In this document: piece after piece, positions 1 through 64,000 of the stretch
How positions within the stretch are numbered: position 1 is the stretch's first letter
Layout of the letters: every line of letters begins with the position of its first letter
NCBI GenBank assembly: GCA_038733315.1
Contig: JAVYPJ010000001.1
Coordinates: 71,863 to 135,862, forward strand
Length of the DNA: 64,000 nucleotides
Source of the DNA: Candidatus Aenigmatarchaeota archaeon
Lineage (GTDB): Archaea > Aenigmatarchaeota > Aenigmatarchaeia > CG10238-14 > SpSt-28
Direction: 5' to 3'
Position numbers and translations under genes: made by a program
Notes under the pieces: generated by a model
The model's input: only the letters and a program-made list of their open reading frames with translations
Told to the model about the DNA's origin: nothing
Databases searched by the model: none

Positions 1-314
1 TAAAATTAAAAAATTATTTAGAGGTTGCTGAAAAAATTAAAGAATTAGAAAAAAACATAGTCTCAAAAGAAAAAGAAAGTTTGGAAAAAATAATAGAAAA
101 TATAAAGGAAGTTTCTGAAATGATTTTAGGAAAAAGGGAAGAAAAGAAAGAGATTGAAGAGTTGAAAAGTAAACTAGATGAAGTTAAAACGTCTCTAGAA
201 GAAGTTTCTAAAAAATTGGAAGAAAAGAAAACAGAAGAAGTAGAGATTGAAGCTGTAAATCATTCAGAGGAATCTGTAGAAGAAAGCGTTATAAAAGAAT
301 ATAAACCTCAATAA
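1..314 (+). CDS. Coiled-coil hypothetical protein, 5' partial
   Basis: Frame is open from the window edge to TAA at 314; E/K-rich heptad-like sequence. Confidence 0.6.
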   Translation, partial: KLKNYLEVAEKIKELEKNIVSKEKESLEKIIENIKEVSEMILGKREEKKEIEELKSKLDEVKTSLEEVSKKLEEKKTEEVEIEAVNHSEESVEESVIKEYKPQ

Positions 315-345
315 TTTTTTGATTTCTTATCCAAATAATTTATAT

Positions 346-431
346 GCGGGGGTCGCCTAGCCTGGTCAAGGGCGTCGGGTTTAGGACCCGATGGCGTAGA
401 GCCGTCGTGGGTTCAAATCCCACCCCCCGCA
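346..431 (+). tRNA. tRNA-Leu (UAG)
   Basis: Acceptor GCGGGGG/CCCCCGC+A; anticodon arm TCGGG-TTTAGGA-CCCGA; long variable arm; GTTCAAATC T-loop; CCA not encoded. Confidence 0.95.
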
Positions 432-621
432 TGACCAAAAATATATATTTTGAAAAATAGCAGACCGATTTTTCTATATAGCCTAATATACTTTCATATA
501 TATTTTTTGATGATATTTAAAACGTCCATAATATGTAATTTTTTATTAATACACAAAATACTCGACATATATATAACAATGTATATATAAAAAAGAAAAA
601 ATTGCAATGAAGAATTTGTAG

Positions 622-1608
622 TTAGATAAATGAATTTTTCTTTTCTCTCATAAACTCCTCTCTTAATTTATATTCTAAAAGTTTTTCAAAGTTTTTAATT
701 CCGACATTTCCGAAATTTAATTTTCTTGCATTTTTTAGTATTTTTTCTTTACTATCTAATTCGAATAATTCGTAGAATCCTTTTTCATAGATTTTTTTAG
801 AAATATATAAATTTTTAAATGGATGTTGGATAAAGAAGTAGTAAACATAAATTGGATATCTCATCCAAATACTTTTGGATTTAACAAAAAAAATCATATA
901 CAGCTCTAACATAGCCAAATAAACCAAGAAAGAAATGAAAAAAATGACATAATTGTATCTCGAAGTTTTTGAAAATAACCTATAGTATTTAAATTTATCT
1001 GGCGTATGTACTTCAATTTTTCTAAATGGTATGTCTGAAACGTATAATAACTTTGCTGGTAATTGAAAGGATTCTATTTTAGTATATCTTATAAGATATT
1101 TTTCAAAGACTTCCTTTAGAGTTTCCCTTCTTTTAATCTCTATAAAATATCTTTTACAATCTAACTCTTTATAATTTCTGGTCTTAATACTTATCAACCA
1201 ATGAATTACTCCTAGTGGATTTGCCACACCTTTTTTAAACAATCTAAAGAAATACGAGCCTTGAAGGATCTTATACGCATCGTATTTATCATTAATTAAT
1301 TTTTTTAAATCCTTTAGTAATCTCTTATTTGGGAAATCATCTGAGTCTAATTGAAGAATCCAATCGTATTTACATTCACTAATTCCAATTTTATAATAAA
1401 AATCTGCTATTCCAATAGGAGGTAGCCAAACTACTTTAACTTTCTTATATTTTTTTGATAAATTTTTCATTAACTTTTTTTGGTTTTTATCGGTAGAACT
1501 ATCTATGATTACTATTTCATCAACATATGGATAAAGAAGTTCTACCTTAGGTTTTACTAATTCGTATTCATTTATTGAAAAAATTAATGCTGAAATTTTA
1601 CTTTTCAC
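622..1608 (-). CDS. Glycosyltransferase family 2
   Basis: EIVIIDSSTD and WILQLDSDD (DxD) motifs; hydrophobic C-terminal segment. Confidence 0.85.
   Translation of the reverse strand: MKSKISALIFSINEYELVKPKVELLYPYVDEIVIIDSSTDKNQKKLMKNLSKKYKKVKVVWLPPIGIADFYYKIGISECKYDWILQLDSDDFPNKRLLKDLKKLINDKYDAYKILQGSYFFRLFKKGVANPLGVIHWLISIKTRNYKELDCKRYFIEIKRRETLKEVFEKYLIRYTKIESFQLPAKLLYVSDIPFRKIEVHTPDKFKYYRLFSKTSRYNYVIFFISFLVYLAMLELYMIFFVKSKSIWMRYPIYVYYFFIQHPFKNLYISKKIYEKGFYELFELDSKEKILKNARKLNFGNVGIKNFEKLLEYKLREEFMREKKNSFI
1346..1599. repeat. ~254-bp block shared with the GT2 paralogue at 4237-4490
   Basis: Manual alignment gives about 9 mismatches. Confidence 0.9.
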
Positions 1609-2267
1609 TTTCTAACAACAATAATTGCATGATCTTTTTGATACGGATCTAACTCAACTCTTTCGATTATTTTTAGATTTTTTTCCTTTAAATAATTTTC
1701 AACCTCTTTATAAACTTCCTTAGGTTTCTTAGTAACATCTATGCTTCTAGATTTTATAGCTATCATTCCATAACAACTCTCTTTTCCAAACTTTTCGATA
1801 TTATCTATAAAAATTCTCGCTTCATCCTGCTGAGCAACATCACAATAAACAAAATCTACTTTCTCTAAAATTAGAAAAGAATAAGTTTCTGGTTTTCTTG
1901 CATCTGCTAATATGGGAACTATGTTTTTTCTTTTTTCAGCTAATATTTTTAATTTTGCTAAAGGAACTTCGCTAATTTCAATTCCATATATAATTCCATT
2001 AATAGCTATGTCGCTAAAATGAGAAGCAGTAGTTCCGCTGGCAATTCCTAAATATAAAATTTTGGAATTTTTAGTTATTGAAAAATTTTTTAATCCATTT
2101 TTTAGTGCAGCAGCTGGTTTAGACCTATAATGATCCCAAAATCTATATTCTTCGTTATTTATCTTTACTAATTTTTCTCCGTATACACTTTCCCCTTTAA
2201 CCAAATTTTTTGTATAGTAATCATTATTTATCTTATATACACCTTCAAATATTTCTTTTATTTTCAT
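1605..2267 (-). CDS. flpA: Fibrillarin-like rRNA/tRNA 2'-O-methyltransferase
   Basis: VYGEK, YRFWDHYRSK, LYLGIASGTTASH, DVAQ motifs. Confidence 0.95.
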   Translation of the reverse strand: MKIKEIFEGVYKINNDYYTKNLVKGESVYGEKLVKINNEEYRFWDHYRSKPAAALKNGLKNFSITKNSKILYLGIASGTTASHFSDIAINGIIYGIEISEVPLAKLKILAEKRKNIVPILADARKPETYSFLILEKVDFVYCDVAQQDEARIFIDNIEKFGKESCYGMIAIKSRSIDVTKKPKEVYKEVENYLKEKNLKIIERVELDPYQKDHAIIVVRK

Positions 2268-3277
2268 TTTTCTGATAGTATTTCCTTTATTCTTAAATCT
2301 AATTCTTCCTTTAACTTTTCATTTTTTTTCTTGCTAAAATAATCTAATTTAGCTGCCTTTGCTAAATAATTAGCTAAAACTCTTGAAACTTTTCCTCTTA
2401 ATTTTTTTGGCGCTTGCTGAATATATGGATGAATAAATATATATCCATGCTTAGGACTTTTGCCCTTGCCTCTCAAAAATCTAAACAATGCTTTTTCTGC
2501 TCCAACTAATTGAATTCTTGTGGACGGACTTTTTGCAATTTTTTCTAAACTTCCTATTCCTTTTATTAGTTTTGCTACTAATTTATAGCCAGCAAGCATA
2601 GTTAAATTTGGAGCGTATTCGCTAACAATTTTTTCTAGTCTTTTTTCTAATTCATTATTAAATTCAATTAAATCTAAAATCTTTAGAGCAAAGTATTTTA
2701 TAAATTCTAATAATTCTTCGCTAATTTCGCTTCCAACACTTTTTAAAGCTAATTCTTTATCTATGCTCTCTCTTTTTGGATTTTTTGCCAAAGTTTTAAC
2801 AAACTTTTCTATTGAAGTTTCTTTCTCAACATATTCCGGAAAATATATTTGATAAATTCTTCTTAACCTTTCTACTAATAAATTAATAATTTTTTCATTA
2901 TCTTCTATTGCTTGAATTAACTGAGAAATTATTCTATCTAATACTCTTTGCTCAGCTTCTAATTTTAATAACTTTTCACTAATTTTTTTACTTTTTTCAA
3001 TAATTTCTTCTCTTGAAATTTTTAAATTATTTACTAAAAAATTTAGAATTATTTCGCTAAAATCTTTTTGTTCATATTTATAACCAAGTTTCGGATATGT
3101 AAAAATTATTTCTTCGTTTAAATCTTTAATAAATTCCTTTTCAAAATCGCTTAATTCTTCTTTTTTAATTTCTAAGATTAAGTTTATTTGATTTTCATCA
3201 AAAAGTTTATACTTTATTATTTCATTTTTTTCATTAATTGCATATATTCCTACAGCATTAATCGAAACGTATATCAT
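2264..3277 (-). CDS. nop5: Box C/D RNP protein Nop5
   Basis: APNLT, PSTRIQLVGAEKALF, SPKHG; coupled to fibrillarin. Confidence 0.93.
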   Translation of the reverse strand: MIYVSINAVGIYAINEKNEIIKYKLFDENQINLILEIKKEELSDFEKEFIKDLNEEIIFTYPKLGYKYEQKDFSEIILNFLVNNLKISREEIIEKSKKISEKLLKLEAEQRVLDRIISQLIQAIEDNEKIINLLVERLRRIYQIYFPEYVEKETSIEKFVKTLAKNPKRESIDKELALKSVGSEISEELLEFIKYFALKILDLIEFNNELEKRLEKIVSEYAPNLTMLAGYKLVAKLIKGIGSLEKIAKSPSTRIQLVGAEKALFRFLRGKGKSPKHGYIFIHPYIQQAPKKLRGKVSRVLANYLAKAAKLDYFSKKKNEKLKEELDLRIKEILSEK

Positions 3278-3306
3278 AAAAAATATAACAACATAAATTT
3301 AAAGTT

Positions 3307-3534
3307 ATGGAAAGCTTGTTTTTAATCGGCTTAAGTCTAATTTTTATTGGAATATTCCTTATATTTTTATCAATAATTTTGCATAGCAAAAAAGAGGTAA
3401 AAAGTGAAGGTGGATTTGTAATAGTTGTTTGGCCTTTTTTTGTTGCTGGCGGAAACGAAAAAATTGTTCCAATTTTATTAACATTGGCTATAATTTTATC
3501 AATTATTCTTTTTGCATTCTTTCTCTTAAGATAG
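3307..3534 (+). CDS. Small archaeal membrane protein (DUF131/TIGR00304-like)
   Basis: Two hydrophobic helices around a GGFVIVVWPF motif. Confidence 0.7.
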   Translation: MESLFLIGLSLIFIGIFLIFLSIILHSKKEVKSEGGFVIVVWPFFVAGGNEKIVPILLTLAIILSIILFAFFLLR

Positions 3535-4499
3535 CCTCCTTTAATCCGTTATCTAAAAGTTTTTTAAAATTTTCTAAACTATCGTTATTTAGATTTAATC
3601 TTTTTGATAATTTTATTACTTCTTTTTTATTTTCTATTTTTAAGAATTTAAAAACTCCTATTTTGTATTGAAAATTATAAATTAAGTATTTATAATGAAA
3701 ATTTTGAAAAGAAATAGAGTTGAATACTTTATCCAATTTACATTAAATTTCTTCTCTCTTTTTATTAATAAAATAACATAAGAGTAGTTCCATAGTATTA
3801 TCAAAATAGCGAAGCCAAATTTACCTAATTTGAATAAATAATATACAAATTTTTTAATTGCATTAAAGTATTTTGAATATTCAAACCATAAGTATGCATT
3901 TCTATTAAAGAAAAAAGTATTTTTGTTCCAATCTGAGATAATTCTATAGTATTGTAAATAGCTCCTTTTTCTACAGGATTTCCGCATACTATATTTCTAT
4001 GCTTATGTTCTATGAAGTATTTTATAGTATTCAATTCTATATAATTTTTTGAAGAAGATGCCATTACCCAATGAATTAATCCAGTTGGATATGCGACATC
4101 TTTCTTAATTAATCTAAATAGAAATTCTCTAGATTCTTTATTCCTATACTTTCTATAAATTTTATACGCATCATATTTATCATTAATTAATTTTCTTAAA
4201 TCTTTTAGTAATTTCTTGTTTGGAACGTCATCTGCATCTAATTGAAGAATCCAATCGTATTTACATTCATTAATTCCAATTTTATAATAAAAATCTGCTA
4301 TTCCAATAGGAGGTAGCCAAACTACTTTAACTTTCTTATATTTTTTTGATAAATTTTTCATTAACTTTTTTTGATTTTTATCAGTAGAACTATCTATGAT
4401 TACTATTTCATCAACATATGGATAAAGAATTTCTACTTTAGGTTTTACCAATTCATATTCATTTATTGAAAATATTAATGCCGAAATTTTTTTATGCGT
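3503..4499 (-). pseudogene. Disrupted GT2 paralogue of 622-1608
   Basis: Homology to the intact copy runs through three frames (ORFs 3825-4574, 3682-3987, 3503-3736); ACG at the position of the start codon (4497-4499). Confidence 0.8.
4237..4490. repeat. Second copy of the ~254-bp GT2 5' block
   Basis: Near-identical to 1346-1599. Confidence 0.9.
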
Positions 4500-4901
4500 G
4501 AATAAATATAAATAAATACAAATTTTAAAATCGTCACTCCTCAATTCAAAAATAATGTTTAATTGTACTACCAAAACATTCGATATTTACACGAAAAAAA
4601 TTACCCCTTAGACCATAGAGCCTTATAGAAAAGTAATATTATAAAATTATAAAATTATATTTTAAGCATTCAACCAGATTTTATATTTTAGTTTTCCGCA
4701 CAAGCATAAAACACATGTAACATTGACTATCTATTAATCTAGCTAGATGAGACAAATTAATTAAACTAAAATCTTAAACTTGTCATTAGCTATAAGCTTT
4801 AAAACTATTTAAAATATTATTACCAATCTTTCTATTTTTCATCTGAGTTTTAAGAGAAAGAGCTTAAATTTTTAAATATTAAAATTTGACCAGATTAATT
4901 T

Positions 4902-5948
4902 ATGAAATTTATTATAGTCAGTAGACTAGAAAAAATTAAAAATATTGAGATTGTTATAAAAGTTTTTAACAAATTAAAAGACGATGAACTATGGATAGTA
5001 GGAAAAGGAAAATATGAAAACGAATTAAAAAAATTGACTAAAGCGAAAAATATAAGATTTTTTGGATTTGTCGATGAAAGAACATTAAAAAAAATATATA
5101 AAGAGGCGGATGTATGTATAATGCCACATATTAATGAGCCTTTTGGATTAGTCCCATATGAAATAGCAAAATTTGGTAAACCAAGTATTATTAGTAAATT
5201 AAGTGGAATTGCAGGTTTAGCAAAAGAATATAAATTTGGATTAATTTTTGATCCATATGATGAATACGATCTATTAGAAAAAATTAAAACTATAAAAATT
5301 AATAAGATTTATAAGCAACTAAGTAAAAATGCCAATAACCTTAAAAAATATATTAATCCGAATACTGAATTTAAAAAATTTTTAAAATACATACCAAAAA
5401 ACACTAAAAAAATTCTAATAATTCATTCTCAGTTTATTGAAATTGGTGGGTCGGAAAAGTCTATTTTGGGTTTATATAAGAGGCTTAAAAAGAAGTATAA
5501 TTGCGAACTTTACTTCGAATTGGATAGAAACTCTAAAAAATGGAAAGTTTTATATAAATCAAAGATAAAGAAGGTTGCATATATCTTTAGAATTTTTAAC
5601 TCACTGAGTAATTTAATTGAAAAAATTAAAAATAACGATATAATAATAGTTTCACTAACCGGAAATATTCTATCCATACCTGCCTACTGGTCAAGTTTAA
5701 TTCTAGGTAATATTACTAATAGAAAAATCATTATTTATTTACACGAGCCACCACTAAGTTTTTGGTCTCTTAAAAAAATCGAAAGAACTTTACTATCTCC
5801 AATAATATTTTTAGATTGTTTATTAACAAAAATTTTACTTCAAAATAATTTTATGGTAATAGCGAATTCTGGTTTTTCAAAAAAATATTTTATTAAAAGA
5901 TATAAAAAAATGGTAAAAACTGTTGTTTATCCTATTTTTTATCTATGA
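4902..5948 (+). CDS. GT4 (GT-B) glycosyltransferase with swapped domain order
   Basis: Donor-domain motifs (VSRLEKIKN, EPFGLVPYE) precede acceptor-domain motifs (KILIIH..IGGSE, HEP, IANS, VVYP). Confidence 0.85.
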   Translation: MKFIIVSRLEKIKNIEIVIKVFNKLKDDELWIVGKGKYENELKKLTKAKNIRFFGFVDERTLKKIYKEADVCIMPHINEPFGLVPYEIAKFGKPSIISKLSGIAGLAKEYKFGLIFDPYDEYDLLEKIKTIKINKIYKQLSKNANNLKKYINPNTEFKKFLKYIPKNTKKILIIHSQFIEIGGSEKSILGLYKRLKKKYNCELYFELDRNSKKWKVLYKSKIKKVAYIFRIFNSLSNLIEKIKNNDIIIVSLTGNILSIPAYWSSLILGNITNRKIIIYLHEPPLSFWSLKKIERTLLSPIIFLDCLLTKILLQNNFMVIANSGFSKKYFIKRYKKMVKTVVYPIFYL

Positions 5949-5954
5949 CGAAAT

Positions 5955-7277
5955 ATGAGCAAAGATAGAATAACTATTATTTCTTGTCCTGTTGAATATG
6001 GACTTGGTGGAGGAGCAAAAAGAGAATACTATGTTATAAAAGAGTCCATGAACTATATAGATATGGAGCTTTATTTTCCATTTAGATATATTGTTGAGAT
6101 TGCTCTTCTTAAAGAGAATAACCCAAAAATAGTTGAATATACTATAAGATCATTAGAAAATTTAGAAAATAGAGGATTACTTGTACCTAACAACATTTTT
6201 CGTTTACTAGAAAATGAAATTTACTTAGATTTTCTATGCAAAAAATTTATGAAACACAAAAAAATAAATCTTTTAACCTATACCCTAAATTTAGAAAAGT
6301 TCGAATCAACATTCCTAGAAAAAATTATAAAAAACAGAGAACTAAATCCTGAAAAATCACAAAAAATATATATTCCTCACGAGCTTTTTGAATTTATATT
6401 TCCAGGATATTTTATTGCAAAAAAATATAATAAAGATGTTTTCATCCTTTTACAGGAATCCCCTTTTTTAAGAATAATAACTTTTTATAGATTTTTTAAA
6501 TACAACGCGCCATCAACAATAATTTATAAGTATAATGGAGAAAAGAGTAAAAAAATTTTAATTTATCTTAACAAAAATAACTATCTTAAAAAAATTTTAG
6601 CAGTTTCTTACGCACCAATAATCTTGAGTAATCTAAATAATTATTTAGATAATTATAAAGTTTTGAAAATAGGAAACGCGTTTAACAAAAAACTATTGAA
6701 ATTTAGAAAATTTAAAAAAGAAAACTATCTTGTTTTTTATGCTAGATTGGTTCCAGAAAAAGGTATACTAGAGATTCCACCTATAGTAAATGAAATTAAA
6801 AAGGTTTTTGAAGATGTTAAATTATTTGTAATCGGCAGCTTCACAAAACCGTCTGTAAAAACCCAATTTTTAAACTTAGTTAAAAAATTGAAATTAGAGA
6901 ATAATATAATTTTAACAGGATTTTTAAATGAAAAAAAATTATATAAAATAGTTTCGAAAGCTAAAGCACTAATATATCCATCGCATCAGGATGCATATCC
7001 TCTAGTTATTTTAGAAAGCTTGGCATTAGGAACTAGTGTAGTAGTTTATGATATTCCAGCAATTTTATTGAAATATAGAAAGCTTAGACCCGTTAAAATT
7101 GTTAAAGAAGGGAGTATAAAAGAAATGGCAAAAAAAGCTATTGAAATTTTAAATCAAAATTTAAATGAATACAAAGAAGAGCATAATGATAAAAATACAT
7201 TAAATTTTTTAAATTTACATAGTAGTTGGAAAAATGTTGCTCTAGAAGAGTTAAAGGAGCTTGGATTTAAAATATAA
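5955..7277 (+). CDS. GT4 glycosyltransferase, normal domain order
   Basis: N-terminal GGGAKR; C-terminal YARLVPEKG and PSHQDAYPLVILESLALG. Confidence 0.88.
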   Translation: MSKDRITIISCPVEYGLGGGAKREYYVIKESMNYIDMELYFPFRYIVEIALLKENNPKIVEYTIRSLENLENRGLLVPNNIFRLLENEIYLDFLCKKFMKHKKINLLTYTLNLEKFESTFLEKIIKNRELNPEKSQKIYIPHELFEFIFPGYFIAKKYNKDVFILLQESPFLRIITFYRFFKYNAPSTIIYKYNGEKSKKILIYLNKNNYLKKILAVSYAPIILSNLNNYLDNYKVLKIGNAFNKKLLKFRKFKKENYLVFYARLVPEKGILEIPPIVNEIKKVFEDVKLFVIGSFTKPSVKTQFLNLVKKLKLENNIILTGFLNEKKLYKIVSKAKALIYPSHQDAYPLVILESLALGTSVVVYDIPAILLKYRKLRPVKIVKEGSIKEMAKKAIEILNQNLNEYKEEHNDKNTLNFLNLHSSWKNVALEELKELGFKI

Positions 7278-8085
7278 AATATTTACATCAGGATAGATAT
7301 GTGAAATAATCTTTTTAAGCTGAAACCCATTTTTAATAAATTTCCCAAATATTAATCTAGAAATTTCTAATGAATGACATTCTATAATCCATTCAGAAAT
7401 TTGTTTTATTAAATCGTCGTCTACAAAAACTAGAAACTTTTCACAACCTTCGCAATCTATTTTAGCTATATCTACTTTTTCCTTAATTGCTTTTTTCTAG
7501 GACTTCTTTCCAACATATACACTTAACTTTTATTTCTTTTGGTTTGTTTACTTTATTTTTAAATAGTGATAATTCACCATATCCATATTCGCTTTCCTCA
7601 ACTATAAATTTCATTATGCCGCTTTCTTTACAAACTGCATAAGGATATATTTTGCAATTAATATTGAATTTTTTAATAATCTTATTAGCAAATTCTACAT
7701 TTTCTTTGATTGGTTCATATGCTATAATCCTTTTGGCTCCAAGCTTATGAAAAAGTAAAATGCTATCTCCTATCCATGCACCAACATCCAAAACAACTCT
7801 ATTTTTAAATTTTATACCAAAATTTAGATAATCCAAAACATCTGTATTTATTTTTCCGTATTTAAGATAATAATAGTAATTAATGTTTATATGTTCTATT
7901 AGTTTTTTATAATTAAACTCATAAATTTCCTCGTTAAGATAAAATCTATATTTTTTCTGTCTAAAAATTAATGATTTTAGAAAATTCAAAAAATTTATAA
8001 AGATATATATATTTTTTGCAAAAATACAGAATAAATATACATCTCTTAGAAAATAAAAAAATTTTCTCCTAACGTTTTTTATCAT
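7251..8085 (-). pseudogene. FkbM-family SAM methyltransferase, frameshifted at an A6 run
   Basis: LDVGAWIGDS and YEP in ORF 7483-8085; KIDCEGCE and the C-terminus lie in the next frame (7490 to 7251); extra base in run 7491-7496. Confidence 0.85.
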
Positions 8086-8094
8086 TTTTATTTC

Positions 8095-8694
8095 TTATAT
8101 TCTTTCTTTAACTTCCCTTAATTTTTCCAAAACCGAATTAATGGCTTCTTCAAATAACTCTTCTGGTTTATGAAAACTCGTTGTTTCAATATTAAAAATA
8201 ACTTCAGAATCATTATAAGAATATCCACAATTTCCTGCTTGCCATTTTGCATGCTCTTTTCCTAAGCCAAGCTGAGCAATAGCTTCTAATTCTAATTCTT
8301 CATCTTCATTTAAATAAGTAATTGGAATTCTATCATATAATGGCTTAACTTTTTCATCACTACTTTTTAAATCTTCACTATAAACATATCCTGGTCCTTT
8401 TTTATAAAGATATAATTTTACTTGACATTTTACACAACCTTTTCCTTCGCAATCGCATTTATTTGGTAAAGTATGAAAATTTTTATCGAAAGTTAGCGGA
8501 ATTAAACCTAATCTATGAGCAATTGCTTCATCTGGCAAAACGCTATCATTTTTATAAAAATCTACCCATTCAATAGCCATAGTAGGTATTTCTGAAATTA
8601 TTGCTCTTCTTATCATAGCTGCAATTCCAGGAGTAATTCCAATTACTTTAATTTTTATTTCATCGTTACTTTTTTCTATTATTTTTATTTCCAT
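8095..8694 (-). CDS. rpoD: RNA polymerase subunit Rpo3/D
   Basis: IRRAIISEIPTMAIE, NDSVLPDEAIAHRLGLIPL, HAKWQ. Confidence 0.95.
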   Translation of the reverse strand: MEIKIIEKSNDEIKIKVIGITPGIAAMIRRAIISEIPTMAIEWVDFYKNDSVLPDEAIAHRLGLIPLTFDKNFHTLPNKCDCEGKGCVKCQVKLYLYKKGPGYVYSEDLKSSDEKVKPLYDRIPITYLNEDEELELEAIAQLGLGKEHAKWQAGNCGYSYNDSEVIFNIETTSFHKPEELFEEAINSVLEKLREVKERI

Positions 8695-8736
8695 AAAGTA
8701 TTTCAATTAAACTTTAAATAAATATGTAAATGTAAG

Positions 8737-9213
8737 CTATCTAATAATGCCCAAATTTTTAATTAAATAATATGCTAAATAAGTTTTTAAATCCTTAGAA
8801 TTTTTTAGCTTTTCTATCTCAAAAAATTTTATTTCTTTTATTTCTCTTTCGTTAAAACCACTAACCTTTTTTAAATCGTATGCTAAGAAAAAATGAAATA
8901 TTTCGTCAGAAAACGCTGGAGAAACAAAAAAACTTCCAATTTTCTTTATTTTTCCAATATAACCTGTCTCTTCTAATAGCTCCCTTTTCGCTGCCTTTAA
9001 AATAGATTCTTTATTTTCTACCTTTCCAGCTGGTAATTCCCATAAATATCTTTTAATTGGAAATCTGTATTGCTTAACTAAAATTACTTTATTATTTTCT
9101 ATTAAAGGAATTATTACTACTGCATTAGGAATTTTTATAAATTCTATTGTTTTGCTCCCTTTTTTATATAAGAAAAGTGAAATGTATTTGCCCCTATACT
9201 TTAACTTTTTCAC
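8737..9213 (-). CDS. Nudix hydrolase (ADP-ribose pyrophosphatase-like)
   Basis: QYRFP and WELPAG...AAKRELLEETGY Nudix box. Confidence 0.92.
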   Translation of the reverse strand: MKKLKYRGKYISLFLYKKGSKTIEFIKIPNAVVIIPLIENNKVILVKQYRFPIKRYLWELPAGKVENKESILKAAKRELLEETGYIGKIKKIGSFFVSPAFSDEIFHFFLAYDLKKVSGFNEREIKEIKFFEIEKLKNSKDLKTYLAYYLIKNLGIIR

Positions 9214-9641
9214 TTCTTAATTAAGCTAAGAATAAAATTTTTCAAAATATTAGTTCCAGAATTTTCAAATTTTTTTGTTAATAAAAATAATTGAAGAGCT
9301 ATTAAAATTAGATTTATAGGTACGGTATAATTTGCTAAGGGTAAGAATATTATATTAAGAAAAATTCCGATACAAAAACCTATTTTAACTAAGAATTCCA
9401 ACCTTAAAATAAGAATTCCCGTCAATATTTCTAAAATACTAATACTCAGAACTACTAAGAAAGAGTTTGGCAGCACATAATTCTTTATGATTTCAGAATA
9501 AAATCCTATTAAACAAGTTTCAGAAAAGGATTTTATCATATTTTCTGCTTCAAAAAATGATAATGGAATTTTTAAAATTCCAGCAACAATCCACATTAAT
9601 CCCAAAAATATTCTTAAAATTTCGATAACTTTTTTATCCAT
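9210..9641 (-). CDS. DoxX/DoxD-like membrane protein
   Basis: LRIFLGLMWIVAGILK and EILTGILIL motifs. Confidence 0.7.
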   Translation of the reverse strand: MDKKVIEILRIFLGLMWIVAGILKIPLSFFEAENMIKSFSETCLIGFYSEIIKNYVLPNSFLVVLSISILEILTGILILRLEFLVKIGFCIGIFLNIIFLPLANYTVPINLILIALQLFLLTKKFENSGTNILKNFILSLIKK

Positions 9642-9729
9642 AAAACATATTTAGCTATTTTTCATATAAATACCTTTTCAATAAAACATAAGCTAAAATT
9701 AGATATAAAATAAAACTATTTTCATAATA

Positions 9730-10602
9730 ATGGAAACGCAAGATTATTTCGAGGAATATAAAAAAAGATATAATAAACTTAAAGAAATTTCTGAAAAAGT
9801 TTGGGATTTTATAGATAAAAAAATTGAAAATGCTAATATTTTAAAACTTGCAGAAGAAATAGAGAATAAGATTATTGAGTTAGGAGCTAAACCAGCTTTC
9901 CCAGTAAATATTTCTATAAATGAAATAGCTGCCCATTTTACTCCAAATGAAAGCTTTACTATAGATTTGGAAAAAAATATGGTTAAAGTAGATTTTGGAA
10001 TTCATATAGATGGTTATATTTTTGATACAGCAAAAACTTATTGTAAAGGTATACATGAAGAAATAATAGAGGCTACAAAAAAAGCTTTTGAAGAAAGTTT
10101 AAAAGAGATAAAAGTAGGTAACAAAATTAATTCTCCGGGGAAAACTGTTGAAGAGATTGCTGCAGAATATAAATTAAAACCTGTTAGAAATTTAGGTGGT
10201 CATGGCTTAGGTTTTTATAAAATACATACTGAGCCAAATTTATTAAACACAAATTTCAATACTGATATAGAGTTTGAAGAAAAAATGGTAATTGCTTGGG
10301 AAGTTTTTATTAGCAATGGAAATGGTTATGTTAAAGATAGTTTTCCAGCACTAATTTTCGAAATTAAAAATATAGATAAAATAAATTTAATTAGAATTCC
10401 TGAAGCTAGAAAAGTAATTGAGTTTGCTTATAAAGAATTTAAAACTTTACCATTTACAAAAAGATGGTTGCCATTCAATAAAAACATTTTAGAATTTGCA
10501 ATAAACGAAGGAGTAAAATATAATATATTGCACGAATATCCAGTTTTAAAAGAGGTTAAAAACTCTTTTGTTGCTCAGTTCGAAACTACTATAATCCTAT
10601 AA
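9730..10602 (+). CDS. map: Methionine aminopeptidase type II
   Basis: AFPVNISINEIAAHFT, DFGIHIDGYIFDTA, NLGGH, YPVLKE, QFETT. Confidence 0.95.
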   Translation: METQDYFEEYKKRYNKLKEISEKVWDFIDKKIENANILKLAEEIENKIIELGAKPAFPVNISINEIAAHFTPNESFTIDLEKNMVKVDFGIHIDGYIFDTAKTYCKGIHEEIIEATKKAFEESLKEIKVGNKINSPGKTVEEIAAEYKLKPVRNLGGHGLGFYKIHTEPNLLNTNFNTDIEFEEKMVIAWEVFISNGNGYVKDSFPALIFEIKNIDKINLIRIPEARKVIEFAYKEFKTLPFTKRWLPFNKNILEFAINEGVKYNILHEYPVLKEVKNSFVAQFETTIIL

Positions 10603-11065
10603 TATTTTTTAACTTTTTTCTATACTTTCTTAACAATTTAAAAATTGCTAAAAAATATAAAGTAAAAGGTTGTAAAATGTTTTGAAAGTTTGAAAAAAAT
10701 AAATCATAACTTTTTTCAGAATATAAAAATAAGCCTATCTCGAAAAAAATTCGAAAAAAGTTTTGAAAATAAAATAAGAAAAAAAATAAAATTATAATCT
10801 TGAATTTCTTGTTTAAGGTAAGGAATGGAAGCATCATAAAAAAGGCAGATAGCTTTATGCAATCATCGGTTATTATAAACTCTATATTGTTTAAATATAT
10901 TGAGAAATTTTTCTGCTCTACATTATCAAAAAATAAAGATAAAAGAATTACCAATTTTTTAGCTATAAGCAATTGAAAAAACTCTAGATTTATAAAAAAA
11001 TCTATTAAAAAAACTAATAGAACTCCTATTGAAATAGAAGCTGCTATTTTAAATATTTCCTTCAT
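10589..11065 (-). CDS. Exosortase/archaeosortase-like membrane protein
   Basis: Multi-TM protein with IITDDC (Cys) and NFFRI (Asn..Arg) motifs. Confidence 0.55.
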   Translation of the reverse strand: MKEIFKIAASISIGVLLVFLIDFFINLEFFQLLIAKKLVILLSLFFDNVEQKNFSIYLNNIEFIITDDCIKLSAFFMMLPFLTLNKKFKIIILFFFLFYFQNFFRIFFEIGLFLYSEKSYDLFFSNFQNILQPFTLYFLAIFKLLRKYRKKLKNIIGL

Positions 11066-11993
11066 TTAAAATTTTTAAAATCCTTTCCTTCCATTTAGAT
11101 TTTAATACTTCTATATTTATTTTTCCTATTTCTTCATATTTTTCTATTTCATCAAAAATTAACTTAAAATTCCAAACGTTTTCTACGTTTTTACTAGTTA
11201 TAACATACTCAAATCCTAACTTCTCAATAATATAAAATTTTTCGACTTCGTTCGATATTAATACAATATCTTTTATATGCTCTTTTAAAATTTTTAAAAA
11301 TTGTTCATTAATTTCATTTAACTTAATATACGGAATTTCATTTTTTTCTATTTTCATTTTTAAAATTTTTATAACAGTTTTTAAAGTCTTATTTTCTATT
11401 TCTAAATCTTCGTTTTTTATTTCAACGTATTTAATTTTAACGCTTTCTTTACTAATTTTTTTAATCCTTTCAATCTGCTCCTTTATCTTTCTATTTTCTT
11501 CCTTAAGCTTTCTGATTTTATGAATTAATTTTTTTATAATTTCTTTATAATCTGTTTTTTCTATGGTTTTTTTAAGATTATTAGAATTTTTTTTCTCTTT
11601 TATTTTATTCAAATTATCAATTCTTTCTAATTTTTTCTTCCTCAAAAATTTTGCAGCAATAATTGCAGAAAATATAGCATCTCTTTCATGCCAATTTTTA
11701 TAAAAATATTTTTTTGTTAATTTCATCTTTTTTTCTTCTTTAACATCCTCTTTCGGATGAAAAACTTTAATACCTAAGGATTTTGCAATTTTTAAAACTT
11801 TTTTTGGTATTTTTGCAACATCGCAAGAGATTAACAATGGTTTACCGAATTTTATTATATCATCTATTATTTCACTTGTCTTATATTCTTTTTTGCTTTT
11901 TAAAAACAAAATATTTAGATTTTTATCTAATATGCATATAGCAGAAGTTGTTCCAACATCTATACCAACAACTATTTCATTGGTTATACTCAT
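11049..11993 (-). CDS. DUF460-family RNase H-like protein with coiled coil
   Basis: IVVGIDVGTT, PLLISCDV, HERDA. Confidence 0.8.
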   Translation of the reverse strand: MSITNEIVVGIDVGTTSAICILDKNLNILFLKSKKEYKTSEIIDDIIKFGKPLLISCDVAKIPKKVLKIAKSLGIKVFHPKEDVKEEKKMKLTKKYFYKNWHERDAIFSAIIAAKFLRKKKLERIDNLNKIKEKKNSNNLKKTIEKTDYKEIIKKLIHKIRKLKEENRKIKEQIERIKKISKESVKIKYVEIKNEDLEIENKTLKTVIKILKMKIEKNEIPYIKLNEINEQFLKILKEHIKDIVLISNEVEKFYIIEKLGFEYVITSKNVENVWNFKLIFDEIEKYEEIGKINIEVLKSKWKERILKILNEGNI

Positions 11994-12618
11994 AATTTAG
12001 AAGTTTAAAGATTTTATTTGCCTTTTTTTCGCCTAAAATACCTATTAACTCGTGCCTTTTTGCATTAACAAAGTTTTTTATAGATTTAAATCTTTTTAAA
12101 ATTTTTTCTGCAGTTTTATATGAAATTCCTGGAAAACTGATTAAAATAGAAAGTATTGCTTTATCCAATTCTTCCCTCTTTTTTCTTATTTTTGTTTTTG
12201 GTAAAACAAAAAATTGAGAGCCATATTTTTCACAAATTTTTGCTAAAATCTTTGCTGTCTCAAAAATATTTTCAGTAAAAATTATTGAAACGTTTGTCGA
12301 AGCTATTATTTTCGTTAACATTCCATAAAAAATCTCCTTCTGCTCTTCATTAAGTAAAAAACCTTCGAGTATAACAATATATTTTTTAAATTCCTTTTGA
12401 TTTTCTATTTGTTCAAAAATTCTTTTATCAAAAGTTGATTTCAAAAAATCTTGAGATGTTTTTCTTTCTATGGCTATATCTCCAATTATAAAATCTACAC
12501 TTAAATTCTCCTTTATTATGTGAATGTTTTTATAATTATTCTCTAAAATTTCTGTTAACTCCCTTTCTCTATAATCTGCTATTATAGTCGGTTTTTTAAT
12601 TAAAATTTTCTGCTTCAT
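11977..12618 (-). CDS. XPF/ERCC4 nuclease with HhH (Hef nuclease half)
   Basis: IIADYRE, VDFII..IERKT..DF, FPGIS HhH. Confidence 0.9.
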   Translation of the reverse strand: MKQKILIKKPTIIADYRERELTEILENNYKNIHIIKENLSVDFIIGDIAIERKTSQDFLKSTFDKRIFEQIENQKEFKKYIVILEGFLLNEEQKEIFYGMLTKIIASTNVSIIFTENIFETAKILAKICEKYGSQFFVLPKTKIRKKREELDKAILSILISFPGISYKTAEKILKRFKSIKNFVNAKRHELIGILGEKKANKIFKLLNYEYNQ

Positions 12619-14128
12619 TCGCTAACTCTTTTTTTATATCATAAATTATTTTTCTCATTCTTTTTTCTTTATGAAAAGCAGCCCAATAATAAGCTTCGTC
12701 TCTTGTATTTTTAGTTATTAGAATTATAACTTTTCCGTGCTCTTGCCTACCAACTCTTCCTCTTCGCTGGATTGCTCTTATTTCGCTTGGAACTGGTTCG
12801 TAAAAGATTGCGTAATCCGTTTTTGGTATATCTAAACCCTCTTCACCAACACTAGAACAAACTAAAACATTATAAATTCCGTTAGCAAAATCTTTAATAA
12901 CTTCAGCTTGCTCTTTTTGACTCATTCCATCATATTTATCTCTCTTAGCTTGTCCAACCAATTTCGTAATTTTTATTCCTTTATTTTTTAGCTCTTTATA
13001 AATGAATTCTACAGTAGCCCTATAATTTGCAAAAACAATAATCTTTACATTTGGATTCTTTTGAATTAAAAAGCTTATAATTTCTTCTAGCTTTTCTAAT
13101 TTTGGATGAGCTTGTGTTTTTTCTATAAACTCTTTAACTATACTTTCAGCAATTTTTATTCTTAAATCGCTAACTAACATTTTTTCATATATTTTTTTCG
13201 AGTTTTTTAATTTTTCTAAATAATCTAGAAAATATGTTGAGCTTTGAGTTTCCAATAATTCTAATAAATACTCAACTTTTATTAACTGAAGAAGCTTAAA
13301 CAGAATATTACTAAAAACTTTTTTATTTAACATTTCAGATTTTGCAACAAATTCTTCATAAATTTTTATCATTTCTTTTTTTGATATTTCAGTTGTGTTT
13401 AAAATTCCTAAATTAATTAAATCTTTTATTAAATCCCTTCTAACTTTTTCTATTTCTTCTATTGCTCTTTTAATTTCTTTTGGCAATTCCACTTCAACAA
13501 AAATCTTTTCTATTTTTTTTATGTATGGTTTTATATCTCTATCGTATTCGCTTCTTATTTCTATATATTCTATTTTTAAATGATTTTTTATTTCTTCTAT
13601 CCTTTCCTTTTCACTTCCTGGAGATGCAGTTAATGCCAAAATAAGTGGATACTTAGATTGCTCTAAATATTTTTTTGCAATATAAGTATAAGAATATTCC
13701 TTTACACATCTATGGGCTTCATCAAAAACAACTAGACTAAAATCGTTTAAAGTAAGAATCCCTTGCTCTAAATCGTTTTGAATTGTTTGTGGAGTTGCTA
13801 CAATTATTTTAGCGTATTTATATAAAAACTTTCTATCCTCTTTTGAAATTTTTCCGGTAATATCTACTATTCTTGATTTATCTATTTTAAAAAGTTTTCT
13901 AAATGTATTTGCATGCTGCAAAACTAATGGTCTTGTTGGTGCAAGAATTAAAACTCTGCTATCTGGAAATTTCATTAATCTATTGGATGCAACTATTATT
14001 GCAATAATTGTTTTTCCAGTTCCGGTTGGTAGAATAACTAAGGTATTTCCTTTTATTGCTGTATTTGCTATATTTATTTGATATTCTCTTAATTCTATTA
14101 ATTCATTTCTTAATAATTCGGATACCAT
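12596..14128 (-). CDS. hef: Hef/FANCM-like DEAH helicase
   Basis: REYQ, PTGTGKT, DEAH, LTASPG, EEGLDIP, QRRGRVGR. Confidence 0.92.
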   Translation of the reverse strand: MVSELLRNELIELREYQINIANTAIKGNTLVILPTGTGKTIIAIIVASNRLMKFPDSRVLILAPTRPLVLQHANTFRKLFKIDKSRIVDITGKISKEDRKFLYKYAKIIVATPQTIQNDLEQGILTLNDFSLVVFDEAHRCVKEYSYTYIAKKYLEQSKYPLILALTASPGSEKERIEEIKNHLKIEYIEIRSEYDRDIKPYIKKIEKIFVEVELPKEIKRAIEEIEKVRRDLIKDLINLGILNTTEISKKEMIKIYEEFVAKSEMLNKKVFSNILFKLLQLIKVEYLLELLETQSSTYFLDYLEKLKNSKKIYEKMLVSDLRIKIAESIVKEFIEKTQAHPKLEKLEEIISFLIQKNPNVKIIVFANYRATVEFIYKELKNKGIKITKLVGQAKRDKYDGMSQKEQAEVIKDFANGIYNVLVCSSVGEEGLDIPKTDYAIFYEPVPSEIRAIQRRGRVGRQEHGKVIILITKNTRDEAYYWAAFHKEKRMRKIIYDIKKELANEAENFN

Positions 14129-14135
14129 TAAATTA

Positions 14136-15152
14136 TTAAATTTTTACTAAATTAATTGGATTTCCTTTAAGAAAGCTAAATATGTTTTGTAAAGTAGTTT
14201 GTCTTATTTCTTCTATTGCTTCTACAGAATTAAATGCATTGTGAGGTGTTATAATAATGTTTTTTTCTTTATCTTCCATCTCTATTAAAATGTGGTTTGC
14301 AACTAAACTTTCTAAGCTATCCTTTTCTAATTTATTTTTAACTAATAATTCTATTTCCTCTTTTATAAGTGCCTCTCCTTCCAAAACATCTAAGCCCGCT
14401 GCTTTAACTTTTCCGTTTTTTATGTTATTTATTAAAGCTTTTGTATCGATTAGCGCACCTCTTGCAGTATTAATTATTATTACTCCATCTTTCATTTTTT
14501 TAAAAGACTCTTCGTTAATAAGATGATAGTTTTCTTTTGTTAAATTCGCATGCAAAGTAATTATATCTGAATTTTTAAGCAAAGTTTCTAAATCTACATA
14601 TTCAAATCCAATTCTTTTTGCTTCCTCATAATTTGGAAAAATGTCGTAAGCTATTACTTTCATTCCAAAGGCCTTTGCTATTTCCGCTACTCTTCTGCCT
14701 ATTTTTCCAGCACCTATAATTCCTAGAGTTTTTCCTTTTAACTCAAATCCTCTCAAATTTTCCAAATTAAAATCTCCTTTTCTTGTTCTCTCAAAACTTT
14801 CTATTATTTTTCTTGAAATTGCTAATAATAAAGCAAAAGTATGTTCAGCAACAGTTTCTACTCCATAAGATGGAACATTAGATACTAAAATGTTTCTTTC
14901 TTTGCATACATTTAAATCTATGTGATCGTATCCAGTGCTTCTTGTACAAATGAATTTAAGTTTTTTAGCATTCTTTAAAACTTTTTCATTTATTTTCGAA
15001 TGAATAAACACACTAATTATATCACTCTCAGCTATTAATTCGCTCCTTTCTTCATTAAGCGGAAAATCGTAAAACTCTAATTCAAAATCTTTTATGTTAT
15101 TTTTAAAAAAATGAATATCTTCTTCGTTTACTTCAAAAAATGTTATTTTCAT
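14136..15152 (-). CDS. D-2-hydroxyacid dehydrogenase (D-lactate dehydrogenase-like)
   Basis: TRSTGYDHID, GAGKIG, INTARG, LDVLEGE, TPHNAF. Confidence 0.9.
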   Translation of the reverse strand: MKITFFEVNEEDIHFFKNNIKDFELEFYDFPLNEERSELIAESDIISVFIHSKINEKVLKNAKKLKFICTRSTGYDHIDLNVCKERNILVSNVPSYGVETVAEHTFALLLAISRKIIESFERTRKGDFNLENLRGFELKGKTLGIIGAGKIGRRVAEIAKAFGMKVIAYDIFPNYEEAKRIGFEYVDLETLLKNSDIITLHANLTKENYHLINEESFKKMKDGVIIINTARGALIDTKALINNIKNGKVKAAGLDVLEGEALIKEEIELLVKNKLEKDSLESLVANHILIEMEDKEKNIIITPHNAFNSVEAIEEIRQTTLQNIFSFLKGNPINLVKI

Positions 15153-15155
15153 AAC

Positions 15156-15755
15156 TTAATTACATTTAGTATAGCCACAGTCTGGATTTATGCATGTAAA
15201 GCAGCCTTCTTCGCTTTTTAAAGTTTTCATTCCGCATTTTGGACATATTTGAAATTTGGTTATTTCTTCGAAATGAATTTCATCATCTTTTTTTAATTTC
15301 TCCTCTTTTTTTATAATTCCTGCTTCTATAAAAAATTCTTCTAAGATTTCTGCTAATTCCCCATAAAAAGATGCTATGTATTTTCCGTTTTTAAAATATC
15401 CTATGCCATTCGGATCGTAAATGCTTCGAAGTTCTTCTAATATAAAGCTAACATCTTCACTTCTTCTAAATATTGCTGAAAGTAATCTCGTTAGCATTGT
15501 AAATTCAGCAGCTTTTGTTAAATCTTTCGAATTTAAAAATATTTCGAATGGTCTTATTTTTCCATCTGGTTTTTTAATGTAGCCTATGGTAACAAAAATG
15601 CTATGTTTCGCAAACTTACTTTTTAGTTTATAAACCTTAGCATCTATAACGTTTGGTCTCTCTGTTGGCACATTTTGTATACTTTCTTTTAAAGCGCTTT
15701 TATCTTCGACTTCTTTAATCTCTTTTATATTTTTAATTTTTGTTAAGATAATCAT
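15156..15755 (-). CDS. Class II ribonucleotide reductase C-terminal chain (NrdJb/TSCPD-like)
   Basis: RPFEIF; CPKC..EEGCFTC..CGYTKC C-terminus; coupled to nrdJ. Confidence 0.85.
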   Translation of the reverse strand: MIILTKIKNIKEIKEVEDKSALKESIQNVPTERPNVIDAKVYKLKSKFAKHSIFVTIGYIKKPDGKIRPFEIFLNSKDLTKAAEFTMLTRLLSAIFRRSEDVSFILEELRSIYDPNGIGYFKNGKYIASFYGELAEILEEFFIEAGIIKKEEKLKKDDEIHFEEITKFQICPKCGMKTLKSEEGCFTCINPDCGYTKCN

Positions 15756-18277
15756 AATATTTTTATATTTCCCTCCTTAATTAAATGATATATTGTTGTC
15801 ATTCTATTGTTTATTATTATTATATCATCGCCCTTAACTTTATATTTTTTACCATTTTCATCTTCTATCTCAAAAGTTTTTGAAGCTATTTTCTCAAAAT
15901 CGCTTTTGTCTTTCATTTCCATTAATATAGGAAATCTGCTCCCTTCTCTATAAATTGTTACACCCTTCAAACCTTTTTTCCAAGCATAAATGTATAAATC
16001 AGAAATTATCTCTGGATGAATATCTTCTGGTAAATTAATTGTGCTTGAAATGCTATGATCAATGTATTTTTGAGCTATTGCTTGGATTTCAACTCTTTTA
16101 AATGGATCTATAGTATGTGCCGTTTTAAAGAAGCATTTTGGTAAAACATTTTTTAACTCATTTAAATTCATATCTTGAATTTTTTCACTTAAATTATTCA
16201 TATCTATGTATGCTTGGATTGTTGAATGGAAAATCCTAAACATTTTATTCCTTTCAAAACTTTCTGTTCTTCTAAAGTAATATACTGCAAATATTGGTTC
16301 TATTCCGCCACTAACACCTATATAAATTTTACCATTAAATTGAATGCTCTTTACTATATTAGAAATGCTTCCTGTTGGAGCTATACTTAGCAATGCTAAA
16401 TTCCTTATACCATACTTTAATATAATTTTTCTTGTTTTTTCAGATAGCGCTTCTTTTGCAAAAGGATTTTGTAAGTATTTTTCATAATCTATCTCTAATT
16501 TCCCTTTTTCCCTTGCCAAAAAAGCGCTTGTTATATATGCTTGATTTGATATAAATCTCATAACTTTCTCTAAAACTCTTTGAGCTTCTTCGCTATCATA
16601 TTCTAATAACAATTGCAAAAACATATCAGCAATACCCATTACACCTAAGCCTATTCTTCTAGTTTTTTTAGAAGCTTCTCTTTGTTTTTCTAATGGATGT
16701 AATAAAATGTTCCACTCGATAACATTATCTAAAAACCTAATTGCATGCCTAACTACTCTTTTTAGCAAATGAAAATCAATTTTTGCGTCGCTAGTAAACG
16801 GATATAAAACGAATCTCGATAAATTTATAGATCCTAAGTTGCAAGCGCCACCATCTTCGAGTGGAACTTCGCTGCATGGATTTGTAGTTACTATTGGAAA
16901 GCCTACATAATCGCTTGGACTATATTTTTTCATTCTATTCCAAAACATTATTCCAGGCTCTGCACTTCTGTAATTACTCTCAATAAATTTATTCCAAATA
17001 TCTCTTGCTTTTATTAGTCGAGAAATTCTACCGCTTTCTTCATTTTCGAAATATAACAAGAAATCTCCAGCCTGTCTTATAGCTATGTCATAATTTTTAT
17101 CTTTTAATTCTACTACATAATCTCCAAATATGTCTCTGTTATTAACATCTCTAAAATCTTCTTCTGATAATTCAATTCCATAAGTTTCTTTTAAAAAGTT
17201 TTTAAGTTCTTCAAAACTTTCAAAAACCTTTTCTAAGGAATATTTTTCTAAATCTTTGCTAGGCATTCCTAAGGAATAATTTAAGTCTTTAACGTTTTTA
17301 ACACTTTTTATTATACCTTTATAATTTTTTCTGTAAACCAAAAATTTGTTTTCGTATTTATTTTGCTCTTCTAATGCATGCATAAACTCGTCGCTAACTT
17401 TAATGCTTATGTTTGCAAATCTAACTTGAGTGTTTTCTGTTATTTTCTTTTCTATTTCTTTTAATTCATTTTCTGTAAATTTACCAGAAAATCTTAACTC
17501 TTCTATAATTTGAGAAGTTATCCAGTTTGGAATATGTTTTATATCAATAAAATCAAAAATATCTGGATGTTTTATGTCTATGGTTAAAATAAGTGCACCT
17601 CTTCTACCTTCTTGACCTATTAATCCGGTAGTTAATGAATATAATTCCATAAAGCTTACACTTCCTGTAGATTTTATTGCAGCGTTATGAACTATTGAAT
17701 CCTTAGGCCTTAAAACACTAATGTCTATTCCTATTCCTCCTCCATAAGAATATGTTCTAGCAGCTTCGTATGCAGCTTTATATATAGCTTCTAAGCTATC
17801 ATTTTCTATCATAGTCACAAAACAATTTGCTAACGTTTTAACTCTTAATAAATCTCCTGCACCAGCTAAAACTCTACCTGCTGGCATGAAATAGCCTTCG
17901 TACATTAGATTATAAAAAATCCTTGCGTATTTAATTGCTTTTTCTTCACTCTCTTCTACAGAAGAAACAAAGGCTGCAACTCTTATGAAAAGATGTTCTG
18001 GCCTTTCTTCTATTAAACTTCCATCTAAATCTTTTAGATAGTATTTATTTTTATAAATATTCTGAGCTAACTCACTATTAGCTAAATAGTTCGGATTAGA
18101 AGGTAAAAAACCTTTATCATACATTTCTAAAAGCTTAAAATATATTTTTTTATACTTTTCTATCCTTTCTTTTCCTAGAATTTTTAGCAGTTTTTGAGAA
18201 GGATTCTCAAAAATTTTTATAATCTTTTTTGCTAATCTTATGCTATCTTCTTTTTTTAAAGTTTTAAGAACTTCCAT
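15752..18277 (-). CDS. nrdJ: Adenosylcobalamin-dependent ribonucleotide reductase, catalytic chain
   Basis: LANCFV, RRGA, AEPG, TNPCSE, CNLGSINL, IAPTGS, SISSTIN, KGVTIYR. Confidence 0.93.
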   Translation of the reverse strand: MEVLKTLKKEDSIRLAKKIIKIFENPSQKLLKILGKERIEKYKKIYFKLLEMYDKGFLPSNPNYLANSELAQNIYKNKYYLKDLDGSLIEERPEHLFIRVAAFVSSVEESEEKAIKYARIFYNLMYEGYFMPAGRVLAGAGDLLRVKTLANCFVTMIENDSLEAIYKAAYEAARTYSYGGGIGIDISVLRPKDSIVHNAAIKSTGSVSFMELYSLTTGLIGQEGRRGALILTIDIKHPDIFDFIDIKHIPNWITSQIIEELRFSGKFTENELKEIEKKITENTQVRFANISIKVSDEFMHALEEQNKYENKFLVYRKNYKGIIKSVKNVKDLNYSLGMPSKDLEKYSLEKVFESFEELKNFLKETYGIELSEEDFRDVNNRDIFGDYVVELKDKNYDIAIRQAGDFLLYFENEESGRISRLIKARDIWNKFIESNYRSAEPGIMFWNRMKKYSPSDYVGFPIVTTNPCSEVPLEDGGACNLGSINLSRFVLYPFTSDAKIDFHLLKRVVRHAIRFLDNVIEWNILLHPLEKQREASKKTRRIGLGVMGIADMFLQLLLEYDSEEAQRVLEKVMRFISNQAYITSAFLAREKGKLEIDYEKYLQNPFAKEALSEKTRKIILKYGIRNLALLSIAPTGSISNIVKSIQFNGKIYIGVSGGIEPIFAVYYFRRTESFERNKMFRIFHSTIQAYIDMNNLSEKIQDMNLNELKNVLPKCFFKTAHTIDPFKRVEIQAIAQKYIDHSISSTINLPEDIHPEIISDLYIYAWKKGLKGVTIYREGSRFPILMEMKDKSDFEKIASKTFEIEDENGKKYKVKGDDIIIINNRMTTIYHLIKEGNIKIL

Positions 18278-18351
18278 AGTAGAATATTAAATAGAAAGTT
18301 TTTTATAAATTTCTATAATCTTTCAAATAAAAATAATAAAATAGAATTATT

Positions 18352-19332
18352 ATGGGTAGCGAATTCGTAGTTTGGGCAGAAAAATATAGGCCAAATAAAA
18401 TAGATGATTTAATAAATCAGGAGCATGTGAAAGAAAGAGTAAAAATGTTTTTAAAAGAAAAAAATTTGCCACATATGTTATTTGCAGGTCCACCTGGAAC
18501 TGGAAAAACTACGTTAGCTTTAATAATTGCTAAGGAATTATATGGAGAAAATTGGAAAGCAAATGTTTTAGAATTAAATGCTTCTGATGAAAGGGGAATA
18601 GATGTTATTAGAGGAAAAGTAAAAGAATTTGCGAGAACAAAAGCTATTGGAGATGTTCCTTTCAAAATAATTATAATGGACGAAGCAGATGCATTAACTC
18701 AAGAAGCTCAGCAAGCATTAAGAAGAACTATGGAAGATTTTTCCTCAATTACAAGATTTATATTATGCTGCAATTATTCTTCTAAAATTATTGAACCTAT
18801 ACAATCTAGATGTGCTGTATTTAGATTTAAAGCTTTGCCAGAGAAGGCTCAAAAAGAGTTTATAGATAGAATTGTTAAAGGAGAAAAAATAGAAATAGAT
18901 GAAAAGGCAATAGAAGCTATAATTAATATTGCTGAAGGTGATTTAAGAAAAGTTGCAAATTTACTACAAGCAGCTGCATCTATAACTAAAAAAATTACTG
19001 CAGATGTTATCTATGAAGTTGCATCTCTAGCTAAACCAAAAGAAATTGAAGAAATGTTAAATTTAGCTTTAAGCGGTATTACAGAAAATTTTCAGAAAGC
19101 TAGAGAAAAGCTAATCAACTTTATAATAAAAGAGGGTTTGGCTGGAGAAGATTTAATAAAAGAAATTTATAGACAAGCTTTAAAATTAAATGTTCCTGAT
19201 GAGAAAAAAATTGAGATAATAGAGAAAATAGGTGAATATGAGTTTAGGATTAGTGAAGGTGGAGATGCTCTAATTCAATTAACAGCGTTATTAGCTCAGA
19301 TAGCTCTTATAGGAAAGTCTGTTAAAAAATGA
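18352..19332 (+). CDS. rfcS: Replication factor C small subunit
   Basis: [31 protein letters not shown]. Confidence 0.96.
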
Positions 19333-19529
19333 TTGATAAAGAGTTGTTAGAAATTTTGGCTTGCCCAAAATGTAAAGGAGATTTAGAGTTAAAAAATATG
19401 TTTTTAGTTTGTAATAATTGTAAGCTTGCCTTTCCTATTTTAGATGATGTTCCAGATTTACTTTTAGAAGATGCTTGGAAATTAGAGGATGCTGAAAAAA
19501 ATGATTTTAAGCATGATTTACATCTTTAG
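19329..19529 (+). CDS. trm112: Trm112-family protein
   Basis: [12 protein letters not shown]...C..C..FPI.D.VPDLL. Confidence 0.88.
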
Positions 19530-20324
19530 TTAAAAAACTAAGCTACTCTGAGCTTTCTTAAACAAATTTCTAGCCTTTTCATAAATTTTCATATCGTTAA
19601 TCGGTAGCCATATGTCGTGAGAAACAAACATGCTATATAGTTTTTTCTCTTTTGATAGCATTGGCAATATTATTTCTTCAAATTCTATAGCTTTTGGCTC
19701 TTCCAAATCTATGTAATCATCTATCATATCAGTAACTTCTTTTTCTAATAAATACATTCCTATGGAAACGAAAACATTCATTAAAGGCTTCTCAACAAAA
19801 TCTACAACAAAATTATTCTCAACTTTTGCTACTCCAAACGGAAATTCTGAACCATTAGTCAATACTATTGTTCCCAATATTCCATACCTTCTGTTTGCTT
19901 CTAAATGAGTTAATAGAAGTTTTATTGGTAAGAAATTATCTAATTTTAAATCATCTGGAAATGTTATTATTATTCTCTCTCTTTTTAAAACTCCTGTTTC
20001 AAAAGCATATTTTAATGCCTTCCCTTTCCCCCAATTATCTGTTTTTGGGTCTATTGAGATTTCGTAGTTTATTTTTTCTTTATATTTTTTATTTTCTATG
20101 TGCTCTATTATTTGGTCTGCATATTTTCCTAAGATAAATACAAAGTTTTTGAATCCACAATTAAAATAAAATTCTATTTCTCTGTCTAAAAGCGTATAGC
20201 CATCGCTAAGTTCTAAGAGAGCTTTTGGTTTATCTATATTCATTCTTTTACCACTTCCACCAGCCATTATAACAACTCTTATTTTCCTTATTTCACTATC
20301 TATTTCTTTAAATGCCGTTACCAT
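19530..20324 (-). CDS. Sugar-phosphate nucleotidyltransferase
   Basis: MAGGSGKRM..PKAL; FVEKP. Confidence 0.85.
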   Translation of the reverse strand: MVTAFKEIDSEIRKIRVVIMAGGSGKRMNIDKPKALLELSDGYTLLDREIEFYFNCGFKNFVFILGKYADQIIEHIENKKYKEKINYEISIDPKTDNWGKGKALKYAFETGVLKRERIIITFPDDLKLDNFLPIKLLLTHLEANRRYGILGTIVLTNGSEFPFGVAKVENNFVVDFVEKPLMNVFVSIGMYLLEKEVTDMIDDYIDLEEPKAIEFEEIILPMLSKEKKLYSMFVSHDIWLPINDMKIYEKARNLFKKAQSSLVF

Positions 20325-20361
20325 ATTATTAAAATATATATTTTAGACTTTATTTTATTTA

Positions 20362-20769
20362 ATGATACTTGGCTATTCAATAACATATATAAATGCGGAA
20401 AAAATTGAAATAAAAGAAAATGTAAACAAACTAGATATAAATACTTCGCTAAGTATAAAAAACGTTCAGGAAATGAAAATTCAGCAAGAAAAAAAACAGC
20501 AAAAAGTTTTAAAGGTTGATTTTGAGTTTTTAGTTAACTACAATCCAAAAATTGCTGATATTAGAATTGAAGGCTATTTAATTTATTCTGGTAAAGATGT
20601 TGATGAAATATTAGAGAAATGGCAAAAAGATAAAAAAATTGAGAATAAAGATTTTGAAATAGAAACTAAAAACTTTATACTTAGAAGGGGTTTAATATTA
20701 TCTACTTTTCTAAGTGAGTATTTAGCTGTTCATCCTCCAATACCAATGCCACAAATAGTTCCTAAGTAA
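20362..20769 (+). CDS. Conserved archaeal hypothetical protein
   Basis: Clean ORF in operon context; F.VNY.P.IA.I.IEG and C-terminal PPIPMP pattern. Confidence 0.6.
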   Translation: MILGYSITYINAEKIEIKENVNKLDINTSLSIKNVQEMKIQQEKKQQKVLKVDFEFLVNYNPKIADIRIEGYLIYSGKDVDEILEKWQKDKKIENKDFEIETKNFILRRGLILSTFLSEYLAVHPPIPMPQIVPK

Positions 20770-21236
20770 TGAATCTGGAATTTTTGATAGAAACCTTTTC
20801 ATACTTTGGTTTTTTTCTTTCTGGTCTAATAAGCTCTTCAACTATTTTTTTTCCAGTGCCAATTTATTTTGTAATAGCTTTTGCAGATAAATTTGGTTTT
20901 AATCCTATAATAGTTGCTTTTTTAACTGCCTTAGGAGCTTCTATTGGAGAGATTACCTCTTATTTAGTTGGAGCTGGAACATCGTTTTATGCTTGGAAAA
21001 AAATTAGAAAAAGTAAAAATTATAAGATTGCTGTTAACTTTTTCAAAAAATATGGTGGACTTGCAATAATATTATTTGCAATAACTCCTTTACCTTTTGA
21101 TGTTATAGGTATTCTCTGTGGATTTCTAAGATATGATATTAAAAAATTTCTGATAATAACTTTTATAGGAAAGTTAATACAGATGTTTATTATAATTTTA
21201 TTGGGAGAGGTTGCAATCAATTACTTAGGATGGTAA
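20769..21236 (+). CDS. DedA/VTT-family membrane protein
   Basis: FFPVP, GASIGEITSYLVG, TPLPFD...G. Confidence 0.85.
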   Translation: MNLEFLIETFSYFGFFLSGLISSSTIFFPVPIYFVIAFADKFGFNPIIVAFLTALGASIGEITSYLVGAGTSFYAWKKIRKSKNYKIAVNFFKKYGGLAIILFAITPLPFDVIGILCGFLRYDIKKFLIITFIGKLIQMFIIILLGEVAINYLGW

Positions 21237-21580
21237 GAGAAATTAAACAAGTTATTGTTATAAGAAATGACTTAGAAATGGGTAAAGGAAAAATGGTTGC
21301 TCAAGCATGTCATGCAAGCATAGAGGCATATAAAAAAGCTCCTCTCTATTTTAAAATTCTTTGGAAATTTTTTGGAAATAAAAAAGTTGTTCTTAAAGTT
21401 AATAGCTTAGATGAGTTAATAGAAGTTTTTAAAAAAACAAAAGAAATGAAACTACCATATGCGTTAATTAGAGATGCTGGAAAAACTCAGCTAAAGGAAG
21501 GAACAATTACTTGCATTGCAATTGGCCCCTACTACTCAGAAAAGATTGATAAAGTTACTGGAAATTTAAAATTATTATGA
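21230..21580 (+). CDS. pth2: Peptidyl-tRNA hydrolase Pth2
   Basis: KQVIVIRNDL.MGKGK..AQACHA; DAGKTQ; IGP. Confidence 0.95.
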   Translation: MVREIKQVIVIRNDLEMGKGKMVAQACHASIEAYKKAPLYFKILWKFFGNKKVVLKVNSLDELIEVFKKTKEMKLPYALIRDAGKTQLKEGTITCIAIGPYYSEKIDKVTGNLKLL

Positions 21581-21696
21581 GGAGAAAATCAAAAAGAAAG
21601 ATTAAAAAAGAGTTGGAAGAGTTTGCACTTAAAGAGTTTTATAGGATTATAAAGAGGATTAGAAAGAATGAAAAGAAATTAAAATATATTGGTTAA
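21577..21696 (+). CDS. Unannotated 39-aa basic micro-protein MRRKSKRKIKKELEEFALKEFYRIIKRIRKNEKKLKYIG
   Basis: ATGA overlap with the pth2 stop; fills the gap to cdc48; purine-rich coding-like bias. Confidence 0.6.
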   Translation: MRRKSKRKIKKELEEFALKEFYRIIKRIRKNEKKLKYIG

Positions 21697-21700
21697 GAGT

Positions 21701-23989
21701 TTAACCGATATATCTTTCTGTTTTTCTTTCTGTCTCCATTACTCTCTTCTTTAACCTTTCTTCAAATCTCTTGTAAAACTCTACCATTTCCTTAGTAATA
21801 GAAGGTTTAACAATTTCTAATGCTTTTTCAAAATGAATTGTTTTAACTACCATTTTCTCTGGCTCTATCTTTTTATCCATAAATTCTCTTAAAGCCATTA
21901 TTGCAGCCTCTTTACATATAGCTTCCAGATCTGCTCCTGTATATCCTTCGGTTTTTTCAGCTATTTTTTCTAAGTTTACATCCTTATCTAATGGCATGTT
22001 TCTTGTGTGGATTTTTAGAATTTCTAATCTAGCTTTGACATCTGGTGGAGGCACAAAAATTAGTCTGTCAAATCTTCCTGGTCTTAATAATGCGGGATCT
22101 AATATATCTGGCCTATTAGTTGCTGCTATAACAACTACATTTTTCAAATCTTTTATTCCACTCATTTCTGTTAATAATTGTGCTACTACATTTTCAGTTA
22201 CTCTTGTTCCAACTTCTAAACCTCTTATTGGCGCAACTGCATCTATTTCATCTATAAAAATTACGCTTGGTGCAACCTCTCTCGCTCTTCTAAATATTTC
22301 CCTTATTGCTCTTTCGCTTTCTCCAACCCATTTACTAAATATTTCAGGTCCTTTAATCGCAATAAAATTTGCTCCACTTTCGTTTGCAACTGCCTTAGCT
22401 AATAATGTTTTTCCTGTTCCTGGTGGGCCATATAGTAATACTCCTTTTGGTGGTTCTATTCCTAATCTTTCGAAATATTTCGGATGTTTTAATGGCCACT
22501 CAACAATTTCTCTTAATTTTTGTTTTACCTCTTCTAAACCACCAATATCTTCCCATTTAACATTTGGAACTTCTACAAAAACCTCTCTCATTGCACTTGG
22601 TTGAACAATCCTTAATGCATGCTCAAAATCTTCTTTTTTAACTACTAACTTTTCTAAAACTTCTTTTGGAATTTCTCCCTCTTTATAATTCTGAATTTCT
22701 GGCAAAACTCTTCTTAATGCATGCATAGCTGCTTCTTTACATAAAGCTGCTAAATCTGCACCTACATATCCATAAGTTATTTCAGCTATTTTTTCTAAGT
22801 TTACATCCTTATCTAATGGCATGTTTCTTGTGTGGATTTTTAGAATTTCTAATCTTCCTTTAGCATCTGGTGGTGGAACTTCTATTTCTCTATCAAACCT
22901 TCCAGGCCTTCTTAATGCAGGGTCTAATGCATTTGGCCTATTTGTTGCTCCTATAACAATAACTTTTCCTCTACCTTTTAATCCATCCATTAATGCTAAT
23001 AATTGAGCTACTATTCTTTTTTCAACTTCCCCAACAACTTCTTCTCTTTTTGGAGCGACTGCATCTATTTCATCTATAAAAATTATGCTTGGAGCACTCT
23101 TTTCTGCTTCTTCAAAAATTTCTCTTAACCTTTTTTCACTTTCTCCAAACCATTTACTCATTATTTCTGGACCATTAATCGCAATAAAATTTGCTCCACT
23201 TTCGTTTGCAACTGCCTTAGCTAATAATGTTTTTCCTGTTCCTGGTGGGCCATATAGTAATACTCCTTTTGGTGGTTCTATTCCTAATCTTTCGAAAATT
23301 TCTGGATGTGTTAAAGGTAGCTCAACAATTTCTCTTAATTTTTGTTTTACTTCTTCTAAATCTCCAATGTCTTCCCAGGTTATTCTTGGTATTCCTTTTT
23401 CTTCTACTTCAATAGTTTTTGGCCTTTCCTTTAAAACATCTATTACTGTTTCTTCTCCAACAACAACAATTCCGCTTGGGTCTGTATTAACTACGTAAAA
23501 AGTTATTTGGGGAAAAGGGCTAAAAAATAGAAAGTCCTCTACTTCTTCTCCAAAGATTGAAGATAGAAAATCGTCTCTCCTTTTATATATAGGGGAAGGT
23601 ACTACAAAATCTCCTTTAACTAAGGGTCTTTTTAATAAACTCTGCTTTAAATAAGAAATGCTAGCTGTAAACATTTTTTCTTCAGCTGGGGCTAAAACTA
23701 TTTTTTTAGCGATTTTGTATTCTGCTTTTCTTACTTTTACACTTTCTCCAACAGAAACCTTAGCGTTTCTTCTTGTAATTCCATCCATTCTTATTATGTT
23801 TAAACCTATATCTGCAGGATAAGCTCTTAAAGCAATAGCAGCTGTCTTTCTTTTTCCTTCTATTTCAACTATCTCCCCTTCTCTAACTCCTATTTTTAAT
23901 AAATTGCTTGAATCAATTCTAACAATTCCTTTATAAGATTCTTCTTTTGCAGTTAATTCTCCCACTCTTAACATAAGCTCTTCTGGCAT
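21701..23989 (-). CDS. cdc48: Cdc48/VCP AAA+ ATPase
   Basis: N-domain plus two AAA modules ([21 protein letters not shown]). Confidence 0.97.
21955..22030. repeat. 76-bp exact repeat within cdc48 (other copy 22780-22855)
   Basis: Identical DNA encoding [25 protein letters not shown]. Confidence 0.9.
22353..22475. repeat. 123-bp exact repeat within cdc48 (other copy 23175-23297)
   Basis: Identical DNA over the Walker A regions of D1 and D2. Confidence 0.92.
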
Positions 23990-24041
23990 AATATTTTAGA
24001 GTTTAAGTTTTTATTTAATAATTAATTGCATTTAATAACCC

Positions 24042-25959
24042 CTAAACTTCAATATTTACACTTTTTATTCCAACTAATAATCCGGGACATACGTCTAAAC
24101 AATAAACTTCTATTTTTTTAATTTTCCCCTTAGGTAAATCTTTTAAAGGAATTTCTAAAAAATCTCCAAGCTTAAAAGTTTCATTCAGATTTATATTTCT
24201 TGTTTCTGTTTTGTTATCTTCGTATATTAATTTTAACTGTAATTTTTTACCTAAATCAATACCTAAATTTATTATAGTTAGTTTTATTATTGGAGAGGTT
24301 TCTTCGGTCTGTAGGGAAATTGTTGGTTCTGGAGATGAATATTTAAATGGTAATACTATGCTAATACTTTCAGATGTATAATATCCTCTTTCAAAAACTA
24401 AAATCGGTTTATTTGATGCTATCCTTATTAATCCCCAAGATGTTGTTACAGAATATTCTAATTGCTGTCCTTTATTTATAGCAACATTCGTATATGTTAT
24501 AGCACCCGAAATATTAAATACTGTATTATCTTCAGTTCCAATAATTCTTACATATCTTGAACCCCTACCAACTCTAAAAACAAAATATGTTCCCGCTCCT
24601 TTTCCATTTATACTTGGAATTTGTTCAGAACCATAATTATAATAATTGCCCTCTGTATAAACTAATACAGGCTTATTTGCAACAACCTTCATTCTAACAT
24701 ACTCTGGAGCATTACTTGAAAAACTTGTTATCTGTTGTGTTCTTATATAATCTCCTTCATTTGCTAAAATTCCTGACCAATCTCCTGTAGTTCCTTCCAA
24801 ATTATCTATAATTACATTTGTATTAGGATATAAAGCTGAAACTATTGTATAGCCATGAGAATAAAAGTAATAAATTTGAGTTCCATTTGGATAAGTTCTT
24901 CCATATATAATTGTGTAAATACTATCATCTTCTAAACCAAATTGAGCTGTTACATCATATGTTGCATTTATATAATAAAATCCAGGTGTTAAACTCCCAG
25001 AATACCAGCATTGACCTTCATTTAATGTTCCACTATATACATCTTGTAAATTAGAATTTTGTACTCTAACAAAATTATTATTATCATAGCTACAAATCCA
25101 TAAATGTCTTGGAACTCTAATCCATATTTTGTTTCCATAAATACTTGTTACATCATCATCTGAATCATGATCTGGTCCTATATCATCATAAGTTAAAGAA
25201 ATTGGTTTTGTTGATTTTATATAATAAGGATAATCTGAATTACAAGTATATGATGTAGATTGGAATTTATTTAAAGCTATTGTTTGAACTAATTGCCAAG
25301 TATCACTTCTATATATTGTTATAGTATTTCCATCTTCGTAAGAAACTATTCTAAATGCTGTTCCATTTCCAGTACTAACATTCAAACATGTAGAATAAAA
25401 CTCTGTTCCAATATAATTTGGAGTAATTAAGGAAAAATCTTGTTGAGAGTTAGCATTAGGATTTCCATAATACAAATAAATTATTTTTTGAGAATTAGCA
25501 GGAATGTTTGGTACTTTTACCCAAATTCTCGTATTATTTGTATTACAAGTATTTGGCTCTATCCAATAATTTAGTAAAGTAATTCCATCACTATCTGTAA
25601 ATCTAATATCTCCACAATCACTTCTCATTTTTCCTTGAGAAATCAATTCTTGAGTATTTATTGTTACTAAAATTTGATAATCTTCTAAATTCTCTGAATT
25701 CTGAGTATTATTTATTATTATAGGAATTCTATATTTAAAATCTTTATTAGCATTAAAATCTATTCTTGCCTTTGAACATTCTATAATTGATTTTATTGGA
25801 GAGGTTTCTTCAGTTTTTGTTTCTAAATAAGAAACGTAGCCAGAAAAATAAAGATATAATGTAACTCCAATTCCTATTGTTAAAGCAACTAAAATAACTG
25901 TAGCTACATATACGGAAATTAATTTTTTTAAGCTCGAATTTTTATATATATATATTCAT
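24042..25959 (-). CDS. Type IV pilin-like protein with an inserted DUF2341-like plus IgGFc-binding-N-like cassette; ATG out of frame
   Basis: Frame is open from 25955 to 24042 and encodes KKLISVYVATVILVALTIGIG..., a DUF2341-like head, a passenger and a pilin-like C-terminus; nearest ATG (25959-25957) is shifted by (AT)6. Confidence 0.8.
24288..24305. repeat. 18-bp direct repeat TATTGGAGAGGTTTCTTC (other copy 25794-25811)
   Basis: Both copies encode EETSPI; 1506 bp apart, in frame. Confidence 0.85.
25944..25955. repeat. (AT)6 microsatellite just after the ATG; candidate phase-variation switch
   Basis: Minus strand reads ATG A (AT)6 AAAAATTCG; n=4 or n=7 restores the frame. Confidence 0.75.
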
Positions 25960-26023
25960 GTTTAATTTCATGTAATTTAATTTTACCGAAACTCATAAAA
26001 ATAAAAATTATTTTATTTTTTAT

Positions 26024-27781
26024 TTATTTTGATAAGCTATTTACTAAAATATTGCCAATATCTTTTTCATATTCTTTAATTTTCTTTAAAACACCCGATA
26101 AAAAACTTTTAGCTTCATTTAAAACATTTTCCAAAGAATTTTTTCCCTCTATTATTTCATCTGTCTTCTTTTCAAATTCCCTTGTTAGCTTTTCGCTCAA
26201 AATTTCTGGACAGTATTTAAGGAAAGTTTCTACAACAGCTTTTCCTAAGCTTGTGATTTTCATTTTATCGTTAACTATATAGCCCCTATCATACAAAGTC
26301 TTAACTATTTCAGCCCTAGTAGTTTTAGTCCCTAAGTTCCTTGCCTCTAATTCTTTTATTAAGCTTGCTCTAGTATATCTTGCAGGAGGTTTAGTCTTTT
26401 CTTCAATCAATTTTAAATCCTTTACCGAAATTTCTTCAGATAAACTTAACTTAGGTAATAAATCTTCTTGAAGATTCAAAAATTTTTTATAAATTTTTAT
26501 CCAGTTTTCTTTTACTGTCTGATGAAAAACATTTTGAAAAAAGAAGTTATCAATCTTTGCAACTATTTTAATACTTTTTCTTATCGCTGGCTTATGTAAA
26601 CAAACTAAAAACCTTCTAACTATTAAATCATAGAGTAAAACCTCTTGTTTTGATAATTCTTTATATTTTGGTATTTCATCTGTAGGAATTATTGCAGGAT
26701 GTGCAGGATCTTCTTTTTTTCCTTCAGTAACTTCAATTTTATCGAACGATAAAATTTCTTTAACTAAATAACTATAAAATGGGATTTCGCTAAGAGAATT
26801 TAAAATTGGGAAAATGTTTATTCCTTTTAGTTTTTGAGAAGAAGATCTGGGATAAGAAATATATCCTTTTAAATATAAGCTTTCTGCAATTTTTAAAGTA
26901 TATTCTGGCTTAAAGCCAAAAGCATAATAAGCTTCTTCTTGTAAATCTGTAGTGTTAAATGGTGGTAAGGGATTTAATTTATATTCTTCTTCTTTAATCT
27001 GAATTAATCTACATTTTTTACCTTTACACTTTTCAAATATTTCTTTTGCCTTATTTAAATCCTTAATTTTTTCTTCTATATAAAAAACGAAAAATTCTAT
27101 TCCATCTTTTTCAAGAATTGCCTTAATTTTATAATATTTTTCTGGTTTAAAATTTTCAATTTCCTTTTCCCTTAAATAAACTAAATATAAAGCTGGTCCT
27201 TGAACTCTACCTATTGATAAAATTTTTTTCTCATTCGAAACTCTTCTTAAACTAATCATTAAAGCTCTTGACAAATTAATCCCCCAATACCAATCTAAAT
27301 AATGCCTTGCTAATCCCGCATTTACTTGATTAATTTCAAATTCAATAAGATTATTAAAAGATTTTATTAACTCATTTTTTGCTAAGGTGCTAAACTTCAT
27401 TCTTTTTATTTCTTTATCTAAGCCTATTAAATATCTTATTATATTCCATGCAATTACATATCCTTCAATATCGTAATCAGTTGCTACAATAACTTTATTT
27501 ACATCTTTTGCCAAATTTTTTATTAATTTTGCAAATTTTTCTGCTTTATTATCAACTATTTCCCAATCTGCATTAAAAATTGGATAATCGAAAAAATTGT
27601 TTTGGGGTTCTAATTTATATAAATGACCTAATGCAGAAACAACATAATAAACTTTGTTATTATAATAAGAAACAAAATAAGGAACTTTGTTAGAAAAAAT
27701 AATTTTACACTTAGGAAATAAACTGTATGCAATTTTCTTCATAGCTGTAGGTTTTTCAGCTAATATTAGAATTTTCTCCAT
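26024..27781 (-). CDS. topA: Type IA DNA topoisomerase
   Basis: AEKP, ATDYDIEG, SIGRVQGP, ISYPR, AHPAIIPT, LGTKTTR. Confidence 0.95.
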   Translation of the reverse strand: MEKILILAEKPTAMKKIAYSLFPKCKIIFSNKVPYFVSYYNNKVYYVVSALGHLYKLEPQNNFFDYPIFNADWEIVDNKAEKFAKLIKNLAKDVNKVIVATDYDIEGYVIAWNIIRYLIGLDKEIKRMKFSTLAKNELIKSFNNLIEFEINQVNAGLARHYLDWYWGINLSRALMISLRRVSNEKKILSIGRVQGPALYLVYLREKEIENFKPEKYYKIKAILEKDGIEFFVFYIEEKIKDLNKAKEIFEKCKGKKCRLIQIKEEEYKLNPLPPFNTTDLQEEAYYAFGFKPEYTLKIAESLYLKGYISYPRSSSQKLKGINIFPILNSLSEIPFYSYLVKEILSFDKIEVTEGKKEDPAHPAIIPTDEIPKYKELSKQEVLLYDLIVRRFLVCLHKPAIRKSIKIVAKIDNFFFQNVFHQTVKENWIKIYKKFLNLQEDLLPKLSLSEEISVKDLKLIEEKTKPPARYTRASLIKELEARNLGTKTTRAEIVKTLYDRGYIVNDKMKITSLGKAVVETFLKYCPEILSEKLTREFEKKTDEIIEGKNSLENVLNEAKSFLSGVLKKIKEYEKDIGNILVNSLSK

Positions 27782-27806
27782 ATTTTTAAATCGAATAAAA
27801 TATTTT

Positions 27807-29975
27807 ATGTATGTTATCGGAATTACACCTGGCGCTTATCAAATTGCTAGAGCTGCTGGAGCTGAAGCTGCAAGAGAATTTGCGGGAATAGAAGAAAAAT
27901 TAAGATATGGATATACTGTTGGATGCAATTTTTTTCAAATAGATCAAGAAGTTTTTGGAGAATTTGTAGAACCAAATTTAATAAAAAGAATTTCTAGATT
28001 AATTCAAGAAATGAATATTCAATGGGCATTGCATGGATTAATAATTGGAGAAATATATCAAACCTTAGAATCCATGAATTTTATTCTTTGGAAACTTTCT
28101 CATTTAATTCTAAACAGAGATTTAATTTTTTTGTACGAAATTTTGCAAGAAATAAAAAGAAATAATTATTCAAAAGAAGTTTTTCCGCACTATACAATTT
28201 ATCATGCAAGTAGAGAATTAGTTGTTGGTTATGCGCTATTTAGAGAAAGAGAAATAATATCCGAAGTTTTAACTATAAATCCTGAAGGAAATACAAATTG
28301 GGACGAATTCTTAGAAAAAAGAAAAAAATTAAAAGAATGGTTTTTAGAGAATGTTTTTGAAATATTGTTTAGAAGAGAGATTCTAAAAAGATTTGCCGGC
28401 TTTATTCCTTCTCCACTATTATTTGCACTAGCTAATTCATTATACATTCTTTTTAAAGACGATAAAATATCTGAAGATGATTTAAGAAAAATTTTAGAAG
28501 AAATAGAAGAAAATAAAAAAATTGTTGATGATATCATTAACTCTTTTAAAAATTTAAAAAATAATAAAATAGAACTAATAGATGAAAACATAATAAGAAT
28601 TGAAGCTAGTTTATCTAATTTTTTAAGAAACGTTTATCCAAAAGTTAAAAAGATTTATGAAAAGGTAGAAAATTTTTTTAAAGAAAAAAATTTGGAAAAT
28701 GAATTTAAAAAAGCAAAATTAAAAAGTTTAGAAAATTCATATACTATATATAAGCAACAATATGAAAGAGGAATAGCAAAGGGTGCAATATTTTATGAAG
28801 ATATAGCTATGTTATTAGTATGTAAAGATGTTGAATTTGGATATTTAGAAGAAAACTATGAATCTTTCTTATCAAAAAAAACATGTGAATTTTTAATTAA
28901 AAGATTATTAGATAATAAAAAAATTGAAGAGCATGTAAAAGAAACTTATAAAAAATTAGATGGTAACTTCGAAAAAGAATTAATTGATATAGAAAAGGGA
29001 GAAATAAATTTAACTCCGGAATTAAATACCTTAGCTTCTATTGTTTATTCTATTTCTCATTTTTTAGTTAGCATAGAAAATTTCCCAGAAATTTTAGAAG
29101 AAACAAGAAGAAGAATTTATCATTTAAGTGAAGAAGAAAAAAAGAATATTGAAGAATTTGCAAAAAAGAAGCCGTATGAAAAGCTAAAAATATTAATAGA
29201 AGAATTGAGAAAAATAGGAATTAATAGAGAAGAGGCTTTTTTTATTGCAATAGAAACTCCAGAAGCATCTCCACCTTATGAAGGCTTAAGAAGAATATGT
29301 AAATTAAAAGATGTTTTTATTGCTAGTGAAGCTTTAAACTTAGAATTTCAAATTAGATGTAATACAAAAGAAAAAGCTTTTGCTGCTTGTATTGATACTG
29401 AGCATTTATTATCCAATGCGTTTAACGTAAATAGCGAAATAGAAGAATTAATTGGATATGTTGAAAAGTGGAAAAACGAAATTTATTCAAGAGTAGCAAT
29501 ATATCATATAGGAGTTCCAAAGCCATATTTTGGAACTACACACATACCTTTTGATATTGGAAGTGATGAGCAATATTTAATATACGAATATTCCTTTAAA
29601 CTAAAAAAAGCTGGATTTAACGATGAAAAGAAAAATGATTTAGAAAGATATAGCTATTTAATTTTTGAAAGGGGTGGCGGGCAATTACCTTTTCAGTTTT
29701 TAAGAACTGTATTATTAGCATTAAGAATTATTAAAAAATATTTAGATATGAATATAGAACCGAATGAAATAGAAAAAAATAAAGAATATTATTCGGAATT
29801 TTTTGGTTTTGATGAGCAATTCATAAAAGAAAGAGAAATAATTTTTCAACACGCTTTAGATCCATTAAAAGGTATGATAGTATGGCCAGAAGAGGCTCAT
29901 ACAATTTTAGGAAGAGAAGCGATCGAAAGATTTAGAAAAAGACCTGAAGAATGGGCTTCTGAAGAGTATAAATAA
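27807..29975 (+). CDS. Large xylose-isomerase/AP-endonuclease-2-like TIM-barrel protein with a long helical insertion
   Basis: ALHG, IYHAS, IAIETPE, CIDTEHL, IYHI..THIP, IFERG; ATG at 27807 avoids overlap with topA. Confidence 0.6.
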   Translation: MYVIGITPGAYQIARAAGAEAAREFAGIEEKLRYGYTVGCNFFQIDQEVFGEFVEPNLIKRISRLIQEMNIQWALHGLIIGEIYQTLESMNFILWKLSHLILNRDLIFLYEILQEIKRNNYSKEVFPHYTIYHASRELVVGYALFREREIISEVLTINPEGNTNWDEFLEKRKKLKEWFLENVFEILFRREILKRFAGFIPSPLLFALANSLYILFKDDKISEDDLRKILEEIEENKKIVDDIINSFKNLKNNKIELIDENIIRIEASLSNFLRNVYPKVKKIYEKVENFFKEKNLENEFKKAKLKSLENSYTIYKQQYERGIAKGAIFYEDIAMLLVCKDVEFGYLEENYESFLSKKTCEFLIKRLLDNKKIEEHVKETYKKLDGNFEKELIDIEKGEINLTPELNTLASIVYSISHFLVSIENFPEILEETRRRIYHLSEEEKKNIEEFAKKKPYEKLKILIEELRKIGINREEAFFIAIETPEASPPYEGLRRICKLKDVFIASEALNLEFQIRCNTKEKAFAACIDTEHLLSNAFNVNSEIEELIGYVEKWKNEIYSRVAIYHIGVPKPYFGTTHIPFDIGSDEQYLIYEYSFKLKKAGFNDEKKNDLERYSYLIFERGGGQLPFQFLRTVLLALRIIKKYLDMNIEPNEIEKNKEYYSEFFGFDEQFIKEREIIFQHALDPLKGMIVWPEEAHTILGREAIERFRKRPEEWASEEYK

Positions 29976-29990
29976 TAAAATATTTTTATA

Positions 29991-30079
29991 GGGCCGGTAG
30001 CTTAGTGGGAAAGCGCCGCCTTCGCATTCTAAGAGAAAGAAAAAGGCGGAGACCCCGGGTTCAAATCCCGGCCGGTCCA
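29991..30079 (+). tRNA. tRNA-Ala (CGC) with a 17-nt intron at 37/38 (30027-30043)
   Basis: Acceptor GGGCCGG/CCGGTCC+A with G3:U70; CCGCC-TTCGCA[intron]A-GGCGG; GTTCAAATC. Confidence 0.92.
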
Positions 30080-30136
30080 AAACCAATCCAAAAAACTATG
30101 TAAAAATATTAAAACGGAATATAAAAGATAATATCT

Positions 30137-30480
30137 TTACGGAACTATTATCTTTCCAAGAAATAGATAAATGATTGGGTTTGTAAATATTGACATAAAA
30201 ACCCCTATTAATATGGATTGCCTTTTAGGAATATTAAGAATTTTCTTACAAACTAAAAAAGTTGTAAAAAGAATTAAGGGAATTGATAACCAACAGCATA
30301 TTAAGTAACGCATTCTATCTTTTAAAAAAATATCCGGAAGATTAAACAAACAGATTCTTGATTTATTATCGTTAGCAAAAAAACTGCTATAATAAATCTC
30401 TTATTTATTATCTCCTTAACATTTTTATTAACAAAAATTTGTAAGAAAATTTATTAAAAACACTAAACTAAATTATATCT
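30137..30480 (-). pseudogene. Probable remnant of a small membrane-protein gene
   Basis: 70-aa hydrophobic ORF; hydrophobic coding-like stretches upstream are broken by stops and frame changes. Confidence 0.35.
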
Positions 30481-30500
30481 TTGCAACAAAAATATTATTT

Positions 30501-31088
30501 ATGAATCTGAAAGAAATGAAAGAGGTTTTAGAGAAAAATTATTTACCGCTATATCATCCGTTTTTACCCTACAAAGTTTTATATTTGGGAACGTGTGATA
30601 AAGATAAGAATCCTAATTTGACTGTTATTTCTTTTGCTAAGGTTGTAAATGAAAAAACCATAGCGATACCTAATATAGCGCTTCTTAAATCTATAAAAAA
30701 TATAGAGGAAAATCCAAATGTAACCTTAGTTTCCCATATATACAAGAAATTTGAATTCTACGGTCCATGGTATCTTAGGCCAATTAATTTTATAACAAAA
30801 AACATTATTAAAGAGCTTCCAACATCTTTTTTTGGTCTTATAAAATTCAAATTTTTAATTTTTTTATATTCCTATTTTCTAAAGTTTTTCCTACCAAAAC
30901 TTCCATACAAAATATTGCCATGCGAAGAAAAATTTTATGAGTTTAGAGGCAAAGCAAAAATAGTTAAGTATGGTAGTATTTATGAAAAAATGAATAATTT
31001 TATTAAAGCTGCCCTAGGAAAAGATTTTAATTTAGAGAGTGTTGTGATAATAGAAATAGAGGAAATTAGAGAATGGTCGAGGAAATAA
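30501..31088 (+). CDS. Pyridoxamine 5'-phosphate oxidase-like (FMN split-barrel) protein
   Basis: LGTCDKDKNPN, KSIKNIEENPNV, YEFRGKAKI, IEIEEI. Confidence 0.75.
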   Translation: MNLKEMKEVLEKNYLPLYHPFLPYKVLYLGTCDKDKNPNLTVISFAKVVNEKTIAIPNIALLKSIKNIEENPNVTLVSHIYKKFEFYGPWYLRPINFITKNIIKELPTSFFGLIKFKFLIFLYSYFLKFFLPKLPYKILPCEEKFYEFRGKAKIVKYGSIYEKMNNFIKAALGKDFNLESVVIIEIEEIREWSRK

Positions 31089-31846
31089 GCATATATAGCG
31101 ATGTAATTAAAAAAAGGATTGAAGATGAAAGTAAAGGTGTAGAGAGTGATATAAACATTTCTCAGGAAATGAAAGATGCTCTGGAAAAAAATTTTGATGA
31201 AACTTTTTCAAAAGAAAAACCATTTTACTACCATTATCTATGCATCGGAAAAAAACCAAAAGTAATACCGATAAAAAAATTAACTGTAATAGAGAAAAAC
31301 AAAATACTAATAGAATTTGAAAGGCCTTTAAAACTTAGAGGTAGAGCTAGTTTGATGTGCTGTTTATATTCTAGAATAGAGAAAAAAGAGAATTTCTTAA
31401 TTTCTAAGGCTATTGGAGTAAAAGAAATGAAAGGCTGGCAATTCAAAGGAAATTTATATCAATATGAAAAAGGATATAAAAAATATATTTTGGAAGTGGA
31501 TGAAATTTATTGTGCAATAAGTGGAAAAAAGCTACAAGAAAGTAAAAAAAGGTCGAGAATAAAGTTAATAAATGGTATAATTAAGTTTTTCTATAGATTA
31601 AGTGGAAAAGTTTCTATGAGAATAGCAAAAAATGTGCTTAAAAAATATGGGATAAAAATGAAAGATGAAAAGATAATTGGAGAATTGGAAGATTTAGAAT
31701 TTGATAATTTAATATCGGATTTGATACAAGAGTATTCGAAAATATACGGAAAAAGGTTTGCGTCTTACATTCCAGAGCTATTGGGATATCTCTCGGAAAC
31801 ATTTAGAGTTTCTCCAAAAAAAGAATGGAGACCGATAGGAAAATAA
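31073..31846 (+). CDS. Hypothetical protein, possible degenerate split-barrel plus helical domain
   Basis: GWQFKG...ILEVDEIY resembles the preceding gene. Confidence 0.5.
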   Translation: MVEEISIYSDVIKKRIEDESKGVESDINISQEMKDALEKNFDETFSKEKPFYYHYLCIGKKPKVIPIKKLTVIEKNKILIEFERPLKLRGRASLMCCLYSRIEKKENFLISKAIGVKEMKGWQFKGNLYQYEKGYKKYILEVDEIYCAISGKKLQESKKRSRIKLINGIIKFFYRLSGKVSMRIAKNVLKKYGIKMKDEKIIGELEDLEFDNLISDLIQEYSKIYGKRFASYIPELLGYLSETFRVSPKKEWRPIGK

Positions 31847-31883
31847 TCCGCTACTTTTAATCAGTAAAAATCTTTAAATCTTT

Positions 31884-32303
31884 ATGGAGAAAAACATAGC
31901 TTTTTTTATAAGAATTGAAAAGTTAAGAAAATCTGCAAAGAAGAAAAAGATAGAAAAAAATGCCGCTCTAAAAGCATTAAGAGAAGCCTATGAGAATAGA
32001 ATTATCTTTAAATCTCAAAAAGACCTAATTCTATATTTACAAAGCAAATTCAAAGACAAAAAATTACCAAGTAAAGAAAAGATAAGAAAAGCCGCTATAA
32101 TTGCGGGATATAAAATAAAATATTTTACCAAAAAAATTGAGAAAGAATTTGAAAAATGCCCAATATGCTCATCAAATTTTTCAGAACATTATTCTATTAA
32201 TTTAAAAGGAGAAAAGATTTTAGATTTTTATTTTTGTAAGTTTTGTGGATTTAAAACAAAAGATAAAAAGGATTTGCCTATAAAATTTAAATTTATTCTG
32301 TAG
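31884..32303 (+). CDS. Hypothetical Zn-ribbon protein
   Basis: CPIC...CKFCGF; basic. Confidence 0.6.
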   Translation: MEKNIAFFIRIEKLRKSAKKKKIEKNAALKALREAYENRIIFKSQKDLILYLQSKFKDKKLPSKEKIRKAAIIAGYKIKYFTKKIEKEFEKCPICSSNFSEHYSINLKGEKILDFYFCKFCGFKTKDKKDLPIKFKFIL

Positions 32304-33039
32304 CCCTCGGCGCCACTACAAAATCTAAGATCATTTTATCCGTTTCTTTAAAGGTTAGTTTTATCGGAAAATCTGTAGCCCACTGAACTATTACTGTATC
32401 TGCAATTCTAGCAACTTTACTCATTGCAACTAAGTAATCTAACGGATACCTAGCCTTGCTTACTTCCTCTGCTTGTAAATCAAATAAAATATCTTGACCT
32501 TTCTCTATTTCAATATCTAAGGAACTTAGTTCTCCGATAGCGTAAAATCTTATTTTATTACCATCTGTAAATATCTCTATTTCGTCTGCAATTTGTTTAG
32601 CGTCGTCTAAGATTTTTCTAAACCCTTCGCTACTCAATTCTGCCTTTGCCTTAAAAGATAGACTATCTATATTAGGTAATTCTTCTTCTGTTAAAGATAA
32701 AATTGGCATTGAAAATTTTCTTTTTGTAGTATTTTCGAACGAAATTATTAATTTACCCGCTTCATCGTACATCACTAATTTATCTTTTTTTGTTCCCCTT
32801 TTTAGTATTGTTTTTAACTCATCCAAATTTACACCTATGGCTTCTTTATCTACCTCGAACTCATCGAAAGCTATTGGTAAAATATTTAGCCTTATTACAG
32901 AAATTAAAGCCTTGTCAGCAGCTGTAAATATTAAGCCTTTATCTTTTTCTATTTTTATTATCCCCTCTTCTACTAACTTGCTTATGCTATCAAAAATATC
33001 TCTTAAAGATGTTGTTTCGTAAGTCGATATTCTGAACAT
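32293..33039 (-). CDS. pcn: PCNA sliding clamp
   Basis: LVEEG, ARYPLDYL, DFPIKL, FVVAPR. Confidence 0.95.
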   Translation of the reverse strand: MFRISTYETTSLRDIFDSISKLVEEGIIKIEKDKGLIFTAADKALISVIRLNILPIAFDEFEVDKEAIGVNLDELKTILKRGTKKDKLVMYDEAGKLIISFENTTKRKFSMPILSLTEEELPNIDSLSFKAKAELSSEGFRKILDDAKQIADEIEIFTDGNKIRFYAIGELSSLDIEIEKGQDILFDLQAEEVSKARYPLDYLVAMSKVARIADTVIVQWATDFPIKLTFKETDKMILDFVVAPRATE

Positions 33040-33054
33040 AAAATAGTAATAAAT

Positions 33055-33336
33055 TTAAATATAAAGATTTTTATACTTCTGAAACAAATCATTAACTTTT
33101 TTAAAATCTTCAAAATCTATTTTTTGAACAATATCAACTATAAAATCATCCTTATCTTTTGTAAAAAAAACCCTCACAAAATCGTTAGTATTAACCTTAA
33201 ATACCGATAAAAACAAAATTTCAGAATTTTCCAACTTAAATCCTTCGTCTCTTATCTCAGAAACCTTTCCATAAGTAAAATACTTTCCATCTTTTAATTC
33301 TTTTGATATTTCGGTTGTTTCTATGAAGCTATACAT
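33055..33336 (-). CDS. Small OB-fold protein (RPA14-like)
   Basis: GKV...FVRVF...DIVQKID pattern; next to PCNA. Confidence 0.55.
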   Translation of the reverse strand: MYSFIETTEISKELKDGKYFTYGKVSEIRDEGFKLENSEILFLSVFKVNTNDFVRVFFTKDKDDFIVDIVQKIDFEDFKKVNDLFQKYKNLYI

Positions 33337-33345
33337 AATTTATTT

Positions 33346-33675
33346 TTAATAACTTCTCCAAGAATAGTTACACTTAGTACATATATAAAATATAGTAGGT
33401 GGTTCATCTGCACTTCTGGTTTGCTGAACATAATAATATGCTTCTTGATTTCCGCATTTTGGGCAAACTACGTTTGTTTTTGGTAAATTTTTTTCTTTAT
33501 CCTTTTTTGTAACCACTACAGCTTCTTCAAACTCTTTTCTTACTTTCGTTTTTATAGTTATTTGTTCCTTCTTGTCTAGGGAATAGTTTTTTTCACACTT
33601 TCTACAATATAGAAAAGTTTTACCCTTTTTTCTAACAGGTATTAAAACTGTTCCACACTTTTGACAGGTTCTCAT
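33346..33675 (-). CDS. tfs: Transcription factor S
   Basis: Two Zn ribbons; QTRSADEPPTIFY. Confidence 0.95.
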   Translation of the reverse strand: MRTCQKCGTVLIPVRKKGKTFLYCRKCEKNYSLDKKEQITIKTKVRKEFEEAVVVTKKDKEKNLPKTNVVCPKCGNQEAYYYVQQTRSADEPPTIFYICTKCNYSWRSY

Positions 33676-33758
33676 TATATAAAGTAATTTCAACTATTTA
33701 TATTTTTTGACGACGCAATAAAAAATAGATATTAATATAATTTTTTGAAGATATTTTT

Positions 33759-34187
33759 ATGAAGGGTATATCTCCGCTAATAGCTACAATTATATTAATA
33801 GGTATAACCGTAATTATTGCTGGTGTTTTAGGCTTATGGGCGGCGAACTTTGTAACTTCGAAAACACAAGAAATAGGCCAAGGTACTACTGAAATAATGA
33901 GATTTAAATGTGATTTTATGAAATTTACCGTAGTTTCTAAAAACACACTTAATAATAATATTAGCTTTATTATATTGAACGATGGACCCATAGACATTAA
34001 TGGTCTCTCATTTACATTTATAGATCTTGATGATCAGAACAATATTAAAAATGTTGCTGGGATCGAAACGAACACTACATTAAAAAGAGCTTCTTACTCA
34101 AGAATAGAAATTCCAATTCTGCTAAATGATTATAACAAAATAGAGATTAGAAGTATAGAATGTCCAAACGTTAAAGCAGAGGAATAA
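33759..34187 (+). CDS. Archaeal type IV pilin
   Basis: Class III signal MKG/ISPLIATIILIGITV. Confidence 0.9.
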   Translation: MKGISPLIATIILIGITVIIAGVLGLWAANFVTSKTQEIGQGTTEIMRFKCDFMKFTVVSKNTLNNNISFIILNDGPIDINGLSFTFIDLDDQNNIKNVAGIETNTTLKRASYSRIEIPILLNDYNKIEIRSIECPNVKAEE

Positions 34188-34192
34188 AAACC

Positions 34193-35020
34193 TTAAGCTG
34201 ATAAAGAAAATGTCAAGTAACCTATTATCATTAGTATTATAGAGTACCTTAAACCAACTATTACACTACCTTCGCTCATCTTTCCAATTAATAATCCGTT
34301 AAAAAAACTCTGAATTAGTATAAGATGTAATATTATATTTTTAATTTCTAAGATGTTAATATTAACTTTTTTTTGAAATATTGCTCCGCTTTGATATTCT
34401 CCTATGGTTGGAATTAAAAACTTTAAAAGAATTATTATTATTGCTAAAAACATAAAGTAAATTAAAAATCCGTTAACTTTTGTTGGAGCGGCTATCATTT
34501 CCCTTTCTTTTTTAATTTTTTCGGATTCTATTAAGCTACTTATTGTAGCTTCTATAACAGAACTCATATCTCCACCAGCTTTAACAGCCTCTCCAACTGT
34601 TAAACTTAATTTTTTTATTAATTTAGATTCGCTCCTTTTTGCTAAGTTATATAGCGCTTTATCGAAAGGTATTCCTAATTTTATTTCTGAGGCCATTTTC
34701 TTAACTAAGGGTGTTAAAGATTTATAATCGTTATTCGCTATATCCTCAAAAATTAGAACTATATTCTTTCCGCTTTTAATACCTTCTGAAAGGTCTCTTA
34801 GAAAAGATGAAAAGTATACTTCCATTTCTTTTCTTGTTTTTTCTTTTTGATTTAAGATTAAAAATATTATAATTAGTGGCACGAATATCGCTAACGCATT
34901 TAGAAAAACATTAATAATTAAAACGTTTAAAATTTTTGATAAAATCAAATTATTAAAGAAAAGCAGAAAAATTCCAAAAACTACAGATATTATTATTGAT
35001 AAAATTTCTTCCGATTTCAT
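34193..35020 (-). CDS. Type IV pilus platform membrane protein (TadC/GspF-like)
   Basis: FLRDLSEGIKSG, LGIPF, AGGD, GKMSEG. Confidence 0.88.
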   Translation of the reverse strand: MKSEEILSIIISVVFGIFLLFFNNLILSKILNVLIINVFLNALAIFVPLIIIFLILNQKEKTRKEMEVYFSSFLRDLSEGIKSGKNIVLIFEDIANNDYKSLTPLVKKMASEIKLGIPFDKALYNLAKRSESKLIKKLSLTVGEAVKAGGDMSSVIEATISSLIESEKIKKEREMIAAPTKVNGFLIYFMFLAIIIILLKFLIPTIGEYQSGAIFQKKVNINILEIKNIILHLILIQSFFNGLLIGKMSEGSVIVGLRYSIILMIIGYLTFSLSA

Positions 35021-35871
35021 ATTTCTACTTCTATCCCCTTAATGAAAACTAAGAAAAATATATTTAAAAAGGGTAAAATTATATAAGTAAATATTTTAAA
35101 TAAATCTGTTAGAGAAATGCCGCCAACACTTTCTTGAATAGCGGCCATAACTATCATTATAGATACTAAGAATAATGGCAAAGAGACTACAAGACCTATG
35201 TATATTTCACTTATTGTTCCTAATCTTTGCAAGAAGCTTTCCTTTTTTATTCTCCAATCAAACATCAGATAATCATAGGTTATCTTAAGATATTTTTTTA
35301 AATCACCTCCACTCTCTATTATTGAAGCCAAGTTTCCTAAGAATTTTTGAAAAATAGGAGAGCATGTTGTTGATGCAACCTCTTTAATAGCTGAAATAAA
35401 ATCTATCCCATAGTTTTCTACTCTAATAACTACTTCCTTTAGCTCCTTTGATAATGCCCCATACTCTTCGAAATTAGAGATAATCTTAAAAATAAGATAA
35501 GGATTTATGTTGCTTTCTGAAATAGCCATCATATGAGAAACCGCACTTATAAAATTGTTTTCTATTTCTCTCCTATAATCGCTTTCTCCCTGAATAGCCC
35601 CGAAATAAAAAGTTAGGAAAACTGTTATAGGGATTAAAAAGGGTATTAAAGATTTAAGTATAAAGAATTCCTTAGGTATATTGATTGGTATGAAAAAAAT
35701 AAATATACCTATTATAAAAGATAGAAAAGTATAGAAAAACATTCTAGCTAAATAAATAGAATAAAGAGTTTTTGATCTAGTAGATGTTAGGGCTCTCTTA
35801 ATTCTTAAGAAAAATTTCAGCTTCTTAACTCTTTCCACTAACCAAGAAAACAGTGAATACTCTATACTCAT
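35017..35871 (-). CDS. Type IV pilus platform membrane protein (TadB/C-like)
   Basis: EYGALSKE, YGID, SGGDL; multi-TM. Confidence 0.88.
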   Translation of the reverse strand: MSIEYSLFSWLVERVKKLKFFLRIKRALTSTRSKTLYSIYLARMFFYTFLSFIIGIFIFFIPINIPKEFFILKSLIPFLIPITVFLTFYFGAIQGESDYRREIENNFISAVSHMMAISESNINPYLIFKIISNFEEYGALSKELKEVVIRVENYGIDFISAIKEVASTTCSPIFQKFLGNLASIIESGGDLKKYLKITYDYLMFDWRIKKESFLQRLGTISEIYIGLVVSLPLFLVSIMIVMAAIQESVGGISLTDLFKIFTYIILPFLNIFFLVFIKGIEVEI

Positions 35872-35879
35872 AAAATATT

Positions 35880-37484
35880 TTAAGTTTCCACAACAAAAAT
35901 ATAACCGAGTTTTTTTGTTATATCACTTTCTTTTAATTTAAGGATTTTTCTTTTTGCTTCCTCATATTCAATCTTACCCTCTATCATTTGCATTAAAGTT
36001 TTTTTATCCTTATAATACATCTTTATTATTTCCGCTACCTCTTCATAACTTTTTTTATTATTTTTTTGCATCCATTCAATAACCTTAATTCTATCTTCTA
36101 TTTCTTTAATAGCGTTTTCCATCGTAATACCATATTTTTCACAGATTTTTGGAATCAGTAAGCTTTCACTTGCTTTTTCATAAGAATCTGTAAATGGATT
36201 CCATCTATATGTTATGTTTTGCATAACCTCACCCCTTTCATCGATTCCACCAATCTCCACAATCTCCTTAATTCTTCTAGCATATTCTCCTTTTTCTTTA
36301 GCCCTTTTCATTACTATTACAAAATCTAAGGCTTCTACTAGTCCGATTGGTAATTCTATTGGTGGAGAAATCAATCTTTTAACTAAGGAGCTAACATCTT
36401 CTGCATGGAATGTAGATATACTCGCATGACCAGAAGCCATACCTTGAAACATAACATAAACTTCTCTACCTCTTGTTTCCCCAACAATAACATATTCTGG
36501 ATTCATTCTAAAACTTTCTCTTAGTAAATCAAAAAGGGTTACTTCTCCATATTTACTTCCACTAGGAAGCGGTAAACCAAAACCTACTCTAGTAACTAAA
36601 GGAACCCAATGCTCATGAACAAATCTCAATTCTCTTGTATCTTCTATACTTACAATCTTGGCATCTGGTCTAATAAAAATTCCTAAGCTATTTAAAAAGC
36701 TCGTTTTTCCACTTCCTACACCGCCAATTATTAAAAAAGATGTTTTATGCTCTATTAGAAACCATAAATATGCTAAAATTTCGCTATTTACAGTTTTTAA
36801 GTCTATTAATTCTATTGGAGAAAATGGTTTCTCAGTAAATTTTCTTATAGTAAAAGATGGGCCTTTTTGAGATATCTCTTCGCTAAAAGTTGCGCTAACT
36901 CTTGAGCCATCCGGTAAAGTTCCTTCTAAAATGGGTTCAGCATAAGATACGTATCTTCCACATTTTTGAGATAATTTGATTATGAATTCCTTTAGCTTTT
37001 CTATATCTCTAAAAATAATATTAGTTCTTATGTTTCCAAAGTATCTATGAGTTACGTATATTGGCAAATTAACTCCACTACAGCTTATGTCCTCTATGTA
37101 TGGATCGTGCATTAATGGCTCTATTTCGTTTAAACCTATAAAATCTCTAAAAATATAATAACTAATTTTCAGAAAACTTTCGCTATCAACCTTAATTTTC
37201 AATATACTTATTACTTTCTTAATAGCCTCTTCTACTGTTTTATTTAGTATTTCTTTATTTTTAACTTTTTCTAAATCTATGTCCAAATATTCTAAGATAA
37301 GCTCTTTTATTCTTTCTAACGTTTTCTTCTCACTATCATTTAGCTCTGGCTCTATTACTTCGTAAAAAATACTTTTATCTTCTTTGTTATAGAAAATGTG
37401 AGCATATGCATATGGTTTTATTAATTCATATTTTATATTTAGATTTTCGATTTTCTCCGGGATTTTTATTTCAAGTATTTCCAT
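35880..37484 (-). CDS. Type II/IV secretion (pilus assembly) ATPase
   Basis: DPYIEDISC, TIRKF, GGVGSGKT, SIEDTRE, VGETRGRE, TFHA. Confidence 0.95.
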   Translation of the reverse strand: MEILEIKIPEKIENLNIKYELIKPYAYAHIFYNKEDKSIFYEVIEPELNDSEKKTLERIKELILEYLDIDLEKVKNKEILNKTVEEAIKKVISILKIKVDSESFLKISYYIFRDFIGLNEIEPLMHDPYIEDISCSGVNLPIYVTHRYFGNIRTNIIFRDIEKLKEFIIKLSQKCGRYVSYAEPILEGTLPDGSRVSATFSEEISQKGPSFTIRKFTEKPFSPIELIDLKTVNSEILAYLWFLIEHKTSFLIIGGVGSGKTSFLNSLGIFIRPDAKIVSIEDTRELRFVHEHWVPLVTRVGFGLPLPSGSKYGEVTLFDLLRESFRMNPEYVIVGETRGREVYVMFQGMASGHASISTFHAEDVSSLVKRLISPPIELPIGLVEALDFVIVMKRAKEKGEYARRIKEIVEIGGIDERGEVMQNITYRWNPFTDSYEKASESLLIPKICEKYGITMENAIKEIEDRIKVIEWMQKNNKKSYEEVAEIIKMYYKDKKTLMQMIEGKIEYEEAKRKILKLKESDITKKLGYIFVVET

Positions 37485-37488
37485 AAAA

Positions 37489-37773
37489 TTAATATATCTT
37501 CAACTTTTTTCTAACAGCTTTTCCAGGCTGAACAACCCCTAAGAATCTTGCACATTTTGGGCAAACTCTTAATTTAATAGTGGATAGACTTACTAAATTC
37601 GGATTTATACTTTTAACAATTACAGCATCTTTTAATGTCTGTTTTTTATTTAAAACAAATGTTTTATATCTAGGATATAATCCGCCGCATAAATCGCAGT
37701 GTATATGATATTCGTTACCTCTAGCTTTTGTGTGCTCATATGTTCTTTTATATGGAGCTTTGCTTATCGGCAT
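37489..37773 (-). CDS. rps26e: Ribosomal protein eS26-like
   Basis: RG...I.CDLCG..PR.K ... CPKCARFLGVV. Confidence 0.7.
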   Translation of the reverse strand: MPISKAPYKRTYEHTKARGNEYHIHCDLCGGLYPRYKTFVLNKKQTLKDAVIVKSINPNLVSLSTIKLRVCPKCARFLGVVQPGKAVRKKLKIY

Positions 37774-37797
37774 AGAAAAAATATCTTAAAAAATATA

Positions 37798-38250
37798 TTA
37801 ATATTTCTCTGTTCTATCAAAATCGTAATACGATGCTATTTTCTCAAAAAATCCTTTTAAATCTTTATCGTTACTAAAAATCTTTTCTATAAGTTTAAAT
37901 AAATCGTATCTACAAATTGGCTTTCCTTTTAATTCTTTTAGCCTTTCTATATATTTTTCATCTACTTTTCTTTTTTTGAGAAGCTCGATTATTTTTTCTA
38001 GTATTGCGTCATTAATATCACTCTTTGGTGGAGTTAAGAAAAGCGGTTCTTTACATACAACACAATTAATTACAGAGCTTGGACTTTCTTCTTCTAAAAT
38101 TTCCTCATAATCATCAAATTCTTCATAAAAATCAAATTTGAAGCGCAGGAAACTCTCAGTTAATATTTTATTTAGGTTCTTTATCGACCGGGCATAAGGG
38201 CAATTTCCTCCCCGGTCGTTGTCTTTAATGTCTTTGATGGGAATATCATT
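37798..38250 (-). CDS. Unannotated ORF with no in-frame ATG/GTG/TTG; Cys-containing hypothetical protein
   Basis: 150 open codons (...EEFDDYEEILEEESPSSVINCVVCKEPLF...KPICRYDLFK...); out-of-frame ATG at 38126-38124. Confidence 0.6.
   Translation of the reverse strand, partial: NDIPIKDIKDNDRGGNCPYARSIKNLNKILTESFLRFKFDFYEEFDDYEEILEEESPSSVINCVVCKEPLFLTPPKSDINDAILEKIIELLKKRKVDEKYIERLKELKGKPICRYDLFKLIEKIFSNDKDLKGFFEKIASYYDFDRTEKY
38185..38218. other. GC-rich hairpin
   Basis: Perfect 8-bp stem CGACCGGG/CCCGGTCG with an inner AGG/CCT pairing. Confidence 0.7.
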
Positions 38251-38456
38251 TTACCTAAGCATACTGTATTAGAATATGCCCATCCACAAGAACTATAAGA
38301 AATAGAATAATCTAAGAAAGTTTTATGTAAGCTGCTTAGCTTGATGTTTTTTTGATTCCTGGTCATACTACCTATAAATTTAAAATAGTAATAATTCTAT
38401 ATTTAAAGATTTCTATTATTTATTATTAGTTTTTATAACGAGTATATTTTAAATTT

Positions 38457-39245
38457 ATGGATTTTGAAGTTTTTTTTAATTTCATAAAAAATAAGGATTT
38501 ATTAAAAGAAAAAATTAAGGGAATTAAAGAGACTCCAAAAATAAATTTAAAAAATGTTTGGAAAAATTATTTGCCAAGAGAAAAAGGGGATTGCTGCGTA
38601 GCAATAGATGGAAGCTACAATTATCTAAAATTCAGATCTATGATTTTTTACGTTATTAACATTTCATCTGTTTTTTATTATAATGACGAAAAAATAGAAA
38701 CCAAAAGTTTTCCAGAGTTTAATGTTACAGAAGATTTTCTATTCTTTGAAGATGTTTTAAGGTCTGAAATGATTAATAGAGAACTCGAAATTGCATCCAA
38801 TCTTTGCAAAGATTTTAACGTTATGATAGATGGCTCTTTAAACTCTTTCCTAAACTTTATAACAAAAGATAAAAGAAAGGAAATTTTGAGTAAATTTGAA
38901 AGCACAAATAAATTAGTTTTTTCTATATCAAAAACACCAATTAAAAAAATAGATGAAAGTATTGAGATGGGCTTTTCTGATATGTTTGAAAAATATAAAG
39001 AGAATAATATAGTATCCTTTTTCTTTAAGTTAAGAGAGGATTCTCTTACATTTAAAGTGGAAACGTTTGAAAAAAATAAAAATAAAATTGAAGAAATTGT
39101 TTCTTTAATAAGATTTTTTGAATTTAGAGGATATCCATATTTATTAATTAAAGCGCATAGAAAAGCGAAGATTACAAATAAAGATATGGAAAAGTTTGCG
39201 AACATTTTAGAAATAAAAGAGAAAACTGGTAGAGAAATATTATGA
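38457..39245 (+). CDS. nurA: NurA nuclease
   Basis: AIDGS, MIDGSL, SISKT, GYPYLLIKAH. Confidence 0.9.
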   Translation: MDFEVFFNFIKNKDLLKEKIKGIKETPKINLKNVWKNYLPREKGDCCVAIDGSYNYLKFRSMIFYVINISSVFYYNDEKIETKSFPEFNVTEDFLFFEDVLRSEMINRELEIASNLCKDFNVMIDGSLNSFLNFITKDKRKEILSKFESTNKLVFSISKTPIKKIDESIEMGFSDMFEKYKENNIVSFFFKLREDSLTFKVETFEKNKNKIEEIVSLIRFFEFRGYPYLLIKAHRKAKITNKDMEKFANILEIKEKTGREIL

Positions 39246-40693
39246 TAATAGGTAGATGTGTAGGAGATGCAAGAATAGAAGAAATAACATTTATATCTAC
39301 AAAAATGCCAGAAATAGGTCAATATGTTATATTAGAATATGATGATAAGAAAATTCTTGGAATGATAGAAGATTTAATAAGATTTAATCCTGCATTAGAT
39401 GAGGAACTACTAAGCGAAGAAGAAGTAGAATCTATTCAAAAATTTGAAAAAAAATATGTAATAAAAGGTAAAATTAAAATTCTTGGAGATTTAGAAAATC
39501 TAAGATTGCCAAAAGTTCCGCCAAAACCTGGAACAATAGTTAGAATTGCTGAAAAAAGTGAATTAGAAAAAATTTTCGGTAAAAGTGAGAAATCGATAAA
39601 TATAGGCAAGCTATTAACTAATGAAGATGTAGAGGTTTATTTAGATGTTAACAAAATGATTTCTAGACATTTAGCTATTCTATCCATTACTGGAGCTGGC
39701 AAATCGAATACTGTTAGTGTAATAGTTGAAGAATTAAGTAAGCTTGGGGTTACATCACTAATTTTTGATATGCATAGCGAATATGTTGATGCAAATTTTT
39801 CTAAGAAAAAAATTATTCCAACAAAAATTAATCCTCTTTTTTTGCACTTTAGAGAGGCCGCAAGAATGATGAATATAGAAGAGGGTGCGTACATTCAAGA
39901 AATGTTTTTTAGAAAAGCTTGGGAGAGTGTTAAAGAAAAGTTAAGAGACATGAAGATTAAACTAGATATAAACACTTTTTTTGATTTTTTGCTTAGAGAA
40001 TTGGAAATATTATCTAAAAAAGAAAAAAACTCTGAAGAATCTATATATAAGGTTATTTCAAAGGTTGAGAATTTCAGAGAAAAGTTTAAAGACATTTTCG
40101 ATTTAAGCTATGACGATGTTTCAAACTTAATAGAGAGAGGAAAAATAAATATTCTAGACTTAGGATTCGTAGATGAAGAGGTTGCTGATATTTTTGTTAG
40201 CCATACTTTAAGAAAAGTTTTAGAAGAAAGAAAAAGATTTAAAAATTCTGGAGTTGGATTAAGTTTTCCTGTGTTTATTATAATAGAAGAAGCTCATATA
40301 TTAATTCCAAAAGATTTTGATACATTCACAAAATATTGGGCTTCAAGAATCGCTAGAGAAGGTAGAAAATTCGGAGTTGGTTTATGTTTGGTTAGTCAAA
40401 GACCTAAATCATTAGATTCTAATACCCTAAGCCAGGCTAATAATATGATAATATTAAAATTAGTTGAGCCAAATGATCAAAAATATGTACAAGCTGCTAG
40501 TGAGATGTTAACAGATGAATTATTAATCAGACTTTCTTCACTAAACATTGGAGAGGCTGTTGTTATAGGGCCTATGATTAGAATACCTGCGATTGTTAAA
40601 ATAAAAGAGTTTGAGGGCAAAATAAGTGGAAAGGATATTGATTTTATTGAGGAAAGTAAAAAGATTGAAAATAAAGAGATTGATTTAATATAA
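39242..40693 (+). CDS. herA: HerA helicase/ATPase
   Basis: RHLAILSITGAGKSN, DMHSEY, EEAH, REGRKFG, SQRP. Confidence 0.95.
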   Translation: MIIGRCVGDARIEEITFISTKMPEIGQYVILEYDDKKILGMIEDLIRFNPALDEELLSEEEVESIQKFEKKYVIKGKIKILGDLENLRLPKVPPKPGTIVRIAEKSELEKIFGKSEKSINIGKLLTNEDVEVYLDVNKMISRHLAILSITGAGKSNTVSVIVEELSKLGVTSLIFDMHSEYVDANFSKKKIIPTKINPLFLHFREAARMMNIEEGAYIQEMFFRKAWESVKEKLRDMKIKLDINTFFDFLLRELEILSKKEKNSEESIYKVISKVENFREKFKDIFDLSYDDVSNLIERGKINILDLGFVDEEVADIFVSHTLRKVLEERKRFKNSGVGLSFPVFIIIEEAHILIPKDFDTFTKYWASRIAREGRKFGVGLCLVSQRPKSLDSNTLSQANNMIILKLVEPNDQKYVQAASEMLTDELLIRLSSLNIGEAVVIGPMIRIPAIVKIKEFEGKISGKDIDFIEESKKIENKEIDLI

Positions 40694-41032
40694 AAAAACT
40701 GAAAAATAATTTCCGAATTTAATTATTTTTCTTTTTAGATTTTTTTGTAACTCTTTATCTAAGGTTGCGATTAAATATTCGTCTTTATATTTCAATATCA
40801 AATCATCTACCTTTCCTTTTTCCTTTATTAGAGTTATTTTTCCATTTCTTATAAGTAGCCTTACTTCTTTTAAAATTCTTTTACTTATATTTCCTATCTC
40901 AGCTAACGAATTCTCAAAAATATATATACAATAGTTTCCAATCGTATTGTCTAAGAAATCTTCAAAAACTCTAAATTTTTTTTCTTTTATCAAATAAACC
41001 AAAAAATTTGTATCTAACAAAACTTTTTCCAT
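40685..41032 (-). CDS. PIN-domain protein (Fcf1/Utp24-like)
   Basis: VLLDTNFL, VDDLI, IATLDKEL. Confidence 0.85.
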   Translation of the reverse strand: MEKVLLDTNFLVYLIKEKKFRVFEDFLDNTIGNYCIYIFENSLAEIGNISKRILKEVRLLIRNGKITLIKEKGKVDDLILKYKDEYLIATLDKELQKNLKRKIIKFGNYFSVFLY

Positions 41033-41058
41033 ATCTATTTTTCATTTAGATTTTATAT

Positions 41059-41985
41059 ATGAAAGTTTATCCAATAGCTTTCGATTCCTTAGGAGTAAGG
41101 AGTATGTCAACTATTGTTGTTTTAAATGATATCAAAATTTTTATAGATCCCTATGCTGCTCTAGCACCTATAAGATATGGATTAAAGCCAAGTCATTTAG
41201 AAATTGAAATGTTAAATTTTTACCTTGAACAAATATATAAACTTGGAAGTTATTGTGACTATGCCATAATTACTCACTATCATTACGATCATCATCCTAT
41301 ACCAGAGGATAATAATTTTTTTAAAAGTTTTAAAAAATGTCATTTTTTAATAAAGGATTTCGAAAAAGAACATTTTAGTGCCAAAAAAAGAGGAAGTGTT
41401 TTCACTAATAATTTAAAAAAGAATAAAATAAGCTTTGAGTTTGTAGATGGTAAAAAGATAAAGATAGAAGATATTAAGATAAAGTTTTCGAAGCCTGTTT
41501 GGCATGGAGAAGTAAACTCTAAGGTTGGAAGAGTTATAATGGTTTGCATAGAGTATTTAAATAGAAAGTTATTTTTTGGAAGCGATGCACAGTTTTTAAT
41601 AGATAAAAATGCCTTGAAATTTGCATTAAAAACAAAACCAAATTACTTAATTATCGATGGATTCCCAACAATTTTAGAGGGTTATAAAGTAAAGCATGAA
41701 AGTTTTCTTGAAGGAATAAAAAATATGAAAAAAATATTTGGAAGGGTTAATTATAGCTGGATTATAATAGACCATCATTTACTAAGAGATAAGGATTTTG
41801 AAAAGAAATTTCCTTTTTTTGATTATAAAAAAATAATCACCGCAGCAAAATTTTATAATTTAGAAAATTTGTTATTAGAAGCTTATAGAAAAGAAATATA
41901 TAAAAAAGAAATAATTTTTGATTTAGAAGTTTATAAAGATAACGCTAGAAAAGTTATCTCTAAAATAATAAATTCTTCGATATAA
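41059..41985 (+). CDS. Metallo-beta-lactamase-fold hydrolase (UPF0282-like)
   Basis: FDSLGVRSM, THYHYDHH, WHG, SDAQ, DHHLLRD. Confidence 0.88.
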   Translation: MKVYPIAFDSLGVRSMSTIVVLNDIKIFIDPYAALAPIRYGLKPSHLEIEMLNFYLEQIYKLGSYCDYAIITHYHYDHHPIPEDNNFFKSFKKCHFLIKDFEKEHFSAKKRGSVFTNNLKKNKISFEFVDGKKIKIEDIKIKFSKPVWHGEVNSKVGRVIMVCIEYLNRKLFFGSDAQFLIDKNALKFALKTKPNYLIIDGFPTILEGYKVKHESFLEGIKNMKKIFGRVNYSWIIIDHHLLRDKDFEKKFPFFDYKKIITAAKFYNLENLLLEAYRKEIYKKEIIFDLEVYKDNARKVISKIINSSI

Positions 41986-41995
41986 TAATTTCTTT

Positions 41996-42541
41996 ATGAA
42001 AAAAGTTTTTAAAATAAAAAACTTAAGAATTTTATTACGAGAAATTGAAAGAAAAGATGTTAAAAGAGTTGATGAATTCTTAGAATATATAAATTTGCTT
42101 GTGAAAGAAAATGCCATGATTTTAATTAACAGAGAATTAACTAGAAAAGAAGAAAAGGAATTTTTATTGAGAGTTTTAGAAAACGTAAGGAAAAGAAAGG
42201 AGGTTATTATAATAGCAGAAGATTTAGATAATAGAAAAATCGCGGGAATAGTTAATATTGAAAAGGGTAAATATAGACAATCTCATGTAGGAATCTTGGG
42301 AATTTCTGTAAGGAAAGAGTATAGGGGCATTGGGTTAGGAAAAATATTAATGAACGAGGTTATTAAGTTGGCTAAGAAAAGACTAAAAATAAAATTAGTT
42401 AAGTTGGATGTTTTTGAAAATAATAAAATAGCTATAAACTTGTATAAAAAAGTGGGATTTAAAATAGTTGGTAGAATTCCAAAAATGAATTATTATAATG
42501 GAAAATTTGTAGATTATATTGTAATGATAAAGGAGTTATGA
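41996..42541 (+). CDS. GNAT N-acetyltransferase
   Basis: YRGIGLG, NKIAINLYKKVGF. Confidence 0.9.
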   Translation: MKKVFKIKNLRILLREIERKDVKRVDEFLEYINLLVKENAMILINRELTRKEEKEFLLRVLENVRKRKEVIIIAEDLDNRKIAGIVNIEKGKYRQSHVGILGISVRKEYRGIGLGKILMNEVIKLAKKRLKIKLVKLDVFENNKIAINLYKKVGFKIVGRIPKMNYYNGKFVDYIVMIKEL

Positions 42542-42563
42542 ATTTTAAAAAGGATAAATTTAT

Positions 42564-43181
42564 ATGTTAGAGATTTTTAAAGAAAGGAAGAAAATAGCTA
42601 TTCGAAAACTATTAGACGCTATTAAAAACAAAGAGGTCGATCAGCCAATAGAAAAAGAGTTACTAAGGTTAAATGAATATGAAATTGTTTATTCAACTTC
42701 TAGCTGTTCTGGAAGAATTGCACTATTGGTTGATAAGGGAAATAAAAAGGATTCTTACTTTATAGCAAAATGGCATAAAACTGTTGCTCCAAAGGATGTT
42801 ATAGAATCGCTAAAAAAAGATATGAATCATGAATTAATTTTTTTCAAACAAGAGCCATTCATTATACATTTAGTTTTTCCAAAATTAAGAGTTACTAGAG
42901 ATGTGCTTACAATTGCTAGAGAAGTCGGATTTAAACATAGCGGAATAATAAGCATGAAAAAAGAAAAAATTGTCTTAGAGATTACTGGATTAGAAAGAAT
43001 AGATTTTCCGATTGTTATAAATTCCGAGCTTGTAATATCTCTAGAAAATTTTTCTAAGATAGTTGATCTTGCCAATTCAAAATTAGTTAGAAACGAAAAA
43101 ATGAGAAATGTCTTCTTTTCAAAACTTTTTGAATATTTAGATAAAAATTATAAAAGCTGTGAAATAAATAGTTATCTATAA
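42564..43181 (+). CDS. taw3: tRNA wybutosine methyltransferase Taw3/Tyw3
   Basis: STSSCSGRI, KWH, PFIIH, GFKHSGI. Confidence 0.92.
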   Translation: MLEIFKERKKIAIRKLLDAIKNKEVDQPIEKELLRLNEYEIVYSTSSCSGRIALLVDKGNKKDSYFIAKWHKTVAPKDVIESLKKDMNHELIFFKQEPFIIHLVFPKLRVTRDVLTIAREVGFKHSGIISMKKEKIVLEITGLERIDFPIVINSELVISLENFSKIVDLANSKLVRNEKMRNVFFSKLFEYLDKNYKSCEINSYL

Positions 43182-43183
43182 GG

Positions 43184-43645
43184 TTAATAGGAATTGATTA
43201 TATTTTCTATCTCATCCATAACTTTTTCTGCATCGTTATAAAAAACCCCTTCAAATATTTTTTTACCTAAATCTAAATACTTTTCTTCGTTATAAATTTT
43301 TAAAGTCTCATTAATTAGGTTGTAAAGCCTAAGGTCTTCTTCCTTTAAGCTTTCTAAATAATTTTTTATATTTTTATTATTATTGTTTTTGTATATCCAG
43401 TATGCAAATGCCAATGAAACTAAGAATCTATATATATCTATACCACACATACTTTTTATTCCCGTTTTCAATAACTCATTCTCGCACTCTTCACAAATTT
43501 CTTGGATGTCTTCTTGGATGTTTTTTGTTTTGCCTTGATTCTCAAAAATTTTAAAGATTTTATCAAGAATATCGAATCTATCCTTTATACTTAGCTTAAG
43601 ATCCGAGTTATAAAGGAATGTGGATAAATCTTTCAAAGTATCCAT
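43184..43645 (-). CDS. Hypothetical protein
   Basis: 153-aa ORF filling the gap; no recognised motif. Confidence 0.6.
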   Translation of the reverse strand: MDTLKDLSTFLYNSDLKLSIKDRFDILDKIFKIFENQGKTKNIQEDIQEICEECENELLKTGIKSMCGIDIYRFLVSLAFAYWIYKNNNNKNIKNYLESLKEEDLRLYNLINETLKIYNEEKYLDLGKKIFEGVFYNDAEKVMDEIENIINSY

Positions 43646-43692
43646 AAAATATTTGGTATCCTTAATATTAATTTTTTACTTTTTAGTAATTA

Positions 43693-44262
43693 CTATTTTT
43701 CAGAAATTATTTTAGCTTCGAATTCGTAAATCTCTGTTTTTTCATCTAACCAACAATCCTTATCTAAGCCAGCTTTGTAACATAGGTTTTCAATAAAAAG
43801 TCTCTCATCGCTTAAAATATTCCAAACTTGCGGAAGAAATAATCCAGATTTAAATCCTTTAATAATCATATAACCTTTATTCTTATCTAATAGGTTTAGT
43901 ATTTCTTTTCGGTTTTTTACTTTATCGTCTATTCTTCTCAATTCTCCTAATATAGTTACTTCTATTTTAATTTTATCTAGCTCATCTTCTTTTAATTCCT
44001 CAAATCTAGTATCTCTACACGCTTCCTTAGCCGCCTTTGAAATAGCGATAGCTAACGGATATATAGGATAGGGAAATCCTATGCAACCTCTCAACTCTTT
44101 TTCTTTATAAATACTAACAAAAACTCCTTTTAACTCAGAAAATTCTTTCGGCAAAAGTTCTAAATCTATCTCTGATTCCCTTTTATCTTTAACAAATTTC
44201 TCTATGGATTTCCTAGCTATTTCTATTGCGATTTTATCGAATTCGCTATCATTACTGAGCAT
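43693..44262 (-). CDS. AMMECR1-domain protein
   Basis: GVFVSI, LRGCIG, GLFLPQV, LCYKAGL. Confidence 0.93.
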   Translation of the reverse strand: MLSNDSEFDKIAIEIARKSIEKFVKDKRESEIDLELLPKEFSELKGVFVSIYKEKELRGCIGFPYPIYPLAIAISKAAKEACRDTRFEELKEDELDKIKIEVTILGELRRIDDKVKNRKEILNLLDKNKGYMIIKGFKSGLFLPQVWNILSDERLFIENLCYKAGLDKDCWLDEKTEIYEFEAKIISEK

Positions 44263-44323
44263 AAAAGTTTTTTAGTAGTTAAAAATAATCAAAAGCTTAT
44301 AAATATTTATTTAAAAAGATATT

Positions 44324-44719
44324 ATGGCAAAGTATCACGACGAAATAAAAGGAAGAACTCCTACTGGGGGAAAATTTATTCCGCATTATAAGGTTAAAAA
44401 GAAATGTCACTTAGGTGGAGATGAAATATTAACTGAATTAAGCGAAGTGGAAAAAAGAATAATAAAGAGAGTTAAGGGAGGTAATAAAAAAATTAAATTA
44501 AAACTTGCAGCCTATGCAAATGTTTTTGATGGTAAGAATTATAAAAAAGTTAAAATACTTGATGTTGTAGAAAATAAGGCGCACCCACTTTATGAAAGAA
44601 GAAAAATAATAACTAAGGGTGCTTTAATTAAGACAGAAATAGGTTTGGCTAAGGTAACTTCTAGACCTTCGCAAGACGGAATAGTTAACGCTATTCTAAT
44701 TCAAAAATCAAATATCTAA
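44324..44719 (+). CDS. rps8e: Ribosomal protein eS8
   Basis: PTGG, RVKGGN, IITKGA, VTSRPSQDG.VNA. Confidence 0.95.
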   Translation: MAKYHDEIKGRTPTGGKFIPHYKVKKKCHLGGDEILTELSEVEKRIIKRVKGGNKKIKLKLAAYANVFDGKNYKKVKILDVVENKAHPLYERRKIITKGALIKTEIGLAKVTSRPSQDGIVNAILIQKSNI

Positions 44720-45409
44720 AATTAGTTCTTCTTCTGATAAAAAATTGGAAAAAAATCTGTTAATATTCTCTAAATCTCTTTTAAACATCTCATCATACAC
44801 TATAGAATCACTTCTCACACCATGGCTAAAATCTATTAGATAAATTCTATCATTTCCAACTAAAATGTTGTGCTCGCTTAAATCACCATGTACCAAACCT
44901 ATTTTTTTAAGATTTTTCATGTTTTCTATTATTTGAAAATAAAAGTTTTTAGCGGATTGATAATCTAAGTTTACATCTTTTAGTTGAGGATATGAAACTC
45001 CGTTTTCACCTAAGAATTCCATCACTAAAATATTTTGATAAGATATTATTGGTCTTGGGCAACTAACTTTTCCCTTTTCGTATGCAATCCTTAAATTTCT
45101 ATACTCTCTGTTACACCAAGCAAACACAACATTTCTTTTTTCTCTTTTTATTCTTCCATACCTCGAATCTAGTACTAACAAATTTCTCATCATTTTAAAA
45201 TCTGAATGATAAATTCTGTATATCTTTATTGCAATAAAATTTTTTTCAAAATCTTTGCCCAAAAAAATCACACTTTCTTTTCCCTCTTTAATAATTCCAA
45301 CCAAACCAAAGATAACTCTTCTATTTCTAAGCTCAACTAGAGCTTTAATTGTTAAATCGTCTAAAACCTTAGAGAAAACTTTTAAGCCTTCTTTAAAATC
45401 TAAGCTCAT
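44708..45409 (-). CDS. rio1: RIO1 kinase
   Basis: GKESV, AIKIYR, W..REYRNL, HGDLSEHN, IDFS. Confidence 0.92.
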   Translation of the reverse strand: MSLDFKEGLKVFSKVLDDLTIKALVELRNRRVIFGLVGIIKEGKESVIFLGKDFEKNFIAIKIYRIYHSDFKMMRNLLVLDSRYGRIKREKRNVVFAWCNREYRNLRIAYEKGKVSCPRPIISYQNILVMEFLGENGVSYPQLKDVNLDYQSAKNFYFQIIENMKNLKKIGLVHGDLSEHNILVGNDRIYLIDFSHGVRSDSIVYDEMFKRDLENINRFFSNFLSEEELILDI

Positions 45410-45698
45410 TTGGTAAGTTTTTTATGTATCCGTTTTTTCTTAACCAATTTGATTCAGCTTGAGTATATACGTGAATTATATCACATCTATTTTCCATAAA
45501 TGGCCATTTTTTAACTAAAACGACATCTCCAACCTTAATCCAAAACCTTCTAGAAATTTTTCCAGCAATTCTTCCCATTCTTTCTTTCCCATCTTCACAA
45601 ATAACTTTAACTTTATCTCCAGCATAAAACATCTCAACTAAACCATAAGTTTCTCCATTCTTTTCGTCTGCAATTCTAATTTTTGGCTCTTCGTTCAT
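45393..45698 (-). CDS. eif1a: Translation initiation factor aIF-1A
   Basis: CEDGKERMGRIAGK..WIKVGDVVLV..W. Confidence 0.92.
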   Translation of the reverse strand: MNEEPKIRIADEKNGETYGLVEMFYAGDKVKVICEDGKERMGRIAGKISRRFWIKVGDVVLVKKWPFMENRCDIIHVYTQAESNWLRKNGYIKNLPNELRF

Positions 45699-46363
45699 AC
45701 TTTTCTTATTAGTATAGTATCTAAATATACCTTTTTTCCATTCTTAACTCCAACTAAGGTCTTTGAAATTTTATATTCAACAGAGTTTAGATTATTTAAT
45801 ATAAGATTTAATATTTCATATGCAGTTTTTTTCGAACCTATATACAAATCTATTCCATCCTTATTCCTTTCAATTTTAGAAATGAAGCTTAAAAAATCTT
45901 TCAAATTTCTTCTTCTAACCAAATCCTCTATCTCTTTTATTAAACTTTCGCTAACATCAAATCTTAGCTGAATTATAGCCTGTTTATATCCACTAAGTTT
46001 CATTGCACAAAAAATGCAAGTAAATAATTTTTCCTGAATTTCAATCCTCCTCTCTAAAACTAAAATGTTATCATAGAAAAAATAAACAAACATTTCGCTA
46101 TCTTTATACTTAATTTTTCTCTCTAAATTTATTTTTTTAAAAAAATCTGCATGTTTTCCAAGATGTTCAATAGCTTCTTCAAAAAAATTAAAGAGATGTT
46201 TCTTAGAAAGAGAATATTTTCCACAATGCTTACATTTATATATCGTTATTTTTTCTGGAATTCTTAATTCTTTTTCGATTTCCCTTCTAAAACAATCTAA
46301 ACAAAACTTTTCCACAAATATTTCTACATTCTTTCCACATTTTGGACAAATTCTCTTTATCAT
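45695..46363 (-). CDS. nmd3: NMD3-family protein
   Basis: Four CxxC pairs; AIIQLR; GIDLYIGS. Confidence 0.88.
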   Translation of the reverse strand: MIKRICPKCGKNVEIFVEKFCLDCFRREIEKELRIPEKITIYKCKHCGKYSLSKKHLFNFFEEAIEHLGKHADFFKKINLERKIKYKDSEMFVYFFYDNILVLERRIEIQEKLFTCIFCAMKLSGYKQAIIQLRFDVSESLIKEIEDLVRRRNLKDFLSFISKIERNKDGIDLYIGSKKTAYEILNLILNNLNSVEYKISKTLVGVKNGKKVYLDTILIRKV

Positions 46364-46398
46364 TAAAAATAAATAGATTAAATATAGAAAACAATTTA

Positions 46399-46998
46399 AT
46401 GAAATATACAACATTTTTACTATTTTTGATTTTTATTAGTTTTGCACTACAGATATTCATAAAAGGATATACTCAAGCTTTTGCTCTAATTCCAAAAAAT
46501 GTTGTAGAAGACTTAGAAATATACAGAATTATAACTTCGATTTTTTTACATGGCGATTTTTTACATCTCTTTTTTAACTCCTTTGCGCTCTTTATGTTTG
46601 GTGGTGTATTAGAGAAAATTATAGGACCTAAAAAATTTATATTGTTATTTTTTTTAAGTGGAATTATAGGAAGCATAGCATATATTTTAACAAGTTTTTT
46701 ATTAGGAGAATTTAATGTACCTGCATTAGGAGCGAGCGGAGCGATTTATGGTATAATAGGGGCTTTAGCAGTTTTAAGACCAACAACTATAGTTTTAATT
46801 TATTTTACTCCAGTACCATTACTTTTCTTAGCGTTTTTTTGGATAATAACAGAAAGCCTTGCAACTCTTCTCCAATTTTTTGGAGCTAAAAGTGGTATAG
46901 CTTCACAAGCACACTTAGCTGGGCTTTTGTTTGGAATGTTTATTGGACTAAGAATTAAAGAAAGGTATAAAGGTATAAAAGTTAAATACGAATTTTAG
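46399..46998 (+). CDS. Rhomboid intramembrane protease
   Basis: FLHG..HLFFN, GASG, AHLAG. Confidence 0.95.
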   Translation: MKYTTFLLFLIFISFALQIFIKGYTQAFALIPKNVVEDLEIYRIITSIFLHGDFLHLFFNSFALFMFGGVLEKIIGPKKFILLFFLSGIIGSIAYILTSFLLGEFNVPALGASGAIYGIIGALAVLRPTTIVLIYFTPVPLLFLAFFWIITESLATLLQFFGAKSGIASQAHLAGLLFGMFIGLRIKERYKGIKVKYEF

Positions 46999-46999
46999 C

Positions 47000-49456
47000 T
47001 TATATGTTATTTTTAAAAAAATGAGATAGAGACTTCTGCCTTGTTTTTGATAAGATATCTGATTCAGAAATGTTTAAAACTGAGAGAACTCTTAAAGCAG
47101 CTGGTAATATTTGGTTTGTAATGTAATAATCCACATCGATATCTTCTTTTTTTGCAAAAAGAAAATATTCAGCTTTTTCTGAGATTGAATTGCCTTGCTT
47201 AACTATAACAAAAGGAACTATGCATCCTTCTGTTAAATTTATTCCTCTTCTAATTGCTTTTTTAGCTGCTATTACATGCGGGCTAATCTGCTTATATTCT
47301 TCTATGTTTTTTGTTAGCTGTTCGTGAATTGTAACATCTTCTATTTTAAAATCGTAATTTCTGAGTTTTTGAATTACTTCTCTAACATATTCTATTGCCT
47401 TATTTACATCATTTTCTCTAAGTATTATTTCTAAAACTTTTCTTTGAACAACCTTAGCTAATCTACACCAATCTCTCCTAACAGTTTCAAATCCTCTAAT
47501 TTCTAATTCATTATTCTCGCTTAGAAGCGCATATCTTTTTTTAGCACCTATATCTTTCTCTCTTCTCTTTACAAAAATTCCTCTAATATAAAATCCTCTA
47601 TATTCTAACTCCATTTTACCCTTGAAAGAAGAATTAACCATATCAAGAAACTTTTTCCCAATATCTATTAATTCATCTTTATTTAAAGATTTATTAGAAA
47701 CCATAAGAGAATCGGTATCTCCATATATTATTTCCAAACCAAAATTTTTTGCAAGCTCCGATACGTTTTTTATATAATATCTTTCGAAAGCCGTAACACT
47801 TTCTGCACATTCTCTTTTATACCACCTTGCACCGACATAACCCATATAACCATAAGTTGCGTTTGCAAGAATCTTTAATGAATATTGAAAACTATCCAAT
47901 AACTTAAAATCCTCGCTATTCTTATCTAAGTTTTTTAAATTTTTTTTAATTCTAGCCCTTTCATCTATTAAGAACTCTAAGTGCTTAGGTATAAACCCTT
48001 TTTTCATAACACAAAAATGATAGTTTAATTCTGGAACTTTATTTTCCTCTTTGCATTTTTGATGTTCGCAATTAAACGTATCCATAGAAATGTTATGAGT
48101 AATTATTATAGTTGGATATAGCGACCTAAAATCAAATACTATTATATTTTCGTGAATTCCCGTTTTTGGTTCAAAAACAAAAGCACCTTTATATGGAGCT
48201 TTCATTCTTCTTATTTTAAGCTCTTCGTGTTTTGGTCTATTTGGAGCTATTTGGTTATCTTTAAAAGAATTTCTCAATAGATAAGCTTCTACTAATTGAG
48301 AATATGTATTCCTACAAACATCGAAAAGAGTTAAATATGTTATCCTTGATAATGAAATTAATTGTGGTAAAAAGATTTCTAACAATCTTAAAACTAATTC
48401 ACAATCCCAAATGTTGTATTCTATAATCTTTTCTATGTTTAATTTTTCCATAAGAGATTTCTGCATCTCTTCAAAAGTAATTTCTTTTTTTCCATAACCT
48501 AAAAATTCCTTTGCTACAGCGTCTAATGTTAAAACCTCTGTTTTTATTATCGGAGATAATATATGATCGACATAAACATAAACATCTAAATAAGCCCTTC
48601 CAGGTATTTTATAACTTTGGACCCATCCTCTCTTAATAGTTTTTAATTTAGACTCTTCTCTTCCTATTCTCAATTCTATTCCATAGTTTTTTGCCTTTTC
48701 TTTCAGCAATGGAAAATCGAAACCATCTGTATTATATCCAGCTAAAATATCTGGATTAGCTTCTTTTATTGTATCAATAAATTTTTTAATAAGCTCCTTT
48801 TCTGTTTTAAAAACTTCTACATTTTCTTTTGGTGCTTTAAAACCAAAATCTAAACTTAAAGTTTTTTTAAACCCATCGTTACCAACTATGGATATTAAAG
48901 CTATTTTCATTGAACCCTTCTCTTCTAAAATCTCTATATCAAAAGCATAAATTTTCATCTTAGGTATTTTTTGCAACTCAATTCTTTCTATTTTTTTAGC
49001 TAATATTTTTTTATTTTTTTCTATACCATATACCTTAATCCAGCCCGAAGGAGCTATATCATTATCTATTAAAAATCTTCTATAGAAAGGTATGTCATAT
49101 TCAAAAGTTTCTAAAATCTCTTTAAAATTATCTTTCAAAAATTTTCTGAATTTTGGAACTTTTTTTGGATTGTTTATAGATATTTTTATTACTTTTATTT
49201 CCCTTCCTAAAAATTCTTTATTTAAAACTTCGATTTTTTCTATCCTTACATCTATAACCTTTAAGTTTTTTAATTTTTCGATAAAATTCTCTAAATCCTT
49301 CTCATCAACAAGAATATAAAAATATGGCAAAAAATCTCTATAAAAAACTATATAATTTTCATTATTTTCGTCTTTGCAAAAAATTCTTATTATAGGCTTT
49401 CCCTCTTTTTTAGATAAAATATAATCGATGTCCAAAACAAAAAGAGCTCTTTCCAT
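47000..49456 (-). CDS. polB: Family B DNA polymerase
   Basis: FDIE, DFRSLYPTII, KILANATYGY, YGDTDS; C-terminal PIP box QKSLSHFF. Confidence 0.97.
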   Translation of the reverse strand: MERALFVLDIDYILSKKEGKPIIRIFCKDENNENYIVFYRDFLPYFYILVDEKDLENFIEKLKNLKVIDVRIEKIEVLNKEFLGREIKVIKISINNPKKVPKFRKFLKDNFKEILETFEYDIPFYRRFLIDNDIAPSGWIKVYGIEKNKKILAKKIERIELQKIPKMKIYAFDIEILEEKGSMKIALISIVGNDGFKKTLSLDFGFKAPKENVEVFKTEKELIKKFIDTIKEANPDILAGYNTDGFDFPLLKEKAKNYGIELRIGREESKLKTIKRGWVQSYKIPGRAYLDVYVYVDHILSPIIKTEVLTLDAVAKEFLGYGKKEITFEEMQKSLMEKLNIEKIIEYNIWDCELVLRLLEIFLPQLISLSRITYLTLFDVCRNTYSQLVEAYLLRNSFKDNQIAPNRPKHEELKIRRMKAPYKGAFVFEPKTGIHENIIVFDFRSLYPTIIITHNISMDTFNCEHQKCKEENKVPELNYHFCVMKKGFIPKHLEFLIDERARIKKNLKNLDKNSEDFKLLDSFQYSLKILANATYGYMGYVGARWYKRECAESVTAFERYYIKNVSELAKNFGLEIIYGDTDSLMVSNKSLNKDELIDIGKKFLDMVNSSFKGKMELEYRGFYIRGIFVKRREKDIGAKKRYALLSENNELEIRGFETVRRDWCRLAKVVQRKVLEIILRENDVNKAIEYVREVIQKLRNYDFKIEDVTIHEQLTKNIEEYKQISPHVIAAKKAIRRGINLTEGCIVPFVIVKQGNSISEKAEYFLFAKKEDIDVDYYITNQILPAALRVLSVLNISESDILSKTRQKSLSHFFKNNI

Positions 49457-49479
49457 AAAAATTTAAAATCTTATTTTTT

Positions 49480-50172
49480 ATGAAGATTGGCATTTTTTAT
49501 ACAGGTGGAAAAGATTCTACATTAACTATACTTAAGGCTATAGAAGATGGATATGAAGTTAAGTATCTGTTTACTGTAAAACCTAAGAATTTTGATTCTT
49601 ATATGTTTCACTCTGTTACCTTAGATATTACAAAAATTCAGGCAAAGTTAATGAATATAGAGCATGTATTTTTTGAAGTAAGTGGAGAAAAGGAAAAAGA
49701 GGTTAATGAGTTAATAGAGAATTTAAAAAATTTTTATAGAGAAATAGATTGCATAGGCGTGGGGGCAATAAAAAGCTTATATCAATACAAAAGATTTGAA
49801 AAAATAGCCAATAAATTTAATCTTAAAATATATGCTCCGCTATGGAATAGAGAATGCAAAAATATTTGGAAAGAGCTTTTAGAAAGAGAATTTAAAATAA
49901 TAATTACAAAAATTAGTGCTGAAGGTTTAGAGGAGGAAATGCTTGGAAAAGTTATAGATTATAGAATGTTAGAATGTTTAATAAAAAAGAGTGAAAAATA
50001 CATGTTTGATTTGTGTTTTGAAGGTGGAGAGGCCGAAACCTTAGTTTTAGATTGCCCACTATTTTCTAAGGAAATAGAAATAAAAAATTTTGAAATAAAA
50101 AGAGATTTAAACTCCTCTTGGATGGAAATTAAAGAATTAGAACTAAAAAACAAGCTAAAAAGGAAAGTATAA
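49480..50172 (+). CDS. dph6: Diphthine--ammonia ligase
   Basis: TGGKDS, SYMFH, APLW, EGGEAET. Confidence 0.9.
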   Translation: MKIGIFYTGGKDSTLTILKAIEDGYEVKYLFTVKPKNFDSYMFHSVTLDITKIQAKLMNIEHVFFEVSGEKEKEVNELIENLKNFYREIDCIGVGAIKSLYQYKRFEKIANKFNLKIYAPLWNRECKNIWKELLEREFKIIITKISAEGLEEEMLGKVIDYRMLECLIKKSEKYMFDLCFEGGEAETLVLDCPLFSKEIEIKNFEIKRDLNSSWMEIKELELKNKLKRKV

Positions 50173-51517
50173 TCGCTATTATAGAATTTATTTTCAGAAT
50201 TTCGACCTCTTTTCCTTTAAGTTCATCTATTACTGCTATTATTGCAGAGATGTTATATAAAGAAATCATATTCCCTATTCCAGCTCCAATACTTTGCAAT
50301 GCAAGAACTTTATCTACATTTAAATTCAAAGCAGTTGCTATTTCTTGTTGAAACTTTATAAAGGTTAGATTAGATAGTGTTGCCGACCCAAAAATAAAAG
50401 CACCAAAAACTCCTATTATAGGCGAAATTATTAGAAAATACTTATCAAAACCAATAAAATAGTTTTTTAAGTTATCCATAACACCCTTAACTCCTATGGA
50501 ATTTTCTGAAGATAAAGTTAAGTAAGAGGAGACAAAAGATAAAAAGAATATTATAAAAAAAAGTCTAATAGATTTCTTTAATATTTCTAATGAATAAATC
50601 TTTATTCTTTTTCTATTATTTAATGCCAAAAATAGCGCTATGGATAAAATTATTATACTTATATTAAAAAAATTCAATATTTCAATTATTATTGGAATGT
50701 TAGAGCTTCTTAATATTACAAAAATTATTATCGCAATAAAAAATGGTGAAAAAATTTTTAAAAAAAATCTAAATCTCGAAATGTTTTTAAAGAATATGAA
50801 AAAAAGTGCTCCTATGGATGCCAAAATTATTGTAAGCGTGAAAAATTGTGTATGAGCAACAATAATTGAAATGATAAAAAATACTATAATAGAAGCGATG
50901 GTTTCCTTTTTAAAAGTTAAAAAGCTATGCATTTCTTTTTCAAACTTTAAATAAAAAGTTAATGCCACTAAAAATATGAAAAATATGAAAATGGAAAAAA
51001 TTATACCAACTATCTTTACGAATTCTAAACTATTCGCATCCTTAGCGCCTATTATTATAGGTGTAGAAAAAGCTCCAAAAGTTGAATAAGTATCTGTAAT
51101 TAAAGAGATAGAAGCTGATAATAATGGATTAAAACCAAGAGTATATAAGCTCTTAACTGCTATAATACCGGGCGTTCCGAAACCTACTAGACCTTCTATT
51201 AATATTGTGAGAAAAATTCCTATTGCAACAAAATTCAAAAAATTTTTCTCTTTAAAAGATTTGAAAAATTTTGTATTTTCCTTCTCTATTATCTTAAACA
51301 AGAATAATACTGAAAAAACTAAAAGAAAGATTTTAAAACCTGTAAGAAAGGAATCTATATGAGCAAGCAAAATTTTATAAAAATAAATTCCGATTGAAAT
51401 AGATACTATTAGAGTTATTAAATAAGAGAAAAACAGTGTTTTAAATAAATCTCGAGTTAAAAATAGAAGAAAAAATAAGGAGATTATAGGAAGGAATAAA
51501 AATATTTCTGATATCAT
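50129..51517 (-). CDS. Lactate permease-like transporter
   Basis: IEGLVGFGTP, FGAFSTP, GSATLSN, Q..GAGIGNMIS. Confidence 0.85.
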   Translation of the reverse strand: MISEIFLFLPIISLFFLLFLTRDLFKTLFFSYLITLIVSISIGIYFYKILLAHIDSFLTGFKIFLLVFSVLFLFKIIEKENTKFFKSFKEKNFLNFVAIGIFLTILIEGLVGFGTPGIIAVKSLYTLGFNPLLSASISLITDTYSTFGAFSTPIIIGAKDANSLEFVKIVGIIFSIFIFFIFLVALTFYLKFEKEMHSFLTFKKETIASIIVFFIISIIVAHTQFFTLTIILASIGALFFIFFKNISRFRFFLKIFSPFFIAIIIFVILRSSNIPIIIEILNFFNISIIILSIALFLALNNRKRIKIYSLEILKKSIRLFFIIFFLSFVSSYLTLSSENSIGVKGVMDNLKNYFIGFDKYFLIISPIIGVFGAFIFGSATLSNLTFIKFQQEIATALNLNVDKVLALQSIGAGIGNMISLYNISAIIAVIDELKGKEVEILKINSIIAIILSFLACFLVLIL

Positions 51518-51542
51518 AAAAACACTTTATTCTAACAGAAAA

Positions 51543-51857
51543 TTATATAACCTTAATTTTTATATCGACTTCGTTTCCAAAATCGATTCTCATTATTTGT
51601 TTTAAAACCCTTTCATCAGGCTGAAGATAAATTAATCTCTTATGTATTCTCATTTCCCAAACTTCCCATGTAGCGTTTCCATGACCGGTACCATCTTTTA
51701 TGTTTGCCATAGTATAAACTTTTAGCTTTTTTGTAGGTAATGGTATTGGTCCTTTAAACATTATACCATATTTTTTTGCTACTCCTATTATTTCATTGGT
51801 AACTCTATTTAATTCATTTAAATCTCTGCTTGCTAATTTTATAACGACCTTGTCCAT
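51543..51857 (-). CDS. rps10: Ribosomal protein uS10
   Basis: GPIPLPTKKL, WEMRIHKRLI. Confidence 0.95.
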   Translation of the reverse strand: MDKVVIKLASRDLNELNRVTNEIIGVAKKYGIMFKGPIPLPTKKLKVYTMANIKDGTGHGNATWEVWEMRIHKRLIYLQPDERVLKQIMRIDFGNEVDIKIKVI

Positions 51858-52009
51858 ATATTTATTTTTTAATAAATACTTAGATATAAATCTTTTTGTT
51901 GAGCTTAATAAAATAAAAAATATACACTTTTTTATAGAAATCTATATATTTATAAAATCGAAAATTATTTATTTTTATTTGTATAACTAATCTACTTCGT
52001 GGTAATAAC

Positions 52010-53080
52010 ATGGAGACAAAAAAGCTAAAATGTAAGGTGTGTGGAAGCGAAAAAGTAGTTTTAGATTCAAGTAGAGGAGAGTATGTATGCCAAGATTGTG
52101 GAGTAGTTTTAGAGGATTATATTATTGATTTATCTCAAGAATGGAGAGCTTTTAGTAGCGAGCAGTTAGAAAGAAGAGCGAGAACTGGAAGTCCTTTATC
52201 GATAGCAAAACATGATAAAGGTCTATCTACTCAAATAGGAAAAGGAACTGCAGAGCTATATAAAGTTCCTACTGAAAAAAGATTTCAATATTATAGATTA
52301 ACGCAATGGAGTAAAAGACTATCCACTTCTAAGGATAGAAACATAAGTTATGCTTTATCTGAATTACAAAGAATTGTTTCTTCATTACAATTACCAAAAA
52401 CTGTATTAGAAAGGGCTGCAATGTATCATGAGCAACTTATAAGTAAAGGAGCTGTTAGAGGAAGGAGTTTGGAGAGTATAATTGCTTCCTTAGTTTATTT
52501 TGCAGCAAAAGAATTACATACTCCAAGAACTTTTGATGAAATTGCAGAAGTTGTTGGTATTGATAAAAGAGAGTTGGGAAGAGCGTATAGATATGTTGCA
52601 AGAGAGTTGGGATTAAGAATTTTACCTGCAGATGCTAGAGATTATATTCCAAGATTTTGTAGTTTAATAAATGTAAGTGAAAAGGTTCAAAAAAAAGCTA
52701 TGGAGCTTTTAGAGCAAGCAGAAAAAGCTGGAATAGTTAGTGGTAAAGGACCTACAGGAATAGCTGCAGCTGTTATTTTTATTGCTTCATTATTAGAGGG
52801 TGAAAGAAGAACTCAAAGAGAAATAGCTGAAAGATGTAAATTAACAGAAGTTACTATAAGAAATAGGTATAAGGAAATTATTGAGAGACTTGGTTTAGAG
52901 GCTATAGTAAAAGAGAAGGAGGAAGAATTAGAAAAAGAAAAGATTATAGAAAAAAAGGAGGAAGAAAAGAAGGAAAAGCCAATAATTCCATTGCTAGATG
53001 AAAAGAAAAAGAAGAAAAAAACTATTAGAAAAAAGAAAGTTGTAAAAAAGGTGAAGAAGAAAAAATCTAAATCTAAATGA
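52010..53080 (+). CDS. tfb: Transcription initiation factor TFB with a Lys-rich C-terminal tail
   Basis: Zn ribbon, EWRAF, RGRS, SGKGP, TEVTIRNRYKE. Confidence 0.96.
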   Translation: METKKLKCKVCGSEKVVLDSSRGEYVCQDCGVVLEDYIIDLSQEWRAFSSEQLERRARTGSPLSIAKHDKGLSTQIGKGTAELYKVPTEKRFQYYRLTQWSKRLSTSKDRNISYALSELQRIVSSLQLPKTVLERAAMYHEQLISKGAVRGRSLESIIASLVYFAAKELHTPRTFDEIAEVVGIDKRELGRAYRYVARELGLRILPADARDYIPRFCSLINVSEKVQKKAMELLEQAEKAGIVSGKGPTGIAAAVIFIASLLEGERRTQREIAERCKLTEVTIRNRYKEIIERLGLEAIVKEKEEELEKEKIIEKKEEEKKEKPIIPLLDEKKKKKKTIRKKKVVKKVKKKKSKSK

Positions 53081-53613
53081 AATGTCCCTATTGTAACAAA
53101 GAACTAAAGTTTATTTCTGAAAAGAAATATATTGAACATTTTGGGGAAATGTTTTTTTATACTTTATTTTGTGAAAACTGCGGATTTAGATTTAGTGATG
53201 AGTTTACCCTAGAAGTTAAAGAACCTATGGCATACTATCTTAAAGTTGAGAACGAAGAAGATTTGTTTGCTAAAATTGTTAGAGGAAGTAATGGATATAT
53301 CGAAATAAAAGAATTGAAAATAAAGCTTATTCCAGCACAATTCTCTAAAAGTTTTATTAAAAGTGTGGAAGGATTTTTAAATGATGTATATGAGATAGTT
53401 AAATCTCAACTTCCATATTTAAAAGGTAAAAGATTAGAAAAAGCAAAAAACATTCTCTCAGAAATAGAGAAAATGAAAAAATGCGAAAAAATTTTTACTA
53501 TAGTGGTTAAAGATGTTACAGGAATCTCTAAAATTTTATCACCAAAAGCAAAAAGTAGAAAACTTAGCGAAAGGGAAGTGAAAAATTTAAAAACTTCAAT
53601 AACCTATTTATGA
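53077..53613 (+). CDS. ZPR1 zinc-finger protein
   Basis: CPYC..HFGE..CENCGF; VEG; D.TG.S. Confidence 0.85.
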   Translation: MKCPYCNKELKFISEKKYIEHFGEMFFYTLFCENCGFRFSDEFTLEVKEPMAYYLKVENEEDLFAKIVRGSNGYIEIKELKIKLIPAQFSKSFIKSVEGFLNDVYEIVKSQLPYLKGKRLEKAKNILSEIEKMKKCEKIFTIVVKDVTGISKILSPKAKSRKLSEREVKNLKTSITYL

Positions 53614-55256
53614 AATACTTAGTAACAGCTGCATTGCCATATACAAACAACTTGCCACACATAGGAAATATTGCTGGCTCTCATTTACCTGCAGACATTT
53701 ACCAAAAGCTACTTAAAATTTTTGGTTACAATGTTATTTTTATTGGTGGTACTGATGAGCATGGAAGCCCTATAGAAATTGCTGCAATAAAAGAAAATAA
53801 AAATCCAAAAGAATTATGTGATTATTATTATGCTCTTCACAAAAAAATATACGATTGGTTAAGAATAGATTATGATAACTTTTCAAGAACTTCTAATAAA
53901 ACAAATCACGAAATGACGCAATATATTTTTAAAAAATTGTATGAAAATGGTTATATAACTGAAGGTTTTTTAACTTTAGCATATTGCGAATTTGATAAAC
54001 GATTTCTTCCAGATAGATATGTAGAAGGAATTTGTCCATTTTGTAAGTATGAAAAAGCTAGAGGCGATCAGTGCGAAAATTGTGGAAGGCTTTTGGATCC
54101 GATAGATTTAGTAAATCCAAAATGCGTTCTATGCGGAAATAAGCCAATCTTTAAAGAAACTAGGCATTTATTCTTAGATTTAGCAAAAACAGAAAAAAAA
54201 CTTTTAAAATGGATATTAAAAAATAAACATTGGAAAGATAATGTAAGAAATTTTGCTTTAAGCTGGATTAAGGAAGGTTTAAAAAAGAGAAGTATTACAA
54301 GAGATTTGAGTTGGGGTATTAAAGTTCCGTTAGAAAATTATAAAGATAAAGTATTTTATGTTTGGTTTGATGCTCCAATAGGATACATTTCCTCTACAAT
54401 CGAATACTTTGAAAAAATAGGAAAAAAAGATGAATGGAAAAAATATTGGCTAAAAAATTCTAAAGCTAGAATAATTCATTTCCTAGGAAAAGATAACATT
54501 CCATTTCATACAATATTTTGGCCCGCTATTTTAATTGGTACTAAGGAATTTAATTTGCCATATAATGTTGTTGGTTTAGAGTATCTAAACTTTGAAAATA
54601 AAAAAATTTCTAAAAGCCAGAATTGGGGAGTTTTTTTTGAAATAGAGGATGAAAAAATATTAGTTAGAATTAAAGATAAAAAAATTGAAATAGATAGCGA
54701 TTATATTAGATTTTACTTAGCATATATTTTACCAGAGAATAAAGATGCAAACTTTTCTATTAACGAATTTAAAGAAAAAATAAATAAAGAATTAATTGGA
54801 AATTTTGGAAACTTTGTTTATAGAGTATTGAGCTTCACGGAGAAATATTATAACTTAGAAATTCCTAAGGCAAAATTATCTAAGAAAGAAAGAGAAATTT
54901 TAAAGATTATAAAGGAATCAAAAAAAGATATTAAAAATAACGTTAAAAATGTTGAAATTAAAAAAATTCTATATAAGATTTTAGAGTTGTCTTCAATCGC
55001 TAATAAATATTTTCAAGAAAGCGAACCATGGAAAAATAAAGAAAAAAGGGATTTGACTGTTATGTTTTCTATAAATCTTGTTAAGGATTTGACTATACTC
55101 TTTTGGCCTTTTATTACGAAATCCTCTGAAAAGATTTTCTATTTCTTAAATTATTCTTTCGAACCAAAAAACGCTATAAAAAATGTTGGTAAAATAGAAT
55201 TAAAGAGTTGTAAAATTAGAAAGCCAGAAATTATTTTCAAACCGCTTGAATTTTAA
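53610..55256 (+). CDS. metG: Methionyl-tRNA synthetase (short form)
   Basis: LPY, HIGN, GTDEHG, YVWFDAPIGY, GKDNIPFH, KISKS. Confidence 0.96.
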   Translation: MKYLVTAALPYTNNLPHIGNIAGSHLPADIYQKLLKIFGYNVIFIGGTDEHGSPIEIAAIKENKNPKELCDYYYALHKKIYDWLRIDYDNFSRTSNKTNHEMTQYIFKKLYENGYITEGFLTLAYCEFDKRFLPDRYVEGICPFCKYEKARGDQCENCGRLLDPIDLVNPKCVLCGNKPIFKETRHLFLDLAKTEKKLLKWILKNKHWKDNVRNFALSWIKEGLKKRSITRDLSWGIKVPLENYKDKVFYVWFDAPIGYISSTIEYFEKIGKKDEWKKYWLKNSKARIIHFLGKDNIPFHTIFWPAILIGTKEFNLPYNVVGLEYLNFENKKISKSQNWGVFFEIEDEKILVRIKDKKIEIDSDYIRFYLAYILPENKDANFSINEFKEKINKELIGNFGNFVYRVLSFTEKYYNLEIPKAKLSKKEREILKIIKESKKDIKNNVKNVEIKKILYKILELSSIANKYFQESEPWKNKEKRDLTVMFSINLVKDLTILFWPFITKSSEKIFYFLNYSFEPKNAIKNVGKIELKSCKIRKPEIIFKPLEF

Positions 55257-55963
55257 TCCTTTTTATATTTTGGAATGTTTCTTAATGCATCAAACATTGC
55301 CTGAATTAAGTTCATGTGTTGTTTTGTTCTTCCGAATGTTTTGCTCCAAACATCTTTAATTCCAGCTAATCTTAATAGTTTTTTGCTTTCATCATCTACA
55401 ACTAATCCAGTTCCCCTAGGCGCTGGCATAAGTATAACTTTAACACTTCCGCTTTTCCCATAACTTTTCCATGGAATTGAATGTGGCTGCTTACAATCGC
55501 ATTCCCAACTACCGCAGCCCATATAAACCTTTATTATGTTTAATTTTGCGTTTCTTATAGCTTTTAAATATGCACTTCTGCCATCTTTTGCCTTTCCTCT
55601 ACCTATTCCTACATGTCCATTCTCATCGCCAACAATTACCATTACAGAATATTTTATTCTCCTTCCGCTAGCAGTAACTTTTTGGCTTCTCTTTACTGGA
55701 ATTCTCTTACCTCCTCCACCCTTAGTTCCACCCTTTCCTATTAATACTGGCTCTATTTTTAAATTCGGTAATAAAATGTCTACTATTTCTGCCTCTAATA
55801 TTTTTAAACCATTTTCTAATATTTCATCTATACTTTTTATTTTTCCCTCTAAAACTAATTTACCTAATTTTGTTTTTGGAGTCCAATTAGAGAGTGAATC
55901 GGGTAAAGGGAGTTTTATATCTTCTGCCTTTTCCTCTTCTTGCCTTTCTTCTACCTCAACCAT
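55253..55963 (-). CDS. rps5: Ribosomal protein uS5
   Basis: WTPKTKLG, GCGSWEC, PAPRGTG. Confidence 0.96.
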   Translation of the reverse strand: MVEVEERQEEEKAEDIKLPLPDSLSNWTPKTKLGKLVLEGKIKSIDEILENGLKILEAEIVDILLPNLKIEPVLIGKGGTKGGGGKRIPVKRSQKVTASGRRIKYSVMVIVGDENGHVGIGRGKAKDGRSAYLKAIRNAKLNIIKVYMGCGSWECDCKQPHSIPWKSYGKSGSVKVILMPAPRGTGLVVDDESKKLLRLAGIKDVWSKTFGRTKQHMNLIQAMFDALRNIPKYKKD

Positions 55964-56483
55964 AATCTTTTAAAATCTTTTCTTTAACTTTATAAAAATC
56001 TTGTGTTATATTTTTAAACTTTTCAATATAACTTGCAATATGTTTCCCTTCAATTCTATCTTCTGTTGGAAAAATTTCATCACTATGAGGAATTTTTAAT
56101 CCAGCATCAATCGCACCTTTCAAAACTGCAAATATTCTATTTCCCTTTGTACTTCTATTTATTCCTATATCCAATATAGCCTCTTGAATTCCGTTTTTTA
56201 AAGCTAATTTACCTATTATTATTCCAGTAAGATAAGCTGCTGGTAAATTTTTACAAGAATACTTCCAATCGTATTTATCCTTTAATATTTTAGAGGTTAT
56301 GCCTAAGATTGTGTAATCTTGAGCTATTTTAGATTTTACTAGTTGTGCAATGATATATTTATTTGTCTTTCTTACGACTAATCTAATCTTTCCACTTTTT
56401 AATAAACCTATTCTTTGTCTATAATCTGTTTTATATTTTCTTCTCCTTTTATATGGCATTATATATGTTGTTTTATGAACCAT
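55956..56483 (-). CDS. rpl18: Ribosomal protein uL18
   Basis: KTDY, RLVVRKTN, NLPAAYLTG. Confidence 0.95.
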   Translation of the reverse strand: MVHKTTYIMPYKRRRKYKTDYRQRIGLLKSGKIRLVVRKTNKYIIAQLVKSKIAQDYTILGITSKILKDKYDWKYSCKNLPAAYLTGIIIGKLALKNGIQEAILDIGINRSTKGNRIFAVLKGAIDAGLKIPHSDEIFPTEDRIEGKHIASYIEKFKNITQDFYKVKEKILKDYG

Positions 56484-56901
56484 TTTTTTCCTCTTTAATT
56501 AACTTATGCGTTTGTATATATAACTTTAAGTGTGTAGTGCTTCTAAAGAATCCGCCCTTTGCTAAATCTCTTAACTTTCTATATGTTCTATTATCAATTT
56601 TTCCCTCTTTTTTTAGAGCTTTTAAATATCTCCTTATTGGTCTAATTCTATTTATCCAATGTCTTTTTCTTGGTATTATAGAATATTTTCCACCTTTCCT
56701 TACATGTTTTTTTTCTTTTTTATCTTTTTTTGGCAAAAAGTCTTTTTTAGATTTTATTATTCCTCTAAAAATTAATTTTTTTACATCAGCTGTGGTAATT
56801 GCTTTTTCTGCCTCCTTAATTTTAGATGGGTCTATCCAAACCTTGCTTTTTCCTACCTTTAATATCTTCGAGGCTAATCTTTTTACAGTCTGAATAGCCA
56901 T
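56473..56901 (-). CDS. rpl19e: Ribosomal protein eL19
   Basis: KRLASKILKVG..VWIDP; WINRIR; AKGG.F. Confidence 0.95.
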   Translation of the reverse strand: MAIQTVKRLASKILKVGKSKVWIDPSKIKEAEKAITTADVKKLIFRGIIKSKKDFLPKKDKKEKKHVRKGGKYSIIPRKRHWINRIRPIRRYLKALKKEGKIDNRTYRKLRDLAKGGFFRSTTHLKLYIQTHKLIKEEKNGS

Positions 56902-56934
56902 TAATATATTATTTTAAAAATAAATTATAATTTA

Positions 56935-57876
56935 ATGAAAGTTTTAATAACTGGGATTGCTGGATTTATTGGATCTAATTTAGCAGAAGAATTAGTAAAA
57001 AAAGGCTATAAAGTTTATGGAATTGATAATTTACATACTGGTAATATAGAAAATATTAAAAATATAATAGAAGATATAGTATTCTTAGAAGGAAGATCGA
57101 AAACAATTATAAATCTTAATGAAAAATTTGATGTTATATTTCATCTTGGAACTTATTCTTCTAGCCCTATGTATAAACAAAATCCGTTTTTAGTAAATGA
57201 AGTTGTAGAAGATATGATGGCGATTTTAGAATATGCAAAAAAGAACAATTCAAAAATTATTTTCTCTTCAAGTTCTAGCTTATATAATTGGAATCCTATA
57301 CCATGGAATGAAAATATGGAAATAAAAGTTACCGATTATTATACAGAAGCAAAATACCTATGCGAAAGATTATGTGAACTTTATGCAAAATTGTTTAAGA
57401 TTAAATGCATATCTCTAAGATATTTTAGTGTTTTTGGAGAAAATGAAGAATATAAAGGAAAGTATGCTAACGTTATTACCCAAATGGTATGGCATGCATT
57501 AAATCAAAAAGAATTTGAGATTTTTGGTGATGGTTCACAAAGCAGAGATTTAATATATGTTAAAGATGTTGTTGAAGCAAATTTAAAGGCAATGGAATTT
57601 GAAGATTTTAATAAAATTCCTTTTGAAATATTTAATGTTGGCTCTGGAAAAAACTATTCGTTTAATGATATGGCAAATATTGTTAAAAAATTCTTAGATT
57701 TAAGAGTAAAATACGTAAATAATCCTATAAATAACTATGTTCATCATACATTAGCCGATACTACAAAAGCTAGGGAAATCTTAAAGTTTAAAACTAAATT
57801 CGAAGTTGAAAAAATTTTGCCGAAAATTATAGAATATTATAGTAAAAAAATTCAAAAAATAAAAATAAAAATATAA
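56935..57876 (+). CDS. NAD-dependent NDP-sugar epimerase/dehydratase
   Basis: TGIAGFIGS, YTEAK (YxxxK), GDGSQSRD. Confidence 0.92.
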   Translation: MKVLITGIAGFIGSNLAEELVKKGYKVYGIDNLHTGNIENIKNIIEDIVFLEGRSKTIINLNEKFDVIFHLGTYSSSPMYKQNPFLVNEVVEDMMAILEYAKKNNSKIIFSSSSSLYNWNPIPWNENMEIKVTDYYTEAKYLCERLCELYAKLFKIKCISLRYFSVFGENEEYKGKYANVITQMVWHALNQKEFEIFGDGSQSRDLIYVKDVVEANLKAMEFEDFNKIPFEIFNVGSGKNYSFNDMANIVKKFLDLRVKYVNNPINNYVHHTLADTTKAREILKFKTKFEVEKILPKIIEYYSKKIQKIKIKI

Positions 57877-57880
57877 TTTT

Positions 57881-59008
57881 ATGCTTTGGATTTTTAAATA
57901 TAAGCCAAAAAGTTTAAATGAGTTTGTAAACCAAAAAGAGGCTATACAAAAATTTTTACAATGGTATAAAAATTGGAAAAATATTAAAAAAGCTGCTTTA
58001 TTGTTTGGCCCGCCTGGAACTGGAAAAAGTTGTTTTGTAGAAGCTTTTGCTAGAGATAATAACTTAGAATTAATACAATTAAATGCCAGTGATAAAAGAG
58101 ATTATAACTCTATTAGAAATATTATTGGAAATGCAGCAAAAAGTTTAAGCATTTTTAAAAAAGGAAAAATATTTTTTATAGATGAAGTTGATGGGATTTC
58201 TGCTAGAGAAGATGTTGGCGCAGTAAAAGAAATTGTTAGAATTATTCAAGAATCGAAATTTCCAATAGTTTTGGCAGCTAACGATCCTTTTGATGCAAAG
58301 TTAAAAGAATTAAGAGAAAATTGCGAATTAATAGAATTTAAAAGATTAAGTGTTTTTGATATAGAAAAAAAACTTATTGAAATATTAGAAAAAGAGGGGA
58401 TAAAGTATGATAAAAATGTTGTAAGAGAAATTTCTAGTAGAAATAATGGAGATTTAAGAGGAGCTATAAATGATTTAGAAATTGTTGCTAGAAATAAAAA
58501 GGAAATAAAAAAAGAGGATTTAGAAATTTTAGGGTTTAGAGATAGAGAGCAGCAAATATTTGAAGCATTAAAAATTCTTTTTAAAACCAAAAGTGCTATG
58601 GCTGCGAAAATGAGTATTATTAATTTAGATATGGAGCCAGAAGAAATTTTTTATTGGATTGAAGAAAATATAGCGAACGAATATGAAAAAATAGAAGAAA
58701 TTGCAAGTGCTTATGATCGCTTAAGTAAAGCTGATTTATTTAGAAAAAGAATATTGTCTAGACAAAATTGGAGGTATTTGGTCTATATGAATGATTTAAT
58801 GACAATCGGAGTTGCACTATCTAAAAAGGAAATGTATAGAAAATTTACAAGATATAAGCCGCCAAGCATTTTGAAACTATTAGCACAAACTAAACAAATA
58901 AGAGAGCAAGAAAAAATAAAATTGAAGGAATTTGCTGAAAAGCTACATTGCTCAACAAAAAAGATTAAAACAGAATTTATGCCATATTTATCAAAATTTT
59001 TAAAATAA
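57881..59008 (+). CDS. rfcL: Replication factor C large subunit
   Basis: KYKP, GPPGTGKS, LNASD, DEVDG, GDLRGAINDL, WIEEN. Confidence 0.93.
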   Translation: MLWIFKYKPKSLNEFVNQKEAIQKFLQWYKNWKNIKKAALLFGPPGTGKSCFVEAFARDNNLELIQLNASDKRDYNSIRNIIGNAAKSLSIFKKGKIFFIDEVDGISAREDVGAVKEIVRIIQESKFPIVLAANDPFDAKLKELRENCELIEFKRLSVFDIEKKLIEILEKEGIKYDKNVVREISSRNNGDLRGAINDLEIVARNKKEIKKEDLEILGFRDREQQIFEALKILFKTKSAMAAKMSIINLDMEPEEIFYWIEENIANEYEKIEEIASAYDRLSKADLFRKRILSRQNWRYLVYMNDLMTIGVALSKKEMYRKFTRYKPPSILKLLAQTKQIREQEKIKLKEFAEKLHCSTKKIKTEFMPYLSKFLK

Positions 59009-59021
59009 AGAATAATTTATT

Positions 59022-62000
59022 ATGAAAAAAGAAAAAATTTTTTTGATTTTTCTTTTTTTTACAATTTTTATATTTAACTTTTCTCTATCTTTTTCTCAAA
59101 CCTGGCTTTCTGGTTGGCAATATAGAATTCCAATAACAATTAGAGAAAATTCTGGGAATACTTTAACAGATTACCAAATTTTAGTAACAATAAATACTCA
59201 GAACTTAATTTCTCAAGGAAAAATGAGAAGTGATTGCGGAGATATAAGATTTACTGATAGTGATGGAAGAACTTTATTGAATTATTGGATTGAAGATGGA
59301 TGTAATTCTACTAATACAAAAATTTGGGTAAAAGTACCAAATATTCCTGCTAATTCAAATAAAATAATTTATTTGTATTATGGAAATCCAAATGCTAATT
59401 CGATGAGTAATGGAGATTTGGTTTTTGAATTTTTTGATGATTTTAGAACAAATCCCAATACAAATGGTAAATGGAGAATTTTTAGATACTCAAATGACGT
59501 TAATAACGAGTTCGTATGGGACAACACAAATAATCAAGTGTATCTGACAAGAAATTTAAATGGTAAAGGTGTTATGGCGTTTTTTAATAAATCTTTTTCA
59601 CCATATAATACCATTACAGAATTTGAAATTTATATTGGCGGCGGTAATGGTGCTGACGGATTGTCGTTTTATTTCGATAAAAACATAAATCCATATATAA
59701 CCTATGGAAGAGCACTTGCTGGAGGCAGTATGGCAAGTATGGCCTTCGATGGTTCTAATTCCTATCTTTCTGAAGGATATAGCATAGGATTCGATACTCG
59801 GCGAAACACCGAAAATGGATATGAACAATCTACGCCACATATAGAAGTTGCAAGGACTAGCGCAACAAACCCTAGTGTACATTATTCGGGAGCTCATCTA
59901 ACTTCCGTCTCTTATTCAAACTTAAGAGGAAATTGGTTGAAGGTAGTAGTAATAATAAAATCTAATGCTGTTGAAGTTTATATAAACAACGTTCTACAAC
60001 TCAGTTATACTGGTTTAACATCTCTAAATTATAACTGGCAGGGGATTGGTGCGTCGACTGGCGGGTATAATGACAATCATGCGATAAAAAACTTAAGAGT
60101 TAGAAAATTCGCACCACAAGAGCCAACATATACATTAGGTAGGGAAGAGTCCATCACTTTAGTTCCCGTATGGCTAAGTTATTTTTCTAACGTTTCTCAA
60201 GCTATAATTAATCAGCCGATAAAATTTTCGAGCTTATGGAATGCTTCCCAAATTCCATATTTAACCCAACCTTCTCAAACCTGGCTTTCTGGTTGGCAAT
60301 ATAGAATTCCAATAACAATTAGAGAAAATTCTGGGAATACTTTAACAGATTACCAAATTTTAGTAACAATAAATACTCAGAACTTAATTTCTCAAGGAAA
60401 AATGAGAAGTGATTGCGGAGATATAAGATTTACTGATAGTGATGGAAGAACTTTATTGAATTATTGGATTGAAGATGGATGTAATTCTACTAATACAAAA
60501 ATTTGGGTAAAAGTACCAAATATTCCTGCTAATTCAAATAAAATAATTTATTTGTATTATGGAAATCCAAGTGCTACTTCTATGAGTAATGGAGATAATA
60601 CTTTTATATTTTTTGATGATTTCTCCTTTAGAAACATTTCCAAATGGAATTGGCCTGACAACTGGATTATAGAAAATAACACAGCAAAACAAACAGTAGC
60701 GAATTGGTGGAGTTCCGAGTTGATCTCTCAAAAACTGAATATTGGAATCAGCAATTATGTTGGTATTTGTATAAAAACGTTGGCCATAAACGACGGCACC
60801 GTTCGGGCGTACGATGTTGTAGTCTCAGTTAATATTAGTAATTCGTGGTATAATTCACCGTTCTTTACAACGTCCTATGCATGGTACGGTTTTTTCGATA
60901 GAATATGTTCTGGAAGTGGAAGTTGCCCGTATGGAGAGACTAGGCAATGGAGAGTCTATGATATTATAATATTTACTAATAATCAAACGTGGTATTTGGA
61001 CGGATCTGTTATAGATTCTAGAAATTCAGCCGTAGGTAATATTATTTATAATTTTGCCATAAATTCAAAAGGTGTTAGTAGATTCGATTATTTTATAGTT
61101 AGAAAATGTAGTAGAATAAATCCAATTGTTTCTCTTGGAAGTGAAGAGATACTTTCCTCATCTTCAAGCGTCTTTCTCTCAAACTACATTTTCTCATATA
61201 AATTAGGAAATTCTCAATGGATTAATGAAACCTATAGATTTGGTCCCGTATATCAAACCTGGCTTTCTGGTTGGCAATATAGAATTCCTATAACAATTAG
61301 AGAAAATTCTGGAAATACTTTAACAGATTATCAAATTTTAGTAACGATAAACACTCAGAACTTAATTTCTCAAGGAAAAATGAGAAATGATTGTGGAGAT
61401 ATAAGATTTATAGATAGTGATGGAAGTATTTTATTAAATTATTGGATTGAAAGTGGTTGCAATACAACTAATACAAGAATTTGGGTAAAAGTACCAAATA
61501 TTCCGGCTAATTCTCAAAAAACAATTTATTTGTATTATGGAAATCCAAGTGCTACTTCTATGAGTAATGGAACTAGCACTTTTATATTTTTTGATGATTT
61601 TGAAGATGGTGATTACACTAATAATCCTGTATGGAATATAGATACCGGTCAAAAAATATGTACAAGCTACTGTTGTGGAAGTTATAGTGCTTCTAACAGA
61701 TATTTAGAATTAACATCAGGTTTTTGCTCTTTAAATCTTTATTCAGATTTACCTCAACCGATATCACCACAAAAAATAGCAATAGATTTTAACTCTTGGT
61801 GGACAGGAACACATTGTTATAATAATGAAGTTCTCTTACTAAACTCATCAAACGCTATAATGATTGGTGGTGGCGGTGTTTTATGTGATTATCATTCTAT
61901 AAGAGCCCTAGAGCTTAGAGTAAATAATAATTTTTATTCTAGCAGCTTGGATTTCCCATATGGCACTTGGCATCGTATAACTATTATATTTAATGGAACT

Positions 62001-63149
62001 CATTATACTGTTAGAATGAACGATGTAAATACTTATTCTATTTCTGAAGCAATCTATCCATATCCTATAACGACAATATACATAGGAGGTTGGCAACATT
62101 CTATGGGCGCTAAATTTGATAATATTAGAATTCGCAAATACACTTCACCAGAACCAACAGTTTCCATAGGAAATGAAGAAACTATGCTACCTTTCACAGC
62201 CTGGGCAAATGTTACAAAAAGTTTCTCTCAGCCAGGAACATTGTGTTGGAAATTTTATGCAAACAATACTCTAAATCTATGGAATGTTACGCCAGAAAGT
62301 TGCTTAAATATAATTTCGCCAGATTTTTGGCTAGAAGCTAAACTATTAGATCCTAGAGAAAATAGTATAATAAACCTAATTCCTGGAGAAGGAATTCAAG
62401 TAAAAGCAAATGTAACATTAAGGTCTAACTATTTCTTTTGTACGAATGGAAACGCAACTCTAAGATATAATACTTCGACTTCAATGCTACCAAATACTGC
62501 AATACCAACGTCTTCCGCACCTATAACAACAGATACAAATCCAATATACGTTGGAAATCTATGTGTAAATAATTCTACTCAAGTTGTTTTTAATTTAATA
62601 GCTAACAGTCAAACTTATAAGATAGTAGATGTAAATTTCTGCTTTGAGCAAATATGTAATAATACATTGCGTTTTTTTGTTAACGTTTCTATAACAACAC
62701 CAAGAAACCTAACATTAAAAAAAGGATGGAACTTAATTTCTATACCCTATAAAACTATAAATCTTGATTTGAACAGAGATGGATGTAATTTAAGAGAAAG
62801 GGTATTTCACTATTTTAATGCTTCGTCGAACTCTTGGGAATATCATACCTATAAAAATTTAAGAGGTGGAATAGCATATTGGATTTATAGCGAAAAAAAT
62901 TGTGAATCGGTTTTATATGTTAGTGACGCAGTTACTCCAAACGACATGCCAGGAATAATACGAGGAAAAAAGAATTATATAGGTAGTTTAAGCTCTTCAA
63001 GAAGTCTTCAAGAAATATATACCAACATACGACAACTATGTAATTCTGTCAGTATAGCACGCTGGGATTCCGAAAGAAACGCATTCTTAAATATAGATAT
63101 ATCAAGCAATTTAACTCCTTGGTACGGTTATATCTTAGAATGTTCTTAA
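59022..63149 (+). CDS. Secreted multi-cassette surface protein: three DUF2341-like heads, each with a different lectin-like passenger
   Basis: Signal peptide; three WLSGWQYRIPITI...DIRF...YWIE...WVKVP...YYGNP heads; many N-x-S/T sequons; C-terminal GWNLISIP...YWI domain. Confidence 0.85.
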   Translation: MKKEKIFLIFLFFTIFIFNFSLSFSQTWLSGWQYRIPITIRENSGNTLTDYQILVTINTQNLISQGKMRSDCGDIRFTDSDGRTLLNYWIEDGCNSTNTKIWVKVPNIPANSNKIIYLYYGNPNANSMSNGDLVFEFFDDFRTNPNTNGKWRIFRYSNDVNNEFVWDNTNNQVYLTRNLNGKGVMAFFNKSFSPYNTITEFEIYIGGGNGADGLSFYFDKNINPYITYGRALAGGSMASMAFDGSNSYLSEGYSIGFDTRRNTENGYEQSTPHIEVARTSATNPSVHYSGAHLTSVSYSNLRGNWLKVVVIIKSNAVEVYINNVLQLSYTGLTSLNYNWQGIGASTGGYNDNHAIKNLRVRKFAPQEPTYTLGREESITLVPVWLSYFSNVSQAIINQPIKFSSLWNASQIPYLTQPSQTWLSGWQYRIPITIRENSGNTLTDYQILVTINTQNLISQGKMRSDCGDIRFTDSDGRTLLNYWIEDGCNSTNTKIWVKVPNIPANSNKIIYLYYGNPSATSMSNGDNTFIFFDDFSFRNISKWNWPDNWIIENNTAKQTVANWWSSELISQKLNIGISNYVGICIKTLAINDGTVRAYDVVVSVNISNSWYNSPFFTTSYAWYGFFDRICSGSGSCPYGETRQWRVYDIIIFTNNQTWYLDGSVIDSRNSAVGNIIYNFAINSKGVSRFDYFIVRKCSRINPIVSLGSEEILSSSSSVFLSNYIFSYKLGNSQWINETYRFGPVYQTWLSGWQYRIPITIRENSGNTLTDYQILVTINTQNLISQGKMRNDCGDIRFIDSDGSILLNYWIESGCNTTNTRIWVKVPNIPANSQKTIYLYYGNPSATSMSNGTSTFIFFDDFEDGDYTNNPVWNIDTGQKICTSYCCGSYSASNRYLELTSGFCSLNLYSDLPQPISPQKIAIDFNSWWTGTHCYNNEVLLLNSSNAIMIGGGGVLCDYHSIRALELRVNNNFYSSSLDFPYGTWHRITIIFNGTHYTVRMNDVNTYSISEAIYPYPITTIYIGGWQHSMGAKFDNIRIRKYTSPEPTVSIGNEETMLPFTAWANVTKSFSQPGTLCWKFYANNTLNLWNVTPESCLNIISPDFWLEAKLLDPRENSIINLIPGEGIQVKANVTLRSNYFFCTNGNATLRYNTSTSMLPNTAIPTSSAPITTDTNPIYVGNLCVNNSTQVVFNLIANSQTYKIVDVNFCFEQICNNTLRFFVNVSITTPRNLTLKKGWNLISIPYKTINLDLNRDGCNLRERVFHYFNASSNSWEYHTYKNLRGGIAYWIYSEKNCESVLYVSDAVTPNDMPGIIRGKKNYIGSLSSSRSLQEIYTNIRQLCNSVSIARWDSERNAFLNIDISSNLTPWYGYILECS
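59093..59391. repeat. 299-bp exact repeat, cassette head copy A
   Basis: Identical to 60272-60570. Confidence 0.93.
60272..60570. repeat. Cassette head copy B
   Basis: Identical to copy A; downstream sequence then follows copy C. Confidence 0.93.
61253..61600. repeat. Cassette head copy C (diverged)
   Basis: Scattered substitutions relative to A/B; 3' end matches B. Confidence 0.9.
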
Positions 63150-63556
63150 CTAGCTCTTGGCCTCCAACTAAAAACTATTAATTCTTTATAATATATTTTT
63201 CCATCACTAAAAACTAATTCCGCTTCGCTTGTAGATGGAAATTGTTGAAATGGTTGATTGCATGGGGAAACTCTTATATCTATAGTTACAAAATATCCAA
63301 AATCCCTTAATTTTTCTAATGTCTTAGCAAACTCCTCTGTATTATATTTAAATTCTTCACAATCTTTTGACAAACTCGCTATTTCTAAGAACTTTTCCTT
63401 AATGTTTTTAACTAAAAGAGCGTATTCAGGTATGTATTGAGATGTATCTACATAAAACATTCCTGTAATAGTAAAGTATAGAGCTATTAAAGCGCCTACA
63501 ATTAAAACTGCTGTTAAAGTCATGAACTGTGCTTTATAATATTTGTAATATTGCAT
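63146..63556 (-). CDS. Pilin-like protein with class III signal peptide
   Basis: KA/QF followed by a hydrophobic helix. Confidence 0.6.
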   Translation of the reverse strand: MQYYKYYKAQFMTLTAVLIVGALIALYFTITGMFYVDTSQYIPEYALLVKNIKEKFLEIASLSKDCEEFKYNTEEFAKTLEKLRDFGYFVTIDIRVSPCNQPFQQFPSTSEAELVFSDGKIYYKELIVFSWRPRAS

Positions 63557-63833
63557 GTTTTTGCCCATCTATAATTAAAATGTTCTTTTCACTAATTAAA
63601 CCTTTTTCAATAAGTAAATTTACAACATTTTTTCCAAATGCATTTATAACGTTAAAACTTTCGTTACTTATAAGACTTAGAAGTTCGTTCTGATTAACAG
63701 TTCTTTCGAAATAAAAATCTTTGGAAACTTTTAATTTAACACCCCTATACTCGAATTCTTTATCTATAACATCTATATCGCAAATAGCTAATATTTTTAC
63801 TCCGAATTTTTCATGAATCTTTATACAAAACAT
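63534..63833 (-). CDS. DUF424-family protein
   Basis: LAICD, VSKDFY, INAFG, HA motifs. Confidence 0.85.
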   Translation of the reverse strand: MFCIKIHEKFGVKILAICDIDVIDKEFEYRGVKLKVSKDFYFERTVNQNELLSLISNESFNVINAFGKNVVNLLIEKGLISEKNILIIDGQKHAILQIL

Positions 63834-64000
63834 TTAATATCTCAATATTTTTTTATTTCCACAAGCTTCACACCTTAAATATCTTATATTATTTTCCTTG
63901 ATTATAACAGTTTCCGGTTTTTGGCATAAATCGCATAAAACAAAGTACTTAACGTATTCATCTAACTTTTTCCTTAGAATTTCTCTATTAATAATTCCGT
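63834..64000 (-). CDS. eif2b: Translation initiation factor aIF-2 beta, C-terminal part (partial)
   Basis: Manual translation YVKYFVLCDLCQKPET...LRCEACG. Confidence 0.88.
   Translation of the reverse strand, partial: GIINREILRKKLDEYVKYFVLCDLCQKPETVIIKENNIRYLRCEACGNKKILRY

Follow-up and report, generated by a model that had tools for sequence, protein, structure and literature searches.

A predicted type IV pilin of an aenigmatarchaeon carries an exchangeable passenger within its pilin domain

The gene considered here comes from a hot-spring archaeon of the Aenigmatarchaeota (DPANN) with a genome of 0.73 Mb (733 kb). Within the window, that is, the whole 64,000-nucleotide stretch of DNA that was analysed, it occupies 24042-25955 on the minus strand as a single stop-to-stop open frame of 637 codons, exactly the interval given in a preliminary description of this DNA. 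It lies between cdc48 and topoisomerase genes, outside the pilus operon and 8 kb away from it. The pilus genes themselves are those for a small pilin of the same family (142 aa, 33759..34187, plus strand), which has a canonical MKG/ISP leader, and for type IV pilus assembly (34193..37484, minus strand), the latter comprising two T2SSF platform proteins (34193-35020 and 35017-35871) and a T2SSE ATPase (35880-37484). Public annotation calls the gene as a 528-aa fragment (P0155) that lacks the pilin N-terminus, and the public names of its relatives are "LamG domain-containing protein" and "DUF2341 domain-containing protein".

Read in the direction of translation, all of it on the minus strand, the frame opens with an N-terminal pilin part (residues 1-70, 25746..25955) that matches the pilin family profile and has a helix and a strand in the structure model. 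It holds a leader ending in KNSSLKKL, a hydrophobic helix alpha1 (ISVYVATVILVALTIGIG), a linker TEETSPI, Cys60 and strand beta1 (RIDFNAN). There follow a DUF2341 domain (Pfam PF10102; residues 73-175, 25431..25739) and a beta-rich domain of the IgGFc-binding type (Pfam PF17517; residues 176-537, 24345..25430) with repeated ED.T...SNKP..V units. A linker, KYSSPEPTISLQTEETSPI (24288..24344), leads from the passenger to strand beta2, and its K/R-Y-x-x-PEPT motif also ends the passengers of relatives. The frame closes with the C-terminal pilin part, which the profile and the model both recover (residues 557-637, from beta2 through Cys620 and Cys623 to the end, with the stop codon; 24042..24287).

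A 22-nt direct repeat encodes TEETSPI. Copy 1 (24287..24308, unstranded) sits at the passenger/beta2 junction and copy 2 (25793..25814, unstranded) between alpha1 and beta1; they agree at 21 of 22 positions and stand 1506 nt, or 502 codons, apart. The paralogue parA has the same repeat (24/24 identical). The repeat is unlikely to be a clean excision site, because a deletion between the copies would take out beta1 together with the passenger.

That the two ends of the protein are pilin was proposed in the preliminary description from a pilin-type N-helix (KKLISVYVATVILVALTIGIGVTLYLYF), the segment IIECSKARIDF and the resemblance of the last 80 or so residues to the remainder of a small pilin. 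The helix and the segment are both present. Against a profile of the 101-member small-pilin family, hhalign aligns residues 1-70 to columns 7-68 (98.9%, E 1.1e-17) and residues 557-637 to columns 74-148 (96%, E 4.2e-9), values that are not fully independent, since the profile (A3) includes P0005 and parC, close relatives of the query halves. The flanks thus do have pilin homology on both sides of the passenger. The small pilin at 33759 aligns to the same profile from end to end (99.6%, E 1.2e-23). Its proposed likeness to the split protein holds through this family profile and not in a direct pair, where BLASTP is not significant (E 0.33 and 3.6); it is for this reason that profile methods were required.

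The same division appears with an HMM built from small pilins only, with no insert-bearing sequences, which gives two separate matches in insert-bearing proteins; the C-terminal match begins at profile position 60-76 (i-E at most 2e-5) in 20 of the 23 tested. Pfam Pilin_N (PF07790) is matched by 37 of the 101 family members at E of 0.01 or below and finds no match in the 637-aa protein itself at E of 1 or below, and the NCBIfam UpsA match to the protein is weak (E 0.0018, 18.4 bits against a cut-off of 130).

A natural version of the pilin with nothing inserted exists in a sister species. This orthologue, P0005 (genome G005), has 156 aa, aligns across both pilin parts, and joins them by a 3-residue hairpin turn, with AASGGSG where the passenger stands in the window protein. 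Its Cys52 and Cys136 are present in all 9 of the proteins aligned, and among the 101 family members their conservation is 90% or more. In the window protein, Cys60, before beta1, and Cys623, near the C terminus, both nearly invariant in the family, may clamp the two halves together.

The structure model of P0005 is confident (pLDDT 92.8), with a helix at 8-42, beta1 at 57-63 and beta2 at 67-74. Its top match in Foldseek is the archaeal type IV pilus of Pyrobaculum calidifontis (8fk7_A, E 7.4e-4). VIA-align scores it against FlaF at Z 9.4, against Halobacterium archaellin 9eq7_J at Z 8.0 (over 140 residues) and against 8fk7_A at Z 7.5, on a scale where generic FN3/Ig chains also reach Z 7-8. 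As modelled, the fold is the Ig-like sandwich of archaeal pilins and archaellins, and homology extends it to the window protein. For the full-length protein the model is mediocre (pLDDT 70.2, pTM 0.48), with a helix at 15-46, a strand at 65-71 and a C-terminal pilin part at pLDDT 79-93; Foldseek with that model returned only long multi-domain beta proteins at TM of 0.14 or below and was uninformative.

The halves were also offered to complex prediction as separate chains (residues 13-72 and 553-637). They scored 0.45 against 0.06 for the best of three controls, with runs agreeing in at least 84% of contacts and partner pLDDT of at least 64, a score to be read beside a mark that solved complexes pass in 51 of 78 cases and mismatched pairs in 2 of 108, that at 0.60 or below is passed by only 5 of the 78 solved complexes plus all 4 of the passing mismatches (of 180), and that halves of a single domain can pass through likeness to solved pilins.

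By these comparisons, the pilin module is a leader, the hydrophobic alpha1 and an Ig-like beta-sandwich of about 90 residues. The predicted pilin domain is discontinuous in sequence, with the extra domain emerging from the loop between two strands: the beta1-beta2 turn of the first beta-hairpin is opened and carries a passenger of about 486 residues.

That passenger consists of the DUF2341 domain, the IgGFc-binding-type domain and the KYSSPEPT linker. The DUF2341 head scores 76.4 bits against PF10102 (cut-off 23.4, E 2.5e-21, residues 113-173). As the preliminary description had noticed, it is close to heads at 59-62 kb in the window, being 75-76% identical to three modules of the protein at 59022-63149; it is 89% identical to that of parA. 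The likening of the repetitive region to an IgGFc-binding domain is supported by PF17517, with 51.0 bits (cut-off 25.6, E 1.7e-13) in three stretches when window:24348-25430 is scanned alone and 50.4 bits for the 528-aa form; the family is not listed in the Pfam scan of the whole 637 aa. This domain has no paralogue elsewhere in the genome, is 88% identical in the orthologue of genome G018, and is 64-69% identical in P0156-P0158. The tail of the passenger reads KYSSPEPTISLQTEE, as had been reported, and KYTSPEPTVSIGNEE is found in the 59-kb protein.

Does the scaffold keep to one passenger? Two paralogues in the same genome, parA and parB, have near-identical pilin halves (92-97% and 72-97%) and other passengers (RCC1 repeats; two DUF2341 modules). 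In the C-terminal pilin part, identity is 92% with parA, 72% with parB and 97% in G018. At the DNA level, the blocks shared with parA and parB are of 493 nt (93.5%) and 312 nt (93.6%), and of 194 nt (96.9%) and 238 nt (82%), and they enclose unrelated middles. Elsewhere, the cassette-less gene of G005 and one with a LamG cassette (G002a) are positional orthologues; the site of this genome syntenic to their locus holds a non-pilin ORF. The cassette travels as well. The DUF2341 plus IgGFc-type combination recurs at 64-65% identity in P0158, which has a different pilin scaffold, and in P0156, a non-pilin surface protein that has a Sec-type signal and, at its C terminus, membrane helices.

A word-index search with the cassette-less pilin found just 2 proteins, and an exhaustive profile search of 1.84 billion representatives was required to survey the family. 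It gave 265 matches, the best 150 of which were examined for inserts. Among these 150, 21 carry an insert of 144-718 aa at the same site: LamG only in 10, DUF2341 only in 4, DUF2341 with LamG in 4, DUF2341 with RCC1 in 1, and nothing recognised in 2. The architecture is evidently not invariant. Orthologues with no cassette or with another passenger, which the preliminary description had named as the thing to seek, are in hand. Thus, as far as sequences can tell, the scaffold is reused with other passengers in this genome and the passenger is reused elsewhere in other scaffolds, and the exchangeability that had been proposed is borne out by comparison.

The N-terminus is less orthodox. In class III signal peptides, position -2 is basic and position -1 is small (Gly, Ala or Ser). 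The window protein departs from this rule: its site reads K-L/IS, with the Leu at -1 that had been pointed out before. A recognisable motif is found in 109 of 118 relatives, with KG in 56, KA in 29, KS in 6, RG in 5, KL in 3, RL in 1 and others in 9; that is, KG, KA, KS or RG in 96 of the 109 and KL or RL in 4. Cassette-less and other orthologues keep the K-L or R-L pair in leaders whose length is otherwise canonical (MNKKL/IS, MRL/IS), which suggests a lineage-specific cleavage site rather than a dead one. The genome has five T2SSE-family matches, and its sole Peptidase_A24 candidate, at C2:117593-117910 of this genome, reaches 24.9 bits, under the 26.5 cut-off.

These facts bear on an alternative in which the protein is a membrane-anchored surface adhesin rather than a pilus subunit. 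Here, the uncleaved N-terminus would be an anchor or a short stalk and the sandwich a pedestal for the lectin head; for the pilin-signal sugar-binding proteins of Sulfolobus, too, a short stalk has been proposed. The rarity of KL and RL, the peptidase candidate below its cut-off, the position of the gene 8 kb off the pilus operon and the presence of the same cassette in the non-pilin P0156 all lean this way. However, conservation with the small pilins extends beyond the helix to the whole pilin module, the unusual leaders keep canonical length in orthologues, and the genome holds several T4P-type ATPases. We judge the anchored adhesin unlikely, and we continue with the pilin subunit.

A point missed in the preliminary description concerns the start of translation. 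There is no in-frame ATG, GTG or TTG upstream of the helix. The paralogues parA and parB begin in frame (MSFRNKNSSLKKLIS and MSFSNKNSSLKKLIS), and the homologous ATG of this gene (25996-25994) lies beyond a (TA)6 tract and stands in another frame. From that ATG a leader frame of 22 codons (MSFGK...IRA, stop; 25928..25996, minus strand) runs off by one base against the pilin frame, and the two overlap in the tract (25943..25955, unstranded), a candidate on/off switch. This layout is common to three genomes, including G018 and G004:C1, and the overlap, tga-ATATATATATATA-AAAA, is the same letter for letter in all three, amid differing flanks.

The length of the tract sets what can be read from the ATG. 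With (TA)6 the frame is 22 codons; with one unit fewer it is 650 and with two more 652; with one unit more or two fewer it is 18 or 16. Thus, the number of dinucleotide units near the 5' end of the coding sequence governs the reading frame, as in repeat phase-variable genes. The tract is the longer of only two TA tracts of at least 12 nt in the 733-kb genome, which has no general excess of them (2 found against 0-2 in five first-order Markov simulations).

Length variants were sought in sequencing runs, where the best share of words was 0.36. A TATA insertion, giving (TA)8, occurs in a single contig of X1 (depth 4.5 of 158.9) and a single contig of X5 (21.3 of 49.5), these being metagenome contigs (Logan) rather than reads, aligned at 85% likeness, which may belong to other strains or species. 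It was not seen in the contigs of X9, and X8 has no cover at the site. The (TA)8 form restores the 652-codon frame. Together, these observations suggest, and do not prove, on/off switching of the gene by the TA tract. For the ancestral ATG to be used, the frame would have to change within (TA)6, and therefore changes in repeat length, for example to (TA)8, would do the switching. Relatives have frame breaks too, at A6 runs: G004:C1 has one inside the passenger, and each of the two G002 copies has one where beta1 meets the passenger.

The frame might instead be bridged by recoding, with no change in the DNA, through a -1 (or +2) ribosomal shift on the TA repeat and A5 or through a start at a non-standard codon, for instance ATA at 25955. 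In favour of this, the overlap is identical in three genomes, three of three assemblies stand in the same "off" register, and the leader frame is open, with mostly conservative changes (MSFGKIKLHEIKHEYIYI, MNFRKFKLYEIRHEYIYI and MNFNKFKLHETKREYIYI). Against this, the tract adjoins no conserved RNA structure that might stimulate frameshifting (the consensus fold, at -4.9 kcal/mol, starts about 32 nt downstream), and contigs point to natural length variants of the tract. Recoding seems to us improbable as an account of the missing start. A decaying pseudogene, its start lost by a 38-nt insertion in the leader region, would explain the absent start, the frame breaks in relatives (G004:C1, both G002 copies) and the truncated 528-aa public call, but is very improbable, given 637 codons open at 27% G+C in both this genome and G018 despite 12.5% of residues differing, a dN/dS against the G018 orthologue of 0.34 over 634 codons and 0.10 in the C half, a break that falls at one and the same repeat in the three genomes, and a putative allele that restores the frame.

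The probable reading, then, is that of a modular archaeal type IV pilin with an inserted passenger, together with putative display on pili, binding and switching. Once the leader is removed, alpha1 would let the protein enter the machinery for type IV pili that is encoded 8 kb away. Being bulky, the pilin with its passenger would sit at the pilus tip, and there the lectin-like passenger may recognise a host cell or a surface by binding a glycan or protein on it. Such display and host recognition are inferred from analogy and from gene content. The three paralogues could represent alternative binding specificities; their swappable heads probably let the pili of the cell grip different surfaces or hosts.

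A larger construction, in the style of bacterial pathogens, is doubtful. This is a two-layer contingency system for attachment, in which pilus-tip pilins with identical scaffolds would acquire different lectin cassettes by recombination at the TEETSPI/KYxxPEPT junctions, and short repeats, (TA)n here and A6 in relatives, would gate each copy on or off. If this were true, a clonal population would display changing host-binding heads, and episymbiotic archaea would have a means of switching their host range. For host recognition and attachment in DPANN archaea, this gene family offers a concrete, testable candidate: a pilin scaffold with a defined display site at the beta1-beta2 turn, interchangeable lectin-type heads and possibly a DNA-tract switch. 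The hairpin site could also serve practically as a natural display scaffold from thermophiles. In the fimbrial promoters of the hif genes of Haemophilus influenzae, the repeats are likewise TA.

A described example of repeat-driven phase variation in an adhesin is oipA of Helicobacter pylori, whose 5' region holds CT repeats (PMC10564699). Here, as in oipA, a dinucleotide tract in the leader-coding part sets the frame, and contigs suggest natural length variants; the putative switch differs in belonging to an archaeon, in having 6 units and in being identical in three assemblies. The literature searched gave no clear case of repeat-driven phase variation in an archaeon. As for the head, Makarova, Koonin and Albers (2016, PMC4858521) linked DUF2341 (arCOG03508) to archaeal type IV pili and proposed it as a tip adhesin by analogy with PilY1. 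Their DUF2341 proteins are large proteins in pilus loci of Methanococci and not passengers inside a pilin sandwich, as far as the main text of that paper goes, where neither "inserted" nor "insertion" appears.

In Streptococcus sanguinis, a small pilin module presents a vWA domain (PilB) or a concanavalin-A-like lectin (PilC), with a tip location proposed on steric grounds and many architectures suggesting evolutionary "grafting" (Raynaud et al., 2021, PMC8179133). In contrast to PilB and PilC, the passenger here is inserted in the first beta-hairpin, and the pilin domain is therefore discontinuous. That bacterial survey relied on IPR012902, a signature of bacterial N-termini, and its main text nowhere mentions "archaea". 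The literature searched holds no description of an insert-in-the-sheet modular pilin for archaea. The "modular pilin" principle of bacteria would extend to archaeal helix-plus-Ig pilins, in an inserted form that is harder to detect and that public annotation misses. Its predicted architecture places the split pilin among modular pilins of the insert-in-the-sheet type. In bacteria, these are known from the Thermus thermophilus protein ComZ and from GspK of type II secretion, to which it is likened as the survey describes them, with a module inserted in the pilin beta-sheet (PMC8179133). Those bacterial proteins have alpha/beta-roll folds and are single genes, whereas the archaeal protein has a helix and an Ig-like sandwich and belongs to a paralogue set in which near-identical scaffolds bear swapped passengers.

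The target gene (window 24042..25955, minus strand) holds 637 codons in one stop-to-stop frame, in DNA of ~27% G+C, and lies in a 733-kb genome of 7 contigs that is 94% complete. The closest named relatives of its protein belong to Candidatus Aenigmatarchaeota, a DPANN lineage, and hot-spring metagenome runs hold contigs with parts of the window. Its product, P0001, begins with a leader (...KNSSLKKL), a hydrophobic helix (ISVYVATVILVALTIGIGVTLYLYF), a linker (TKTEETSPIKS), and IIEC before a strand, RIDFNAN. A DUF2341 domain (residues 113-173; Pfam 76.4 bits), a beta-rich region of 360 residues, and the segment KYSSPEPTISLQTEETSPI then lead to a C-terminal domain of 81 residues, ending ...VYCLDVCPGLLVGIKSVNIEV. 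All of the sequence strings cited in the preliminary description were found in P0001. A 22-nt direct repeat encoding TEETSPI (21/22 identical) has one copy (25793-25814) before the first sandwich strand, beta1, and another (24287-24308) before the second, beta2, 1506 nt apart; its copies, also present in the same-genome paralogue parA, flank beta1 and the passenger. The public gene call, P0155 (window 24042-25628, 528 aa), takes an internal Met as its start, leaving out the pilin N-terminus. As the protein collection has only this shorter product, automatic annotation hides the pilin nature of the target.

The two ends had been likened to the small pilin at 33759. Pairwise BLASTP aligned both parts in the same order but without significance (C parts, E 0.33; N parts, E 3.6), and relatives were therefore sought. 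In a six-frame search, the C-terminal 99 residues of P0001 had counterparts in 10 of the 41 related genomes covered, among them five of the six others assigned to the same genus. One of the related genomes, G005, supplied an orthologue without the cassette, the 156-aa gene product P0005 (MNKKLISAFVATIILVALTVG...LIECSKVNVDIAASGGSGYVNLTLVNLGIDLGRNF...). This is 60% and 36% identical to the two halves of P0001, here joined via a short turn, and its C52 (before beta1) and C136 (near the C terminus) are invariant in a 9-protein alignment.

A profile made from three cassette-less proteins and P0001, searched against 1.84 billion representatives, returned 265 proteins at E 1e-3 or better, and 100 of the best 150 were small proteins of 125-180 aa. 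An alignment of 101 small proteins from this search served as the reference for profile-profile comparison. Against it, the N part of P0001 (residues 1-70) matched columns 7-68 (98.9%, E 1.1e-17), the C part (residues 557-637) columns 74-148 (96.0%, E 4.2e-9), and the 33759 pilin its full length (99.6%), values that are somewhat flattering because the alignment includes P0005 and the same-genome small pilin parC, both close to the query. The proposed homology of the flanks thus held at the level of profiles. Pilin_N (Pfam) was matched by 37 of the 101 small proteins, and Arch_flagellin by 12, at E 0.01 or better.

For P0005, AlphaFold gave a model (pLDDT 92.8) with a long helix (8-42), a short Cys-bearing helix, and a sandwich of seven strands, the first two being beta1 (57-63) and beta2 (67-74). 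Its top Foldseek match was the Pyrobaculum calidifontis archaeal type IV pilus (8fk7_A, E 7.4e-4), and the top 35 also included archaellins, FlaF, a CARDB domain and a Haloferax pilus. VIA-align gave Z 9.4 for FlaF, 8.0 for Halobacterium archaellin (140 residues) and 7.5 for 8fk7_A, with generic FN3/Ig domains likewise at Z 7-8. By the family profiles and these fold matches, the scaffold of P0001 is an archaeal helix-plus-Ig pilin, in which the passenger (residues ~71-556) stands in place of the beta1-beta2 turn. The full-length model of P0001 is mediocre (pLDDT 70.2, pTM 0.48), with a confident C half (79-93). A two-chain prediction of residues 13-72 with 553-637 scored 0.45 against 0.06 for the best control, lending weak support to their pairing.

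The same position is used by others. When the 150 best representatives were aligned to the profile, 21 carried inserts of 144-718 aa after one shared profile position, and another eight of the 150 had, in place of an insert, a C-terminal extension (FGE-sulfatase, fibrinogen-C, LamG or beta-propeller). The first profile had, of course, been trained with the insert of P0001, and the test was therefore redone with a small-pilin-only HMM. Insert-bearing proteins then yielded two separate matches, of which the C-terminal one, in 20 of the 23 tested, started between profile positions 60 and 76 and had an i-E no higher than 2e-5; the exceptions were P0020 (truncated), P0102 (0.0012) and P0158 (0.53). 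The passengers of the 21 inserts were Laminin_G_3 only (ten), DUF2341 only (four), DUF2341 with Laminin_G_3 (four) and DUF2341 with RCC1 (one), with none recognised in two. NCBI names three LamG-insert proteins "LamG domain-containing protein", from Aenigmarchaeota or Aenigmatarchaeota.

The view that the cassette is exchangeable was borne out, as the scaffold carries other passengers, or none, in paralogues and relatives, so that the architecture varies. Searching the genome by tblastn gave two paralogues of the target. In parA (C2:95276-96673, 465 aa), the N part (97%), DUF2341 (89%) and C part (92%) enclose a middle of three RCC1 repeats; in parB (C2:41592-44225, 877 aa), the N part (97%) and C part (72%) accompany two DUF2341 modules and further beta domains. 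The small pilin parC (C1:150630-151037, 135 aa; MKIRA/IS) has no cassette. At the DNA level, two blocks are common to the target and parA, one of 493 nt (93.5%) and one of 312 nt (93.6%), with unrelated middles between, and the homology stops within ~10 nt of the coding region. Among related genomes, passengers are DUF2341 plus LamG in G003, DUF2341 plus RCC1 on contig C2 of G004, DUF2341 plus LamG in the gene on G004:C1 that is syntenic with the target, and an IgGFc-type passenger as in the target (88%) in the G018 orthologue. The cassette-less G005 pilin and the G002a pilin, which has LamG and no DUF2341, lie among the same neighbouring genes; this is a presence/absence difference of the cassette at one locus. 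The syntenic site in the window's own genome (C2:193560-194260) holds a small non-pilin ORF.

The passenger, in turn, is found on other carriers. Its resemblance to IgGFc-binding domains, pointed out in the preliminary description, was confirmed by Pfam (IgGFc_binding, E 1.7e-13) when the passenger was scanned alone. It recurs at 64-65% identity on a different pilin scaffold in P0158 (MRALKSISSFLASVLLV...) and in P0156, a 1106-aa protein that has membrane helices at its C terminus and a Sec-type signal, and on one metagenome contig its end is followed, after 63 nt, by another DUF2341 domain. The G018 orthologue of the target (L013, G018:C66) comes from a genome assigned to another genus, yet their C halves are 97% identical. 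Between the two genes, dS reaches 0.75 for the N part but 0.15-0.30 elsewhere, with 0.15-0.18 for the C half and the IgGFc-type domain. This disparity points to a cassette and C half that recombined recently between lineages.

A 1375-aa protein at window 59022-63149 (plus strand) combines a Sec-type signal with three DUF2341 modules in tandem; after each module come a beta-rich domain, different in every case, and a ...PEPT..EE linker. As had been noticed, its modules resemble the DUF2341 head of the target, to which they are 75-76% identical; this protein is probably a reservoir or partner in cassette exchange. Contigs cover the DUF2341 part (window 25420-25703) to a depth roughly 4-50 times that of adjacent gene parts in each of the four metagenome runs. 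The module is either multi-copy or common to many community members.

A point absent from the preliminary description is that no in-frame ATG, GTG or TTG precedes the helix of P0001. The paralogues start with MSFRNKNSSLKKLIS and MSFSNKNSSLKKLIS. The target has ATGAGTTT at 25996, as in the paralogues, then 38 extra nucleotides; the frame from 25996 (MSFGKIKLHEIKHEYIYIKIRA, then stop) is displaced from the pilin frame by one base, and the two overlap only within tga-ATATATATATATA-AAAA. The identical layout and 13-nt tract occur in G018 and G004:C1, both syntenic, just downstream of the topoisomerase gene. From the ATG, the (TA)6 tract as assembled allows 22 codons before the first stop. One unit fewer would allow 650 and two units more 652, against 18 with one unit more and 16 with two units fewer. 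Among Logan contigs from four hot-spring runs of four studies, aligned at 85% likeness, two carried a TATA insertion at 25942: a contig from X1 (depth 4.5 of 158.9) and another from X5 (21.3 of 49.5). X9 had none, and X8 has no cover at the tract. Only one other TA tract in the genome reaches 12 nt, and (TA)6 is the longer of the two; this number is in line with a Markov model.

The most economical reading is repeat-length switching, as in bacterial adhesin genes, offered as a hypothesis because the variants are seen in contigs, possibly of other strains, one of them shallow. Recoding on the TA tract, by which the leader frame would be read on into the pilin frame, is an alternative; no stimulatory RNA fold was found adjoining the tract. 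Simple decay, a further alternative, would also leave a gene without its start. Despite its start-codon problem, however, the gene is under purifying selection: against the G018 orthologue, dN/dS is 0.34 for 634 codons and falls to 0.10 in the C half.

Other frame breaks were observed in relatives. Locus L016 (G004:C1, ~2969-3020), with a LamG passenger, combines the (TA)6 start layout with a second break at an A6 run (CTAAAAAAGTA) inside the passenger. Locus L018 (G002:C6) has two pilin genes with LamG passengers, at 2977-4118 and 7587-8728, ~4.6 kb apart. From passenger through C half the two have the same translation, and in both the N part and passenger are in different frames, broken at an A6 run (GGAAAAAATTTG) at the beta1/passenger junction. 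These L018 breaks reflect either phase variation or homopolymer assembly error.

The residue before the helix, already flagged as Leu, is Leu in the target's clade (KKL/IS, MRL/IS); among the 109 relatives whose motif could be recognised, 96 have KG, KA, KS or RG before the helix. One Peptidase_A24-like frame (24.9 bits, just below the 26.5 cut-off) and five T2SSE-family matches are found in the genome. The stretch at 33.7-37.5 kb of the window contains genes for a canonical small pilin, a T2SSE protein and two T2SSF proteins. A 762-aa open frame at window 27687-29975 (plus strand) matches no Pfam family at E 1e-5 or better, and its 5' end, given a TTG start, overlaps the topoisomerase gene by ~95 nt.

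The observation of a pilin with an adhesin cassette inside its globular domain is confirmed, and its architectural reading is supported: the target is a modular pilin of the inserted kind, built on an archaeal scaffold and belonging to a set of paralogues whose heads have been swapped. Of its features, the possible repeat switch is at once the most novel and the least secure. In literature on DUF2341 pilins, class III signal peptides with laminin G, DPANN attachment and modular pilins, we came across no account of an archaeal pilin whose sandwich contains a lectin module, an absence that is, of course, not proof. DUF2341 proteins have been tied to archaeal pilus loci and proposed as tip adhesins (Makarova et al., 2016; PMC4858521). 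Modular pilins were defined in bacteria (Raynaud et al., 2021; PMC8179133), and in ComZ and GspK, as treated there, the extra domain sits within the pilin beta-sheet. The survey in that paper was based on a bacterial signature.

Follow-up and report, generated by a model that had tools for sequence, protein, structure and literature searches.

A candidate slipped-strand contingency locus at the 5' end of a DUF2341 surface-protein gene in an Aenigmatarchaeota archaeon

In the genome of this tiny Aenigmatarchaeota archaeon from a hot spring, the gene for a DUF2341 surface protein opens with a short alternating A/T tract whose number of units decides which upstream start codons are in frame with an intact gene body, and that number differs among close relatives. 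We put the probability at roughly 0.55 that this is a simple-sequence (slipped-strand) contingency locus, present in a start-less phase in the genome studied here. In bacterial pathogens the switching of surface proteins on and off by repeats is textbook knowledge, but archaeal examples are scarcely documented: our literature search returned no paper on repeat-driven switching of a DPANN or nanoarchaeal surface gene, in agreement with a first-pass annotation of this DNA, which had described phase variation in DPANN archaea as poorly documented. Passages of one preprint state that contingency loci have been studied in archaea and give no archaeal example (PMC12633550), and the relevant part of a review lists archaeal phylogenies as future work (PMC11868660).

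The open frame and its product

The gene body is a long open frame that begins at 25955, immediately after an in-frame TGA. The frame, its modules, its upstream neighbour and the existing gene call are listed below; positions are those of the window, the whole 64,000-nt stretch of DNA analysed, unless a contig is named.

24042..25955, minus strand: long open frame of 637 codons plus stop (P0001), with N-terminal helix, DUF2341 domain, beta-rich middle and conserved C-terminal module
25437..25619, minus strand: DUF2341 domain (residues 113-173; PF10102, E 2.5e-21, 76.4 bits versus a cut-off of 23.4)
24045..24350, minus strand: C-terminal module (residues 536-637), common to the paralogs and P0007
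25626..25628, minus strand: internal ATG of the existing automatic gene call (P0002, 528 aa)
26024..27781, minus strand: upstream neighbour, type IA DNA topoisomerase (Topoisom_bac, E 6.4e-112; Toprim)

The first canonical start codon within the frame is a TTG at 25646, which is codon 104 and lies well beyond the hydrophobic helix, bearing out the earlier observation that no in-frame start precedes that helix. The genome has 327 stop-to-stop frames that are 250 codons or longer, and in these the first start falls at a median of codon 5 and a 95th percentile of codon 29. The gene ranks fourth of these 327 for lateness of its first start, with two of the three frames above it sitting at contig ends. 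It is thus nearly unique in the genome in having no early start, indicating that non-canonical starts are no habit of the organism.

The product can fairly be described as a surface protein and possibly an adhesin, and it may mediate attachment. It had previously been called a pilin-adhesin; the DUF2341 assignment in that name is solid, and the pilin-type signal is weak. KK precedes the N-terminal helix, and the UpsA N-terminal model shows a weak, sub-threshold likeness (18.4 bits versus a cut-off of 130), with no pilin-family match found in Pfam at E values up to 0.1. Class III signal peptides of archaeal pilins combine a short charged leader with G, A or S at the cleavage site and a hydrophobic helix after it; at the residue where archaeal pilins carry G or A, the gene product has L. 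The predicted structure, of low confidence (mean pLDDT 58.7), has the N-terminal helix at residues 9-45 with beta-rich domains after it, and Foldseek returned only uninformative matches to generic multi-domain beta proteins (TM-score at most 0.12).

The passages of one study that deal with archaeal type IV pilus loci propose, by analogy, that the DUF2341 proteins encoded there are tip adhesins (PMC4858521). Our gene resembles the proteins described in those passages in placing DUF2341 behind an N-terminal hydrophobic helix, in a genome that encodes T2SSE-type ATPases (5 matches). It differs from them in its weak pilin-type signal and in its position, between the type IA topoisomerase gene and a CDC48-type ATPase gene and outside any pilus operon. 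The genome's match to an A24 peptidase scores 24.9 bits, just below the cut-off of 26.5.

The family to which the gene belongs is modular, with near-identical 5' (signal/helix) and 3' cassettes (25760-25945 and 24045-24350 here; C2:95289 and C2:41605) around unrelated middles, which are RCC1 repeats in P0006, LamG in P0007 and a beta-rich domain in our gene. This arrangement suggests cassette exchange by recombination. Elsewhere in the window, at about 59115-61568 (G000:C1:130977-133430, plus strand), lies an open frame of 1377 codons; its three DUF2341 copies share 74 to 77% identity with the domain of our gene. Outside the window, an 8909-codon open frame that runs off the contig start (G000:C1:3-26732) probably encodes a giant surface protein, and a G9 run is found inside a 249-codon open frame (G000:C1:38177-38185), in a genome of 27% G+C where the second-longest G run measures 7.

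Frame arithmetic at the A/T tract

The elements at the 5' end of the gene are as follows.

25943..25955, minus strand: alternating A/T tract of 13 nt in the window sequence, counted as (AT)6 in the first-pass annotation
25942..25959, minus strand: proximal ATG and its 5-codon frame to TAA (MNIYI*), in frame with the body at 4 or 7 units
25969..25971, minus strand: middle ATG, sharing the frame of the proximal ATG (MKLNMNIYI*), conserved in our genome, G004 and G018
25928..25996, minus strand: distal ATG (25996-25994) and its 22-codon frame to TAA at 25930-25928, in frame with the body at 5 or 8 units
25946..25983, minus strand: 38-nt segment, shared by the three orthologues and missing from both in-genome paralogs (alignment A2)
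25760..25945, minus strand: 5' cassette, 97% identical in nucleotides to paralogs C2:95289 and C2:41605

From 25959 to 25942 the minus strand reads ATG AAT ATA TAT ATA TAA (MNIYI*), as first reported, and the tract supplies codons 1-4 of the long open frame (ATA TAT ATA TAT). By frame arithmetic, a change in unit number shifts start codons into or out of frame with the intact 637-codon body. Tracts of 4 or 7 units bring the middle and proximal ATGs into frame, those of 5 or 8 units the distal ATG, and with the 6 units of our genome no ATG, GTG or TTG is in frame upstream of the body. One added AT unit joins the ATG at 25959 to the frame 25955..24042. The first-pass annotation had it right that 7 units lead into a long lesion-free frame (637 codons and a stop, with no internal stop) and that 4 units restore the frame as well.

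It had also noted no longer AT repeat in the window, and at 13 nt the tract is indeed the longest dinucleotide repeat there, the runner-up being (AT)5 at 8003-8012. It is the longest in the whole genome too (733 kb in 7 contigs, 27% G+C, 94% complete), with a runner-up of 12 nt at C1:140932. Length alone carries little information: the genome holds 1 alternating A/T 13-mer compared to 0.4 to 1.6 expected (analytic, Markov order 1 to 4), and across the whole genome and these model orders the tract is neither longer nor more frequent than composition predicts. Its mere existence is within chance and unremarkable alone, so the weight rests on its position and on the length differences between relatives. 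As to position, it is a perfect short tandem repeat located in the 5' coding region of a surface-protein gene, as a contingency locus would have it.

Candidate start codons and the 38-nt segment

The 411 confident gene starts of the genome show no Shine-Dalgarno signal and a TATA signal at about -32..-24, with T at position -1 in 70% and at position -2 in 63%, a profile on which the genome's genes appear leaderless. This TT-ATG consensus context is found at the distal ATG only. The middle and proximal ATGs are without it, the proximal one being preceded by AC in place of the genome's usual TT, and in G004 the proximal ATG is replaced by GTG. The context of the distal ATG, tttttatttttATGAGTTT, is identical to the starts of both paralogs; its frame passes through the tract and is open in 3 of 3 orthologues, and a -1 shift at A AAA A would also bring it into the gene frame. 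These features make the distal ATG the better candidate start. The first-pass annotation, which had seen the proximal ATG and overlooked those at 25971-25969 and 25996-25994, had taken the proximal one as the start; the GTG in one orthologue and the missing TT context argue against that choice, and the distal ATG needs 5 or 8 units, not 7.

Comparison with the two in-genome paralogs separates the cassette from what precedes it. Identity to the paralogs spans the first 186 bases, starting exactly at the downstream end of the tract. Both paralogs open with tttttatttttATG AGT TTY and enter the common cassette five codons later (MSF(R/S)NKNSSLKKLIS). Our gene shares the paralog-type tttttatttttATGAGTTTC at the distal ATG, which is followed by the 38-nt segment. 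This segment can be placed only to within a few bases; in it lie the middle and proximal ATGs, a near-tandem duplication of 12 nt and the greater part of the AT tract. Its length of 38 nt is not divisible by 3, which puts the paralog-type start out of frame with the body. Removal of the segment as a small intron or hairpin was considered and rejected, the fold of 25915-26000 being no better than shuffles (z -0.35).

After the topoisomerase stop and directly before the distal ATG, the minus strand carries a T5-A-T5 run (26024-26000), by its appearance an oligo-T terminator of archaeal type for the topoisomerase gene. The T5-A-T5 motif also precedes the starts of both paralogs.

Tract length in relatives

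The orthologous locus, marked by the topoisomerase followed by the gene, is present in a genome of the same genus (G004) and in a further relative (G018), whose orthologue has 87% protein identity and likewise a 637-codon frame. All three genomes with readable DNA at the locus (our own, G004 and G018) have a 13-nt tract of 6 units and the same frame offset, and alignment A2 shows no other indel from the distal ATG into the cassette. Two codons past the tract, G018 has a TTG in frame.

Longer tracts are represented by two proteins and one metagenome contig. P0123, an 86-aa partial product on a 33-kb contig, begins MNIYIYKNSSLKKLIS, is identical to our gene at 83 of 84 aligned residues and is the very product predicted for a 7-unit allele (MNIYIYKNSS...). 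P0007, from an NCBI metagenome-assembled genome, begins MKLNANIYIYKNSS, that is, at the middle ATG with 7 units, and combines a G018-type cassette with a different middle domain. The 7-unit form foreseen in the first-pass annotation is thus represented twice, with the unit number read in both cases from residues and not from DNA. Since a protein search finds in-frame alleles only, these two cases show that 7-unit alleles exist, not how frequent they are.

The third case is a hot-spring contig of run X5 in which TATA is inserted in the tract, giving 8 units (k=31, k-mer depth 21.3, 4 mismatches in 87 aligned bases, flanks 95% identical; the depth at the X5 site includes paralog contigs). The contig spans the 38-nt segment, indicating that it derives from an orthologue and not from a paralog. 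Its alignment ends at the distal ATG, and restoration of the frame there assumes that the distal ATG is present. The contigs compared came from four hot-spring runs of four studies; since the 5' cassette occurs in three copies, contigs are interrupted at the tract.

The lengths observed are 6, 6, 6, 7, 7 and 8 units, with collinear flanks, so that unit number varies among close relatives while the flanks are conserved, the pattern expected of a contingency locus. Every allele seen with other than 6 units restores the frame to an upstream ATG (the 8-unit contig on the assumption just given). Because our own type of relative shows 6, 7 and 8 units and the G018 type 6 and 7, tract length has changed more than once.

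Pattern scans for the tract added no further lengths. In metagenome contigs none of 55 matches was orthologous, and in genome contigs the 3 matches were the G004 locus, the G018 locus and one unrelated bacterium; the exact locus of P0007 was not found in 118 genomes of the order. A TAA in the homologue of another relative, G012, was discarded as a lesion, being an alignment overhang upstream of a normal ATG.

Selection, frame breaks and slippage

Over 633 codons, our gene and the G018 orthologue, both free of stops, give a dN/dS of 0.31 and a dS of 0.23, which indicates at the sequence level that purifying selection acts on the gene body. Divergence between the two is much higher in the first 70 codons (dS 0.76), a pattern that agrees with a 5' cassette homogenised with the paralogs of the same genome.

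Frame breaks occur elsewhere in the family. The G004 orthologue (G004:C1, about 151.9-152.0 kb) has a second break mid-gene at CTA AAA AAG TAG, where the downstream frame is -1 and the slippery heptamer A AAA AAG lies directly before the stop; decay, a switch at the A-run and programmed frameshifting might each account for it. In another relative, G002, two tandem family members on contig C6 (about 27.9-29.1 kb and 32.5-33.8 kb) are each split: at GGA AAA AAT TTG the N-terminal cassette (72 to 78 codons) parts from a LamG-like body of 324 codons, and a -1 shift is required to join the two. Upstream of the ATG of the first copy, at a distance of 12 nt, lies an AT tract of 15 nt; the second copy has TTTATATAA-type sequence there.

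As regards slippage, searches of the genome (94% complete) detected neither MutS_V nor NucS_C although their controls responded, and passages of one report describe slipping of archaeal PolB and PolD on repeats in vitro (PMC4134008). Homopolymer runs in the genome number 745 (A7), 111 (A8) and 1 (A9) for A and 678 (T7), 81 (T8) and 5 (T9) for T. The ratio from one length to the next is ~0.45 up to 7 and then falls abruptly, which suggests that long A and T runs are strongly avoided through selection against slippery tracts.

Discussion

As a contingency locus, the AT tract would be a hot spot of slipped-strand change, and its length would fix the frame in which the start codons stand to the gene body. 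Changes in its length would arise through replication slippage and would be frequent and reversible within populations. The 6-unit allele would offer no in-frame start and would not be translated, alleles of 4 or 7 units would be translated from the middle or proximal ATG, and alleles of 5 or 8 units from the distal ATG, which has the context of the paralogs and of most genes in the genome. On the evidence of its reading frame, the 6-unit gene is most likely silent. All three 6-unit alleles look like a null state; G004 has a second break and G018 a TTG after the tract, and our own copy has neither.

The phase-variable switch proposed in the first-pass annotation is upheld in its frame logic, in the 7- and 8-unit alleles and in the constrained gene body. 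It fares less well against the 6 units of all three genomes in which the DNA was read: these genomes are well diverged (dS 0.23 to 0.76), and a fast unbiased switch would be expected to scatter. Further points that count against a switch are the shortness of six units for a contingency tract, the missing start context at the middle and proximal ATGs, and the G002 tract that lies upstream of a normal ATG at the distance of a TATA box.

The uniform 6 units may instead mark the working state. Translation would then begin, without a leader, at the distal ATG, and part of the ribosomes would slip by -1 on A AAA A where the tract ends and so enter the long frame; alternatively, a non-AUG codon, for instance the ATA at 25955, would serve as the start. 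Length variants would be tolerated changes of the leader with no switch involved. The frame offset conserved in 3 of 3 orthologous genomes agrees with this, as do the consensus context of the distal ATG and the distal frame that stays open through the tract in all three orthologues. The other breaks in the family also need a -1 shift at A-runs, at CTA AAA AAG TAG in G004 and at GGA AAA AAT in the two G002 copies, the latter heptamer presumably matching the -1 site of Sulfolobus fucA. However, the shift site here, ATA AAA ATT, is not an X XXY YYZ heptamer and allows a single-tRNA slip on A AAA only; no stimulatory structure was found downstream in any of the three orthologues (z-scores 0.48, -0.76 and 0.38); and an open stretch of 18 codons before the tract has a chance of ~1 in 5, estimated from base frequencies. 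Nor does the genome make a habit of non-canonical starts, and in-frame alleles exist (P0123 and the 8-unit X5 contig). We regard a working 6-unit state as decidedly unlikely.

Ordinary loss would account for the same locus through a recent inactivating 2-bp change at a mutational hot spot followed by decay, or through an assembly or consensus error in the 6-unit count. Family members do decay, as the second frameshift of G004 and the split G002 copies illustrate, and null alleles can persist, as that second lesion also indicates; the tract length is within chance expectation, and P0123 may derive from a very near genome. Against this, three independent assemblies agree on 6 units, the k=31 contig at depth 21 backs a real length variant, and a dN/dS of 0.31 with no stop in 637 codons is hard to square with decay when ~1 random codon in 12 would be a stop (base-composition estimate). 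Inactivation or error is, in our estimate, an improbable account. We hold it very improbable that the tract is a promoter element, a TATA box whose length tunes transcription and beside which the upstream ATGs are incidental. Tracts so placed that they could have such a role occur among the relatives, in 2 of the 12 loci inspected: G002:C6 copy 1 has a homologous ATGA and 15-nt AT tract at -27..-13 from the canonical ATG ACT AAA AAA TTA start of a family member, and in G008 a plausible gene start has a tract at -29..-17. It would also suit a genome with a TATA signal at about -32..-24 and apparently leaderless genes. In our gene, however, no in-frame ATG, GTG or TTG follows for 103 codons after the tract, so a transcript starting ~25 nt downstream would be start-less; the sequence directly past the tract is coding in both paralogs, and the TTG of G018 is too near the tract to fall downstream of such a transcription start.

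A slipped-strand contingency locus remains our preferred reading, and bacterial loci of related design are known. In Helicobacter pylori, oipA (hopH) and related outer-membrane protein genes carry CT/AG dinucleotide repeats in the signal-peptide coding region. The likeness is close, with a dinucleotide repeat just past the start of a surface gene, unit number setting the frame and strains differing; oipA is, however, bacterial, its repeat is CT and its switching has been shown experimentally, whereas here a DPANN-type archaeon has 6 to 8 AT units known from contig and protein comparison. The (CAAT)n repeat of lic1/licA in Haemophilus influenzae is accompanied by several start codons in different frames, and as in our gene it lies between alternative ATGs and the body, so that repeat number picks the start and leaves one phase off. 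The lic1/licA repeat is a tetranucleotide of many units in a bacterial LPS gene, and in our gene two of the three phases have a candidate ATG. In the same species a (TA)n promoter repeat controls the pilus genes hifA/hifB, which resembles the promoter-placed tract of G002; it acts on promoter spacing and not on the reading frame, in contrast to our tract, which lies inside the open frame.

A more far-reaching proposal, which we consider unlikely, is a three-phase stochastic switch in which the repeat picks between two leader peptides (from the distal or the middle ATG) and an off state. The tract would then be one of several slippery tracts, the A-runs of G004 and G002 among them, that randomise the surface-adhesin repertoire of a host-dependent, nano-sized archaeon without recognisable mismatch repair, forming a 'phasome' for host attachment or virus avoidance.

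For annotation, loci of this type would be systematically mis-annotated, as the automatic call P0002 illustrates: it starts internally and drops the membrane-anchoring N-terminal helix. Tiny symbiotic archaea live attached to host cells. If the contingency-locus reading is true, an attachment protein that switches at random would let such cells hedge, by simple means, between hosts or against viruses for which that protein serves as receptor.

Follow-up and report, generated by a model that had tools for sequence, protein, structure and literature searches.

A predicted surface protein of a hot-spring archaeon carries three sugar-binding-type modules between DUF2341 heads and conserved tails, with signs of module exchange

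Layout of gene A and its paralogs

We consider a gene, here called gene A, in a 64,000-nucleotide stretch of DNA (the window) from a hot-spring archaeon of the Aenigmatarchaeota (DPANN), whose genome measures 733 kb and is 94% complete. The single open reading frame of gene A would encode a modular secreted surface protein, with 26 cysteines and 28 N-x-S/T sequons. Its layout is a threefold succession of a DUF2341 head, a passenger and a tail of the form RKYxxPEPTxxxGxEE, followed by a C-terminal domain of 320 residues. Pfam recognizes DUF2341 (PF10102) in three stretches (E 4e-94; 309.7 bits, cut-off 23.4). The features, together with two further loci of the window, are the following:

59022..63149, + strand: gene A, single ORF of 1375 aa, stop codon at 63147-63149
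59022..59096, + strand: signal-like hydrophobic N-terminus, aa 1-25, Sec-type by eye; 25/25 residues identical in the public relative P0161
59097..59441, + strand: head 1, DUF2341, aa 26-140 (Pfam, repeat search)
59442..60101, + strand: passenger 1, aa 141-360, L-type (legume-like) lectin fold in a predicted model
60102..60149, + strand: tail 1, RKFAPQEPTYTLGREE
60150..60275, + strand: linker L1, first half of an inter-unit linker that orthologs have in one piece
60276..60620, + strand: head 2, DUF2341, aa 419-533 (Pfam, repeat search)
60621..61100, + strand: passenger 2, aa 534-693, ConA-like jelly roll in a predicted model, no Pfam family
61101..61148, + strand: tail 2, RKCSRINPIVSLGSEE
61149..61253, + strand: linker L2, second half of the inter-unit linker
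61254..61598, + strand: head 3, DUF2341, aa 745-859 (Pfam)
61599..62132, + strand: passenger 3, aa 860-1037, DUF1080 / 3-keto-disaccharide-hydrolase-like ConA fold by Pfam match
62133..62180, + strand: tail 3, RKYTSPEPTVSIGNEE
62181..63146, + strand: C-terminal domain, about 320 aa, 10 Cys, no family match
24042..25955, - strand: paralog E, with a pilin-like N-terminus, a DUF2341 head, an IgGFc_binding-like passenger, the tail FKYSSPEPTISLQTEE and a shared 90-aa C-terminus
34193-37484: type IV pilus (T4P) ATPase and two TadC genes

The three head, passenger and tail units reported in a preliminary description of this DNA are present with exactly the borders given there, the tails ending at 60149, 61148 and 62180. 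They were called cassettes, a word that needs restating because all three are domains of one protein and not separate cassettes. Since L1 and L2 are the two halves of a linker that is contiguous in orthologs, unit 2 lies exactly between them. The N-terminus of the protein matches no pilin model and does not look like a pilin-type (class III) signal. The neighbors of gene A are an epimerase, the RFC large subunit, a 140-aa ORF and a DUF424 gene; it stands outside any T4P gene cluster, the T4P ATPase and TadC genes being 21 kb away. The C-terminal domain forms the conserved scaffold of the syntenic gene, with 50-55% identity within the genus and 94% identity to P0161.

Across the genome there are 11 DUF2341 matches over the cut-off in five ORFs, and the same five genes hold 10 units and 10 tails. 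No orphan cassette is found in the 94%-complete genome, all heads and tails lying inside these full-length genes. A fourth unit had been placed in a pilin at 24-26 kb; it is real, with a head and a tail, and belongs to paralog E. As assembled, paralog E lacks a start codon in frame: a (TA)6 tract at 25943-25954 puts its ATG and the body of the gene in different frames. The N-termini of paralogs C and D score 27-28 bits with the UpsA pilin model (E 2-5e-6), under its cut-off of 130, and neither has a Pfam pilin match. In paralogs D and E, closely similar N-termini (93.5% over 493 nt) and C-termini (93.4% over 304 nt) flank unrelated passengers, RCC1 in D and IgGFc_binding-like in E.

Folds of the passengers and tails

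The passengers were described as not alignable by eye, which holds for their sequences; in predicted models, however, passengers 1 and 2 are both ConA-like, and passenger 3 matches a ConA-like Pfam family. For passenger 1 a legume-lectin-like domain had been guessed from motifs. The fold bears this out: in the predicted model (pLDDT 84.3, pTM 0.85; best Foldseek E 1.4e-9), passenger 1 matches the carbohydrate recognition domain (CRD) of ERGIC-53 (8jp4_A, Z 20.9, rmsd 2.4 over 201 residues), 1r1z (Z 20.6), VIP36 (Z 20.1) and the Methanocaldococcus jannaschii legume lectin domain (7exo, Z 19.1). Family membership does not follow, since the match to Lectin_leg-like (PF03388; E 0.0044, 16.8 bits) stays below the cut-off of 24, while spanning profile positions 33-226 of 230. 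Against the L-type lectins as a group (the CRDs of ERGIC-53, VIP36 and Emp47p, 7exo, SraP 4m00, Aap 8g1l), the model gives Z 16-21 at a sequence identity of only 9-19%. A relative with 55% identity (P0005) has a precomputed PF18483 match. Passenger 1 is thus predicted to have an L-type (legume-like) lectin fold.

Passenger 2 matches no Pfam family, and its model (pLDDT 86.6, pTM 0.86, with a low-confidence Cys/Gly loop) resembles BT3469 (4jqt_B, Z 14.6), a sialidase lectin domain (Z 14.5), the DUF1080 structure 3hbk (Z 14.4) and 1r1z (Z 14.4); its predicted fold is a generic ConA-like jelly roll. It is 58% identical to a unit in genome G005. Passenger 3 matches DUF1080 / 3keto-disac_hyd (PF06439) with 35.1 bits in the whole protein and 29.1 alone (cut-off 26.8), the match covering only the C-terminal 70 profile positions. 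ConA-like folds include glycoside hydrolases, and rows for GH16 and DUF1080 are among the structure matches.

Each passenger is closed by a last strand with the residues V/I-R-K-Y/F, after which comes the conserved PEPTxxxGxEE connector. In the model of unit 1, the RKF of the tail is the end of the last jelly-roll strand and PEPT follows; the tail has a pLDDT of 96-97 there, and the fold matches stop at model residues 336-343. In the models of units 1 and 2 alike, the confidence of the tail equals that of the head.

Identity and homogenization of the heads

A direct-repeat search of gene A returns one family of three 300-nt copies, with 59093-59392 and 60272-60571 reported at "100%" and 61250-61549 at 91%. 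A base-by-base comparison finds the same 299 nt in heads 1 and 2 (59093-59391 and 60272-60570), exactly as the preliminary description had it. Their similarity is lost abruptly on the 5' side, while on the 3' side scattered differences extend to about +351, and it is the 3' end of head 2 (about +277 to +351) that equals head 3. Head 2 is therefore itself a mosaic, its 5' 299 nt being those of head 1 and its 3' end that of head 3. Between heads 1 and 3 the identity is about 90%, and at that level an exact run of 299 nt in heads 1 and 2 is not a matter of chance, because 0.9^299 is less than 1e-13. Heads 1 and 2 also precede passenger types that other species carry.

Synonymous differences are fewer inside a gene than from one genome to another: among codons for the same residue, 0.9% differ between heads 1 and 2, compared with 11-29% between genomes, so that the proposed homogenization of heads is borne out within genes. 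Clustering of heads by gene and genome holds in part. In the head tree, the three heads of G003, which have three different passengers, cluster at 100/100, whereas the heads of G004, G005, G001 and G002 do not group by genome. The genome label changes 10 times on this tree compared with a shuffled mean of 14.2, the tree being weakly resolved (4 of 20 inner branches well supported, 10 open). Heads remain 60-86% identical even in proteins labeled as other phyla, so that part of their strong conservation is plain purifying selection.

Exchange of passengers among paralogs and relatives

That heads, as had been suggested, and also tails serve as exchange points is supported by two sets of sequences. 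Passenger 3 with its tail is shared with unit 2 of paralog B (93% at the nucleotide level over 730 nt; 97% of amino acids in the passenger), where it follows a very different head. P0161, a protein with a single head that comes from one MAG contig and was compared as protein only, has the signal peptide of gene A (100%), a head 99.1% identical to head 3 and, as noted above, nearly the same C-terminus, yet its passenger is 96% identical to that of another species with only 55% identity in the C-terminus. Its informative sites are 14 window-like to 1 G004-like in the head, 1 to 177 in the passenger and 130 to 3 in the C-terminus. One breakpoint falls inside FFDDF and the other inside the tail, and the protein sequence would make P0161 a clean three-part mosaic.

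The preliminary description counted a fixed locus architecture across strains as evidence against exchange; instead, the number and type of units vary across relatives. At the syntenic locus between RFC_L and DUF424, five genomes of the same genus carry one or two recognized units of differing types. The states of the locus are [I][II][III]; [X][X]; [X][I']; and an N-terminal extension followed by [II] or [II']. Of the two X units of G001, P0165 has a single one, and the two C-termini are 99% identical. P0169, a distant relative from another source, has three units with the middle one between L1 and L2. Altogether, 29 passengers, including two inserts within heads, fall into 17 clusters that are unrelated by BLAST.

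Contigs from public metagenome runs give a hint in the same direction. In three of four runs, contigs depart from the C-terminal sequence at the border of tail 3 and come back at a head end, with other sequence between; joints with a short side (21-53 nt) may stem from other organisms. Other passengers apparently lie on flanks about 98% identical, in what are contigs and not phased reads. The depth of passengers 2 and 3 is much lower than that of passenger 1 and the C-terminus, depth being one figure per contig in these Logan contigs, which are not reads.

Recombination machinery

No recombinase or reverse transcriptase had been seen near the locus, and this extends to the whole genome (94% complete): RVT_1, Phage_integrase (tyrosine) and Resolvase (serine) have no match. 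RadA is encoded in the genome, and NurA and HerA lie inside the window. A diversity-generating retroelement is rejected, given the missing RVT_1 and unit differences that are whole-domain replacements and not adenine-specific; a shufflon or invertible segment is likewise rejected, there being no Phage_integrase or Resolvase match in the genome. The repeats of gene A are all direct, in a search limited to direct repeats. A store of silent partial cassettes is not found, the 10 tails and 11 head matches all being in the five full-length ORFs; as the genome is 94% complete, unassembled repeats could hide further cassettes.

Interpretation and rival explanations

The observation in the preliminary description is confirmed and its interpretation partly supported. 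Our main reading, with a probability of roughly three in four, is that gene A encodes a multivalent attachment protein whose modules are exchanged by homologous recombination with no dedicated machinery. The head would be a conserved DUF2341 beta-sandwich packed against the ConA-like jelly roll of the passenger, and by binding glycans the protein may attach to the surfaces of host or partner cells; in paralogs C, D and E, such units would sit on a pilin-like N-terminus. The coding DNA of heads and tails is the sole homology among units, paralogs and related species, so that general homologous recombination crosses over there. The outcomes are passengers replaced, whole units duplicated or deleted, and heads homogenized. 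Cassette shuffling on an evolutionary timescale, and not a programmed switch, is what the compared sequences support. Adhesion is suggested by the predicted folds and the signal sequences; the protein might also play roles in host range or antigenic variation.

It is hardly credible that no recombination took place, with heads and tails kept constant by purifying selection while the passengers diverge fast in place. The identity of heads in proteins labeled as other phyla fits this idea, but the exact run and low synonymous difference of heads 1 and 2, the changing site pattern of P0161 and the passenger that paralog B carries behind a divergent head contradict it, unless those sequences are artefacts. 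We consider it improbable that the three-unit order, the P0161 mosaic or both are assembly chimeras across strains or paralogs, joined at heads or tails. The contigs of all four runs do break at heads, the summed depth of the heads is 50-60 times that of the flanks, depths are unequal among passengers 1, 2 and 3, and many DUF2341 genes of the genus stop at contig ends. Independent contigs nevertheless run from passenger 1 through tail 1 and L1 into the start of head 2, and from passenger 2 through tail 2 into L2; P0169 repeats the three-unit layout; and the joints from tail 3 to a head end recur in three of the four runs with other sequence between. The right breakpoint of P0161 lies in a tail stretch that is only 82-90% identical among the paralog genes of this genome, short and diverged enough that assembly graphs would probably not merge easily there.

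Quite improbable, too, is a programmed, high-frequency switching of passengers within a clone, of the pilE/pilS, vlsE or MgPa type, across the five genes. Identical or near-identical tracts between units and paralogs would suit it, as would the other passengers that co-occurring hot-spring populations appear to hold and paralog E, which is one TA unit from being in frame, like slipped-strand phase switches. The five genes have their own N-termini, however, with no archive of silent promoterless cassettes and no site-specific recombinase or reverse transcriptase in the genome; the swaps observed set strains or species apart, not members of one clone; and the (TA)6 tract may come from an error in assembly or mark a pseudogene. 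The same architecture and evolution might also serve secreted carbohydrate-active or nutrient-scavenging modules, not adhesins, which we hold to be unlikely. Passengers 2 and 3 resemble DUF1080 / 3-keto-disaccharide hydrolase, GH16 glucanases and carbohydrate-binding modules as closely as lectins, and with so small a genome the organism, going by what is known of DPANN archaea, probably depends on external substrates. Against this stand the best matches of passenger 1, which are non-catalytic L-type lectins and the adhesin lectin modules of SraP and Aap, the pilin-like N-termini on which paralogs carry such units, and the RCC1 and IgGFc_binding-like passengers, which are not enzyme folds.

Comparison with known systems

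The evolution of mosaic adhesins by homologous recombination is well known. In CdiA-CT and Rhs polymorphic toxins and in phage receptor-binding proteins, unrelated modules move between strains at conserved border motifs, by homologous recombination at short conserved junctions of a conserved scaffold. Gene A differs from CdiA-CT and Rhs in having neither a toxin-immunity pair nor downstream orphan cassettes, and in modules that are lectin-type and bordered on both sides. In Neisseria pilE/pilS, Borrelia vlsE and Mycoplasma genitalium MgPa, recombination takes place between conserved repeats on either side of variable surface-protein segments; unlike these, the genes here have no silent store or expression-site logic that we could find. 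The modular type IV pilins PilB and PilC of Streptococcus sanguinis have a binding module grafted on a pilin N-terminus (PMC8179133, PMC9934059), a design that, so far as the available text of these papers describes it, is matched by paralogs C, D and E. The archaeal proteins differ in that the module is flanked by a DUF2341 adaptor and a tail, several units can occur per protein, and gene A has no pilin part.

The proposal of a new system does not hold, because there is no dedicated machinery or silent store in the 94%-complete genome and the DUF2341 architecture is already a large annotated family. DUF2341 domain-containing proteins of DPANN archaea and Patescibacteria, with 566 and 498 matches at E <= 1e-5 in two separate searches, have the same head and tail motif around a variable middle that is ConA-like, RCC1 or other. 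DUF2341 occurs in large secreted archaeal proteins of T4P loci (arCOG03508, the Methanococcus Epd locus), which the available part of the source proposes to be pilus-associated adhesins (Makarova et al. 2016, PMC4858521), and a protein of this type, M. maripaludis MMJJ_08210, is listed in a transformation screen (PMC10133366). Compared with the arCOG03508 proteins as presented there, gene A stands apart from pilus operons, has a Sec-like and not a pilin-like N-terminus, and contains three tandem DUF2341-lectin units; a conserved tail and passenger exchange are not described for them in the accessible portions of PMC4858521 and PMC10133366. DUF2341 proteins are treated as large and adhesin-like in annotations and in the available text of PMC11809585, which report no cassette borders or swaps. 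What we describe is a known kind of evolution in a new setting, a hot-spring archaeon with a constant adaptor and interchangeable modules of sugar-binding type, and the cassette borders and one apparently clean swap are here mapped for DUF2341 proteins.

Architecture of gene A and its paralogs

We consider gene A, a single open reading frame of 1375 aa (59022-63149, + strand) in a window of about 27% G+C that also carries the archaeal housekeeping genes fibrillarin, Nop, PolB, PCNA, TFIIB and RFC. The source genome has 733 kb in 7 contigs and is 94% complete; the close homologues are labelled Candidatus Aenigmatarchaeota (DPANN group) by the source databases, and the public runs containing the stretch are hot-spring metagenomes. 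The protein has three units, each made of a DUF2341 head (three Pfam matches, E 4e-94), a passenger and a tail of the form RKYxxPEPTxxxGxEE, followed by a C-terminal domain of 320 aa that gives no family match in Pfam or NCBIfam. Its N-terminus is hydrophobic and, judged by eye, Sec-like, and the protein contains 28 N-glycosylation sequons and 26 cysteines. A PDB sequence search with the whole protein gives nothing meaningful (one ankyrin-like design, E 0.5).

The direct repeats found in gene A by the repeat search form one family of three 300-nt copies, the third of which is 91% identical. The preliminary description reported heads identical over 299 bp, and a base-by-base comparison of 59093-59391 with 60272-60570 indeed gives 0 differences; the unit ends that it placed at 60149, 61148 and 62180 are the exact ends of the three tails. 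Similarity drops sharply at the 5' edge of the 299-nt tract, and on the 3' side there are few differences to about +351. In the base comparison positions +277 to +351 of head 2 agree with head 3 and not with head 1, which makes a mosaic of head 2.

Genome-wide there are 11 DUF2341 matches in 5 open reading frames, and a six-frame scan finds the tail motif exactly 10 times, always within the same five genes.

DUF2341 genes of the genome of the window
Gene A; 59022-63149 (+); three units; Sec-like N-terminus
Gene B; G000:C2:180039-184190, locus L012, 1383 aa; three units; one head interrupted by 143 inserted residues; additional head fragments
Gene C; 918 aa; two units; pilin-like N-terminus
Gene D; G000:C2:95252-96673, locus L014, 473 aa; one unit; passenger of three RCC1 repeats; pilin-like N-terminus
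Gene E; window 24042-25955 (-); one unit; IgGFc_binding-like passenger; pilin-like N-terminus

Genes C, D and E have the N-terminus in common, and likewise a 90-aa C-terminus; the N-termini of C and D match the UpsA pilin model at E 2-5e-6, under the cut-off. A fourth unit had been placed in a pilin, and gene E does carry head, passenger and tail on a pilin-like N-terminus, with its body out of frame as assembled. The frame is broken by a (TA)6 tract (window 25943-25954, - strand) between the conserved ATG and the body; with (TA)5, the computed sequence is one continuous open reading frame starting MSFGK. The tract could be a slipped-strand phase switch, the mark of a pseudogene or an assembly error.

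The heads and passengers of the paralogs show some further peculiarities. The split head of gene B has positions 2-68 and 69-115 separated by 143 residues, and the same split is seen in a protein of another genome of the genus (G005, locus L033). The first head strands are partly duplicated in B and C. In gene D, three RCC1 repeats alone, whose nucleotide sequences are about 90% identical, stand between the DUF2341 head and the tail, against the seven blades normal for a complete RCC1 propeller.

Exchange of passengers at conserved borders

An all-against-all blastn comparison of the five DUF2341 genes gives a patchwork of matches. Passenger 3 of gene A, together with its tail, matches the second unit of gene B with 93% identity over 730 nt, behind a B head of a very different type (branch length 0.95 in the head tree). 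Genes D and E match over 493 nt at the 5' end (93.5%) and 304 nt at the 3' end (93.4%), and the passengers between are unrelated. The tails of the five genes are 82-90% identical over 50-64 nt.

The clearest case is found between species. A search with the C-terminal domain of gene A among longer proteins gives 12 hits, one of which is P0161 (699 aa), from another Aenigmatarchaeota MAG. Its signal peptide (25 of 25 residues), its single head (99.1% to head 3) and its C-terminal domain (94%) follow gene A. Its passenger is unlike every passenger of A and matches, at 96.4% identity, the second of the passengers in the corresponding gene of G004, a genome of the same genus. The C-terminal domain of G004 shares only about 55% identity with that of A or P0161. 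The informative sites of a three-way alignment divide the protein accordingly.

Informative sites of P0161
Head: 14 A-like, 1 G004-like
Passenger and tail start: 1 A-like, 177 G004-like
Rest of tail and C-terminus: 130 A-like, 3 G004-like

Of the two switch points, one lies within the conserved TFIFFDDF; the other separates SSIEP from TVS in the tail. Incongruence between head and passenger had been set beforehand as the test of cassette exchange, and it is seen here; together with the passenger shared by A and B, this mosaic bears out the claim that passengers are exchanged at the head and tail borders.

The identity of heads 1 and 2 has its own history. The two heads differ at 0.9% of same-residue codons, compared with 11-29% for heads between genomes, in line with the earlier view that heads are homogenised. 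They stand before passenger types I and II, both of which are present in other species; the head identity is therefore younger than the passengers, which points to gene conversion or to a recent duplication with replacement.

The syntenic locus in relatives

DUF2341 is found in 27 of the 41 genomes searched, this one included, and in all six other genomes of the genus, from which 19 loci were taken. The order RFC large subunit gene, DUF2341 gene, 140-aa open reading frame and DUF424 is kept in four of them (G001, G002, G004, G005) and in one metagenome contig, and the C-terminal domain of the syntenic gene is 50-55% identical across relatives. The module content varies by genome.

Module content of the syntenic gene
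This genome: types I, II, III
G001: types X, X
G004: types X, I'
G005: N-terminal extension of about 355 aa, then type II
G002: N-terminal extension of about 355 aa, then type II'

Unit number changes as well: P0165 corresponds to the G001 protein (C-terminus 99%) with one X unit against two, so whole units are gained or lost. A fixed locus architecture, which would have spoken against exchange, is thus not what the syntenic loci present. Altogether, 29 passenger segments (two of them inserts inside heads) fall into 17 clusters without BLAST similarity to one another.

A nucleotide tree of 23 complete heads, with 4 of its 20 inner branches well supported, groups the heads partially by gene or genome, and several genomes do not cluster. 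The genome labels need 10 changes on this tree, compared with 14.2 for shuffled labels. Three heads of G003 that carry three different passengers cluster at 100/100, and paired heads group together within A, within G004 and within G001.

Several observations concern the surroundings of the locus. The RFC gene lies directly upstream of the DUF2341 gene in the window (57881-59008) and at loci L018, L020, L027, L030 and L035. Compared with G004 (L027), the left flank of gene A is 84% identical in nucleotides (window 55255-59396) and the right flank 70% (62136-63989); 17% of same-residue codons differ in the RFC gene, and 40-45% in the C-terminal domain of A and the downstream 140-aa open reading frame. 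This difference could be the edge of an inter-species recombination inside gene A, or only the result of different gene constraints. A scan of metagenome contigs with the C-terminal domain gives one locus (48% identity) and no strain-level relatives.

A unit nested in a linker

In five orthologs the linker from a tail to the next head is a single contiguous element of about 65 aa, composed of halves L1 and L2. In gene A, L1 follows tail 1, L2 precedes head 3, and unit 2 lies exactly in between; a unit can thus sit inside the linker element, a layout that would fit a cassette whose two ends are close together. A recent insertion of unit 2 in this genome is disfavoured by P0169, a distant three-unit relative (C-terminus 45% identical, other passengers) with the same nested layout. 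The layout is therefore probably old, and it may have arisen by insertion or by loss elsewhere. We also considered the 8-nt repeat TCTCAAAC, present at both junctions of unit 2, as the mediator of a precise excision and rejected it because the copies are in different reading frames.

Structural models of the passengers and the tail

Structures were modeled for unit 1 (aa 26-398; mean pLDDT 84.3, pTM 0.85) and unit 2 (aa 417-713; mean pLDDT 86.6, pTM 0.86) from alignments of 27 sequences each. Judged by its model, passenger 1 is an L-type lectin fold. It matches the ERGIC-53 CRD (Z 20.9, rmsd 2.4 over 201 residues), VIP36 and an Entamoeba legume-lectin-like domain (both Z 20.1), the legume lectin domain of Methanocaldococcus jannaschii (Z 19.1) and peanut lectin (Z 18.4). 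Lectin modules from two adhesins, SraP and Aap, match at Z about 16-17; Foldseek concurs. The legume-lectin assignment first made from motifs thus holds for the modeled fold and does not extend to Pfam, where the Lectin_leg-like score stays under the cut-off. Passenger 2, with no Pfam family, is modeled as a ConA-like jelly roll (Z about 14.5 to BT3469, sialidase lectin domains, DUF1080 proteins and L-type lectins). Passenger 3 contains a DUF1080/3keto-disac_hyd match with a Pfam score above the cut-off.

The ConA-like fold matches extend to the R-K-F/Y residues of the tail; the first tail residues would therefore be the last jelly-roll strand, and PEPTxxxGxEE a connector. In both models the connector has a pLDDT of 96-97, equal to that of the beta-rich head; this confidence, with the conservation, gives the idea that the tail strand may pack on the head. 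The tail is retained behind passengers that are not ConA-like too (D, E and type X in relatives).

Metagenome contigs

The contigs, not the reads, of four metagenome runs from two studies (X1, X2, X3, X5) were compared with gene A, and stretches without contig cover were left out of the evidence. The contigs break at every head (59182-59378, 60364-60560, 61349-61545), where their summed depth is roughly 50-60x that of the flanks. Two sets of contigs agree with the assembly: in one, the start of head 2 follows passenger 1, tail 1 and L1, and in the other L2 follows passenger 2 and tail 2. The depth of passenger 1 contigs against C-terminus contigs is 108 against 110-127 in X2 and 36.3 against 36.1 in X5; it is far lower for passenger 2 (18.6; 3.6) and passenger 3 (10.4; 9.1). 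In three of the four runs, a contig departs from the C-terminal region at the tail-3 border and runs through about 650 nt of other sequence to a head end. These contigs, with their short matching sides, hint, and no more, that the commoner strains in the samples combine flanks about 98% identical with other passengers.

These hot-spring communities hold many head copies at >=90% identity. At the protein level, heads 60-86% identical carry the source labels WOR-3, Minisyncoccia, Asgard and Thermoplasmata; transfer, or mistakes in binning, may lie behind these labels.

Mechanism, known systems and significance

The preliminary description proposed a candidate new system. What we find is not a new dedicated system: a large family that was already known is being reshaped by ordinary recombination. 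The 94%-complete genome gives no match to RVT_1, Phage_integrase or Resolvase, and neither genome-wide head matches nor the six-frame tail scan give orphan heads or tails that could serve as silent cassettes. RadA is present in the genome, and NurA and HerA lie within the window. General homologous recombination is the simplest mechanism for passenger exchange, and a programmed switch is not indicated.

The head-variable-tail design occurs in hundreds of proteins in the homologue lists, with passengers annotated as Laminin_G_3, Toxin_R_bind_N, DUF1080, L-type lectin, RCC1 and others; both homologue alignments show conservation of head and tail but not of the middle. For Methanococcus, the DUF2341 proteins of pilus loci have been suggested to act as adhesins at the pilus tip (PMC4858521), and in M. 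maripaludis a transformation screen hit a DUF2341 gene of the epd locus (PMC10133366). Large DUF2341 proteins of Patescibacteria are noted as possible adhesion or host-interaction proteins (PMC11809585), and Nanoarchaeota surface proteins are described as unusually variable at the SNP level (PMC6142677). In the openly accessible papers covered, we found no account of cassette borders or swaps for DUF2341 proteins.

Conceptually, the evolution of the DUF2341 passengers is like the cassette exchange familiar from conserved junctions of phage receptor-binding proteins and polymorphic toxins, and like that of mosaic bacterial adhesins. From its modeled folds and its N-terminal signal sequence, we infer that gene A probably encodes a surface protein with a glycan-binding role. 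A wider reading, to which we give a probability of about 0.3, is that the head and the RKYxxPEPT tail make a self-contained socket with adjacent ends that accepts almost any binding domain and can even be nested, as unit 2 between L1 and L2. From a cross-species, community-wide pool of passengers, populations of hot-spring DPANN archaea would then acquire modules by homologous recombination at the borders and redirect their surface proteins to new host glycans, fast enough to differ between co-occurring strains. If true, this would be an archaeal counterpart of the way in which phage receptor-binding proteins and CDI toxins exchange cassettes.

Attachment to other cells is the way of life of DPANN archaea, and few of the molecules with which they choose a host are known. 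The locus offers defined and testable candidates: lectin-type modules whose borders (FFDDF ... RKYxxPEPT) are exact and conserved, one mapped between-species module swap, and a syntenic site at which unit number varies. Passenger content would give a genomic read-out of host range if the modules bound host glycans, and the borders would supply primers and search patterns with which the pool of cassettes could be catalogued from metagenomes. The widespread DUF2341 domain gains a concrete candidate role as an adaptor carrying variable binding domains.

Two further features of the window are recorded here. Three sizeable open reading frames have no Pfam match at E <= 1e-5 (27687-29975, 41059-41985 and 31073-31846, all + strand; 762, 308 and 257 aa). 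A type IV pilus-like assembly set (34193-37484, - strand), with a T2SSE ATPase at 35880-37484 and two T2SSF/TadC-like genes at 34193-35871, has neither gene E (about 8 kb away) nor gene A (21 kb away) in its operon.

What the first reader, a model, noticed from the sequence alone, without database searches (positions are those of the whole stretch)
60150..62300. Cassettes 2 and 3 appear to be inserted into loops of one interrupted scaffold domain
Seen: the spacers, joined, read PVWLSYFSNVSQAIINQPIKFSSLWNAS | VFLSNYIFSYKLGNSQWINETYRFG | FTAWANVTKSFSQPGTLCWKFYANNTLNLWNVT. From memory this resembles one continuous Ig-like module of archaeal surface proteins (P.W...F...W...LS.YIFS...W.N.T...W.NVT...W..YAN.T...WN.T). 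If so, the cassettes are in-frame insertions, as in the pilin, not simple tandem duplications. That implies cassette N- and C-termini lie close together, making it a portable plug-in module.
Basis: inference. Interest (0 to 1): 0.72.

Follow-up and report, generated by a model that had tools for sequence, protein, structure and literature searches.

The report
Ig domain split twice by cassettes
In a predicted surface protein of a tiny hot-spring archaeon, one 100-residue Ig-like domain is opened at two loops by two 300-residue plug-in cassettes that relatives carry in one, both or neither loop, and that likely display exchangeable binding heads for attaching to host cells.

Summary
Confirmed. 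The three spacers of the 1375-aa ORF (59022-63149) are consecutive thirds of one ~100-aa domain. A profile from 12 uninterrupted distant copies places them at model positions 2-29, 31-54 and 57-99, and scores them joined in order at 47 bits (500 shuffles: at most 6.4). The intact domain folds as a 7-strand Ig/FN3-like sandwich (pLDDT 94), and in a model of the native 717-aa segment the spacers reassemble into it. Orthologues show site A empty, both sites filled, site B empty, or collapse. More distant relatives carry a Hint domain at site B. The cassette is itself split: a DUF2341 core, a variable lectin-like payload and a return strand. It also sits inside pilins and inside other cassettes. 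Payloads move between genes and strains, likely by recombination in the near-identical cores, so duplication is involved too. It works like the split Ig domains of RTX adhesins but is not one. Binding is untested. This scan noted related pieces on other DNA: cassette-in-FN3 in a Patescibacterium, swappable heads in another DPANN genome, and Hint-in-Ig. New here is one domain opened at two loops, with every occupancy state seen.

The parts
59022..63149 (+). ORF of 1375 aa: predicted signal peptide, cassette 1, twice-interrupted Ig-like domain, C-terminal region; 28 N-x-S/T sequons; no C-terminal hydrophobic anchor seen
   Evidence: signal peptide read from the sequence (residues 1-25), not predicted by a tool
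59097..60149 (+). Cassette 1 (aa 26-376): DUF2341 core + 222-aa payload (weak legume-lectin-like match, below cut-off) + return strand; N-terminal, not inserted in the Ig domain
   Evidence: PF03388 E 0.0046
60165..60248 (+). Spacer 1 = strands A-B of the Ig-like host domain (aa 382-409)
   Evidence: model positions 2-29; pLDDT 82/73 in the native model
60276..61148 (+). Cassette 2 (aa 419-709) at site A (B-C loop): core to 60623, 162-aa payload with no Pfam match, return strand from 61101
   Evidence: site empty in G001-G005 and L126, filled in L125
61170..61244 (+). Spacer 2 = strands C-C' (aa 717-741)
   Evidence: model positions 31-54; pLDDT 94/91
61254..62180 (+). Cassette 3 (aa 745-1053) at site B (C'-E loop): core to 61601, 180-aa ConA-like payload (PF06439 over cut-off; 97% identical to a nested payload on contig C2), return strand from 62133
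   Evidence: site empty in L124 and in 12 distant copies, Hint-filled in 12 others
62193..62312 (+). Spacer 3 = strands E-F-G (aa 1058-1097)
   Evidence: model positions 57-99; pLDDT 78-93
62313..63149 (+). C-terminal region (aa 1098-1375), conserved in orthologues, no Pfam or NCBIfam family; possible attachment part (inferred)
63146..63568 (-). Convergent 140-aa gene with a class III (pilin-type) signal motif, kept next to related C-terminal domains in two families
   Evidence: motif scan by script
24042..25952 (-). Pilin-like gene with a DUF2341 cassette (480 aa) inserted after its first globular strand: a second host for the same cassette
   Evidence: host halves match an intact 144-aa own pilin, E 2e-16; intact orthologue in G005

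Best explanation
The region is one Ig/FN3-like stalk domain opened at two loops, each holding a DUF2341 cassette that is predicted to act as an adaptor presenting a variable, likely glycan- or surface-binding head, and the heads are likely exchanged by recombination between the near-identical cores. Step 1 (shown by sequence, supported by a guided model): spacers 1-3 are strands A-B, C-C' and E-F-G of one domain, and cassettes 2 and 3 sit in the B-C and C'-E loops. Step 2 (shown by sequence, supported by model confidence): each cassette is a split domain, an ~115-aa core followed by a 160-220-aa payload and a ~16-aa return strand that packs back on the core, which would bring the cassette ends together so that it can be inserted into loops. 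Step 3 (shown): the payload differs slot by slot among orthologues, and nearly identical payloads occur in different genes and slots. Step 4 (inferred): ordinary homologous recombination or gene conversion in the 300-350-nt cores, and in the short return-strand sequence, swaps payloads, adds or removes cassettes and sometimes collapses the array. First entry into a new loop needs a rarer illegitimate event. Step 5 (inferred, untested): the secreted protein is a multivalent adhesin of an ectosymbiotic DPANN cell, with three heads, two of them at one pole of the Ig domain if it has FN3 topology.
For: Profile mapping and controls. Occupancy series: site A empty and B filled in G001-G005 and L126; both filled in L125; B empty in L124; cassette 1 directly on spacer 3 in L026 and L123. 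L125 and L126 are 92% identical over 2156 nt yet differ by a ~970-nt insert at site A. Intact domain: pLDDT 94.2, pTM 0.85; best match Z 10.7, rmsd 2.0, 84 aligned, to Ig/FN3/PKD chains. Native 717-aa model: spacers pLDDT 73-94, cores 79-92, return strands 85 and 80; 50 of 50 listed matches run from model residue 1-17 to 716-717, the top one Z 8.9, rmsd 2.1, 81 aligned to a single FN3-like module. Core-payload-return layout in 67 of 120 listed homologues; payloads include ConA-like, LamG, PA14 and RCC1 folds. Window payload 3 is 97% identical to a payload on contig C2, and a close public variant of this gene (P0001, 97% identical over the C-terminal 322 aa) has the other C2 payload (94%) in that slot. 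Payload GC is 0.32-0.36 against 0.28 for the cores. Site B also takes a Hint domain (12 loci), and 13 breaks in 10 of 150 representative proteins fall at model positions 42-63.
Against: No binding, expression or localisation data. All three payload folds are weakly supported: payload 2 has no Pfam match, payload 1 is below cut-off, no solved relative was found by sequence for cassette 2 or payloads 1 and 3, and payloads are unfolded in the model (pLDDT <50; overall pLDDT 57, pTM 0.35). The native model was guided by an alignment that already laid intact homologues across the spacers. Foldseek found nothing at E<=0.001 for it. Payload swaps rest on metagenome assemblies, where identical cores can cause chimeric joins. 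The public contigs are short, mix congeners and cannot be phased. The direction of change at site A (gain or loss) was not established. No C-terminal membrane anchor was seen, so how the protein stays on the cell is open.
Confidence: 0.7

Rival explanations
1. Simple tandem duplication: three DUF2341 repeats joined by unstructured linkers whose likeness to an Ig domain is chance.
For: Cores 1 and 2 are 100% identical over 300 nt and core 3 is 91% identical; G001 carries two 97% identical cassettes.
Against: The spacers are unrelated to each other as repeats but map to consecutive thirds of one profile; they are contiguous in orthologues and reassemble in the model.
Confidence: 0.02
2. The insertions are real but the heads are not adhesins: they are glycan-hydrolase-like or structural domains, for example for remodelling host surface glycans, or neutral cargo tolerated in permissive loops.
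For: The only payload match above cut-off is PF06439, a family named 3-keto-disaccharide hydrolase. The same loop takes an intein-like Hint domain, as a merely tolerant site would. Many cassettes stand alone in short proteins.
Against: Unrelated folds typical of binding modules (LamG, PA14, RCC1 propeller) occupy the same slot. The cassette also sits in pilins. DUF2341 proteins are proposed pilus-tip adhesins (PMC4858521, a hypothesis there).
Confidence: 0.2
3. The cassette is a mobile element in its own right, inserted by a dedicated enzyme (transposase, recombinase or retroelement).
For: It occurs at 11 places in 5 genes of a 733-kb genome, always in frame where examined.
Against: No terminal repeats or target duplication above background (longest direct match 8 and 5 nt; 44 of 500 random pairs reach 8). 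No reverse transcriptase (PF00078) or tyrosine recombinase (PF00589) match in the 94% complete genome. Junction linkers differ between lineages. Other transposase families were not searched.
Confidence: 0.05
4. The payload shuffling (not the split domain) is an artefact of assembly across identical cores.
For: Public contigs break at every core, and all sources are metagenome assemblies.
Against: Payload-to-spacer junctions are unique sequence that a mis-join within a core cannot create. P0001 joins a C2-type payload directly to spacer 3. In run X5 a 17.9-kb contig continues from an unlike payload into spacer 3 and the C-terminus.
Confidence: 0.08

Closest known systems
Split Ig-like domains of RTX adhesins (MpIBP, V. 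cholerae FrhA, A. hydrophila AhLap; PMC10865825, PMC12077191, passages read)
   Same: An Ig-like domain discontinuous in sequence, with an inserted module whose N and C termini lie together and which projects from the stalk; AhLap also has a nested case (beta-roll, then vWFA, then an insert).
   Different: Archaeal protein without RTX repeats or a type I secretion signal. One Ig domain is opened at two loops, whereas the passages read describe one insert per split domain. The insert is a two-tier cassette repeated across the genome, and payloads are exchanged. Ligand binding is shown for the RTX sugar-binding heads but not here.
DUF2341 / PF10102 proteins (MJ1470, arCOG03508) of archaeal type IV pilus loci (PMC4858521, PMC10133366; passages read)
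   Same: PF10102 matches all three cores far above cut-off. The cassette occurs in class III pilin-like proteins, and a pilin-like gene adjoins this one.
   Different: The passages treat DUF2341 as a domain of presumed pilus-tip adhesins or list it among transformation genes; none describes it as a split adaptor with a return strand, or as an insert in Ig loops. The Pfam model covers only part of the core.
FN3-like / PKD-like Ig modules (3pdd CbhA FN3-like modules, 4xed archaeal PKD domain, 1rhf Tyro3 Ig)
   Same: 7-strand beta-sandwich, Z 9.8-10.7, rmsd 2.0-2.3.
   Different: 7-13% identity; the top rows are tied, so no subtype can be assigned. The family has no Pfam or NCBIfam model.
Gene-conversion antigenic variation, e.g. 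Neisseria pilE/pilS (recalled, not read)
   Same: Variable segments flanked by conserved sequence and exchanged between loci.
   Different: Donors here are intact-looking genes rather than silent copies, whole domains are exchanged, and no rate or dedicated machinery is shown.
Lectin-like and Ig-rich surface proteins of Nanobdella aerobiophila (10.1101/2023.10.27.564410, passages read)
   Same: DPANN surface proteins with Ig-like folds, many sequons and ConA-like domains, proposed for host recognition.
   Different: The text has no mention of DUF (0 occurrences), and the passages read describe no split domains or exchange.

Membership tests
Split Ig-like domain with projected module (RTX-adhesin type device) | Ig-like fold discontinuous in sequence | tested here: met
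Split Ig-like domain with projected module (RTX-adhesin type device) | N and C termini of the insert adjacent | tested here: inconclusive
   Implied by reassembly of the host and ordered return strands; no coordinates were returned, so no distance was measured
Split Ig-like domain with projected module (RTX-adhesin type device) | Insert binds a ligand | not testable with these tools
   Only family-level hints
RTX adhesin | [quoted passage not shown] | tested here: not met
   No RTX family among the Pfam and NCBIfam matches; N-terminal signal peptide; archaeal gene context
DUF2341 (PF10102) | Score above the curated cut-off of 23.4 bits | tested here: met
   106.6, 108.2 and 112.7 bits for the three cassettes
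Type IV pilus accessory adhesin (arCOG03508-like) | Encoded in a pilus locus with ATPase and TadC genes | tested here: inconclusive
   Only a convergent class III signal gene adjoins it; ATPase- and TadC-like ORFs, judged by eye, lie about 22-25 kb away
Concanavalin A-like lectin/glucanase payload | Match to a ConA-clan family or fold | tested here: inconclusive
   Payload 3: PF06439 29 bits (cut-off 26.8), partial; payload 1: PF03388 E 0.0046, below cut-off; payload 2: none; payloads not folded
Diversity-generating retroelement target | Reverse transcriptase with template and variable repeats | tested here: not met
   PF00078 not found in the 94% complete own genome; whole payloads differ rather than adenine positions
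Insertion sequence / site-specific mobile cassette | Terminal repeats or target duplication, and a mobilising enzyme | tested here: inconclusive
   No repeats above background; PF00589 not found; other transposase families not searched

The most novel reading that the evidence does not exclude
DUF2341 is a genome-wide plug-in adaptor of DPANN surfaces. One sequence does two jobs: as protein it is a split domain that lets any binding fold be grafted into a loop of an Ig domain, a pilin or another copy of itself; as DNA it is the homology arm through which heads are swapped among genes and strains. The result is an antibody-like Ig scaffold with whole domains in its loops, reshuffled within hot-spring populations to change which host the symbiont grips.
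Probability: 0.4. Interest if true: 0.75.

Novelty: new variant of a known kind. Interest (0 to 1): 0.56.

Why it matters
How DPANN symbionts recognise and switch hosts is open. This gene turns the question into defined, separately expressible 160-220-aa heads with exact boundaries and natural empty and filled alleles as controls. It also gives a structural role to a widespread domain of unknown function and defines an unnamed Ig family (2016 clusters) with a loop that repeatedly accepts whole domains, which is of use for display scaffolds from thermophiles. Split Ig carriers are known in bacteria, so the principle is not new. A domain opened at two loops by recursive, exchangeable cassettes was not found in my paper searches (open-access text only).

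Tried and rejected
A search of the large protein set with the C-terminal 322 aa found only P0001. Pfam and NCBIfam gave no family for the host domain or the C-terminal region. Sequence searches of solved structures with cassette 2, payload 1 and payload 3 gave only designed ankyrin fragments or weak hits. Two alignments for folding (A5, A6) misplaced the intact homologues inside the cassette core and were discarded; row sets were tested locally before A7. Foldseek on the 717-aa model gave no match at E<=0.001. The protein atlas gave no result, so no language-model neighbours were obtained for the cassette, and the fold of the DUF2341 core stays unassigned because the Ig hits filled the list. 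I first read contig depths as payload polymorphism within one population. One search showed that several congener-type junctions are mixed in those runs, so this is kept only as weak support. No contig joint skipping cassette 2 was among the 15 of 21 joints shown, which proves nothing. Retroelement, tyrosine-recombinase and terminal-repeat tests were negative. A paper search on Hint domains in archaeal surface proteins gave nothing specific in the listing. Supplements were not read; those of PMC11809585 and PMC4858521 may hold DUF2341 architectures.
Full report
Setting. The window is G000:C1:71863-135862 of a 733-kb, 94% complete genome. Close protein relatives are labelled Candidatus Aenigmatarchaeota by their source, and the runs that hold the DNA are hot-spring metagenomes. 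The finding lies in ORF 59022-63149 (+, 1375 aa), between an RFC-large-subunit-like gene (judged by eye) and a convergent 140-aa gene with a class III signal motif. Pfam finds three DUF2341 stretches. The three cores start at 59097, 60276 and 61254; cores 1 and 2 are 97% identical over 351 nt and core 3 is 90-92% identical to them.

The observation. The spacers are at residues 382-409, 717-741 and 1058-1097. I searched 61 related genomes with the C-terminal 322 aa (17 matched) and fetched 12 regions. In orthologues from five same-genus genomes (G001-G005; the G003 contig begins inside the gene) spacers 1 and 2 are contiguous and one cassette sits between spacers 2 and 3. A profile of that contiguous half (A1, 9 rows) matched 76 of 301 genomes and split into two hits in the own genome, model 2-32 and 30-58, exactly across cassette 2. 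Of the 30 best-scoring loci returned, one is the own gene. Of the other 29, 5 have a DUF2341 cassette between the halves (293-360 aa), 12 have a 158-162-aa Hint-like insert at the same place, and 12 have no gap. A1 was built from the first two groups, so these proportions are not frequencies. A profile made only from the 12 uninterrupted copies (A3) places the spacers at model 2-29, 31-54 and 57-99. Joined in order they score 47.1 bits, against 13.2, 8.1 and 19.6 singly, at most 26.4 for the five wrong orders and at most 6.4 for 500 shuffles. A3 matches 164 of 371 genomes of the phylum and 2016 clusters of the 1.8-billion representative set at E<=0.001. The own genome has an intact copy at C1:53389-53676. 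The domain has no Pfam or NCBIfam family.

Every occupancy state exists. A metagenome scan gave 22 loci, four of them orthologues at 47-51% identity. L125 has both sites filled, as here. L126, 92% identical to L125 over 2156 nt, lacks a ~970-nt insert at site A. L124 has spacers 2 and 3 contiguous, with a return strand before spacer 2; its contig begins inside the gene. L123 and L026 (G018) join cassette 1 directly to spacer 3, as a crossover between the first and last cassette would. These collapsed forms lose half of the Ig domain, and whether they fold is unknown.

Structure. An intact copy folded with 34 rows gives pLDDT 94.2, pTM 0.85 and an all-beta chain. Its best matches are Ig, FN3-like and PKD domains (Z 10.7, rmsd 2.0, 84 aligned; top rows tied; Foldseek also lists beta-sandwiches). 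Naming the strands A-G by analogy with FN3, site A is the B-C loop and site B the C'-E loop. By established FN3 topology these lie at one pole, but I did not verify the topology from coordinates. The native segment 60162-62312 (717 aa) was folded with a 26-row alignment in which 12 intact homologues lie across the three spacers, so the model is guided. Overall confidence is low (pLDDT 57, pTM 0.35) because the payloads have no depth, but the spacers score 73-94, the cores 79-92 and the two return strands 85 and 80. All 50 listed structural matches align 73-96 residues and run from model residue 1-17 to 716-717. The best is a single FN3-like module (3pdd, Z 8.9, rmsd 2.1, 81 aligned), and several top chains recur from the intact-domain search. 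Spacers 1 and 3 total only 68 residues, so a middle piece, most simply spacer 2, must contribute. Foldseek found nothing at E<=0.001 for this model. The cassette N-C distance could not be measured.

The cassette is itself split and recursive. Of 452 homologues of cassette 2 the best 120 were listed. By pattern search, 67 of these 120 show a core of 85-90 aa up to a YYGN motif, a 116-258-aa middle and a conserved return motif; the rest were partial or missed by the pattern. The middle belongs to unrelated folds: ConA-like, LamG, PA14 and RCC1 repeats (16 proteins scanned). In this gene payload 3 passes the PF06439 cut-off over part of its length, payload 1 matches a legume-lectin family weakly, and payload 2 matches nothing. 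PF10102 hits 11 places in 5 own genes and 16 of 19 genomes of the family. On contig C2, cassettes are nested inside other cassettes (read by eye). In 150 representative proteins, 562 full-length Ig copies and 13 interrupted ones (10 proteins) were found, all broken at model positions 42-63 and none at site A. I read two of these inserts; one is a divergent DUF2341-like cassette (13 bits, motifs visible). Site B is therefore a recurrent entry point, while site A is so far seen only in this orthologue group.

Payload exchange. Payloads differ slot by slot. Window payload 2 is 58% identical to the site-B payload of G005. Window payload 3 is 97% identical to a nested payload on C2 (45-50 of 50 nt per bin over 61550-62149). 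P0001, a public partial protein 97% identical to this gene's C-terminal 322 aa, carries the other C2 payload (94%) before spacer 3. Public contigs bridge the site-A junctions and show unlike sequence entering spacers 2 and 3, including a 17.9-kb contig in run X5, but the runs mix congeners and cannot be phased. No reverse transcriptase, tyrosine recombinase or terminal repeats were found, so ordinary recombination in the cores is the simplest driver. That step is inference.

Comparison with what is known. It works like the split Ig-like domains of RTX adhesins, which project a ligand-binding domain whose termini lie together (PMC10865825 and PMC12077191; passages read). It is not an RTX adhesin. 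DUF2341 appears in 9 papers of the library. In the passages read it is a presumed pilus-tip adhesin domain (PMC4858521), a gene hit in a transformation screen in M. maripaludis (PMC10133366), an appendage of ion transporters (PMC12505986), a domain of giant Patescibacteria proteins (PMC11809585) or a gene acquired by hot-spring viruses (PMC11003980); none describes the split or nested layout. Lectin-like surface proteins are proposed for host recognition in Nanobdella (10.1101/2023.10.27.564410, passages). Earlier notes of this scan reported DUF2341-plus-LamG cassettes in an FN3-like loop of a Patescibacterium, swappable heads in another DPANN genome, and a Hint domain in an Ig loop. The first gave me the RTX comparison; I had reached the other two readings from my own calls before seeing them.

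Verdict. Observation confirmed and interpretation supported, with high confidence (about 0.97) for the twice-split Ig domain, about 0.75 for payload exchange by recombination and about 0.7 for an adhesin role. It is a new variant of a known device: two loops of one domain, a recursive adaptor and natural empty and filled alleles. Interest 0.56.

Noticed in passing
L038-L049 (e.g. L038:892-1659, - strand); also L027-L030: A 158-162-aa Hint/intein-like domain (PF14890 E 1e-4, TIGR01445 E 8e-4 to 0.01, below cut-offs) occupies site B of the same Ig domain in 12 genomes of several families. It begins at Ser, ends in Asn and is followed by Leu, not Cys/Ser/Thr. In the four hosts read in full the gene is large; in three it begins with a helix-turn-helix-like segment (by eye).
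   Followed up: partly
window 25959-25935 (- strand), start of the cassette-bearing pilin gene: The nearest ATG is out of frame with the pilin reading frame across a (TA)n run. This is a possible slipped-strand on/off switch or an assembly slip; paralogues on C2 start in frame.
   Followed up: no
G000:C2:180039-184190 (-) and C2:41469-44225 (+), outside the window: Russian-doll genes: DUF2341 cassettes inserted inside other DUF2341 cores at up to three different loops. The same loops take LamG or propeller-like domains in relatives (L101-L103, L117).
   Followed up: partly
window 63146-63568 (-): A convergent class III signal gene stays next to proteins with the same C-terminal domain in two families and in metagenome loci L127-L128, hinting at a pilus link for that unnamed domain.
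   Followed up: partly
P0171, P0173, P0179, P0197, P0201 and others: Many 300-340-aa proteins consist of one cassette alone, with no signal peptide and a short basic-hydrophobic tail; possibly viral or exported by another route.
   Followed up: no
window 1268-1567 and 4159-4458: Two glycosyltransferase-like genes (622-1608 and 3825-4574, - strand) share a 94% identical 300-nt block, another case of a constant part with variable remainder.
   Followed up: no
L026 (G018:C97) and L123: Collapsed alleles keep only strands E-G of the Ig domain after cassette 1; whether they fold is unknown.
   Followed up: no
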